A stretch of DNA of 32,000 bases from Cupriavidus necator. GTDB lineage: Bacteria > Pseudomonadota > Gammaproteobacteria > Burkholderiales > Burkholderiaceae. A program made the translations under genes and the position numbers. Shown here one piece after another: positions 1 through 32,000 of the stretch. The stretch is from assembly GCF_016127575.1 (NCBI RefSeq), contig NZ_CP066019.1, positions 2,610,001-2,642,000 of the forward strand, read 5' to 3'. The notes below the pieces were generated by a model. It was not told the DNA's origin. It searched no databases and saw only the letters and a list, made by a program, of their open reading frames with translations. The number at the start of each line of letters is the position of its first letter. Within the stretch, counting starts at the first letter, position 1.

Positions 1-213
1 ATGTCGCGCTACCAGCGCAACCGCGACCTGATCAGCGTAGGCGCCTATGTGCCGGGCAACGACCCGGAGCTGGACCTGGCGATGCGCCTGCACCCGCGCA
101 TGGAAGCCTTCCTGCAGCAAGACATCCACGAGCGCGCCGGCTACGACGACGCCATCGCCCAGCTTCACAGCCTCTTCGACAGGAGTGAACATGCTCAAGC
201 ATTCACCGCTTAA
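1..213 (+). CDS. fliI: Flagellum-specific ATPase FliI, C-terminal end (5' part lies outside the window)
   Basis: The frame is open from base 1. RNRDLISVGAYVPGNDPELDLAMRLHPRMEAFLQQ is typical of the FliI/T3SS ATPase C-terminus. The stop overlaps the fliJ start. Confidence 0.85.
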   Translation: MSRYQRNRDLISVGAYVPGNDPELDLAMRLHPRMEAFLQQDIHERAGYDDAIAQLHSLFDRSEHAQAFTA

Positions 214-649
214 TACGCTGGCTGACCTCGCCCAGAACGATACCGATGCCGCCGCGCGCGAGCTGGGCAGGCTGCAGGGACTGCGCACGCAGGCTGAGCA
301 GCAGCTCAACCAGCTCACCGAGTACCGCCATGAGTACCGCGCGCGCATGCAGGTGGTGGCCGCCGAAGGCATGACCTCCAGCCGCTGGCAGGACTTCTCG
401 CGCTTTCTCGATTCGCTCGACCATGCCATCCGCCAGCAGGGCGCGGCGCTGGCCAAGGCCGAAGCCGACCTGCTGGCAGGGCGCAACCACTGGCAGCACC
501 AGAAGCGCCGCCTGAACTCCTTCGACACGCTGATCGCGCGCGCCGAAGCGAAGGAAGACCAGGTTGCCGCGCGCCGCGAACAGCGCGCCAACGACGAATA
601 CGCAGCCCGCCTGGTCCGCACCACGGCCAGCCGCCTGAGCGAAGCCTGA
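191..649 (+). CDS. fliJ: Flagellar export chaperone FliJ
   Basis: ATG at 191 is preceded by AGGAG (181-185). The ~150-aa coiled-coil protein (LNTLADLAQNDTDAAARELG...EYRHEYRARM) sits between fliI and fliK. Confidence 0.8.
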   Translation: MLKHSPLNTLADLAQNDTDAAARELGRLQGLRTQAEQQLNQLTEYRHEYRARMQVVAAEGMTSSRWQDFSRFLDSLDHAIRQQGAALAKAEADLLAGRNHWQHQKRRLNSFDTLIARAEAKEDQVAARREQRANDEYAARLVRTTASRLSEA

Positions 650-674
650 CCCGGGCCACACCCGTAGCCAACCC

Positions 675-2093
675 ATGATCGATATCAGCCAGATTGTCAG
701 CAGCGCCGCCAATGCGGTCGAGGGCGCCAGGCGCGCCACCGCCGACGCAACCGCGAGCGGATTCGGCGACGCGCTGTCGCGCGCCCGCGAAAGCAGCAAG
801 GCGCCCGCGCCGCCGGCCGGGGAAACCGCCGCGCGCGACCAGCCCGCATCGCGCCAGCCCGCGGCGCAGGCCGACGCCGGCAAGCCGCAGCCAGCCGCCG
901 CGGCCGGCAAGAAGCCCGCGGCCGGCCACAAGGATGAAAACCAGGACCAGGATGACACCGCGGCGGCCACGCCGACGGATGCCGCAGCCGCTGCCGCAGC
1001 GGCCCTGGCACTGATGCTTCCCGCCGCAGCCCCGGCCAGCCCCGCTGCCGCGCCGGCCGGCGCGGCGGGTTCCGCCCTCGCCGGCGTTACCGACACCGGC
1101 GCCGCCGCACTGCAGGCGGCACTGGCAAATGCCGCGCAGCCGGCCACGGCAGATGCCCAGGCCGAGGCCATGCCGGCGGCCGCCACGCCGCTGCCGGACA
1201 CGCTGCAGGTCGTCACCACCGAAGCCCGGCCCGCACAGCCTTCGGTTGCCGAAACGCTGGCCACCATCGCATCCCAGCGCGCCGCGATGCAGGCCAGCGC
1301 CAGCGCAGGTACCGACGGCAAGGCCGGCACGGCGCAGGCCATCCCGGGCGACGTGCTGGCCGTCCAGCAGCAGGACGCCAGCGGCCAGTCTGCCGGCGGA
1401 TCGGGCAATCGCCCGGAAAGCGGCATCGCCCGGCACCGCGCCGATCCGCTCGCCGCCAACCCCGGCACGGCGGATGCCAGGCCCGTGGCAACGCCGTTCG
1501 CCGCCGCACAGGCTGCCGCCCGCACCGGCGAGGCTACCGCGGCCAGCCCCGACAACACACCAGCCGTGGCCGCCGCGCTGGCCGGCCAGGCTACCCCGTC
1601 GGCTACTGCAGCCGCTGCGGCCGCCCGTCCCGTGGTCACACCGCAGCTGTACGACAGCCAGTGGCCGCAGGCCCTCGGCCAGCAGATGATCCGCATGAGC
1701 ACGCAAGGCCAGCAAAGCGCCGAACTGCAGCTGAACCCGCCCGATCTCGGGCCGCTCAAGGTCGTGCTCAACGTGGTCAACGACCAGGCCCAGGCCCAGT
1801 TCGTCTCACCTCACCAGGCCGTGCGCGCCGCGGTGGAAGCGGCGCTGCCGCACCTGCGCACCGCGCTGTCCGAAAGCGGCATCCAGCTTGGACAGACTTC
1901 GGTGGGCGCAGACGGCTTTGCCAGCCAGACGGGCAATGGGAACGGGCAGCAACAGCAGGCACCGCGGAATGGGCGCGGGCAAACCAGCTTTGCTGCCGGC
2001 ACGCTGGCGGCTGTTGAGCCGGCGGCAGCAGCCAGTACGACAGCGCGTCCCGCACGCGTGCCTGGGCGTGGCGAGATCGATACGTTTGCCTGA
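675..2093 (+). CDS. fliK: Flagellar hook-length control protein FliK
   Basis: Long Ala/Pro-rich low-complexity N-terminal part. The C-terminal Flg_hook-type block is LQLNPPDLGPLKVVLNVVNDQAQAQFVSPHQAVRAAVEAALPHLRTAL. Confidence 0.85.
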   Translation: MIDISQIVSSAANAVEGARRATADATASGFGDALSRARESSKAPAPPAGETAARDQPASRQPAAQADAGKPQPAAAAGKKPAAGHKDENQDQDDTAAATPTDAAAAAAAALALMLPAAAPASPAAAPAGAAGSALAGVTDTGAAALQAALANAAQPATADAQAEAMPAAATPLPDTLQVVTTEARPAQPSVAETLATIASQRAAMQASASAGTDGKAGTAQAIPGDVLAVQQQDASGQSAGGSGNRPESGIARHRADPLAANPGTADARPVATPFAAAQAAARTGEATAASPDNTPAVAAALAGQATPSATAAAAAARPVVTPQLYDSQWPQALGQQMIRMSTQGQQSAELQLNPPDLGPLKVVLNVVNDQAQAQFVSPHQAVRAAVEAALPHLRTALSESGIQLGQTSVGADGFASQTGNGNGQQQQAPRNGRGQTSFAAGTLAAVEPAAAASTTARPARVPGRGEIDTFA

Positions 2094-2138
2094 GTTCGCG
2101 CTGTGTAGCGCGTGGTGATTGCGTGCCACGGAAGAAAG

Positions 2139-2166
2139 CAAGGCCGCCCGACGGGCGGCCTTTGTC
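2139..2166 (+). terminator. Hairpin after fliK
   Basis: AGGCCGCCC-gacg-GGCGGCCT followed by TTTGTC. Confidence 0.6.
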
Positions 2167-2286
2167 ATGTCGGCGGCGCAACGATTCATGTACTTCGCTC
2201 ACAATCCTGCAACCAGATTTAACGGATTGCTGCTAGAATCAGTAAACATTTTTGCTTACCCTTGATTTCCCCTGAGGTCTAGGAGA

Positions 2287-2469
2287 ATGCGGGTGAAGCG
2301 GAGTGAATTCCGGCGATGGCTCGCCGGACAGGGCGCCACCTTCAGTGAAGGCGCGAAGCATGTGAGGGTGTATCTCAATGGCAGGAAGACCACGCTGCCA
2401 CGGCATCCCAGCCACGAGATCCGGGAGGGGTTGCGCAAGGCGATTCTCAAGCAACTCGGCCTGTCATGA
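2287..2469 (+). CDS. hicA: HicA-family mRNA interferase toxin
   Basis: 60-aa protein with RBS AGGAG just upstream. MRVKRSEFRRWLAGQGATFSEG.KH...LPRHPSHEI..GLRKAILKQLGL is the YcfA/HicA pattern. It is paired with a downstream hicB. Confidence 0.8.
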   Translation: MRVKRSEFRRWLAGQGATFSEGAKHVRVYLNGRKTTLPRHPSHEIREGLRKAILKQLGLS

Positions 2470-2519
2470 GTCTTCCATCTCACGCCCCAACTTGCCCTTG
2501 TCGTCAAAGGAGTCCCAAT

Positions 2520-2936
2520 ATGCTGCGTTTCCCTGCCAACATCGTCCCGGACGACGGTGGCTTTGCTGTGTCGTTTCCCGATATCCCCGAAGCCCTGACC
2601 AGCGGCGACACCATCGAGCAGGCCCGCGAAATGGCCGCCGATGCGCTCGCCACGGCCATGGAATTCTATTTCGAAGATGGCCGCCCGGTGCCACTGCCGT
2701 CGAAGGCAAAACGCGGCCAGCATCTGGTTGAACTGCCGGCCAGCGTGTCGGCGAAGGTGCTCCTGCTTAACGAGATGATCGCGCAGGGCGTGACGCAGGC
2801 GGAACTGGCGCGCCGGCTGAATACGCGCAAGCAAGAGGTGCAACGTATCGTCAACCTGGACCATGCGACCAAGATCGATACGATCGAGGCTGCATTCCGG
2901 GCGCTGGGGAAGCGGCTGGAACTGACGGTTGCCTGA
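2520..2936 (+). CDS. hicB: HicB-family antitoxin with C-terminal XRE-type HTH
   Basis: ATG at 2520 lies 7 nt after AAAGGAG. The N-terminal HicB fold motif is FAVSFPDIPEALTSGDTIEQAREMAADAL. The C-terminal HTH is GVTQAELARRLNTRKQEVQRIVN. Confidence 0.8.
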   Translation: MLRFPANIVPDDGGFAVSFPDIPEALTSGDTIEQAREMAADALATAMEFYFEDGRPVPLPSKAKRGQHLVELPASVSAKVLLLNEMIAQGVTQAELARRLNTRKQEVQRIVNLDHATKIDTIEAAFRALGKRLELTVA

Positions 2937-2966
2937 CCGCGCCAGGGCGTCCGTAAACCTCCACCC

Positions 2967-3629
2967 ATGACTTTCGACCTGTTCGACGACCTGCCACCGA
3001 ACGGCCCCGCCAGCCCCGCCATCGAACCCCTCGCCGACGGCGCCGTAGTCCTGCGCGGCCTGGCCCGTGCGGATGCCGAAGTGCTGCTGGCCGACGTCCA
3101 GGCCATCATCGCGCTTGCGCCCTGGCGGCACATGATCACCCCCGGCGGGCTGACAATGTCGGTGGCGATGGTCAACTGCGGCACGGTCGGCTGGGTCTCC
3201 GATGCGCGTGGCTATCGCTATGACCCCGTCGATCCGCTGAACGGAAAGCCGTGGCCGGAGATGCCGGCGAGCTTCCGGAAGCTCGCCACCACTGCTGCGG
3301 CGCAAGCGGGTTTTGCCGGTTTCGAACCGGATGCCTGCCTCATCAATCGCTACGAGCCGGGCACCCGGCTCTCGCTGCACCAGGACCGCGACGAGCGCGA
3401 TTTCAGCGCGCCCATCGTTTCGGTCTCGCTGGGACTGCCCGCGGTGTTCCTGTTCGGCGGCATGCGCCGCGCCGACCGCCCGCAGCGGGTGCGGCTGGCG
3501 CATGGCGACGTGGTGGTGTGGGGCGGGCCGTCGCGGCTGGCCTTCCACGGCGTGGCGCCGCTGGCCGACGGCGACCATCCGCTGCTGGGGCGGCTGCGCA
3601 TCAACCTGACATTCCGCAAGGCGCTTTAG
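2967..3629 (+). CDS. alkB: Fe(II)/2-oxoglutarate-dependent DNA/RNA demethylase AlkB
   Basis: LINRYEPGTRLSLHQDRDE (HxD), PIVSVSLGL, HGV and RINLTFRKA are hallmark AlkB blocks. Confidence 0.9.
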   Translation: MTFDLFDDLPPNGPASPAIEPLADGAVVLRGLARADAEVLLADVQAIIALAPWRHMITPGGLTMSVAMVNCGTVGWVSDARGYRYDPVDPLNGKPWPEMPASFRKLATTAAAQAGFAGFEPDACLINRYEPGTRLSLHQDRDERDFSAPIVSVSLGLPAVFLFGGMRRADRPQRVRLAHGDVVVWGGPSRLAFHGVAPLADGDHPLLGRLRINLTFRKAL

Positions 3630-3674
3630 CCATCACCGCCGCCTTGGCACTTTGCCGGGGGTTTTCTACAGTCA

Positions 3675-4202
3675 ATGGACTGTCCTGAACGCCACCGTGC
3701 AAAGGCCCACACCATGCATCTCGACGGCTCCTGCCATTGCGGCGCGATCCACTTCTCGCTTGAATCCGACTCACCTAGTCCGTATATGCATTGCCATTGC
3801 TCGATCTGCCGCAAGACGGCCGGCGGTGGGGGCTACGCGATCAACATCGGCGGCGACGCGGCCACGCTGCGCGTGCGCGGGCGCAAGCACCTGGGCATTT
3901 ACCACGCCGTGCTGCGCGAACCCGGCAAGCGCGCGCGGCGCTCGCCGGCGCAGCGGCATTTCTGCGTGAAATGCGGCAGCGCGCTGTGGCTTTGGGACCC
4001 GCGCTGGCCGGAGCTGGTGTATCCGCATGCATCGGCTATCGACACGCCGCTGCCGCGCCCGCCGGAGGTGGTGGAGGCCTCGCTGGAATCGGTCGCGCCC
4101 TGGGTCGACGTGCCCAAGGGCAAAGGCCATGTGCACTGCGACACCTGGCCGGAGGAATCGCTGGCGGACTGGCACAAGCGGCACGGCCTGTCGTCGCGCT
4201 GA
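3675..4202 (+). CDS. GFA (glutathione-dependent formaldehyde-activating)/CENP-V family zinc protein
   Basis: Cys clusters CHCG, HCHCSICRK and FCVKCGSALW. The start is ambiguous between ATG 3675 and ATG 3714. Confidence 0.75.
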   Translation: MDCPERHRAKAHTMHLDGSCHCGAIHFSLESDSPSPYMHCHCSICRKTAGGGGYAINIGGDAATLRVRGRKHLGIYHAVLREPGKRARRSPAQRHFCVKCGSALWLWDPRWPELVYPHASAIDTPLPRPPEVVEASLESVAPWVDVPKGKGHVHCDTWPEESLADWHKRHGLSSR

Positions 4203-4251
4203 AAGACTCCCGTTCGCGATATGAACGTTTTCATCGGCCGGCCTTGGCAGC

Positions 4252-5169
4252 TCAGGCGGGCAGGAACCCTTCGACGGTCAGGTAGCGCTCGCCGGTGTCG
4301 TAGTTGAAGCCCAGCACGCGCGCGTTGGCCGGCAGCCCGGGCAGCTTCTGCGCGATCGCGGCCAGCGTGGCGCCGGACGAGATGCCGACCAGGATGCCTT
4401 CCTCGCGCGCGCAGCGGCGTGCCATCTCGCGCGCGGGCTCGGCATCGACCTGGATCACGCCGTCGAGCAACGAGGTATCGAGGTTCTTCGGGATAAAGCC
4501 CGCGCCGATGCCCTGGATCGGGTGCGGCGCCGGCGCGCCGCCGGAGATCACCGGCGAGGCCACCGGCTCCACGCCAAAAACCTTGAGCTGCGGCCACTTG
4601 TCCTTGAGCACGCGGGCGCAGCCCGTCAGGTGGCCGCCGGTGCCGACGCCGGTGATCAGCACATCCAGCCCCTCGGGGAAGTCATTCAGGATTTCCTGCG
4701 CGGTGGTGCGCGCGTGCACGTCGACATTGGCGGGATTCTCGAACTGCTGCGGCATCCATGCGCCCGGCGTGGCCGCAACCAGTTCCTCGGCGCGAGCGAT
4801 CGAGCCCTTCATGCCCTTCTCGCGCGGGGTCAGGTCAAAGGTGGCGCCATAAGCCAGCATCAGGCGGCGGCGCTCCACCGACATGCTGTCCGGCATCACC
4901 AGCACCAGCTTGTAGCCCTTGACCGCGGCCACCATGGCCAGGCCGATGCCGGTATTGCCCGAGGTCGGCTCGATGATGGTGCCGCCGGGCTTGAGCACGC
5001 CACGGCGTTCGGCGTCTTCCACCATCGACAGCGCGATGCGGTCCTTGATCGAGGCGCCGGGGTTGCTACGCTCTGACTTGATCCAGACCTCGTGGCCGTT
5101 GCCGAACAGCCGGTTGATGCGGATATGCGGGGTATTGCCGATCGTCTGCAGGATGTTCTGGACCTTCAT
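4252..5169 (-). CDS. cysK: Cysteine synthase (O-acetylserine sulfhydrylase), CysK-like
   Basis: PLP-enzyme motifs [31 protein letters not shown] and [17 protein letters not shown]...QQFENPAN resembles CysK more than CysM. Confidence 0.88.
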
Positions 5170-5324
5170 CGTATTCTCCGTGGCGGGCGCGGTGTCGCAG
5201 GCTTGGAAGCCGCTGGCACCGCAGGATCGAATGACGGGATGATTTTAGAGCAAGGCGCCGCTCGGGCTGCCCGACTGCCGCCGTGATCGTGATGCTGGTG
5301 CGCGGCTGAAGCGCGCGCAACGGG

Positions 5325-5360
5325 TTACTTGCGGAACACCAGGCAGAGGGGTTCGCCATC
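5325..5360 (-). other. Possible displaced native 3' end of the DUF938 methyltransferase gene (attL-side remnant)
   Basis: The minus strand reads GAT GGC GAA CCC CTC TGC CTG GTG TTC CGC AAG TAA, which is DGEPLCLVFRK*. It aligns codon for codon with ...NNFSLTFHL... at the intact gene's 3' end (21776-21796). Both copies share GGAAC (5333-5337 and 21775-21779). Confidence 0.4.
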
Positions 5361-5403
5361 CCGGTGACAGATACGAAAACCGCTTATATATAGTGTTATT
5401 CCG

Positions 5404-5484
5404 TGTGTGTTGATGGTTTTTAGGTGCCCCAAGCCGGCGATTTGGGGCACTTCCGCCGTAGTATGGCCGTCCCAACAACACACA
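5404..5484. promoter_or_regulatory. Nested inverted repeats upstream of int (candidate att arm sites or int operator)
   Basis: The outer pair is TGTGTGTTG (5404-5412) with CAACACACA (5476-5484). The inner pair is GTGCCCCAA (5424-5432) with TTGGGGCAC (5442-5450). Confidence 0.5.
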
Positions 5485-5501
5485 TATAGGGGTGCACTAA
5501 A

Positions 5502-6542
5502 ATGGCAAACTTTGAGCACAGGGGCACCACGGTTCGTGCCCTAGTCCGCATGAAAGGCCAGCGAGTCAGCGCTACTTTCGACAATGAGAAGGCGGCGCAT
5601 GAGTGGGCGCGGAAGACTGAAAAGCGCATCAGCGAAGGCGAAACCATCCGCAAGTACGATGACACCAGCGACCCTTCCGTCGCCTATCTCCTAGAGAAGT
5701 ACGCCCGCGATGTTTCTGGTGGCAAGCGTGGGGCTAAGGTTGAGCGCTATACGCTGACAGCAATGTCCCGCGACTTTCCGGAGATATTCGGCAAACGCGT
5801 AAGTGAGTTTCGCAAGGACGATGTGGAGGCGTACATCAAGAAGCGCGGCAGCACGACAAGCAGGTTTGGCCGCAAGGTCGCACCGGGCACGATAATTCGT
5901 GAGGTGACGGTTCTGTCAGCGGTGTTTAGCTACGCCATTCGGCGCTGGGAAATGCCGTTCTTTAAGAGGGAGAACCCAGCCCAAGGCATCGACAATAGGC
6001 CAAAGTCCACAGAACACAGGAAACGGCGCGTCAGTGACGACGAGGTCAAACTCATTTGCGCACAGCTCGACTATGTAGAGGGCACTGTCCCCAAAACGAG
6101 CAAGCAATGGACTGCATGGGTCTTTCAGTTCTGCCTAGCAACAGCAATGCGTAAGGGTGAAGTGCTTGCCGCAACGTGGCAGCACGTACACACCGACGAG
6201 CTATATATCCATTTGCCGGAAACCAAGAACGGCTACGCCCGGGACGTGCCGCTAAGCCCACGCGCAATCGCACTGCTGGCAAGCCTTAAGCAAGGCAAGG
6301 GCGCTCAATTGGTCGCGCCAGTCAAATACAAGACCCTGGACAGCGCATTCTGGCGCGCCAAAACGGAGATCGGCATTCAGAACCTACACTGGCACGATAG
6401 TAGGCACGAAGCAACGACGCAGTTGGCAAAGAAGCTCACAAACACCCTTGAGCTTGCAGCCGTGACCGGGCATAGGTCGCTGGCGATGCTGCATCGCTAT
6501 TTCAACCCGACCGCGACAGAAATGGCGCGCAAGCTCGTATAG
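5502..6542 (+). CDS. int: Tyrosine site-specific integrase (phage integrase family)
   Basis: The C-terminal catalytic region contains ATAMRKGEV (Arg), HWHDSRHEA (HxxR) and GHRSLAMLHRY (His and Tyr nucleophile). An N-terminal SAM-like domain is present. Confidence 0.92.
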   Translation: MANFEHRGTTVRALVRMKGQRVSATFDNEKAAHEWARKTEKRISEGETIRKYDDTSDPSVAYLLEKYARDVSGGKRGAKVERYTLTAMSRDFPEIFGKRVSEFRKDDVEAYIKKRGSTTSRFGRKVAPGTIIREVTVLSAVFSYAIRRWEMPFFKRENPAQGIDNRPKSTEHRKRRVSDDEVKLICAQLDYVEGTVPKTSKQWTAWVFQFCLATAMRKGEVLAATWQHVHTDELYIHLPETKNGYARDVPLSPRAIALLASLKQGKGAQLVAPVKYKTLDSAFWRAKTEIGIQNLHWHDSRHEATTQLAKKLTNTLELAAVTGHRSLAMLHRYFNPTATEMARKLV

Positions 6543-6866
6543 AGGGGCGGCATCATGGAACATCATCAAGGTTTCCCCGGTCGCGAGTTGTACGAAATCC
6601 GGCGCGCTCACGCGATCCAACAGCGCATGACTGAGCCACCCGCATGAGATGACGCGGACGCGGCGACACACAACATGCTTCGGATGTGGCACGACAAGAT
6701 TGAAGCGTGGATGCTGGAACAGGCGGGCATCGACTTTACGCCCAGCGAAGTGCAAGCTGGCTTGAGTGCTGTAAAGTAGCCGAAGTCAGTTTGCCCTCCC
6801 ACGCCGATGGACGGAAAGGCCAGCCCCTATCCCGTTCCGGCGGAAACGCCCAAATAAGGGAGCCAT

Positions 6867-7601
6867 ATGACACGCGCGAACATAAAAGAGGTGTTTCACT
6901 GGATAGGCCATCGGACCGCCGAACGCCGCCAAGCGGCTGATGGTGGCTACTTGTATCGCACCCCAGAAAACCAAAGCCTCGCCATCGCCTTGGCCGTCCC
7001 GCTGTTCAGCACAGCTGATGCGACGTATAAGGGCGCCAACCTTTGGGAGATTGATGGGTTCGTCGAGACGTTGGAGTCGACGTGCGACCACGAAGCCGAG
7101 GCCTTGCGTTCACGACTAAACAGGGTGCGCGAATGCTGGGCAAATTCAGGTGACATGGAGCTCTGTCGCGCCCACATTGACGTTTTGAACGAAGCCTTGT
7201 TGCGTCGATATGAAGTAGCTCGCCTGCGTAATCTCGCCAATGCACATGAGGCACTTGCAAGGGCTGCAATACTGTCCGCCGATGCAAATACGCCGTTGCC
7301 GTTACACGCAATCTCGTTAGATGCGAAGCAACCTACGGAAATCCGCCAGCCAAATACCAGTACAGCAGCGGAGGCAAGCACCTGGCTGTCAATAGCACGG
7401 AAGATTGCGCTCGAATTTATCCAGCGCCATAGGGAGAAAGGGCTCGCTCCGGGGCTGCAGGACGTCTCCGATCACGTCGCTACCGCGCTGCGCTCAGCTG
7501 CAATTTATGGGCACCATAGGCGTCCGCTGTCTGCGGCCTACATCAAGCGCAATGCGCTCCAAGGCGAGTGGTGGAAAAAGAACAAGCCACAAAGGGACTA
7601 G
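6867..7601 (+). CDS. Hypothetical protein (island)
   Basis: 244-aa ORF with RBS AAGGGAG 6 nt upstream and a strong terminator downstream. I recognised no motif. Confidence 0.6.
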   Translation: MTRANIKEVFHWIGHRTAERRQAADGGYLYRTPENQSLAIALAVPLFSTADATYKGANLWEIDGFVETLESTCDHEAEALRSRLNRVRECWANSGDMELCRAHIDVLNEALLRRYEVARLRNLANAHEALARAAILSADANTPLPLHAISLDAKQPTEIRQPNTSTAAEASTWLSIARKIALEFIQRHREKGLAPGLQDVSDHVATALRSAAIYGHHRRPLSAAYIKRNALQGEWWKKNKPQRD

Positions 7602-7667
7602 ACGGCCGGGGGAATTGGAGGATGTCGTCTCCCCGCCGAATTCCCATCATTGAGAAAGCAGGCAAGA

Positions 7668-7706
7668 AGCCAGCAGCCATAAGGGTCTGCTGGCTTTTTA
7701 TTTTTT
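7668..7706 (+). terminator. Rho-independent terminator
   Basis: AGCCAGCAG-ccataagggt-CTGCTGGCT followed by TTTTTATTTTTT. Confidence 0.85.
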
Positions 7707-7729
7707 CCCCTTGCGGGGAAAATTTCCCC
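7707..7729. promoter_or_regulatory. Overlapping palindromes upstream of the AlpA-like gene (candidate operator)
   Basis: CCCC-ttgc-GGGG (7707-7718) overlaps GGGGAAA-a-TTTCCCC (7715-7729), about 40 bp upstream of the 7770 start. Confidence 0.3.
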
Positions 7730-7769
7730 GTACTGGAGTGGAAACGCCTCTCAACACAGGAGAGTTTCC

Positions 7770-7988
7770 ATGAACATCTTTCGCTCCGTGAGCGCTCATG
7801 CGGGCTTGCCCGACCTCCTTACTACTGCAGAGTTTGCCGCCGCACTGCGGTGCGCACCTCAAACCGTCAGGAAGAATCTCTCCGCCAAAGGGCATCACCA
7901 CGGTATCAAGCCGCTGAAGCAGGCTAGCGGCAGGCTCCTGTGGCGCGCCTCCGATCTGATGAAACTGCTGGGTATTGAGACGCAGTAA
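7770..7988 (+). CDS. AlpA/excisionase-type helix-turn-helix (HTH_17-like) DNA-binding protein
   Basis: 72-aa protein with RBS AGGAGA. LLTTAEFAAALRCAPQTVRKNL...LLWRASDLMKLLG fits the small MerR/AlpA-like excisionase pattern. It lies directly upstream of the primase gene, as in P4/PICI elements. Confidence 0.7.
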   Translation: MNIFRSVSAHAGLPDLLTTAEFAAALRCAPQTVRKNLSAKGHHHGIKPLKQASGRLLWRASDLMKLLGIETQ

Positions 7989-8050
7989 AGCCGGCTACCG
8001 GCAATTGCTGCTGTCGCGCTCGCTCCATCGCTCAATCGGAGAGGCACACC

Positions 8051-10057
8051 ATGGAAAACGGCCATTTTGAGCAAGGCCGCGCCCGCGACGCGCTGTCTTG
8101 CCTCGACGCCGGGTGCTCACGTGGCGAATGGATTCGCTTGGGCATGGCCGCGAAGGCGGCCGGCCTTTCCTTCGAGGACTTCCATTTGTGGAGTCAGAAC
8201 GCGCCGAACTACAAAGGCGAACGCGATTGCCTGACGGCGTGGAACTCCTTTGACGATGGCCCGATTACCGAGTCAACGCTCTTTCGCGCTGCCCGTGATG
8301 CCGGCTGGCAGGGTCTCTATAAGGCGCCTCGGAATGGCGTAGGCACCATCCACGCATTGATCCAACGCCCGAAGGAACAAGCCGAACCACAGGTCGCTCC
8401 GAAGGTGCGCATCGATCCTGTATCCGCTTTTGACGCCTACCCTTCCGCTCCGGCGGAGCATCCCTATATCGTCGCCAAGCGCGGCACGGCGGACGGTTTG
8501 CGCATTGTCCCCATAGAAAATCCGCTGGCAATCCGGGGGAGGTCCGTGGCTGGTTACCTAGCCGTCCCGGTACGCTCGCTCGACGGCGAACTGCGGACGG
8601 TCCAATACATCCCGCCTCCGGGCGCGGGCGAGAAGCTGAACGCGCCAGGCGCTTCCTTCGGTAGCGGCATGTTCGTCGTCGGCGAAGTCAGCGCCGATGG
8701 TCGCATTTACATCTGTGAGGGCATCGGCCACGCATGGGCTGTGGCGCGCGCAGACTATCAAGCAGCTGCCGTCGTCACGTTTGGTGCGGGCCGGTTTCGG
8801 GTCGTCGGACAAGCTCTGCGTGAGCGCTACCCCGATGCGCGCCTTGTATTCGTGGCAGACCGTGGCAAGGAAGCCGAGGCCGAAGGCATCGCCCGCGAAC
8901 TCTGTGGCTCGTGGGTGGTCGCGATGCCCGGCGACAAGCCGCCGAATTACGACGCGAATGACTACGAACTCGAGCACGGCACCGAGGCGCTGGAGAGCTT
9001 GCTGCAAGCCGCCAAGGCACCGCCCATGCACTACCAGTTGCAATCGGGGGCCGATCTGATGGACGTGCCCATGCCGCGCTGGCTAGTGCGGGGCGTCCTG
9101 CCTGCCGATGCCCTCGCCGCCTTGTTTGGCCCCTCTGGCTCCGGCAAATCCTTCATTGCCCTGGACCTGTGTGCCGCCATCGCAGATGGGGCGCCAGAAT
9201 GGTTCGGTCGCCGCGTTACTGGCGCGCCTGTCACGTATTGCGCTTTGGAAGGTGCGCGTGGGCTGCAAAAGCGGATACATGCATGGACTATTAGGCACCA
9301 TCGTCCGTTGCCGGCTCGCCTGAGATTTATCACGCAGGGCATCGACCTGCGTAACCAGGACGACATCGCGGACCTCGCTGCCGCCGTCGTTGCTAGTAGC
9401 GCAGGTGATGGCCTGTTGGTGCTTGATACGCTGAACCGTGCCGCTCCAGGCGCCGACGAGAACTCCAGCAGGGACATGGGTGACCTCATCGAAGGCGCAA
9501 AGGAGTTGCAGCGGCGGATTGGCGGCGTCGTTTTGCTGGTTCATCACACTGGAAAGGACGGCACGAAAGGTCTGAGGGGGCATAGCAGCCTATACGCCGC
9601 GCTGGACGTCGCCATCGAAGTATCGCGCACTGACAGCCGCCGTGAGTGGTCCATCGCCAAGAGCAAAGACGACGAGGATGGTGCTCGGGCTGCCTTCGTA
9701 CTGCGGGTGGTGGAACTCGGGAGTGATCCAGACGGCGATCCGGTTACATCCTGCATCGTCGAGCCAGATGGGGCAACCGCCGCCGACACGGTGCAGCGGT
9801 TGAAGCTACCGCAAGGCTCGAACCAGAAGATTGCCTATCAGGCTATCGGGGAGTTGTTGCGCCATGCAAAGGACTTCGACAAAGGCGGCGCGCCGAACGG
9901 TCGCCCCTGCATCCAGATCGACTCCGCATTTGCAGCCGTTGCTGCGCGAATGCCATGCGCCGAGGAAAGCCGCCGGTACGTCGCGCGGCGCGCGGTAACC
10001 GCAATGGTCGGCAATGGCATTTACCAAGTCCGGGAAGGCTGGTTATGGCACGCATGA
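8051..10057 (+). CDS. Bifunctional primase / replicative helicase-like ATPase (PriCT-2 + Toprim + RepA/AAA_25-type P-loop)
   Basis: The N-terminal PriCT-2-like block is RGEWIRLGMAAKAAGLSFEDFHLWSQ...WNSF. The Toprim-like part is ICEGIGHA...VFVADRGKE. Walker A is GPSGSGKSF and Walker B is LLVLDTLNRA, followed by LLVHHTGKDG. Confidence 0.85.
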   Translation: MENGHFEQGRARDALSCLDAGCSRGEWIRLGMAAKAAGLSFEDFHLWSQNAPNYKGERDCLTAWNSFDDGPITESTLFRAARDAGWQGLYKAPRNGVGTIHALIQRPKEQAEPQVAPKVRIDPVSAFDAYPSAPAEHPYIVAKRGTADGLRIVPIENPLAIRGRSVAGYLAVPVRSLDGELRTVQYIPPPGAGEKLNAPGASFGSGMFVVGEVSADGRIYICEGIGHAWAVARADYQAAAVVTFGAGRFRVVGQALRERYPDARLVFVADRGKEAEAEGIARELCGSWVVAMPGDKPPNYDANDYELEHGTEALESLLQAAKAPPMHYQLQSGADLMDVPMPRWLVRGVLPADALAALFGPSGSGKSFIALDLCAAIADGAPEWFGRRVTGAPVTYCALEGARGLQKRIHAWTIRHHRPLPARLRFITQGIDLRNQDDIADLAAAVVASSAGDGLLVLDTLNRAAPGADENSSRDMGDLIEGAKELQRRIGGVVLLVHHTGKDGTKGLRGHSSLYAALDVAIEVSRTDSRREWSIAKSKDDEDGARAAFVLRVVELGSDPDGDPVTSCIVEPDGATAADTVQRLKLPQGSNQKIAYQAIGELLRHAKDFDKGGAPNGRPCIQIDSAFAAVAARMPCAEESRRYVARRAVTAMVGNGIYQVREGWLWHA

Positions 10058-10063
10058 AAAACA

Positions 10064-10152
10064 CCAACAAATTCCAACAAACGCCAAAATTGTTCGGTTC
10101 TGTTCCCTAACAGATTCCAACACACCCCTTTAGGGGTGTTGGAATTGTTGGG
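10064..10152. repeat. ATTCCAACA iteron-like repeats and hairpin downstream of the primase gene (candidate origin or terminator)
   Basis: ATTCCAACA occurs at 10071-10079 and 10114-10122, with an inverted copy TGTTGGAAT at 10137-10145. Copies 2 and 3 form a bulged hairpin around CCCCTTTAGGGG. Flanking half-sites are CCAACAA and TTGTTGG. Confidence 0.4.
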
Positions 10153-10195
10153 CAAATCCGCGCCGTGGGCGCACCTTCGATGAGAGGTGAAAGAG

Positions 10196-10474
10196 ATGAC
10201 AACGTTAATTCAACCCCCGATCTGGAATAGCCCCACCGACGCGGTGGCCGGCCTCGCACCGTTCCTGAATAGCGAGAACGCCGTTGACCATGTTCTCGTG
10301 AAAGTCGACGACCAGAACGTCGCTCACTTCGACAACGGGCCGCTCTATAGGGAAGCCCGCTACGTCTATGGCTACACCGGCACCCATCCCGCCGGCCCCA
10401 TGGCCGCCTGCTGGTACGACTCCCGTACGGGCTTGCGGTTGCACAACGTTTCTGCGTGGACGCTTGCAGAGTAG
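10196..10474 (+). CDS. Hypothetical protein (island)
   Basis: ATG at 10196 lies 6 nt after GAGGTG. The track ORF begins at an in-frame GTG at 10187. No motif recognised. Confidence 0.5.
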   Translation: MTTLIQPPIWNSPTDAVAGLAPFLNSENAVDHVLVKVDDQNVAHFDNGPLYREARYVYGYTGTHPAGPMAACWYDSRTGLRLHNVSAWTLAE

Positions 10475-10500
10475 TAAAACGGCACCATTGGAGAACCACC

Positions 10501-11541
10501 ATGACGCTATTCAGCTTTCTCGACAGAGCCCATCTCACTAAGGGTGACGAAAAAAAACTGCGCGACATTCTGAATTCGGCTGAGGCCGAGGAAATCCTTG
10601 CTCGCGTCGAACAGACCACCATCGATATGCGCAAAGCCCTCCGTCAGCGCCTCGACAGCCTGGACGCACGGCACGACAAAGGTATCGCTACCGCCAGCGC
10701 CACCCATCTGAAAGCGATCCTTGCTCGCGAAGCCGCAGAGGTGCAGCTCGCAGCGGCGCGGGCCGAGGAAAGCCTCACCAGTGCTGCTAGCTACGCGGTT
10801 GAGGAGATTAAGGCCACAGAAGCCAAGGAACTGAGGCAAGCGCTGATCGATTCGCGCGACGACCGGCTTGACGACTACTACCGGGAGCTGGATAGCGCCT
10901 TGGGCCAGTCAAGGCATCTCACTCGCATCACCTCGTTTCGCCATGGCTCTTGGCTGGGGGACCGGATGACAAGGTACGAGTCCAACGCCGAGCAAGTGAC
11001 GATGCTCCGGAGGCTACTTATGGATGCACTAGAGGACGTGAAGAGCATGACCTTGGAACCGCTGAGCCGCAATGAGGTGTCCGAGCGGCTTACAGCGTGG
11101 AGCCACAAGCTGGAGTCGCAGCTCAATGCATTCTCGCTGGCAACACCCCGGCTCGATGAGAACGGCGCTGTGGCATCGAGCCGCGTGCCACTGAAGTTCG
11201 TCGAAGTGCTCCAGGCCAATGGCGTAGCGGAGCCGGGCGACGTCCCGCCGCAAAAGCCGCCGGCGGCGCAACCGCGCCCTACTGCCTCGTCTGTGTCCGA
11301 GTCCGCGCATGCGGCATTGCCTCAACTGGCTGGCCCGAGGCGCTCCGATTGCGCAAAGCCGAAGTGCCTCGCCGTCGCGTCGTACGTCAATCCGAAGCTT
11401 ACGGCAGCAGATCGTGCACGGGCTAGGGAGTTGGGCTGGTTGCGGGAGCGCCACAAGGCGGCTCAAGCGTCTAAATCCGAGATGGCTCAACTTGTGGATA
11501 TGAACGGCGCGCTGATTGATCACCGTATGCCGATCAAGTAG
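10501..11541 (+). CDS. Hypothetical coiled-coil protein (island)
   Basis: ATG at 10501 follows GGAGAA. The N-terminal two thirds is helical and charged, followed by a Pro/Ala-rich linker and a basic C-terminus. The track ORF start at 10456 overlaps the preceding gene. Confidence 0.6.
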   Translation: MTLFSFLDRAHLTKGDEKKLRDILNSAEAEEILARVEQTTIDMRKALRQRLDSLDARHDKGIATASATHLKAILAREAAEVQLAAARAEESLTSAASYAVEEIKATEAKELRQALIDSRDDRLDDYYRELDSALGQSRHLTRITSFRHGSWLGDRMTRYESNAEQVTMLRRLLMDALEDVKSMTLEPLSRNEVSERLTAWSHKLESQLNAFSLATPRLDENGAVASSRVPLKFVEVLQANGVAEPGDVPPQKPPAAQPRPTASSVSESAHAALPQLAGPRRSDCAKPKCLAVASYVNPKLTAADRARARELGWLRERHKAAQASKSEMAQLVDMNGALIDHRMPIK

Positions 11542-11545
11542 AGGA

Positions 11546-11583
11546 AAGGGCTGCTCCGGTTTCGGGGCAGCCCCTTGCTTGTT
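11546..11583 (+). terminator. Bulged GC-rich hairpin after the 10501-11541 gene
   Basis: AAGGGCTGC...GCAGCC(C)CTT followed by GCTTGTT. It lies between convergent genes. Confidence 0.45.
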
Positions 11584-11708
11584 ACAAACCGCACAGGTCC
11601 TCCGCTCCAGAGTACTCCTGCGGTTCACTAATCTGTTGAGCCCACGGGCGAATGTGCTCTTCTTCATCGAAGATTGGCGGTGCCTTCAATTAGAGCAAGA
11701 CTGACGGC

Positions 11709-12971
11709 CTAGTCCCAGTCTTGGTCGGCCTCCTGCCCATCAGCATTGCTTATCCATAGTTCGCCATCGTCATAGGCGCTAACACTTAGCTCGCGATGTC
11801 TATAGCGGATCGCGGTCGTCGATACCAGTCTAATGCTTCCGTCCACATACTTGAGCCGGAACGCATCTTCAGGCTTGTCGGTAAGTAGCCCCTTGTCGGC
11901 GAACAAAACGATGTTTATTCCGCCGGCTCTCTGTACCGAAGAGAAGAGGATTCCATCGAATGGCTTCTCATGGACATGGGCAAGGTATTCAGCCATCGTT
12001 TGAGTAATGAGGTAATCTGACTCCCGGCCTGGAACGATTGGCTGAGATATTAGGCTGTGGAGTCGGCGCAGGAATTCGCGACGTTCAAGCTGGTCGGTGA
12101 AATCCGTTTGAAAGTAGCTCAGTGCCTTCCCGCTGCGTGCGTCGTCCAGACGGGTGAAGTCCAGAACGCGTAGCGCATGCGTGGTCTGCATGGTAATGAT
12201 TGCGACCTCGCTTCCGAGCGCCGGCCGCATCTCCGCCAGACATGTTTCTGAATCTCTCGCCCCATATAAAACTACGACGCCCTCCGCATTCATGCGGCCA
12301 GCTCTAGCGTTCTCGGCTGGAGGCGGCCCTACATGCTTTATCGGATCGGCGTAGATTTCTTTGAGAAGCGATCGCGAGCTACACAAGCGGGCTCGAAAGA
12401 TCTTCGTCCCCTTTGGCAGGACGCGAACGACAGGGTGGAGTCGAGTGCCTTTTCTGGCGCGCAATTCATCGATTCCTTGAAACAGCTTCTCGAATAGTGC
12501 GCGCGCGGACGGGCTGAAGAACCGACGCCCATGCTTCAGTTCATTCAGTGTGTAACTCCACTCCTCAAAGTAGCGACCAGTGCGAATTCGTGTGGGCACG
12601 TAGTTACTTGTTTCATCCCAGTAGGCCTCTCCACCATCGCCCGGCCAGTAGTCATCTGCGTCGACAATTGCAGAGACAATCTCGTCTTCGAAGTCAAAGT
12701 ACTGGCCTAGCACGTCCTGGACGAAATACGAAAGTGAGTCGCCCTCTTGTTCCCACCACTCCGAATCGTTGTCCCCGAACCTCTTCACCGTTTGGCCAAG
12801 GCCGAAGTGCTCGCGCATGATCGGCTCCATGATTTGGCCAAGGCGTCGGATTGTGATTGCCTCGCGCTCCAACTCGTCGCAAACCGAGCATTCAATCTTC
12901 TCCCCCTCCGCCTTGATGATCTCGCTTAGGTGGAGATCTTTGACGCAGCCGTAGCAGACTGCTCGTTCCAT
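11709..12971 (-). CDS. RES-domain protein (NAD+-targeting toxin family) with extended N-terminal CxxC...CxxC domain
   Basis: RBS GAGGAG. The RES signature is FRAR, GRMNAEGVVVLYGARDSETCLAEMR (Arg and Glu) and DGILFSSVQ (Ser). The N-terminus carries CYGC (aa 6-9) and CSVC (aa 28-31). Confidence 0.8.
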   Translation of the reverse strand: MERAVCYGCVKDLHLSEIIKAEGEKIECSVCDELEREAITIRRLGQIMEPIMREHFGLGQTVKRFGDNDSEWWEQEGDSLSYFVQDVLGQYFDFEDEIVSAIVDADDYWPGDGGEAYWDETSNYVPTRIRTGRYFEEWSYTLNELKHGRRFFSPSARALFEKLFQGIDELRARKGTRLHPVVRVLPKGTKIFRARLCSSRSLLKEIYADPIKHVGPPPAENARAGRMNAEGVVVLYGARDSETCLAEMRPALGSEVAIITMQTTHALRVLDFTRLDDARSGKALSYFQTDFTDQLERREFLRRLHSLISQPIVPGRESDYLITQTMAEYLAHVHEKPFDGILFSSVQRAGGINIVLFADKGLLTDKPEDAFRLKYVDGSIRLVSTTAIRYRHRELSVSAYDDGELWISNADGQEADQDWD

Positions 12972-13254
12972 AAATGGCGCTCCTCACGTAGATTGCTCGA
13001 GTAATTTTACCGCTGCGGCATGTCCCTCGGTGCTTCGGCGTCTCCATCATTAAAGCGTCGCAGCTTAAATCGTCAGGTCATGGTCAGCCGGCTCGGTGTT
13101 CCATGGAGGTAAGCACGGCTCTCTTCGACTGCGAAGGGCAGCCTAGAATCGTTCGGTGTTCTGGCAGAGGTAGTGGATTAGGCCATTTGGTCGGCTTGAT
13201 GCGCAGGCGGCGCAGGCTCGATAATCCGGGAAGTCGAGATCCAGGGAGTCGATA

Positions 13255-13917
13255 ATGCGACGTCTCGTTTGGCTGTTGCTGTTCGTGATGGCTTCTGCGA
13301 TGGCCGTCGAGTCTGCGCCAGAGCTGAGGTCCGCCGTTGAACAAGGGGCGCAAGGTTCCAGGGTTGGAAAGTTCTTTTGGATACGGCCAACACGGGATGG
13401 AAAGTCAGAGGTTCCGATCTATGAAACCGTGGAAGGCAGTTATGATGCGGTTTATGTGACAAGAGTGACGCGATTCAAGGTCGTAGGGTATGACCCCGCA
13501 GGAGCTGGGTGGTACCAGCTCAAGTTCGACGACGGCAAATCGGGCATCATCCCGTGGCGGGTATTCGAGGACTTTTTTGGATACTGGGGCTACGCCCAAA
13601 TCCTCGAGGAGGATCCTGCTGCCATCCAGGCTAGAGAAGATGCTGAGAAACGGGCTGAGCAGTTGGCCACTCAACGGGCGGCGAAGCGTGAACGCGACGC
13701 CGAGCGTCGCCGTATCACGGCAGCCAAGCAGCAGGCGGCGAAACCTGGCGTCAGGATCGGGATGACGAGTCAGCAAGTGCTCGAGGACACCCATTGGGGA
13801 AAGCCGCAGTATGTCAATAAGACCCAAAACGCCTATGGAATAACTGAGCAATGGGTCTATCGGACTGGGAATTACCTCTATTTCAGAAATGGTGTATTGG
13901 AAACGATCCAGTATTGA
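13255..13917 (+). CDS. Secreted hypothetical protein with BamE/SmpA-OmlA-like C-terminal domain
   Basis: RBS GGGAG. The signal peptide is MRRLVWLLLFVMASAMA. A charged coiled segment follows. The C-terminus GMTSQQVLEDTHWGKP...EQWVYRTGNYLYFRNGVLETIQY fits the BamE/DUF2845-type pattern. Confidence 0.65.
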   Translation: MRRLVWLLLFVMASAMAVESAPELRSAVEQGAQGSRVGKFFWIRPTRDGKSEVPIYETVEGSYDAVYVTRVTRFKVVGYDPAGAGWYQLKFDDGKSGIIPWRVFEDFFGYWGYAQILEEDPAAIQAREDAEKRAEQLATQRAAKRERDAERRRITAAKQQAAKPGVRIGMTSQQVLEDTHWGKPQYVNKTQNAYGITEQWVYRTGNYLYFRNGVLETIQY

Positions 13918-14040
13918 GCCGCCGCCTTGAGAATTTTGATAGAGATTGCGCCGGTTATCTTTAACGCGCGCTGGTGATGGCTTTATTCAGCGCGCGACAT
14001 CTACCGCCACTTGCCTTTGCTAGTCACTTAATATGGTAAC

Positions 14041-14061
14041 GGCCCGGCCATTCGCCGGGCC
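14041..14061. terminator. Hairpin between convergent genes
   Basis: GGCCCGGC-cattc-GCCGGGCC. Confidence 0.55.
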
Positions 14062-14076
14062 CTGAACCACTGGGCT

Positions 14077-14577
14077 TTACTCTATTTCCACGATACGTGC
14101 CTCCGGAACCATATATTCAACCATCCTCCTGTTGGACCACACATCGGGATTCGTCGAAATCTGTATATAGCCGGAGGTCCTCACCACCTGTGGCACCTCG
14201 GATCGACGGATGAGCCAGTACACCCAAGGCGAGTCGTCAAGATACTGGGCGGAGAAGCGGTCATCTTTCTGGGCAGTCAGCACAAGCCAATCACACTCGG
14301 TGTGAGCGTTGCTGAACGACCAACGCTTATCCGTCGGGTTCGCGCTCTTGACCTGCAATGTCTTACCCGTTCTCGTGAGTACATCGTGCGCATCTGCGTA
14401 ACCTGGAGAAACTGTTCCGCCAACTAGTTCGGCCACGCGAAATTCAGCGAGTTTGCCGTGATGCAGTTCCTTCAACAGGCGAATCGTTTCGCACTGTTGC
14501 CGATAGAAGCCCAAGGGAATAGAAATATACGAGACCGGCTTTCCGTCTTCGATTTGACGGGTGATTCGATGCGGCAT
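14077..14577 (-). CDS. Small PD-(D/E)xK-like (restriction-endonuclease-fold) protein, hypothetical
   Basis: The internal ATG at 14577 is preceded by AAAGGAG; the 251-aa track ORF extension does not look coding. The candidate nuclease motif is E45/E50 ... GYADAHD(65)-x9-Q(75)VK(77). Confidence 0.5.
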   Translation of the reverse strand: MPHRITRQIEDGKPVSYISIPLGFYRQQCETIRLLKELHHGKLAEFRVAELVGGTVSPGYADAHDVLTRTGKTLQVKSANPTDKRWSFSNAHTECDWLVLTAQKDDRFSAQYLDDSPWVYWLIRRSEVPQVVRTSGYIQISTNPDVWSNRRMVEYMVPEARIVEIE

Positions 14578-15525
14578 TTCGAATGCTCCTTTCGCTGTGG
14601 TTGAGATAAAGCAGCACGCAAGGAGCGAAGTCGGCACCCGGGACTCGAGGGAACGTCGCGCACATTGCGTGCGGCCGCTAATCAGTGTGATTAGCAACTT
14701 TTGACTAGCCCCTCTGGGCCCCGATATCGCGAGGACATCATGCCAAGTCTCGAATTTAGCGCCGTTGCACTGCTTTGTCGAGTCGACCACCTTCATCGGG
14801 GAGAAGATCAAGGCGCACGCCGGACAAGACACTGCTGAGCGCGGCTATAGCGGCGGAAGATGCAAGGCTCGTGCAGCGTGATCTATGACTGAAATCACCA
14901 CTTATCGTCGACGGGGATCTGGATCACCGACTCACGGCCGGTCGCGGCGCCACTTCGGCAAGCCGGCATGCCCAACGGTCTGCGGGCTGCGAAAAAGATG
15001 GAATGTAGCGCTGGCTTTCGTCGGCGCAATTTTGCGTTGACGCTCGTTTGGACGTGCCCGGCCCTAATGGCGCGAAGCGGAAAGAGCCCCGTGTATCGGG
15101 ATGACGAAGACGGGTTAATTGTCCTCGCCATCTCTATACGACGGCGGCTTTTGCGGTCGGGTGCTGGCCCCCGCTAGATCGAGCGCAGAGCGCATGCACA
15201 GCTGCAAGCGACGTGGCCTAGCCCGCACGGGTGGGGAGGGGGTATCGATCTCTGCATGTTGCGGCGCGGTGATCGCGCGTGAGCTGCGATTTTTACGGAC
15301 GCGATTTTGACACCGGGGGGGGCGGAATCGCCACTTCCGAGCGCTCTCGCATCTTGTGCACTTCGGCCTAGGCGTTATCTGAGCGTGTGCAGCGGCATTG
15401 AGGCCTGCGTCGGTGGCGTGGTCCGACGCTGCAGTGGCAGCCAATCGCTTTCAGTGAGATCCAACCGTTCACATGCGCCTTGCCGCCTTCGGGCTGGGCT
15501 CACCTACGCACTGAAGGCGAACCGT

Positions 15526-16188
15526 CTATTCCACTGTGCCTAATCTGGAAGCCGCTGCGCAGTAAACAATTGCGGCACGCTGGCAATCCCCCAAGGCCCG
15601 GTGCATATCGGAAGTGTCCAAGTTCCCATCTTTTGCAATCTCAGCCAATCGGTAGCTTTTCCGGTCGGGCCATGCACGCCGTGACATTTTTAGTGCACAC
15701 GAAACTGGATTTGCAAATGTTATCGAACTCTTTCCGGCGGCCTTGGAAATAAAGGCCATATCAAATTCGGCATTGAACGATACGAGTCGCAAGTTGCCCG
15801 CGAATTTGGCAAAGTCTTGAACTGCAGACTCTAGGGAGACTCCCTCTGCCTCAATCATTTCAGGTGTTATACCGGTAAGTTCCGTAATTTTTTTCGGTAC
15901 TTTCCTTGATGGCTTTACCAAAACCTGAAATGTATCGTGATTGTTTGAGTTTCGATTCACTCGGATTGCACCTATTTCTAGGATTTCATGTCGCTCCGAG
16001 TCAAGTCCAGTTGTTTCAATATCGAACACAACAAATCGCTCCGGAAGGTGTGCCAGTGGATTGCTAGCTACCAGTCGAGAAGAAGTGCTGAAAGAAGTTG
16101 AAGGAACTGGATCGCTGCTGTCCTTCGTTAACTTATAAATGAGGACGGCAATTAACCCTATAAGCCCAAGGAAAATAATCAATTCCAT
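15526..16188 (-). CDS. DnaQ-like DEDDh 3'-5' exonuclease with N-terminal transmembrane anchor
   Basis: RBS AAAGGAAG. The TM helix is ELIIFLGLIGLIAVLIY (aa 2-18). ExoI is FVVFDIETTG (D56, E58), ExoII is SFNAEFD (D143) and ExoIII is HRALGD (H196, D201). Confidence 0.85.
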   Translation of the reverse strand: MELIIFLGLIGLIAVLIYKLTKDSSDPVPSTSFSTSSRLVASNPLAHLPERFVVFDIETTGLDSERHEILEIGAIRVNRNSNNHDTFQVLVKPSRKVPKKITELTGITPEMIEAEGVSLESAVQDFAKFAGNLRLVSFNAEFDMAFISKAAGKSSITFANPVSCALKMSRRAWPDRKSYRLAEIAKDGNLDTSDMHRALGDCQRAAIVYCAAASRLGTVE

Positions 16189-16330
16189 AACGCTTCCTTT
16201 CTTGAACCTAAGCGTTCGGGAGTCCGGCTCCCATGCCTAGTAGATCCGTCTTAACCTACCAGTTTTCCGGGCGGCAACCCATACCCCACTAAAGAGGGGA
16301 CATAACGTTCTTGCTCCGTCCACCCGAGCC

Positions 16331-16534
16331 CTACCCCCTTGGAACGCATGCCATGATCTTGTCGTAGTCCTGCAGGCTGATGGGCGGCGTTTTCGCTCCA
16401 AATGCCGCTGCCGCTGACGCTGCGGCAGAGTTACCCTCACGCGCCATGCTAGCTACCGTTGCCTTCGCCTTGTTACAAGCATCTAGGCTCGCATATTCAC
16501 CTAGGTACACGGGATTGAAGATGACCCATAGCAA
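16331..16534 (-). CDS. Small hypothetical protein (uncertain)
   Basis: The ORF has only a TTG start. The in-frame upstream sequence encodes a signal-like IKNKKSKCSYILLWVIF stretch with no canonical start codon. It lies between two same-strand genes. Confidence 0.3.
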   Translation of the reverse strand: MLWVIFNPVYLGEYASLDACNKAKATVASMAREGNSAAASAAAAFGAKTPPISLQDYDKIMACVPRG

Positions 16535-16633
16535 GATGTAGGAACATTTTGACTTTTTGTTTTTGATTAACGTCGGACGTCTATCGGCTCGGCGCGAATT
16601 CGACTAGCGCGTTTTCCTAACCACTAATAGCGT

Positions 16634-17017
16634 CTAGCGGCAAATATCGCGGAGTTCGCCGACAAATGCGCGAACCCCGTCAAATGGACCCCAGCCGGAC
16701 ATTGCCTTCGTGTAAGTAACTTTTCTTGCCGTCGGATCGACGGCCCAAACTTCCATAGTCGATCTGCCGTTCTCAACGGTTCCGCAGACAATGGAATTTG
16801 GCGTGAGGTAATTGCAGGGCAAATTAGAGGGGGAAACACTGCTTCGCGAAGGCTCGACCCTTACCTGAAAATCGGTGGAGGAGATTCCATCTTTAGTGAG
16901 GGCGTATTGCTCACCAGAAAGCGCGCTGTAGCCTTTTAGGCCGCCAGCAACCCAGCACTCAGCTATGGCAGGAGCCGGAAGAAGGCTGATGGCGACAATC
17001 AGACTCGCTATCCTCAT
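16634..17017 (-). CDS. Secreted hypothetical protein
   Basis: The signal peptide is MRIASLIVAISLLPAPAIA followed by ECW. The mature part contains four Cys residues. Confidence 0.6.
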   Translation of the reverse strand: MRIASLIVAISLLPAPAIAECWVAGGLKGYSALSGEQYALTKDGISSTDFQVRVEPSRSSVSPSNLPCNYLTPNSIVCGTVENGRSTMEVWAVDPTARKVTYTKAMSGWGPFDGVRAFVGELRDICR

Positions 17018-17228
17018 CTTGTTCTCTCATGTCTTTGAATGGGGACTTTAAGAGTAGCATGAGCCAATCATGATGAACGATTTGGAACCCCAAGAGGAAG
17101 GCAATAAATCCCGGACCCTCCATAGGTGCAATCTATCACACGAGACTCAGGCGCAGGATGCCTCCACCACCAGTACAATTCTGGGCCATCAGAAAACAAA
17201 CGAGCACTGACTGGGAGGCTCACCGAAT

Positions 17229-19040
17229 ATGCGACTCGAAGCCGTAGAGGTTCTTGGATTCAAACGCCTGCAGAAAATTGAGCTGCTTACACCGTCAATG
17301 ACAGTGCTCGTCGGAGGCAACAATTCAGGCAAGTCGTCGCTGCTTCAAGCCATTCATTTCGCTGTTACTGTTCTCCAGTCAGCCCGTCTCTCCGCTGATG
17401 GGGGGAAGCCAATGAACACGCTTGGTTTCGATCAGTTCATATACAAGCCAACGGGCGACCTTATTCAGCTCAATCATGGCACTCCGATTACGTCAAAAAC
17501 GGGCCCGGAGTTCACCTTCACCTATACCGATGCCGGCGCAGCGGAGCATCTGGAGTTCCAACTCAAGTTGCGTCGGGGAAAGAATGCGAACATCGCGATC
17601 ACGTTTGAAGATGAAAGCACGTTCTTTATTCGCGCAGCCAATCGGAGCCAGCCTTTTTCTGTCTTCGTGCCTGGTCTAGCAGGAGTGCCTCTTCGGGAAG
17701 AATTAAGAACACCATCGGTCGTCGCAAACGGAATCGCCCAAGGCGATTCAAATATCTATCTTCGGAATGTTCTTTACCGAATCTGCAAAGACGATGCAAA
17801 GCTGATGCGATTCCACGAAGTGATCGCCTCCGTCTTCCCAGGTCTAACCATCTCAACAGCATTCGACCCCGAAGCTCACCTGTACATTGATATCTCTGTG
17901 CATCTGGATGGGCGCACTGTGCCGCTCGAAATGGTTGGCACCGGCGCACTTCAAGCCATTCAGTTGGTGGCATATGTCACAGCCTACGATCCGGCACTCC
18001 TTTTGCTCGACGAGCCTGACGCGCATTTGCATCCGTCAAACCAAAAGCTATTGGCATTGACGTTACAGAAAATAGCCGAGGCCGGCAGCACCAAGGTAAT
18101 CTTGGCCACGCACAGTCGCCACATGTTCGACGCACTCGCACGCGACGAAGCAACCCAAATTATCTGGCTGAAGGATGGAGGAAAGCAGGAAGGAGCCGAG
18201 CGGAATAACCTTTCCGTGTTACTCGATCTCGGCGCACTGGATAGCTTCGAGTTAGTACACGCCGGCCAAAAACGAATTGTCGTCCTCACGGAAGACACAA
18301 AGGTCGCTAGGTTGGAAATCTTCCTGCGTGCGAATGGCCTGAATGATGCCGACTACTTCCTCCAACCCCTACACGGCGTTAACAATTTGGCGGCAGCGGT
18401 CCCCATCGCCGATTACTTTACGAGGCAAGGTGACAATACTCACGTCTTAGTACATCGCGACGGGGACGGCATGACAGATGCTGAGAAGACTTGGTGGCTA
18501 GAGAACGAGTCAAAGAAGCTGCCTGATCGAACAACTGCCTTCATCACGCCGTTCACTGATATTGAACATACCTTCTGCAGGCCTGCTCACATTTCGGCCG
18601 TCTACGGTATTCCTGAAGCTGACTCCGAAGCAATGATGGCAGCAATCATCGCTGCCAACCAAGCTTTGCTTGCAGCCGAGTTTGCGCAGAAGAGAGTTAG
18701 CCTCAAGGACACCACACTTAAAAGGATGAAGGACGCCTCATCCGCAACAGACATGCTGGCTGGCGGTTTGAAATTCGAACACATCAAAGGCAAGAGGCTG
18801 ATGGCGCTTGTGCAAACAGCTCTTCAACAGGCGGGGCACAACCCGATGCGGTTGACAAGCACACCATCTGCAGCGCTTGTGTATGCACCTCTGCGCGACA
18901 AAATTGCCGCCATCAAGGCAGCAGTGGCTGCTGCTGAGGCAGCTGCTCAGGCCGCTGCTCCTGAGGCTGCCGCTGGGGCAGTGGCTGAAGTGGCTGCTGC
19001 CGGCGAGGCTGCCGCTGCTGGCGAGGTTGTGCAGCAATAG
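17229..19040 (+). CDS. OLD-family / fused PARIS-like nuclease: ABC-type ATPase (AAA_15/21-like) + Toprim/DUF4435-like domain + Ala/Glu-rich tail
   Basis: Walker A is GGNNSGKSS (aa 29-37) and the signature-like block is GTGALQ. Walker B is LLLLDEPDAHLHP (aa 257-269), followed by ILATHS. The Toprim-like part has VVLTED (E355) and VHRDGDG (D411, D413), 56 aa apart. Confidence 0.8.
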   Translation: MRLEAVEVLGFKRLQKIELLTPSMTVLVGGNNSGKSSLLQAIHFAVTVLQSARLSADGGKPMNTLGFDQFIYKPTGDLIQLNHGTPITSKTGPEFTFTYTDAGAAEHLEFQLKLRRGKNANIAITFEDESTFFIRAANRSQPFSVFVPGLAGVPLREELRTPSVVANGIAQGDSNIYLRNVLYRICKDDAKLMRFHEVIASVFPGLTISTAFDPEAHLYIDISVHLDGRTVPLEMVGTGALQAIQLVAYVTAYDPALLLLDEPDAHLHPSNQKLLALTLQKIAEAGSTKVILATHSRHMFDALARDEATQIIWLKDGGKQEGAERNNLSVLLDLGALDSFELVHAGQKRIVVLTEDTKVARLEIFLRANGLNDADYFLQPLHGVNNLAAAVPIADYFTRQGDNTHVLVHRDGDGMTDAEKTWWLENESKKLPDRTTAFITPFTDIEHTFCRPAHISAVYGIPEADSEAMMAAIIAANQALLAAEFAQKRVSLKDTTLKRMKDASSATDMLAGGLKFEHIKGKRLMALVQTALQQAGHNPMRLTSTPSAALVYAPLRDKIAAIKAAVAAAEAAAQAAAPEAAAGAVAEVAAAGEAAAAGEVVQQ

Positions 19041-19176
19041 GCTAGTGGACTAGTGCGCAAACCGCTTCGGCGGCACCGCGCCGGGTCCATCGCCGACCGC
19101 GTGAGCGCGTCCACGGCTCGTTAGTAGGCCACGCTCCGAAGTAGAATGCTGCCGAATATGGACCGTTCGGAGACCA

Positions 19177-19950
19177 ATGGTGGCATTTCAAATAAAACGT
19201 ATTGTCGTGCCCTATGAATCGCTCAAGGAAATGGGCGCCGAGAACCAATATGCGCTATATCTGCTTGGGCACATTTACAACGAGATAATGTGCCTAAACA
19301 GGTGGTCGGTCCTGGCGAGGCGAGATGTTTCTGGCGGTGTCGACGCAGAGCAGGCCGGCGCGGTCTTTAATATCATGTTCGTGACGCGGATTCTGGCTGG
19401 AAAACTATACGAGGCAAAGTTAATAATTAGCCAGAAAATTGTTAAGCAGTTCCTAGAAGGATATTGCTACCCACATATGCCAGAATCAGACATCGCCGGA
19501 TTGAAGGCTCTCAACAGGGCTATGTCACAATGTAAGTGGATTAATCCCGCAAGGAATGGGCATGCGATGCATTACCCGGAGTTTGAGAACTGCAAAGAAG
19601 CTATAAATGCATTGAATTTTGGGAAGCAAGGTTTTGAGATTTTTGCTGGCGGCAGCTTCGGTGCGACGATGTATCGCACCTCCGACGTCATGGCAGGAGC
19701 CGCCTTTATTTTCGAGGCCAATAGAGATTGGGGCGTCGGCTTAAACACAATTGTCGAAGACGTGCTGAGCTTAAGTCATCAGGTCACTGAGTTCACCAAC
19801 TCTGCAATCGGCGCTTTTGTCAATAGCATAAAGTCTGGCTCTCGGTCATATAGCGAAAGAGTCAAGATTAAGGATGTTCCGAAATTTCCCATTCCTGATA
19901 TGACGGACTTCGTCTTGCCATACTTCATGGTGGTAAGGGACAAGGACTAA
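19177..19950 (+). CDS. Hypothetical protein with Rx5H HEPN-like motif (possible partner or effector of the OLD-like gene)
   Basis: 257-aa AT-rich ORF with GGAG 4 nt before the ATG. It looks predominantly helical. ARNGHAMHY (R126...H132) fits the Rx4-6H pattern with a polar residue after the Arg. Confidence 0.6.
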   Translation: MVAFQIKRIVVPYESLKEMGAENQYALYLLGHIYNEIMCLNRWSVLARRDVSGGVDAEQAGAVFNIMFVTRILAGKLYEAKLIISQKIVKQFLEGYCYPHMPESDIAGLKALNRAMSQCKWINPARNGHAMHYPEFENCKEAINALNFGKQGFEIFAGGSFGATMYRTSDVMAGAAFIFEANRDWGVGLNTIVEDVLSLSHQVTEFTNSAIGAFVNSIKSGSRSYSERVKIKDVPKFPIPDMTDFVLPYFMVVRDKD

Positions 19951-20469
19951 CGTCGGAATCTCTTGAACGGTACTGCCCCCGGCCGCTTAATTTTCATCCA
20001 GTCGGGCGAGCGCTCGCCATCCCGATACAGCGACCCGGCGCGCTTCCCGACTACTCCCTCTAGGCCGAGCGTGAGAACGTGGCCGTACAGCCATGCGCCA
20101 TCCTCTATGCTGTCCACGTACAGGATTCCCGCCGGCGAATCGGCCAACAATCGGCGGAGTGCCGACTTGCGACGCTCTATAGGCTGCCCGCACAAGTCTT
20201 CCCCCTTCCCTACTAGCAGGTCAAATACGCAGTGGGCGACCAGGTCCGCGCGCTTGTACCAACCCTTGCGCCGGGCCCGCGCCCGCAACCGCTCGAAGTC
20301 GCTCCGGCCCGATGTCGTCTAGCTCGCCGACTATGAACTGGAACGGGTAGACTACTTCCTGGCACAAACGGTCGAGCGCTGGGGAGCGCAAGGCCAAGGC
20401 CCGCCGCCGGTCAGTAGTCAAACGGCGATGGATGAGAAGTCGGGCGTTGCTGGAAAGAGCAGCCTTCAC
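19947..20469 (-). pseudogene. ATP-dependent DNA ligase (LigD ligase-domain-like) remnant, frameshifted and truncated at both ends
   Basis: Two adjacent minus-strand frames carry ligase blocks. FIVGELDD is motif III-like, VFDLLV..GEDL is IIIa-like, LEGVVGKR is IV-like and SPDWMKIK is V-like. There is no KxDG motif I and no OB domain. Confidence 0.65.
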
Positions 20470-20508
20470 AGGTGGAGGCCAAAAACGGCAGTCTGGGGAG
20501 AAATAACA

Positions 20509-21051
20509 GTGAAACTCCGATTTAAATCCCTACTCGCATTATCAATAGCATCAATGGGAACAGCGAATGCGGCCCCGTTCGGAGACTGGGCTACGGGAAC
20601 GACCACCGATGGGAATCTCTACGCTGCCGTTGTAAATGAGAGCCAGAGCGTGTTAATGAAGGTTTGCGTTTCGGGAGATAGCACTTGTATTTGGTACCTC
20701 GGCACGCAAACCAGATGCGAATCTGGAGGAAAATCCCCTGCCCTCATAAATTCATCACTTGGTGCGACGACTGTGGAATTGGTCTGCGACAGACAAATTC
20801 AACTGCGCAATACAACAGGCCTGCATTATCGCTATGCCATCCTCAACTATGACCTTATGGACAAAATTGCTGCGTCCGCAACTGGCGCCTTTGGCATTGC
20901 CGTGGCTCTGGAAAGCGGTCGATTTGCAGTCTATAGGTTCTCGAGCAGCGGTGGAAAGCAAGCTGTCTCGACGCTAGAAGAAGCCGCACTGAGACTATAC
21001 AGAAAAAACAATTCTCCGGCGCCAGCGGCAAATAGAGACTCATTGCTATAG
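20509..21051 (+). CDS. Secreted hypothetical protein
   Basis: GTG at 20509 lies 8 nt after GGGGAG. The signal peptide is KLRFKSLLALSIASMGTANA. The upstream part of the track ORF overlaps the ligase remnant. Confidence 0.55.
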   Translation: MKLRFKSLLALSIASMGTANAAPFGDWATGTTTDGNLYAAVVNESQSVLMKVCVSGDSTCIWYLGTQTRCESGGKSPALINSSLGATTVELVCDRQIQLRNTTGLHYRYAILNYDLMDKIAASATGAFGIAVALESGRFAVYRFSSSGGKQAVSTLEEAALRLYRKNNSPAPAANRDSLL

Positions 21052-21185
21052 GCGCATCCTCTAAGGCGGGAGCGTTTAGAAATGAAAGCCAACCGAGCTG
21101 CCCCGTCGAACGTACCGCAGAAACCGGCGTGCTGAAACGCCTCGGTTGACACGACTCACATAAAACAACGCTTTAGGAGCGAGAA

Positions 21186-21599
21186 GTGAAGGTCAAACTG
21201 TTCCCGTTGGTGGCCGTTGCTATGCTATCCACGAACGTCATGGCGGCTAAGTGGGAGGCAATAGGCGTAGGCGGAGAGAACACTCTCTTATACGTCGACG
21301 CGACGAGCATCAGTAGTAGCAAAGGTCTGAAGAAGGCTTGGCTTAGATACAGCTACACCACACCGCAGAAAGGCGATTACGTCACCAAATTCAAGGACTA
21401 TCGATCTGTCCTTACAATGAACCATTTCGACTGTGCAGGCCGTCGTAGCGCCGTGTCCAAGCAGGTTATCTATGAGGGGGATGATGGCACGGGTGAGGTT
21501 CTAGGGACGAACTCCATCAAGAACGTCGAGAATGCGCTAGACGACGTAACGCCCGGTACGCTGGGAGAGACTGCGCTGATACGTGTTTGCGGAAAGTGA
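21186..21599 (+). CDS. Secreted protein, surface-adhesin-protein-E-like (tentative)
   Basis: GTG start after TAGGAGC. The signal peptide is KVKLFPLVAVAMLSTNVMA. KWEAIG...LLYVDATSI...KKAWLRYSY...FDCAGRR resembles the adhesin-E-like domain pattern. Confidence 0.55.
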   Translation: MKVKLFPLVAVAMLSTNVMAAKWEAIGVGGENTLLYVDATSISSSKGLKKAWLRYSYTTPQKGDYVTKFKDYRSVLTMNHFDCAGRRSAVSKQVIYEGDDGTGEVLGTNSIKNVENALDDVTPGTLGETALIRVCGK

Positions 21600-21724
21600 C
21601 TTCCGAAGCCGAGGCGAGTCGCTGAGGGTTGCCCGGCAAGAGGGGCACAATGAATGTGAATTACCACGCATACTTCCGCCAAGGCAGTTGTATGCACGCT
21701 GCGTCACCTACGGAAAGTATAGTA

Positions 21725-21744
21725 GTGCCCCAATTTGCCCCAAA
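21725..21744 (+). repeat. Tandem 10-bp repeats GTGCCCCAAT / TTGCCCCAAA at the right island end
   Basis: The repeats are direct and helically phased. They share the 9-mer found as an inverted pair at 5424-5450. Confidence 0.5.
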
Positions 21745-21754
21745 ATTCAGCTAA

Positions 21755-22384
21755 CTATTTGATTTTATTGAGATGGAACGTTAGGCTGAAGTTGTTGGCC
21801 GGCATCGGCACCGGCTCGTCGCAGCGCATGCCCTGCGCCTCGCCCAACGCGATCACGGCTTCCATGTCGCGCACGCCCCAGTCGGCATCGGTGGCGCGCA
21901 GCTGCGCGTCGAAGGCGGCGTTGCTGGGCGCCGTATGCGCGCCGCCGCGGCGATAGGGGCCGTACAGGAACAGCACGCCGCCCGGGCCCAGCAGCTTGCC
22001 GGCGCCTGCGAAGAGCGCCTCGGCCGCAGCCCACGGGGCGATATGGATCATGTTGATGCAGACCACCGCATCCGCGGCGTCGATGCCCCACGGCTGGCGG
22101 CAGACATCCAGCGCCAGCGGCGCGCGCACATTGGCCAGGCCCGCATGCGCGGTCCACGCGGCGATCGACGCGCGCGCGGCGGCTTCCGCATCGCTTGGCT
22201 GCCAGGTCAGTCCCGGCAACGCTGCCGCGAAGTGCACGGCATGCTGGCCGGTGCCGCTGGCAATTTCCAGTACCGTGCCGCTGGCGGGCAGCACTTTGCG
22301 CAATACCGCAAGGATCGGCTCGCGGTTGCGCTCGGTGGCGGGCGCCATGCGGCGTGCATCGGGGTCTTGGGTGGAGCCGGTCAT
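21755..22384 (-). CDS. DUF938-family class I SAM-dependent methyltransferase (3' tail apparently island-derived)
   Basis: ERNREPILAVLRKVLP, LEIASGTGQH, NMIHIAPW, LYGPY and MPANN are DUF938 blocks. The last ~6-12 codons (those encoding HLNKIK*, and possibly FSLTF as well) lie in AT-rich island sequence; the exact crossover is unresolved. Confidence 0.85.
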   Translation of the reverse strand: MTGSTQDPDARRMAPATERNREPILAVLRKVLPASGTVLEIASGTGQHAVHFAAALPGLTWQPSDAEAAARASIAAWTAHAGLANVRAPLALDVCRQPWGIDAADAVVCINMIHIAPWAAAEALFAGAGKLLGPGGVLFLYGPYRRGGAHTAPSNAAFDAQLRATDADWGVRDMEAVIALGEAQGMRCDEPVPMPANNFSLTFHLNKIK

Positions 22385-22458
22385 GATGGCATGCTCAGCG
22401 GGGGAAAGCGCCTAGCGTAGCAGAATCGGCGCGCCGGGGGGCGCGCTGCCGCAGTGCG

Positions 22459-22992
22459 TCAACGGCCCCCCGGAATCCGGTAGATCAAGCGCTCAAACTT
22501 GCGCGTCGTGGCCTGGCCCACGACCGTGCCGCCAAGCGACTCTGCGATCCGGCGGCTGGGCCAGTTCGGTTCGGCCACGGGATAGACCAGGTGCGCCGGC
22601 GACAGGTTGTCCTGCGCCCATTGCGCCAGCGCAGTGACCGCTTCCAGGCCGAAGGCATGGCCGTGGCAGTCCTCGCGGATCCAGATGCCGAGTTCCGGCG
22701 CGGGCGTGTCGGCATGGTGCAATCCCGCCAGCCCCAGGAACAGCCCGTCGTCGGCACGCCGGATAGTGAGCACGAATTCCGAGCCTCGCGCCATGCCTGC
22801 CAGCCAGCCTTGCCACACGGTCTCGAAAGCCGCCGGCGAGGGCGACGGATCCCAGTCCATGAATCGGGCAAGCGTCGGGGTGATGCAGGCAAACGCCTCG
22901 GCTGCGTCGTCGCCACGAAAGGGCAGCAGGCTGAGGCGCGCGGAGTGGATGTGCGGAAGCTGGTCAGGCATGACGGGCGGGAGGCTGGGCAT
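22459..22992 (-). CDS. GNAT-family N-acetyltransferase (RimJ/RimL-like)
   Basis: ARLSLLPFRGDD, the acetyl-CoA-pocket-like region GHAFGLEAVTALAQWA and SRRIAESLGG. An alternative start lies at 22971. Confidence 0.8.
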   Translation of the reverse strand: MPSLPPVMPDQLPHIHSARLSLLPFRGDDAAEAFACITPTLARFMDWDPSPSPAAFETVWQGWLAGMARGSEFVLTIRRADDGLFLGLAGLHHADTPAPELGIWIREDCHGHAFGLEAVTALAQWAQDNLSPAHLVYPVAEPNWPSRRIAESLGGTVVGQATTRKFERLIYRIPGGR

Positions 22993-23026
22993 GAACCGGA
23001 GTTGTCATGTTAGACGATCGTGCCCC

Positions 23027-23057
23027 AATAAAAAACGGCGGGCCGAAGCCCGCCGCC
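23027..23057 (-). terminator. Rho-independent terminator of the phoX-like gene
   Basis: On the minus strand, GGCGGGC-ttcg-GCCCGCC is followed by GTTTTTTATT. Confidence 0.8.
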
Positions 23058-23079
23058 CTCATCGGCACTGCGCGACGCG

Positions 23080-25065
23080 TCAGGCCTTGGCCAGCCTGAC
23101 GCCAGTCGGATCGCCCGTCAGGTAACCCACGGCGGCACCGAAGCGGTCCTTGTAGTTGGCCATCACCTTCGCTTCAAGCGTCGGCCGCACCTTGTCGTGC
23201 AGCGGCGATTCCCAGTCGCCAACGTGCTGGAAGTTGCTCATCACATAAGTCCAGCCGTTGATCTCGTCCACCGCGTGCAGGCCGGTGGATTCGGCGCCGA
23301 CCGGGCACGACAGCACGCGGCTGAGCACCTTGGTATCGACGTTGTACGCCCACAGGAAGTTGTTGACGTGGGTGTTGCTGTCCTCGCCGACAAACAGCGT
23401 GCGCAGCTTTTCCGAGAACTTCAGGTTGTCGGGCGTGGCCACCTTGTCCGGGTTGGCAAAGTTGCCCAGCGCATCCTGCTGCTTCATCTTGCCGCCCCCC
23501 AGGTCTTCGCTGACCAGCGCGGGCACCGCCGCCATGTCGACCGGCACCCATTCGCTGTTGATGGCCGTGCCGGTCTTGTCGGCCTGGCCGCCCTTCAGGT
23601 TCAGCTCATAGACCGCGCCGGAGTACGGGCCTTCCACCTGGATATCACCGGCGTTGGCGGCATTGCCCGTGAGCATGCTCGACTCGATGCGGGACATGGC
23701 CGAGTAGGCCTTCTTGTCCTTGATGTTGACCGTGGTGCCTTCCATCTTGGTGAAGCCCAGGCTGCCGCCGACCAGGGCGGCGTAGCGGTGCGTTTCCAGG
23801 AACGCCGCGGCCTTTTCCATGCCCGGCATCAGCTTCACCCAGTTCGGCTTGCCGTTGTAGATGATGCGGGTGTAGCTGACGTCAGCGGGATCGGTGGTCT
23901 TGACATCCATGATGTCGGCCAGCCTGATGCCGCCGTCGACCAGCGCGCGGATTTCGGCACTGGTGGCGCTGCCCAGCCTGATCCACGACAGCGTGGCGCT
24001 GCCCGGGCCCACGCCCGAGGTCTGGTGCCACTTGGCCACGTACAGCGTGCCGGACGACAGGTCGCGGGCGCGGTCGGCGATAAACAGGAACAGGCCGCCG
24101 TTGGTGGCATCGTCGCCCATCAGCACGGTGCGTTCGTCGGGCATGACCTGTACCAGCTCATGCGAGATGCGGCCCAGGCAGTAGTGCTTCTTGATGGTGC
24201 CGGTGCCGTCCGGGTTGACCGTGACTTCCGGCAGGTGGCCGTAGTTGTAGGCGTTGGCGCGGGCCGGGTCGCCGTACAGGTTCTGGCTGTAGCCCTGCAA
24301 CTGCGTGACCGCGCTGGCGTTCAGCAGGTCGGTCTCGTACTCCTCGCTCGACAGGTGGGTGTTCCACGGCGACAGGCTGGCGCCGCAGGTGATCCACAGG
24401 CCGTTGACGCCCGAGGTATCGACATTGTGGTACTTGACCGGGGTCAGCTTGCCGGTGGCCGGGTCCTGGTCCAGCGTCACCACGGCGATCGGCGACGGCA
24501 GCAGGCCGTACATGCTGACATTGCCCTGGTTGCGCGTGGTGTACTCGAACTGCACCACCGCAAACACCGTCTTGCCCTTGACACCGGGCACGGTCGGGTT
24601 GGCCAGGGTCAGCAGCGAGCTGCCGTCCGGCGCGTCGGAGAAAAACTGGCGCTCCTTGCCGGCCACTGAGGTGTCCATGATCGGCTTGTTGTTGATGTCG
24701 TAGTAGCCGCCGGCCAGGATGGTGCCGCCCTTGCCGTCGGGCAGGGTGTCGCCGGTGATGAAGAACGGCTGGTAGGCCAGCTTGTAGGTCTGGCTGCTGC
24801 CGTCGCTGAACGACACCTTGAGGCTGGAGCCCACCGTGGTGGTCGCCATGGCGTCGGGCGTTGCCAGCGTCGGCGCGCTCATGCCAACGAATTCGGCCGT
24901 GGTGAACGTGGCCGCCTGGGCCGGCGGAAGCGGCGCGGCGACAGCGTCGTCGCCACCGCCGCAACCTGCCAGCAGGCTGGTGGAGGCAAGGCCAAGCGGC
25001 AGCATCGGCGCGCCGGCCAGGAGCTTCAGGGCCTTGCGGCGGCCTGCATTGGGTTGTTCAAGCAT
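23080..25065 (-). CDS. phoX: PhoX-like (DUF839) secreted phosphatase with Tat/lipoprotein-type signal
   Basis: The probable start is ATG 25065 (MLEQPNAGRRKALKLLAG...LLAGCGGG). Beta-propeller-type blocks are GDDATNGGLFLFIADR and TLFVGEDSNTHVNNFLWAY. Confidence 0.75.
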   Translation of the reverse strand: MLEQPNAGRRKALKLLAGAPMLPLGLASTSLLAGCGGGDDAVAAPLPPAQAATFTTAEFVGMSAPTLATPDAMATTTVGSSLKVSFSDGSSQTYKLAYQPFFITGDTLPDGKGGTILAGGYYDINNKPIMDTSVAGKERQFFSDAPDGSSLLTLANPTVPGVKGKTVFAVVQFEYTTRNQGNVSMYGLLPSPIAVVTLDQDPATGKLTPVKYHNVDTSGVNGLWITCGASLSPWNTHLSSEEYETDLLNASAVTQLQGYSQNLYGDPARANAYNYGHLPEVTVNPDGTGTIKKHYCLGRISHELVQVMPDERTVLMGDDATNGGLFLFIADRARDLSSGTLYVAKWHQTSGVGPGSATLSWIRLGSATSAEIRALVDGGIRLADIMDVKTTDPADVSYTRIIYNGKPNWVKLMPGMEKAAAFLETHRYAALVGGSLGFTKMEGTTVNIKDKKAYSAMSRIESSMLTGNAANAGDIQVEGPYSGAVYELNLKGGQADKTGTAINSEWVPVDMAAVPALVSEDLGGGKMKQQDALGNFANPDKVATPDNLKFSEKLRTLFVGEDSNTHVNNFLWAYNVDTKVLSRVLSCPVGAESTGLHAVDEINGWTYVMSNFQHVGDWESPLHDKVRPTLEAKVMANYKDRFGAAVGYLTGDPTGVRLAKA

Positions 25066-25314
25066 GTTCTCGATCCGGGGAAGAGGAAGGGATATGTTGT
25101 TCACTGCGTATTTGCGCCGGTCCCGCGGGCGGGGCCGGGCACCTGTTGGCACAGGCGGGCGGCGGGCGGCATTGCGCATGGCCGGAGCGGATCGTAGGCG
25201 CTGTTTGTGACACCAAGTTGACGATACAACACAAAAGCGGCGCTTTCGGCTGAGCCAGGATGCCGCTGCGGTACACTCGCCCTTTGCATCCGCGGCTCCA
25301 CAGGCGCGGATCCG

Positions 25315-25977
25315 TTGAATGCCGGCAGCCGCCGTTTCTGCCTACTTCCGCCCTTCCGCTTGCCCACTTACACGCTAGCCAACCCCGTCCGGGCCGAGAT
25401 CGAAATCCGCAAGAGCCGCTTCCTGGCGCTGGCGCTGCCCGTTGCCGACCGTGACGCCGCCATGGCGGCGCTGCAGGCGCTGCGCGCCGAGCACCCCACC
25501 GCCACCCACGTGTGCTGGGCCTTGCTGGCTGGCGGCGCCTCGGGCATGTCCGACGATGGCGAGCCCTCCGGCACTGCCGGCCGGCCCATCCTTGAAGTGC
25601 TGCGCCACCATGACCTGGACGGCGTGCTGGCGGCGGTGGTGCGCTATTACGGTGGCGTCAAACTGGGGGCGGGCGGGTTGGTGCGCGCTTACACCGATGC
25701 CATCGCGGCCGCGCTGAAAACGGCCGAGCGCGTGGAACGCATCGCCTACGGCACCCTGACGGTGTCCGTCGACTATGCCGACGAGCCGCGCGTGCGCCGC
25801 TGGCTCGACTACGACGCGCAGCCGGGCTGCACGCTGGCCGACACCGCCTATGGCGCGCTGGCCACGCTGGTCCTGCGCATGCCCGCAACCCAGCTCGACG
25901 CCGCGCGCGACGCCCTGCGCGACGCGACCCACGGACGCGCCCAATTCCCGGAAGCGGAGGGTGAGGACCATGGCTGA
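25315..25977 (+). CDS. yigZ: YigZ / IMPACT-family (UPF0029) protein
   Basis: IRKSRFLA, HVCWA, DDGEPSGTAGRPIL and VVRYYGGVKLGAGGLVRAY. The start is uncertain: TTG at 25315 or 25360. Confidence 0.85.
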   Translation: MNAGSRRFCLLPPFRLPTYTLANPVRAEIEIRKSRFLALALPVADRDAAMAALQALRAEHPTATHVCWALLAGGASGMSDDGEPSGTAGRPILEVLRHHDLDGVLAAVVRYYGGVKLGAGGLVRAYTDAIAAALKTAERVERIAYGTLTVSVDYADEPRVRRWLDYDAQPGCTLADTAYGALATLVLRMPATQLDAARDALRDATHGRAQFPEAEGEDHG

Positions 25978-26284
25978 ACGCGAGCCGGTGGCGCCCGACG
26001 ACCGCGCCGAATTCACCACAAGCGTGCTGCCAGGCAATACCCGCTTCGCCGCGCCGGCGGAGCTGAGCCTGCTGGAAGCTGCCTTGCTCGAAGGCGTGTC
26101 GCTGCCCAACTCCTGTCGCAACGGCACCTGCCGCGCCTGCGCCAGCCGGCTGCATGCAGGGACGATCCGCTATCGGATCGAATGGCCGGGGTTGAGTCTG
26201 GATGAGAGGGAAGAGGGGCTGATCTTGCCGTGTGTGGCTTGTCCGGCCAGTGATGTGGTGATTGAGCCGGTAAGTTTGGGGTAG
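25970..26284 (+). CDS. 2Fe-2S ferredoxin-type iron-sulfur protein
   Basis: ATG at 25970 overlaps the yigZ stop. Cluster ligands are CRNGTCRAC...C (LPCVAC). Confidence 0.8.
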   Translation: MAEREPVAPDDRAEFTTSVLPGNTRFAAPAELSLLEAALLEGVSLPNSCRNGTCRACASRLHAGTIRYRIEWPGLSLDEREEGLILPCVACPASDVVIEPVSLG

Positions 26285-26447
26285 GGGTCAGTCGAAGGTA
26301 CTATTCGACACTTTTGTCGAGGTCGGGCAGCCGTGTCAGGTCTTGCAGGAAGCCGAGACGAGACTTCGCCGTTCGCTCGCTCGGAGAAAACGCGATCACC
26401 TTCGTAACCGGATGACAGCGCGATATCCATGAGGCGTCAAGCCTGCC

Positions 26448-27545
26448 TCACCCCCCAACCTCCAGAAAAAATCGCAACGCCAGCTTCAACCCATCCGGCC
26501 CCGCCGGATCGGAGAACGCCTGCCCGCCTGCCCCGCCGCTCCAGGCGTGACCCAGGCCCTCGATCCGCACCAGGCGCACGTAAGGCGACTTTCCCTCCGC
26601 CCAGTCGAACACATCCATGGCACGGCGCATGCCGCGCTGGATGCGCCGTGCCGGCGCCGCGGACAACGCGTGCGCATCCTCCGGCTGCAGGTGCATCCAC
26701 ATGCCCGCCGCGGCGGTGGCGTTGCTGAAGTCGACCACGTGGTCGGCATCGCCATGCAGCAATAGCAACGGCGGCGGGCGGCGCCCTGCCAGTCCGAACC
26801 GCAGCGCCTGCATGGCCTTGGCATCGGGCCCGTGCCCCCCGCGCATGGCGCGCGCTGCCTGGGCGGCATTGCTGGCGCTCCATGGCACCGCGCCGGAGTG
26901 CGACCCCACTGCGGCAAAGCGTCCCGGATAGCGCAGCCCCAGCATCAGCGCCATCGCGCCGCCCGCGGACAGCCCCAGCACGCTGATGCGGTCCGCGGCA
27001 ACCGGATGGCCGCGGCAAGCCTGGTCGATCAGCGCCATCAGCAGACCGGCCTCGACACCACCCTGCGCGCCGGGCCGGAACCAGTTCCAGCAGCGCTGTG
27101 CGTTGGCCTGCGAGGTCTGTTCAGGCAGCAACACCACCCAGCCGGCTTCGCGCGCCACGGCGGCGGCGCGCGTGACCGCGGCAAAGCTGGCGGCATCCTG
27201 GCCGCAGCCATGCAGCAGCACCAGCATCGGGGCGCGCCGCGACGCCGTGACGCCGGCCGGCACAAAGATGCGGTAGCGGCGCGGCGCCACTGGTGCGCCC
27301 CATGCGCCTTCTTCCCAGCGCCCGCTGCCGCGGTTCTGCGGCGCCTGCACCGGCGATACCACGCCCGACAGTGCGCGCTGCGTGGCGGCCGTGACTGCAG
27401 CCGATTGCTTCACCGCGTTGCGCACGATGGCCTCGGTCATCGGCCTGGTCAGGTTCTGGTTGACGGCGCGCTGCAGGCGGCGCGCATTGCGGGCCGCGGC
27501 CTTGTTCAGCGTGGACCAGAGTTTTGCACCGGATGAGCGGGGCAT
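26448..27545 (-). CDS. PHB-depolymerase-family esterase (alpha/beta hydrolase, LpqC-like)
   Basis: LLHGCGQDAASFA, the nucleophile elbow GLSAGGAM, LLLLHGDADHVV and GLGHAWSGG. The likely start is ATG 27545 after AGGA; the track ORF extends to 27626. Confidence 0.8.
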   Translation of the reverse strand: MPRSSGAKLWSTLNKAAARNARRLQRAVNQNLTRPMTEAIVRNAVKQSAAVTAATQRALSGVVSPVQAPQNRGSGRWEEGAWGAPVAPRRYRIFVPAGVTASRRAPMLVLLHGCGQDAASFAAVTRAAAVAREAGWVVLLPEQTSQANAQRCWNWFRPGAQGGVEAGLLMALIDQACRGHPVAADRISVLGLSAGGAMALMLGLRYPGRFAAVGSHSGAVPWSASNAAQAARAMRGGHGPDAKAMQALRFGLAGRRPPPLLLLHGDADHVVDFSNATAAAGMWMHLQPEDAHALSAAPARRIQRGMRRAMDVFDWAEGKSPYVRLVRIEGLGHAWSGGAGGQAFSDPAGPDGLKLALRFFLEVGG

Positions 27546-27677
27546 GCGGCGTCCTGTCGGCTGGGGTAACCCGTACATCATATGCGCAAGCTCAGGCCGC
27601 CTTGCATGCAACGCGTGCCGGATCACTGCCTACAATGCAAGGGCCGTGTCGCCCCGAGACATGGACAGGAGGCAAGC

Positions 27678-27878
27678 ATGAGCGATGTGACAAACGAGTT
27701 CAGGCCTTTGGATCCTGGCCGCATCAACCTGATGGATCCGCTTGAAGTGCAGTACTGGTGCCGGGAGCTGGGCTGCAGCACCAGCGACCTGGAGAACGCC
27801 GTCGATGCCGCGGGCGACCATATCTCCGCGGTACGCGCGCAACTGGAGTCGAACCAGGCCGGCGCGCGGCCTGGCTGA
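27678..27878 (+). CDS. DUF3606-domain protein
   Basis: ATG follows GGACAGGAGG. INLMDPLEVQYWCRELGCSTSDLENAVDAAG is the DUF3606 pattern. Confidence 0.7.
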   Translation: MSDVTNEFRPLDPGRINLMDPLEVQYWCRELGCSTSDLENAVDAAGDHISAVRAQLESNQAGARPG

Positions 27879-28191
27879 AATCCCGAGACAAACGGTGGCA
27901 GGCAGGCATCCCCGGCTGAGCGGGGATGCCTGTGGAGCGTGCCACGTGAGATGTCGGCGCCGTGTCCGTTCCATGCCGGCATGCGCGGCACGCACCAATC
28001 GCATGCGTGCATGCAGTCCGTACCCTTGTTAAACGCTGTGCAGACCGGAATTCAGCAATGCCTTATTCGCTGGACGGTAGTTTTGCTGCATGATTTCCGG
28101 CCCGGGCAAAAGACCCGGCACTCAAGACGGGGACAGCTTGACAACACCACGTCGGAAACCAAGGGGTTACCAACACTAGGACGCATCGACA

Positions 28192-28941
28192 ATGAACACC
28201 AGGCTGCCGATTATCACGGTTTGCACCGCCTTGCTTGCACCTGCCGCGTGGGCCGGCAATGACCCGCACTGGAGCTACACCGGACCGACCGGTACCAGCC
28301 ACTGGGCCGAGCTCGACCAGGACTACAAGACCTGTGCGCTGGGCAAGCACCAGTCGCCCATCGATATCCGCACCAGCAAGGCCCGGCCTGCGGACCTGAA
28401 GCCGATCGGCTTTGGCTACGCCGCGGCGCCCGCCACCGTGGTCAACAACGGCCACACCGTACAGGTCAACCTGCCCGCAGCGGGGCAGATCGAACTCGAC
28501 GGCGTGCCCTACAAGCTGCTGCAGTTCCACTTCCATACGCCCAGCGAAGAGAAGATCAACGGCAAGGCCTATCCGCTGGTCGCGCACCTGGTGCACCAGA
28601 ATGCAGAAGGCAAGCTGGCGGTGGTGGCGGTGCTGTTCAAGTCCGGGCGGGAGAATGCGGCGCTGAAACCGGTCTTCGCGAGCCTGCCGGCCAAGGCCGG
28701 AGAGTCGCGCGAACTGACGGCGCCGCTGGATGTGGCGGCGTTGCTGCCGGCCCGGCAGTCGTACTGGGCCTTCACCGGCTCGCTGACCACGCCGCCGTGC
28801 AGCGAGGACGTGCGCTGGCAGGTGCTGAAGACCCCGGTGGAAGTGTCGCCGGCGCAGTTGGCCGCATTCCGTCAGCTTTATCCGATGAACGCCCGCCCGG
28901 TGCAGCCGCTCAACGGCCGCACGGTGCAGGTCAGCCACTAG
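28192..28941 (+). CDS. Periplasmic alpha-class carbonic anhydrase
   Basis: The signal peptide ends in AAWA. HWSYTGPTGTSHW, QSPIDI, QFHFHTPSEE (Zn-binding His), AHLVH and SLTTPPCSE are present. Confidence 0.92.
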   Translation: MNTRLPIITVCTALLAPAAWAGNDPHWSYTGPTGTSHWAELDQDYKTCALGKHQSPIDIRTSKARPADLKPIGFGYAAAPATVVNNGHTVQVNLPAAGQIELDGVPYKLLQFHFHTPSEEKINGKAYPLVAHLVHQNAEGKLAVVAVLFKSGRENAALKPVFASLPAKAGESRELTAPLDVAALLPARQSYWAFTGSLTTPPCSEDVRWQVLKTPVEVSPAQLAAFRQLYPMNARPVQPLNGRTVQVSH

Positions 28942-28992
28942 AGGACGGCGCCCGATAGAAGTACCAATCGGGCGGCAATGACCGACTGTGCG

Positions 28993-29021
28993 CTCCCTCT
29001 CCCGCTTGCGGGAGAGGGGAG
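28993..29021. repeat. GC-rich palindromic (REP-like) hairpin / bidirectional terminator
   Basis: CTCCCTCTCCCGC-tt-GCGGGAGAGGGGAG lies between convergent genes. Confidence 0.6.
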
Positions 29022-29037
29022 CAAGCCAGCGGCAGGG

Positions 29038-29793
29038 TCAGGACAGCCCGCGCAGCGCCAGCTCGCCGCCCAACACCAGCAGCCCGCAGAAGAACAGCTT
29101 GCGGAAGCGCTCGGCGCTGATCCGGTGGCGCAGCCACTGGCCCAGGAACATGCCGCCGAGCGCCGGCACCAGCGCCAGCGCCGAGGCGCCCAGCACCGGC
29201 ATATGCAGCAGCGACCCGCCCATGGCCAGGCTCACCGCCAGCGCAATGGTCGATACCGTGAACGACAGCCCGAGCGCCTGCACCAGGCTTTCCTTGTCCA
29301 GCCCGAGTCCCTGCAGGTAAGGCACGGCGGGAATCACGAACACACCGGTCACCGCCGTAATGCCACCCGTGACCAGCCCGATCAACGGCCCGAGCCACCG
29401 CTCCGCCCCTGCCGGCACCACCAGCTTCACCGCTGCCAGCCCGACCACCGCGTACAGCACCAGCGCCACACCCAAGGCCGAGGTCGCGTGCGTCGTCATG
29501 CCGGCCGGCACCCATGCCGCGCACAGCCAGGTGCCGGCGCAGATCGCCACCAGCATCGGCCACAGCCGTAGCATCAGCTGCCCGAAGCGCGGCCCGCCGA
29601 ACAGCTGCACCACGTTGGTCACCATCGACGGCGCCACCAGCAGCGCCGCGGCCTGCGCGGGCGGCATCACCAGCCCCAGCATGCCCACCGCAACCGTGGG
29701 CAAGCCCAGGCCCACCACCCCCTTGACAAAGCCTGCCAGCAAGAACGTCAGGCCGATAAAGGCGGCTTGGGTGGCGATTGCTTCCATCGTCAT
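29038..29793 (-). CDS. TauE/SafE-family sulfite/anion exporter membrane protein
   Basis: About eight hydrophobic helices in an internally duplicated 4-TM architecture, with Gly-rich motifs GVVGLGLPT and GGITAVTGV. Confidence 0.8.
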   Translation of the reverse strand: MTMEAIATQAAFIGLTFLLAGFVKGVVGLGLPTVAVGMLGLVMPPAQAAALLVAPSMVTNVVQLFGGPRFGQLMLRLWPMLVAICAGTWLCAAWVPAGMTTHATSALGVALVLYAVVGLAAVKLVVPAGAERWLGPLIGLVTGGITAVTGVFVIPAVPYLQGLGLDKESLVQALGLSFTVSTIALAVSLAMGGSLLHMPVLGASALALVPALGGMFLGQWLRHRISAERFRKLFFCGLLVLGGELALRGLS

Positions 29794-29805
29794 CGCTGCT
29801 CCCCC

Positions 29806-30162
29806 TCAGCCCGCCTTGTGGTCATGCACCGCGCGGCTGTCCGCCGGCGCCTGGTCGCGCTCGTTCAGCCCGTAGTCGCGCAGCACCTGCGCCACGCGCA
29901 GCCGGTAGCCGGCAAACACGCCGCCGCGACCGGCCGCCTGCGCCTGGCGATGAGCCAGCGTATTGCGCCAGGCGATCACCGCGGCCTCGTCGCGGAAGAA
30001 CGACAGCGACAGCAGCTTGTTGGGGTTGGTCAGGCTCTGGAAGCGCTCCACCGAGATAAAGCCGTCGATGGCCTCCAGCTGCGGGCGCAGGTGCGCGGCG
30101 ATATCGAGGTAGTTGTCCTGCCGGCCCGGCGCGGGCTCGACTTCGAAGATGACTGCGATCAT
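29806..30162 (-). CDS. Antibiotic-biosynthesis-monooxygenase (ABM) domain protein
   Basis: The start is ATG 30162 (MIAVIFEV...). FISVERFQSL...LLSLSFFRDEAAVIAWRN is the typical ABM ferredoxin-like fold pattern. Confidence 0.75.
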   Translation of the reverse strand: MIAVIFEVEPAPGRQDNYLDIAAHLRPQLEAIDGFISVERFQSLTNPNKLLSLSFFRDEAAVIAWRNTLAHRQAQAAGRGGVFAGYRLRVAQVLRDYGLNERDQAPADSRAVHDHKAG

Positions 30163-30189
30163 GTTGTCTCCTGGGGGCAATGGCGGGAA

Positions 30190-31314
30190 TCAAAGGAAAT
30201 GCGGAATGCGTGCGTTCAGCGACGGACGATAGCGGAATGCCTGCGCCAGCGCGGCCGGGTCGGCCCCACGCGCACGCAGCGCCGCCACCGTGGCGGCAGC
30301 CAGCGCCTGCGCCAGGCGGTCGCCGGGACAGGCATGGCGGCCGTGGCCGAAGGTCCATGGCCGTTCGCTGGCCGCGGCACCACTGCACGACGCCGCGGCC
30401 AGCAGCACCAGCACCGCGTCGCCGGCCTTGACGGCGTGGCCGCACAGTTGCGCATCGGCGGCCAGGAAGCGCCGCGTATTCTGCACCGGCGGATCCTCCC
30501 GGGCGACCCGCGCCACCACGGCATCGAGCGGCAGCCCTGACTGCGTCGTGTCGCGACCCAGCCGCAGCAGCGTATTCCCGGCCAGCGCCGCGGTGGCTTC
30601 GCAGGCTTGCACCAGCAGGCCGATGATGTTGGCGGCGACCGCCTGCGCGTCGATGCCGGCGGCACGGGCTGCCTGCCGCAGCGCCGGCAGCGGCCCTGCG
30701 CCGTCCGCCGCATCGGCAAGCCAGTGCCCCAGCCATTGAGCGGCCTCGGCGCCTGCGCGCACGGCCGGTGCATCGGCCAATGGCGACTGCGCGCCGGCGA
30801 AGGCCGCAACCCGTTGTGCGGCTTCGGCCGCGCTGCTGCCTTCGTTGGCAACCGGCAGGCCAAGCAGGTCGGCGACCGTGACGACCGGCAGCGTGAACAG
30901 CCAGCGATTGATGCACTCGCCGGACATGGCGGCCCAGGACGCTTCGCCGGCATCGAGCACCGCCGCCAGCACCGTTGCGCGCTGCGCCGCGGCGGCCGGG
31001 TCGATACCCGCCAGCATCGGCATCAGCAGGGCCTTGAGCGGCGCGTGCGCGGCGCCGTCGTTCATCCGGACCAACCGGCCGAACAGCTCGCCGGCGGCGG
31101 TGCCGGCCAGCGCGGGCGGCACCGGCTGTGCGGGCGGCCGCACGCGGCAGTCGGAGTGGGCAAGCACGTCGGCCACTTCCTGCGGGCCGGCGGCAACCCA
31201 CAGGCCAAGGCGGTCATCGCGGAAGAATGGCTGGCTGGCGGCCAGCTCCCGGTAGTACGGGTACGGGTCGGGATGGGTGACGGCGCTGAGCGGATCGATA
31301 TCGGTATCGGGCAT
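30190..31314 (-). CDS. Cytochrome P450
   Basis: The heme-binding loop is FGHGRHACPG. An I-helix-like ACEAT is also present. At 374 aa it is on the short side for a P450. Confidence 0.88.
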   Translation of the reverse strand: MPDTDIDPLSAVTHPDPYPYYRELAASQPFFRDDRLGLWVAAGPQEVADVLAHSDCRVRPPAQPVPPALAGTAAGELFGRLVRMNDGAAHAPLKALLMPMLAGIDPAAAAQRATVLAAVLDAGEASWAAMSGECINRWLFTLPVVTVADLLGLPVANEGSSAAEAAQRVAAFAGAQSPLADAPAVRAGAEAAQWLGHWLADAADGAGPLPALRQAARAAGIDAQAVAANIIGLLVQACEATAALAGNTLLRLGRDTTQSGLPLDAVVARVAREDPPVQNTRRFLAADAQLCGHAVKAGDAVLVLLAAASCSGAAASERPWTFGHGRHACPGDRLAQALAAATVAALRARGADPAALAQAFRYRPSLNARIPHFL

Positions 31315-31469
31315 GGCGGCACAGTGGATGGAAGTGCTGAGTCCTTGCAGCGAACCCAGCGCCCGGGGGCGGGCGGACAGTCACATCATGCCGCCGCGGC
31401 GCAGGCCGAAGGTTCATGGTGACATGAACTATCGAATGAAGTGACGCAACGCCGCCACACCCTGGGACT

Positions 31470-32000
<531 letters not shown>

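Follow-up and report, generated by a model that had tools for sequence, protein, structure and literature searches.

A divergent stand-alone RES-domain protein of Cupriavidus necator is a probable member of the antiphage aRES family

RESULTS

The gene at 11709..12971 on the minus strand of the window, by which we mean the whole 32,000-nucleotide stretch of Cupriavidus necator DNA that was analysed, very probably belongs to the aRES family of stand-alone antiphage RES NADases, and its product is predicted to be an NAD+ phosphorylase that is switched on by infection and aborts it. Residues 2–357 of the 420-aa protein align with residues 4–353 of the validated aRES protein of E. coli UC5 (BLASTP, 28% identity, E=2e-42), a span that takes in the cysteine module, N-terminal domain, and RES domain, with the essential residues kept. 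This homology supports the proposal of the first-pass annotation, made from the sequence of the locus, that the gene encodes a single-gene RES NADase acting in abortive infection. The novelty that the annotation implied does not stand, since the architecture was listed in 2013 (Anantharaman et al. 2013, PMC3710099) and the function was published in 2026 (Osterman et al., bioRxiv 10.64898/2026.01.28.702374).

The gene and its immediate neighbors

The coding sequence opens with an ATG and comprises 420 codons plus the stop codon at 11709-11711, an extent supported by the list of open reading frames (ORFs), by full-length homologues, and by the UC5 alignment. The strand is minus, a detail that had not been given before. 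As had been stated, the gene has its own ribosome-binding site, read from the sequence as GAGGAG at 12980..12985 (minus strand), with the ATG 8 nt downstream. Judged by its conservation, the ORF is a real gene far beyond chance, because at least 403 homologues were recovered at E≤1e-5, the majority of them full length at 405–425 aa and the best of them 77% identical. A 369-aa database form (P0001), which starts at M52, was considered as an alternative start and rejected as an artefact of its source contigs, which are about 4.2 kb long and break off 51 nt upstream of the M52 codon.

The gene is convergent with a 361-aa ORF at 10456..11541 (+), an arrangement already noted in the first-pass annotation, and on its other side lies a divergent 220-aa ORF at 13255..13917 (+). 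The convergent genes are separated by a gap of 167 nt, in which a consensus scan picks out a G+C-rich hairpin (11548..11573, +) that is terminator-like for the plus-strand gene and may serve as an additional stop for the aRES transcript. Counts of promoters and terminators in the flanks of the aRES gene were not above those in shuffled sequence. A 212-aa ORF (11029..11667) begins 41 nt downstream on the same strand as the aRES gene and runs antisense to the 361-aa gene; it is arginine-rich and has a counterpart in none of the related loci. We dismissed it on its composition and lack of conservation; GC content by codon position did not separate the 361-aa gene from this antisense ORF.

Domain architecture and conserved residues

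The protein begins with a four-cysteine, zinc-ribbon-like module (aa 1–35, 12867..12971, minus strand), in which C6-Y-G-C9 and C28-S-V-C31 are separated by 18 residues. It is identified by the conservation of its cysteines and modeled by AlphaFold2 (AF2) at pLDDT 90–94. All four cysteines (C6, C9, C28, C31) are invariant or at least 90% conserved in family alignments of 27 and 96 sequences, and the motif as a whole is found in 87 of 98 diverse full-length relatives and in all three validated aRES proteins. The module presumably binds a metal. The positions reported in the first-pass annotation for this motif (CYGC-x18-CSVC), and for GRMN, E247, and S345 farther along the long RES ORF, proved exact.

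Overlapping this module is a HEPN/RES-NTD1-type helical domain (Pfam envelope aa 22–154, 12510..12908, minus strand), and the N-terminal module as a whole extends to about residue 185. A profile search against Pfam, of the kind suggested earlier for the N-terminal part, returned HEPN_RES_NTD1 (PF18870) as a weak match (hmmscan, E=0.0021) whose 18.8 bits lie below the cut-off of 27.4, spanning positions 2–126 of the 131 in the profile. The same profile matches 67 of 96 subfamily members at E<0.01, and homologues from Klebsiella and Polaromonas plasmids, which align with the window protein over the N-terminal region, pass the cut-off.

The RES catalytic domain follows (aa 186–368, 11868..12416, minus strand) and is supported by both Pfam and Foldseek. 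The Pfam match to RES (PF08808) covers aa 208–368 at E=2.5e-18 and scores 67 bits, where the cut-off is 23.2. The R/E/S triad of the RES catalytic fold is present, with GRMN at aa 225–228 and E247 and S345 beyond it, and the alignments of 27 and 96 sequences show R193/R195, R226, E247, and S345 to be invariant or nearly so; Y236 completes the set of residues considered below. The chain closes with a beta-rich C-terminal extension (aa 369–420, 11712..11867, minus strand), with AF2 strands between residues 373 and 408 and with Y390 and H392 conserved in the alignments, the last part of which (aa ~409–420, 11712-11747) is a disordered acidic/aromatic tail ending in EADQDWD (AF2 pLDDT<50 for residues 410–420).

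Membership in the aRES family

The HEPN/RES-NTD1 domain was named by Anantharaman et al. (2013, PMC3710099), who listed it as fused to RES, zinc ribbon included, and predicted an Abi-like role for N-terminal domains of this type; their study relied on computation alone and regarded RES as an RNase. The family received the name aRES in January 2026, in a preprint that describes stand-alone RES proteins located in defence islands and carried by about 4% of genomes (Osterman et al., bioRxiv 10.64898/2026.01.28.702374). In E. coli, three enterobacterial aRES proteins conferred protection from diverse phages together with an arrest of growth; the homologues had been cloned singly for expression in this host. 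The reaction reported is the conversion of NAD+ to nicotinamide and ADPR-1''-phosphate; on infection of cells carrying aRES, NAD+ fell and ADPR-1''-phosphate rose, and active-site point mutations abolished defence (bioRxiv 10.64898/2026.01.28.702374).

In the preprint, aRES proteins are defined as products of stand-alone genes, 300–600 aa long, that combine RES with PF18870 at an HHsearch probability >80% (bioRxiv 10.64898/2026.01.28.702374). At 420 aa, the window protein lies inside this length range. The Pfam identifier for RES is printed as PF00808 in the methods of the preprint; the correct identifier is PF08808.

In addition to UC5, the window protein matches the Klebsiella and Polaromonas plasmid proteins at E=5e-47 and E=7e-61, respectively. 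Its identity to the validated aRES proteins is 28–29%, and 28–33% when the plasmid-borne members are included. A joint multiple alignment combined the window protein with the three validated aRES proteins, two homologues from plasmids, and two close relatives; among its invariant columns are C6, C9, C28, C31, R193, R195, R226, Y236, E247, and S345. Alanine mutants of UC5 aRES were built at R182, R184, R215, Y225, E236, and S334 (Table S4, bioRxiv 10.64898/2026.01.28.702374), and these six positions correspond to R193, R195, R226, Y236, E247, and S345 of the window protein. The R226A and E247A mutants that the first-pass annotation had put forward are thus the counterparts of the published R215A and E236A mutants of UC5 (bioRxiv 10.64898/2026.01.28.702374). 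We infer that the function of the validated proteins would transfer to the window protein at this level of identity, 28–30%.

The C-terminal 60 residues of the window protein do not align with the enterobacterial aRES proteins, and the subfamily of about 420 aa to which it belongs is found in beta- and gammaproteobacteria and in Acidobacteriota. Three genomes of Table S2 of the preprint carry relatives of the window protein that our search had recovered independently, namely, Methylotenera sp. N17 (59% identity), Haliea salexigens DSM 19537 (39%), and Rugamonas rubra ATCC 43154 (42%). The window gene is very probably a previously uncatalogued, divergent aRES. Searches of the protein against PADLOC-DB 2.0.0 (2023), NCBIfam, and PHROGs gave zero matches; the PADLOC-DB result is consistent with aRES membership and says nothing against it, because that database predates the aRES preprint.

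Predicted structure and the chemistry of the RES domain

An AF2 model of the full protein, built from 96 sequences, reaches a pLDDT of 86.5 and a pTM of 0.77, with only residues 410–420 disordered. Searched with Foldseek, this model returns RES toxins as its only confident PDB matches: VPA0770 (8gug), the Pseudomonas putida RES protein (9r35/6gw6), and ParT (6d0i), with probabilities of 0.9–1.0 and TM scores of about 0.5 on the target. The structure prediction that had been suggested for this protein thus recovers the RES fold. When the family alignment was used as a sequence profile against the PDB, nothing was returned at E≤1, and the matches of the model among viral structure predictions were uncharacterised RES/ART-like proteins only, which is uninformative. 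Modeled alone, residues 1–185 reach a pLDDT of 88, and this N-terminal module has no credible fold match in the PDB (Foldseek, best E=0.2).

The presence of ParT (6d0i/6d0h) among the confident structural matches raises an alternative to the NAD+ phosphorylase reading, in which the RES domain would act as a mono-ADP-ribosyltransferase on a protein target such as Prs, and sequence alone cannot separate the two chemistries. However, the NAD+-degrading RES toxins stand above ParT in the structural ranking, and aRES homologues with identical active-site residues accumulate ADPR-1''-phosphate and deplete NAD+ (bioRxiv 10.64898/2026.01.28.702374). A ParT-like activity is hence very unlikely, and NAD+ phosphorylase activity is the predicted chemistry for the window protein.

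A low-GC island with mobile-element genes

The gene lies in a low-GC stretch (51–63% against about 70%) that occupies the window between about 5.2 and 21.7 kb and is bounded by genes for a PALP-family protein and a DUF938 methyltransferase, with flagellar genes farther outside. Within this island, we find a tyrosine integrase (5502-6542), a PriCT_2/AAA_25 primase-helicase (8051-10057), a DEDDh exonuclease (15526-16188), and an AAA_15/AAA_21 ATPase (17229-19040), for which PADLOC matches are AriA, NsnB, MAD3, and Old-like; two genes of no assigned kind follow this ATPase. No complete recognised defence system stands beside the aRES gene in the window; some aRES homologues have Lamassu, PDC-S06, or MAD3-like genes as neighbors. 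Neither att-type direct repeats of at least 16 nt bounding the island nor a tRNA gene within the window was found.

Such surroundings could also be read as a sign that the gene mainly serves the mobile element, through maintenance, addiction, or competition between elements, or that it is an inactive relic, with host immunity being secondary. The island with its integrase and primase fits this reading, as does the abundance of relatives on plasmids, which amounts to 761 records, 251 of them conjugative and 462 from Klebsiella; three genomic relatives (L026, L033, and L035) are moreover split by frameshifts. Defence genes on mobile elements are, however, the norm, and the mobile location is compatible with a defence role because such genes usually ride mobile elements. 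The window ORF is intact and keeps every catalytic and cysteine residue, and its homologues defend against phages (bioRxiv 10.64898/2026.01.28.702374), which leaves a role primarily in the service of the element, or a relic, highly improbable.

A survey of related loci for an antitoxin or partner gene

RES proteins of the canonical type are toxins of type II toxin-antitoxin (TA) pairs, and the solved structures matched by the AF2 model (8gug, 6gw6, and 6d0i) come from TA complexes. We therefore compared the window with the loci of 51 genomic and 3 plasmid relatives, calling ORFs of at least 45 aa in these 54 loci and in the window and comparing all against all; one locus had no callable RES ORF, leaving 53 plus the window. 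The only cluster widely shared across the loci is formed by the RES gene together with the shadow ORFs antisense to it. No flanking gene is conserved across the 53 related loci: families of flanking ORFs occur in five loci at most, at varying distance and in varying orientation, and the nearest neighbors of the RES gene differ in strand, in size (60 to >1000 aa), and in spacing. A relaxed comparison of these nearest neighbors gave links between closely related genomes only. Apart from the RES gene itself, the integrase is the only ORF of the window with counterparts in the 53 loci.

An ORF for an Xre/DUF2384 (ParS-type) antitoxin is absent from the window and from the related loci. On the flanks, Rfam at E≤1 gave a single chance-level match, which lies inside a neighboring gene, and hence no RNA antitoxin; there were no inverted repeats and no repeat array, and direct repeats were only of the size expected by chance. 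The absence of an antitoxin gene holds for the whole family, because the neighbors are not conserved and the Rfam, repeat, and promoter/terminator scans are at chance level. The earlier statement that the locus has no antitoxin is thus borne out by this survey of 53 related loci, in which the RES gene is the sole conserved gene. The more specific statement, that no credible upstream or overlapping same-strand ORF could encode one, is to be supplemented by the same-strand 212-aa ORF downstream, which is not conserved.

The convergent 361-aa gene was considered as a conserved partner and rejected. Convergent genes of about 280–340 aa are present beside the homologues on Klebsiella and Citrobacter plasmids; they are dissimilar to the 361-aa gene and only marginally alike among themselves (E=0.003 over 56 aa).

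The least probable of the alternatives, and an extremely improbable one, is that the protein is the toxin of a TA pair whose antitoxin is a small fast-evolving protein, the product of the downstream 212-aa ORF, or an RNA: the canonical role of RES proteins and the start of a same-strand ORF just downstream, not told apart from its antisense gene by codon-position GC, speak for it, whereas the lack of any shared ORF of at least 45 aa other than the integrase, the differing strand, size, and gap of the flanking ORFs, the flanks empty of Rfam matches or repeat arrays, and the protection of E. coli from phages by homologues cloned alone (bioRxiv 10.64898/2026.01.28.702374) speak against it.

DISCUSSION

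On the aRES reading of the window gene, the protein would be produced constitutively and kept inactive until a cue from phage infection turned on the C-terminal RES domain. This domain would then act as an NAD+ phosphorylase, with inorganic phosphate attacking the nicotinamide-ribose bond to yield nicotinamide and ADP-ribose-1''-phosphate. The resulting collapse of NAD+ would stop the growth of the infected cell, and the spread of the phage would fail. Sensing or autoinhibition, on which the self-regulation proposed in the first-pass annotation would depend, would putatively be the task of the zinc-ribbon/NTD1 module, perhaps together with the acidic C-terminal tail.

The window gene resembles the validated aRES genes in being stand-alone, in the order of its parts (four-cysteine module, HEPN/RES-NTD1, RES), in its location on an island of the mobile or putative defence type, in keeping the six positions mutated in UC5, and in the acidic/aromatic character of its C-terminal end. 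It differs from the enterobacterial members in that its subfamily of about 420 aa has a shorter, non-aligning C-terminal region, with a tail of the form DDDW[DE] rather than one ending in DF. The HEPN-fused versions in the 2013 HEPN/RES-NTD1 set (PMC3710099) were not reached from the window sequence: when residues 1–185 were searched against 1.84 billion representatives, 489 proteins were found at E≤0.001, and among the best 150 of these 489 matches the RES half is present in all 98 full-length proteins.

Like the toxins of the Xre-RES, ParS-ParT, MbcA-MbcT, and NatR-NatT systems, the window protein has the RES catalytic fold with its R/E/S active site; for RES toxins, the aRES preprint cites reports of NAD+ phosphorylase chemistry (bioRxiv 10.64898/2026.01.28.702374). 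These toxins, however, are only 144–160 aa long where solved, and each is neutralised by an Xre/DUF2384 antitoxin encoded next to it, whereas the window protein is a three-region chain of 420 aa that carries some 185 additional residues at its N terminus and some 50 at its C terminus and is free of an antitoxin. A functional parallel lies in other single-protein defences that deplete NAD+, such as the SIR2 proteins DSR1 and DSR2, in which one polypeptide joins a sensing region to an NAD+-destroying effector and infection is aborted, an arrangement that is proposed for aRES as well. The effector fold in those defences, SIR2 or TIR, is unrelated to RES, the product is ADPR instead of ADPR-1''-phosphate, and the trigger of DSR2 is the phage tail tube protein.

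The locus itself matters very little: it extends the list of divergent aRES genes on mobile islands by one, and it shows that reasoning from sequence alone had arrived at the published mechanism. The family is of wider importance: it represents a route to NAD+ loss through ADPR-1''-phosphate that cannot be reversed by NARP1, the common phage pathway for rebuilding NAD+. Phages counter aRES either by adding a Macro-domain phosphatase to the NARP1 pathway or by means of aRad1 inhibitors (bioRxiv 10.64898/2026.01.28.702374). With its invariant four-cysteine module, an N-terminal fold that lacks a solved relative, and its conserved acidic/aromatic tail, the subfamily of about 420 aa could serve as comparative material for how aRES proteins sense infection.

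In this regard, we put forward, tentatively and as a rather doubtful proposal drawn by analogy, that the zinc-ribbon/NTD1 module and the acidic tail could be parts of the switch. At rest, the tail might plug the arginine-rich NAD+ pocket; alternatively, it might dock, in the manner of an SSB tip, to a DNA-replication protein of phage or host. A model for the plug is the phage inhibitor aRad1, which acts with a loop and a tryptophan (bioRxiv 10.64898/2026.01.28.702374). The main text of the same preprint uses none of the terms "sensor", "trigger", "C-terminal", or "tail".

The composition of the tail is distinctive. The final 12 residues of 117 close homologues contain a mean of 5.2 D/E and 0.28 K/R, and a combined acidic/aromatic criterion selects 72% of the 117 homologues and 0 of 146 background neighbor ORFs. 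The tails end in DDDW[DE] in the ~420-aa subfamily and in DDFPF, DWDF, or LTDF in plasmid homologues; a terminal phenylalanine is found in 31 of 98 diverse relatives, and the reconstructed E. coli UC5 aRES ends in DDLMDF.

The acidic C-terminal tail of aRES proteins

Proteins of the aRES family end in a disordered, acidic C-terminus that is kept across members and has an aromatic residue at or near its end. In the window protein, this tail comprises aa 409-420 (window 11712-11747) and ends in ...EADQDWD. The observation also covers the database homologues P0002-P0120, the related loci L001-L053, and the experimentally validated UC5 aRES of E. coli, whose tail reads DDLMDF. Plasmid homologues end in DDFPF, DWDF, or LTDF. 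By an acidic/aromatic criterion, such a tail was found in 72% of homologues (n = 117) compared with 0 of 146 background ORFs, and phenylalanine is the very last residue in 31 of 98 diverse relatives. The tail is similar to the C-terminal tip of SSB. This feature of the family is absent from the main text of the aRES preprint (Osterman et al., bioRxiv 10.64898/2026.01.28.702374).

The N-terminal module

The zinc ribbon and NTD1 together form a module at the opposite end of the protein (aa 1-185, window 12417-12971) that is modeled with confidence (pLDDT 88). A structural search of the PDB with this module returned no match (best E = 0.2). Among its best 150 sequence matches, all 98 full-length proteins also contain RES.

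Gene integrity in databases and relatives

The exact window gene is present in 12 independent assemblies. Its shortened 369-aa database entry, P0001, arises because contigs break ~51 nt upstream of codon 52, as seen in all four assemblies inspected (Logan contigs L055-L058, ~4.2 kb each). Near this break point, the 12-nt sequence TTTGGCCAAGGC occurs twice as an exact direct repeat (window 12791 and 12833).

At the Tunturiibacter gelidiferens locus (L011), a 302-aa RES paralogue (4937-5845) directly precedes the full-length gene (5935-7215) on the same strand. Tandem duplication of the RES gene may occur in some genomes. At other loci (L026, L033, L035, L042/L044, L045, and L046), the related gene is truncated or split in two ORFs; these may represent pseudogenes or MAG assembly errors.

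The surrounding island

The aRES gene lies in a low-GC island (window ~5200-21700; 51-63% GC versus ~70% in the flanks), bordered on one side by a PALP-family gene (4252-5169) and on the other by a gene for a DUF938 methyltransferase (21755-22384). Among its genes are those for an integrase of the tyrosine type (5502-6542) and for a primase-helicase with PriCT_2, Toprim, and AAA_25 domains (8051-10057); a search for a tRNA gene or att-type direct repeats of at least 16 nt found neither.

A 220-aa protein (13255-13917, +) matches phrog_11546, of unknown function, over its last 60 residues (E = 5.7e-15), and its hydrophobic N-terminus looks by eye like a signal peptide. The DEDDh (RNase_T/DnaQ-like) exonuclease (15526-16188, -; 220 aa) matches the CRISPR-associated DEDDh and candidate PDC-S48 models of PADLOC; by eye, some 20 residues at its N-terminus are strongly hydrophobic.

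Further along, a 603-aa AAA_15/AAA_21 ABC-type ATPase (17229-19040, +), matching the PADLOC models AriA, NsnB, MAD3, Old, and GajA, is followed by genes for a 257-aa (19177-19950, +) and a 207-aa protein (20428-21051, +), both without a family match. Together, the three genes may constitute an unclassified ATPase-based defence module. Inside the ATPase gene, a 27-nt periodic Ala-rich repeat spans window 18917-19012.

Follow-up and report, generated by a model that had tools for sequence, protein, structure and literature searches.

Two adjacent genes, one encoding a 603-aa ABC ATPase with a Toprim-like C-terminal region and the other a 257-aa helical protein with a HEPN-like motif, both look like anti-phage genes and were analysed in the window, which is the whole stretch of 32,000 nucleotides of DNA considered in this study. 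They probably represent two single-gene cassettes that are independent of each other, one for an OLD-like ATPase-nuclease and one for a stand-alone HEPN-like protein, which lie side by side by chance and do not make up a new two-gene system. This reading is the most likely one because the two genes travel separately in every other genome examined. For both proteins we infer an activity (nuclease and RNase, respectively), a trigger and a role in defence.

Database matches placed both ORFs on chromosome 2 of Cupriavidus necator H16. The features of the locus are as follows.

17229..19040, + strand: 603-aa ORF, 100% identical to H16_B2391
19041..19176, no strand: GC-rich spacer of 136 nt (64.7% GC) with TTAGTA-15-TAGAAT and GGAG and no terminator
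19177..19950, + strand: 257-aa ORF, H16_B2392 (ORF list and database match)
19947..20288, - strand: truncated fragment of an ATP-dependent DNA ligase, matched by PF01068 columns 115-204 only (E=1.4e-12)

The start of the 603-aa ORF at 17229 agrees with the N-termini of its homologues, and the gene is flanked by an opposite-strand 127-aa ORF and by the 257-aa ORF, which lies on the same strand 136 nt further on. The genes lie in the cargo, rich in defence genes, of an integrative island that encodes a tyrosine integrase and a PriCT_2/AAA_25 replication protein. Both genes are foreign in composition within this cargo region (53.7% GC for the ATPase gene, 47.3% for the 257-aa gene and 66-70% for the flanking host genes). 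The 257-aa ORF had been called strongly AT-rich in the sequence-only reading, a description that fits only in comparison with the host: the gene has 47.3% GC and a GC3 nearly equal to that of the ATPase gene (0.56 and 0.57). The spacer is unlike either gene in composition. The ligase fragment abuts the 257-aa gene with a 4-nt overlap and is host-like (GC 0.635, GC3 0.746); it is outside both cassettes and marks a junction.

Scanning of the spacer found no + strand terminator and no called promoter between the two genes, and its folding was no better than that of shuffled sequence (z=0.52). The TTAGTA-15 nt-TAGAAT element previously proposed as a promoter for the 257-aa gene is present at 19121-19147 and is retained as a candidate; it was not called by the consensus scanner, since its 15-nt spacing falls outside the accepted range. 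A GGAG ribosome-binding site lies 5 nt upstream of the ATG of the 257-aa gene. As both genes are read from the same strand across a gap of 136 nt that contains no terminator, it is possible that in H16 they are co-transcribed and functionally coupled locally.

Scanning of all fetched loci with HMMs of both families found the two together in the window only. The ATPase family comprises at least 579 homologues, typically of about 570 aa, and in 5 distinct contexts (44-85% identity) these stand alone: the genes on either side are unrelated and differ each time, and the 257-aa family has no member within 6 kb. Similarity between these loci at the DNA level does not extend past the stop codon of the ATPase gene. 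In other genomes the gene lies beside defence genes (DruA, Mrr_cat and PLDc_2), and the family is found on mobile elements and in defence islands. As a single gene without a conserved partner in all 5 contexts, the 603-aa family behaves as a single-gene, class-1-type OLD-like cassette. The 257-aa family, represented by 813 clusters at 50% identity and consisting of proteins of about 255 aa, is located at prophage and island ends, in many cases immediately next to a serine integrase (loci L031, L033 and L034) or a tyrosine integrase (L015/16 and L032), and in L017 one member lies between a prophage lysis/Dam module and an integrase. Across about 12 distinct contexts, no member of the 257-aa family had an ATPase of the 603-aa family as a neighbour; for 9 of the loci a re-scan at E<=10 gave the same result. 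These samples, of 5 and about 12 contexts, are small beside the families themselves (at least 579 homologues and 813 representatives), and several of the contigs are short. The earlier proposal that the locus pairs a sensor of OLD type with an effector of HEPN type is not supported: in the loci sampled the two families co-occur only in the window, and OLD-like neighbours are not conserved alongside the 257-aa family.

The 257-aa protein is the better lead of the two. Family alignment gave three conserved motifs in its ORF.

19267-19284, + strand: G31-H32-x2-N35-E36
19402-19413, + strand: K76-x2-E79
19552-19572, + strand: R126-N127-x4-H132

R126 and H132, which belong to the stretch ARNGHAMHY, were invariant in an alignment of 51 sequences. 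Among 160 family representatives, H132 was kept in 160/160, R126 in 158/160 and N127 in 139/160 (replaced by D in 7 and by H in 1), and E79 was kept in 155 of 156 representatives. In these alignments the conservation of the R/N/H residues is far above chance. The AF2 model (pLDDT 95.2, pTM 0.90) predicted helices at 21-47, 56-84, 103-130 and 136-148, with an insert at 87-100 and a helical and beta extension at the C-terminus; E79 is held by the helix 56-84, R126-N127 lie near the end of the helix 103-130, and H132 lies in the loop that follows it. In the published description of HEPN domains, a polar residue (N, D or H) stands right after the conserved Arg, and helix 2 bears an acidic residue, typically in the form E-x3-[K/R] (PMC3710099). 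The 257-aa protein has an Rx4-6H motif, a polar residue after the Arg and an upstream acidic residue in helix 2, so that in the predicted model E79 and R126-N127-x4-H132 match the HEPN placement described there (PMC3710099). The basic residue near E79 is K76 (K-x2-E) and not one at +4, a deviation from the HEPN type.

Searches against family collections returned little. No family in Pfam, PADLOC or PHROGs matched any of the 51 members tested, NCBIfam gave no match for the protein of the window, a profile of the family found nothing among PDB chains, and the HEPN-clan Pfam models gave no significant match in the family; marginal matches of HEPN type were obtained in two single members (HEPN_AbiU2, E=0.022; Ribonuc_2-5A, E=0.033). 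The earlier description of the protein as HEPN-like stands as regards the Rx5H motif, which is the most conserved feature of the family and is placed as in HEPN domains, but Foldseek with the model found no HEPN structure among its matches (best E 0.18 in PDB and 0.14 in BFVD). Full-length fold searches often miss small helical HEPN cores that are embedded in larger proteins.

The 257-aa protein may plausibly be a HEPN-like RNase that acts alone in abortive infection, as HepS does. It belongs to a separate, large, unannotated family at prophage and island ends, usually by an integrase; it is all-helical, and its only invariant residues, E79, R126 and H132 (N127 nearly so), lie at what would be the HEPN catalytic positions. 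Like the solo HEPN protein HepS, it may be a metal-independent RNase, silent until infection activates it. We regard it as unlikely that the protein is no HEPN RNase at all and is instead a new enzyme or binding protein serving the mobile element (for example in excision/integration control or superinfection exclusion) or an anti-defence protein. The absence of a significant HEPN-clan match, and of any HEPN or other significant Foldseek neighbour in PDB/BFVD despite a model of pLDDT 95, would suit such a protein, as would the position of the gene directly after serine integrase genes, with a 4-nt ATGA overlap in L033, and also after tyrosine integrases. However, adjacency to two mechanistically unrelated integrase types points to a cargo hotspot rather than a recombinase partnership, the gene is not integrase-adjacent in the window, L014 and L017, and the invariant E/R-N/H constellation and its placement fit the HEPN definition point by point. 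A bolder view, which we hold only tentatively, is that the family represents a structurally new, self-contained sensor-plus-effector immune enzyme, borne by prophages and islands at an integrase-proximal cargo hotspot, whose E/R-N/H site would have arisen by convergence or by extreme divergence from HEPN, and which in H16 may have been captured beside an OLD-like ATPase and could cooperate with it.

The 603-aa protein is organised as follows.

17229..18158, + strand: ABC ATPase head, residues 1-310, to which the Pfam and PADLOC matches are confined
17313-17339, + strand: Walker A, G29-S37 (GGNNSGKSS), with K35 at 17331-17333
17997-18014, + strand: Walker B in the ORF, L257-E262, LLLLDEPDAHLHP, with D261/E262
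18270..18578, + strand: Toprim-like core, residues 348-450, from AF2 secondary structure and invariant residues
18579..18908, + strand: C-terminal helical domain, residues 451-560, with AF2 helices at 452-544 and invariant H454 and K488-R489
18909..19037, + strand: Ala-rich low-complexity tail, residues 561-603, pLDDT about 38-55

As had been claimed, the N-terminal half belongs to the ABC-type ATPases, of the AAA_15/AAA_21 kind. Pfam matched AAA_15 (1e-24), AAA_21 (4e-20) and also SMC_N, all in the N-terminal half, with a weak DUF2813 match at residues 1-46, and the best PADLOC matches of this half were AriA (2e-25, top), NsnB, MAD3, Old and GajA. [quoted passage not shown] All motifs quoted in the sequence-only reading, the ILATHS motif included, were recovered with both ORFs at the positions given there and are conserved in homologues; K35, D261/E262, ILATHS, E355 and D411/D413 are invariant or nearly so in the 31-sequence alignment. 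With the AF2 model of the 603-aa protein (pLDDT 85.9), Foldseek matched PtuA, SMC/Rad50 heads, TsOLD and GajA; full-length alignments were obtained to TsOLD, GajA and Eco8 OLD, and in those to TsOLD and GajA the ATPase dominates.

The C-terminal region had been described as Toprim/DUF4435-like. Its predicted topology and invariant acidic residues agree with a Toprim-like domain, but no Toprim_OLD or DUF4435 model matched it. The AF2 model contains a beta-alpha-beta-alpha-beta-alpha-beta unit with the invariant residues at strand ends, in the canonical Toprim places: beta1 (350-354) is followed by E355-D356, beta2 by G383, beta3 (405-410, ending in R410) by D411-G-D413, and beta4 by D444-I-E446-H447. 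E355, D411, D413, D444, E446, K488 and R489 are invariant in the 31-sequence alignment, in homologues down to 41% identity, and E355 and D411 are 56 residues apart (54 in TsOLD). In TsOLD the active site is laid out as E, DxD, S-x-E and R/K; among OLD proteins the Glu after beta1 and the DxD after beta3 are the metal-A ligands, and metal B is bound by an acidic residue at E+4 and by S/T-x-E after beta4 (PMC7049728). In the 603-aa protein the E+4 position is V359, and an invariant D356 stands at E+1. The predicted topology and the invariant E355 / D411-x-D413 / D444-x-E446 fit a Toprim domain. The helical domain that follows may correspond, by analogy, to the C-terminal helical domain from which class 2 OLD supplies its catalytic K562 (PMC7049728). 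The tail is encoded by a degenerate 27-nt tandem repeat (18917-19012) with a GC3 of 0.91 against 0.57 in the remainder of the gene, and the homologues carry variable Ala/Thr-rich tails.

We read the 603-aa protein as a divergent class-1-type OLD-like protein. It belongs to a widespread stand-alone family in which an SMC/Rad50/OLD-type ABC ATPase head would be joined to a divergent Toprim-like, metal-dependent nuclease domain, with E355, D411, D413, D444 and E446 as putative metal ligands and K488/R489 provided by the helical domain. By analogy with class 1 OLD and PARIS, ATP binding or hydrolysis in the head may gate the nuclease after a phage cue, and the nuclease would then cut DNA (as OLD does) or tRNA (as AriB does) and halt infection. 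It is improbable, in our judgement, that the C-terminal domain is no catalytic Toprim nuclease, the ATPase acting alone as sensor, scaffold or DNA-binding ABC protein with an alpha/beta domain that is regulatory or of another acidic-residue fold (PIN-like or receiver-like). [quoted passage not shown] The missing acidic residue at E+4 points the same way, and the Toprim domain of E. coli YbjD is reported to be dispensable, and the ATPase essential, for its phenotypes (PMC13261556). Against this, the invariance of E355, D411, D413, D444 and E446 down to 41% identity argues for a conserved catalytic or metal-binding site, and the strand-end placement in the AF2 model is the canonical Toprim pattern. 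The domain gave marginal matches only to two Toprim families, AriB (one of the 19 members, E=0.023) and DUF4435 (a single distant plasmid relative, E=0.2), and the ATPase to which it is fused is of the type found together with Toprim in OLD, PARIS, Gabija and retrons (PMC12409363).

That the two genes form one defence system, with an OLD-like ATPase-Toprim sensor and a HEPN-like effector or the reverse, is very improbable: the shared strand, short gap without an intrinsic terminator and common foreign composition would suit it, as would the recurrence of ABC ATPases with HEPN or Toprim effectors, for example in PrrC/RloC and the ERFG_01251 fusions (PMC3710099), and the like pairing of RemA-RemN in Gifsy-1 (PMC13043305), but set against these are the separate contexts of the two families, the end of homology at the ATPase stop codon, a spacer differing in composition from both genes, the 257-aa gene's own ribosome-binding site and candidate promoter, and the typically solitary, integrase-adjacent position of its family.

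If the reading as two independent cassettes is right, the locus offers no new multi-gene architecture, but it reveals two sizeable families that have been missed by defence-annotation resources. One of them, encoded by stand-alone genes, combines an ABC ATPase with a Toprim-like nuclease domain that none of the curated Toprim models tested recognises, and it bears on the questions, raised in a review of OLD proteins, of whether a single-gene class 1 OLD can defend alone and how many OLD classes there are (PMC10568477). The other, if truly HEPN, would add to HepS a second lineage of HEPN proteins that act in abortive infection without a partner, and it prompts one to ask what keeps a lone toxin inactive and what it senses.

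Among known systems, those with a characteristic partner were compared first. The sequence-only reading had found no helicase, reverse transcriptase or separate DUF4435 gene nearby, and this was correct. Gabija was rejected, as the downstream gene encodes the 257-aa helical protein without helicase motif or Pfam match; no helicase lay downstream of the 603-aa homologues in any homologue context, and true GajA-GajB pairs were seen for comparison in loci L039 and L040. Retron-associated class 3 OLD was rejected, as no RT domain was present in the 12 window proteins scanned (10 neighbouring island genes other than the 127-aa ORF, and the two ORFs). PARIS consists of the ABC ATPase AriA and the DUF4435 Toprim tRNase AriB, of which fused single-polypeptide forms (AriAB) exist (PMC12409363), and it resembles the 603-aa protein in its AriA, the top PADLOC match of the ATPase half. 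The C-terminal domain has marginal AriB/DUF4435 matches only, none significant; the ATPase part alone is matched by the PADLOC AriAB model, a separate AriB gene is absent, and PARIS membership was rejected, no DUF4435/AriB match being obtained in the window protein.

Class 1 OLD proteins (P2 Old, Thermus scotoductus OLD, E. coli YbjD and Vibrio cholerae OLD) are, like the 603-aa protein, encoded by a single gene without a conserved partner, are similar in length to its family, and occur on mobile elements and in defence islands. They share with it an N-terminal AAA_15/AAA_21 ABC ATPase followed by a C-terminal alpha/beta domain, predicted in the 603-aa protein, with a Glu after beta1, a DxD after beta3 and a later [S/D]-x-E, here D444-x-E446 after beta4. 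The differences are that OLD-like_TOPRIM matches P2 Old and YbjD and not the 603-aa protein, that the E+4 metal-B ligand is replaced by V359, with D356 at E+1, and that the 603-aa protein adds the helical domain 451-560 (K488/R489), which is more class 2-like, and the variable tail.

HepS of the Gifsy-1 prophage differs from the 257-aa protein in lacking detectable sequence or fold-search similarity to it (PDB profile and Foldseek), and its Rx4H lies at 100-105 whereas the Rx5H lies at 126-132 in the 257-aa protein, which is longer and has the helical and beta extension at its C-terminus; like the 257-aa family, it is stand-alone, carries an Rx4-6H motif and occupies an accessory position in a prophage without a partner or inhibitor gene (PMC13043305). 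The HEPN Abi proteins (AbiD/F, AbiJ, AbiU2 and AbiV; Anantharaman et al. 2013) differ in that the 257-aa family has no significant HEPN-clan Pfam match, has K-x2-E in place of E-x3-[KR] and is a putative member of the fold. Like the 257-aa protein with its predicted helices, they combine R-[N]-x4-H with a conserved acidic position in the long helix before it; helices 2 and 3 are separated by a helical insert, and the genes are located on mobile elements.

HMMs of both families were applied to every ORF of a first set of loci, and the two families were found together in the window only; the ATPase HMM, run at E<=10 on nine further loci carrying the 257-aa family, gave no match. The sequence-only reading had joined the 603-aa ATPase and the 257-aa protein into one new two-gene anti-phage system, an OLD-like sensor with a HEPN-like effector, and this proposal is not supported, since no co-occurrence was found outside the window. 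The motifs it had listed were all recovered at their positions. Among the families it had named, the ATPase was matched by Pfam and PADLOC, and Toprim_OLD, DUF4435 and HEPN were not significant.

The window derives from Cupriavidus necator H16 chromosome 2, and both genes lie inside some 16 kb of low-GC DNA (50-60% GC versus 65-72% in the flanks). The following features were identified:

5502-6542: tyrosine integrase, island backbone
8051-10057: PriCT_2/AAA_25 replication protein, 668 aa, with a weak Toprim_3 match, island backbone
11709-12971, minus: HEPN/RES-NTD1 + RES protein, 420 aa (RES 2.5e-18; HEPN/RES N-terminal domain 1 weak)
15526-16188, minus: DEDD exonuclease (RNase_T family), 220 aa, with a hydrophobic N-terminal segment (MELIIFLGLIGLIAVLIY...)
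17229-19040, plus: 603-aa ORF, 100% identical to H16_B2391
18909-19037: Ala-rich tail that ends the 603-aa protein, with a degenerate 27-nt tandem repeat at 18917-19012
19177-19950, plus: 257-aa ORF, H16_B2392
19947-20288, minus: truncated ATP-dependent DNA ligase (PF01068 columns 115-204 only)

The 420-aa RES protein is a further candidate toxin or defence gene of the island cargo, and the DEDD exonuclease is the lowest-GC gene of the island (46% GC). Of the adenylation domain, the ligase fragment retains just the C-terminal portion. Its composition is host-like (GC 0.635) and it shares 4 nt with the 257-aa ORF across the stop codon of the latter, an arrangement suggestive of a recombination or insertion junction precisely where the 257-aa gene ends. 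The window contains no tRNA gene, and no convincing att-type direct repeats flanking the island were found, which leaves its limits undefined. No publication was found in a literature search by locus tag.

Co-transcription of the two genes in H16 is possible: they share a strand with 136 nt between them, and in this spacer no terminator was found and the structure was not above that of shuffled controls. Other features speak against linkage and together suggest a mosaic of separate insertions: the spacer (64.7% GC) resembles neither the 603-aa gene (53.7%) nor the 257-aa gene (47.3%); the latter is preceded by a GGAG ribosome-binding site of its own and by two weakly promoter-like hexamers 15 nt apart; and its 3' end abuts the truncated ligase gene of host-like composition.

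At least 579 homologues of the 603-aa protein were obtained at E<=1e-10, most of them 560-590 aa in length. Residues 1-310 are the sole part matched by Pfam (AAA_15, 1e-24; AAA_21, 4e-20), PADLOC and NCBIfam, as an ABC ATPase, and the top PADLOC matches of this half were AriA, NsnB, MAD3, Old and GajA. The database entry H16_B2391 has 580 aa and begins at M24 of the ORF. All homologues begin at the equivalent of M1 (MELQAVEV.GFKRL...), with F11 and K12 invariant, so the annotation probably starts 23 codons too late and lacks the first conserved ATPase beta-strands. At the other end, the Ala-rich tail has a GC3 of 0.91 versus 0.57 across the rest of the gene. A recombination scar was considered for this GC-rich, host-like tail and rejected as the sole explanation, since every homologue has a comparable end of 10-35 low-complexity residues, variable and rich in Ala/Thr.

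In an alignment of 31 sequences with identity down to 41%, the invariant residues of the C-terminal half were E355-D356, G383, R410-D411-x-D413, E419, W422, D444-x-E446-H447, H454 and K488-R489. The AlphaFold2 model (pLDDT 85.9) contains a beta-alpha-beta-alpha-beta-alpha-beta unit at residues 350-439, with E355 after beta1, G383 after beta2, D411/D413 after beta3 and D444/E446 after beta4, followed by a helical domain (452-544) and the disordered Ala-rich tail. The predicted placement of E355 and D411/D413 is canonical for the Toprim Glu and DxD, and it parallels the active-site layout of TsOLD, in which E377 and D431/D433 bind metal A, S478-x-E480 binds metal B and R487 is a further component (PMC7049728). 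Full-length Foldseek searches with the model returned PtuA, SMC/Rad50 heads, TsOLD (547 aligned columns), GajA and Eco8 OLD, with the ATPase head dominating the scores.

Residues 310-603 scanned alone had no Pfam match even at E<=10, and a profile of the isolated C-terminal domain matched no PDB chain at E<=10. None of 19 family members was matched by Pfam OLD-like_TOPRIM or DUF4435, and PADLOC gave a marginal AriB match (E=0.023) in one of the 19. Plasmid-borne relatives (28-36% identity) were likewise without a Toprim match save one to DUF4435 (E=0.2), in a run where the positive controls P2 Old and YbjD matched OLD-like_TOPRIM at 1e-17 and 4e-16. [quoted passage not shown] Of the proposed ATPase-Toprim fusion, the ATPase is confirmed by Pfam, and the Toprim part agrees with predicted topology and motif placement but not with the sequence tests. 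As the sequence-level Toprim tests were all negative, the domain is labelled 'Toprim-like, divergent' on predicted topology and motif placement only.

A contig scan with the single 603-aa sequence as query found one locus only. Five distinct contexts of homologues with 44-85% identity were inspected:

Cupriavidus sp. RAF12, 85% identity: DruA/CoiA_N upstream, trypsin-like gene downstream
ENA metagenome, 82%: Mrr_cat upstream, S49 fragment and DUF5677 downstream, opposite strand
Paraburkholderia, 77%: PLDc_2/cREC_REC upstream, bPH_2 downstream, opposite strand
MAG, 76%: unrelated genes upstream and downstream
Enterovirga, 44%: glyoxalase upstream, UvrA paralogue downstream

No neighbour gene recurred across these five contexts, and DNA alignment showed that similarity between the ATPase loci stops at the ATPase stop codon. 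In the OLD field class 1 is defined by context as single genes (PMC10568477), and by that definition the arrangement is class-1-type. At locus L007, one ATPase homologue has a 262-aa DUF5677 protein close by on the other strand (8451-9239, minus); membership of this protein in the 257-aa family was ruled out by the family HMM. On plasmid A of Crocosphaera subtropica (L024, 3167-9365), a distant relative with 35% identity is found between a PAPS-reductase-family gene and two large hypothetical genes, with an FtsK/SpoIIIE gene completing the run, all on one strand; because of this run, remoter branches of the ATPase family may belong to multi-gene systems.

Word-indexed searching greatly under-reports the 257-aa family. 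Only two relatives, with 43% identity, were found in this way for the protein itself, and such searches returned 3 and then 14 family matches versus 813 cluster representatives at E<=1e-3 (279 at E<=1e-10) by exhaustive HMMER with a three-sequence profile, nearly all full-length (245-270 aa). A tblastn search of INPHARED phages and PLSDB plasmids with the 257-aa protein gave no match. In a 51-sequence alignment E79, R126 and H132 were the sole invariant columns, and G31, N35, N127 and P248 were conserved at >=90%; among family representatives the counts were R 158/160, N 139/160, H 160/160 and E 155/156. No family match was found in Pfam, PADLOC or PHROGs among the 51 members beyond single marginal ones (HEPN_AbiU2, 0.022; Ribonuc_2-5A, 0.033), the family profile matched no PDB chain, and NCBIfam gave no match for the protein of the window.

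The AlphaFold2 model of the 257-aa protein is very confident (pLDDT 95.2, pTM 0.90), with helices at 21-47, 56-84, 87-100, 103-118, 122-130, 136-148, 167-178 and 185-220 and small terminal beta elements. HEPN domains are defined by two alpha-hairpins, frequently with inserted sequence separating helix 2 from helix 3, by a polar residue that follows the R and by a conserved acidic residue in helix 2 (PMC3710099). The predicted model fits this definition well: helix 1 would be 21-47, helix 2 56-84 with E79, the insert 87-100, helix 3 103-130 with R126-N127 near its end, and helix 4 136-148, with H132 in the preceding loop. Foldseek returned no significant neighbour (best E 0.18 in PDB, 0.14 in BFVD), only generic helical bundles, and no HEPN entry appeared in either list. 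The HEPN-like character earlier assigned to this protein therefore holds for the motif (R 158/160, H 160/160), and the fold search gave no HEPN neighbour; HEPN membership is placed at the motif level, with a HEPN fold and a three-dimensional cluster of these residues as possibilities.

Contig scans with the closer 257-aa subfamily gave three short metagenome contigs and five useful viral contigs. The contexts of family members were as follows:

L017/L018, 48% identical homologue: prophage end with endolysin, holin, Dam methylase, family member, three small genes and integrase
L015/L016: directly after a tyrosine integrase (55-nt gap; L015 2781-2835), before a DUF4928/C5-methylase pair
L031, L033, L034 (IMG/VR prophages): directly after a large serine integrase (Resolvase + Recombinase)
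L032: adjoining a tyrosine integrase
L030: at contig end
L021: near an integrase fragment
L014 (Ramlibacter): among small hypothetical genes

The serine integrase and the family gene share a 4-nt ATGA stop/start overlap in L033 (1653-1656) and are separated by a 27-nt gap in L031 (1627-1656). The large ORF upstream of members in viral contigs was considered as a conserved partner and rejected, as it is the large serine integrase. Because members adjoin integrases of two mechanistically unrelated types, a cargo hotspot is indicated rather than a functional partnership. In the contexts listed, the family is carried on its own, at mobile-element ends. In L030 and L031, an SRAP gene lies downstream of the member on the opposite strand.

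The 603-aa protein may be a nuclease like those of OLD and PARIS, dependent on metal and gated by ATP. Its ABC head, dimerised on ATP, would control a Toprim-like active site made up of E355, D411, D413, D444 and E446, to which the helical domain would add K488/R489; either DNA or tRNA would be cut. The 257-aa protein may be a metal-independent RNase using R126, N127, H132 and E79, probably oligomeric, and would be silent at rest and activated by a phage component in the manner of HepS, the partner-less HEPN protein of prophage Gifsy-1 that is silent until a phage component activates it (PMC13043305). An ORF with R100/H105, sought in the Gifsy-1 (LT2) record for direct comparison with hepS, was not found.

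Neither protein fits a curated family; of the two leads, the 257-aa family has the greater value. The 603-aa protein has the architecture and context of class 1 OLD but gives a negative result in the OLD-Toprim sequence test, and we therefore call it a divergent variant of class 1 OLD. The 257-aa protein carries the HEPN motif but has neither a family model nor a structural neighbour, and it is therefore called a new HEPN-like family, a convergent fold being ranked as less likely.
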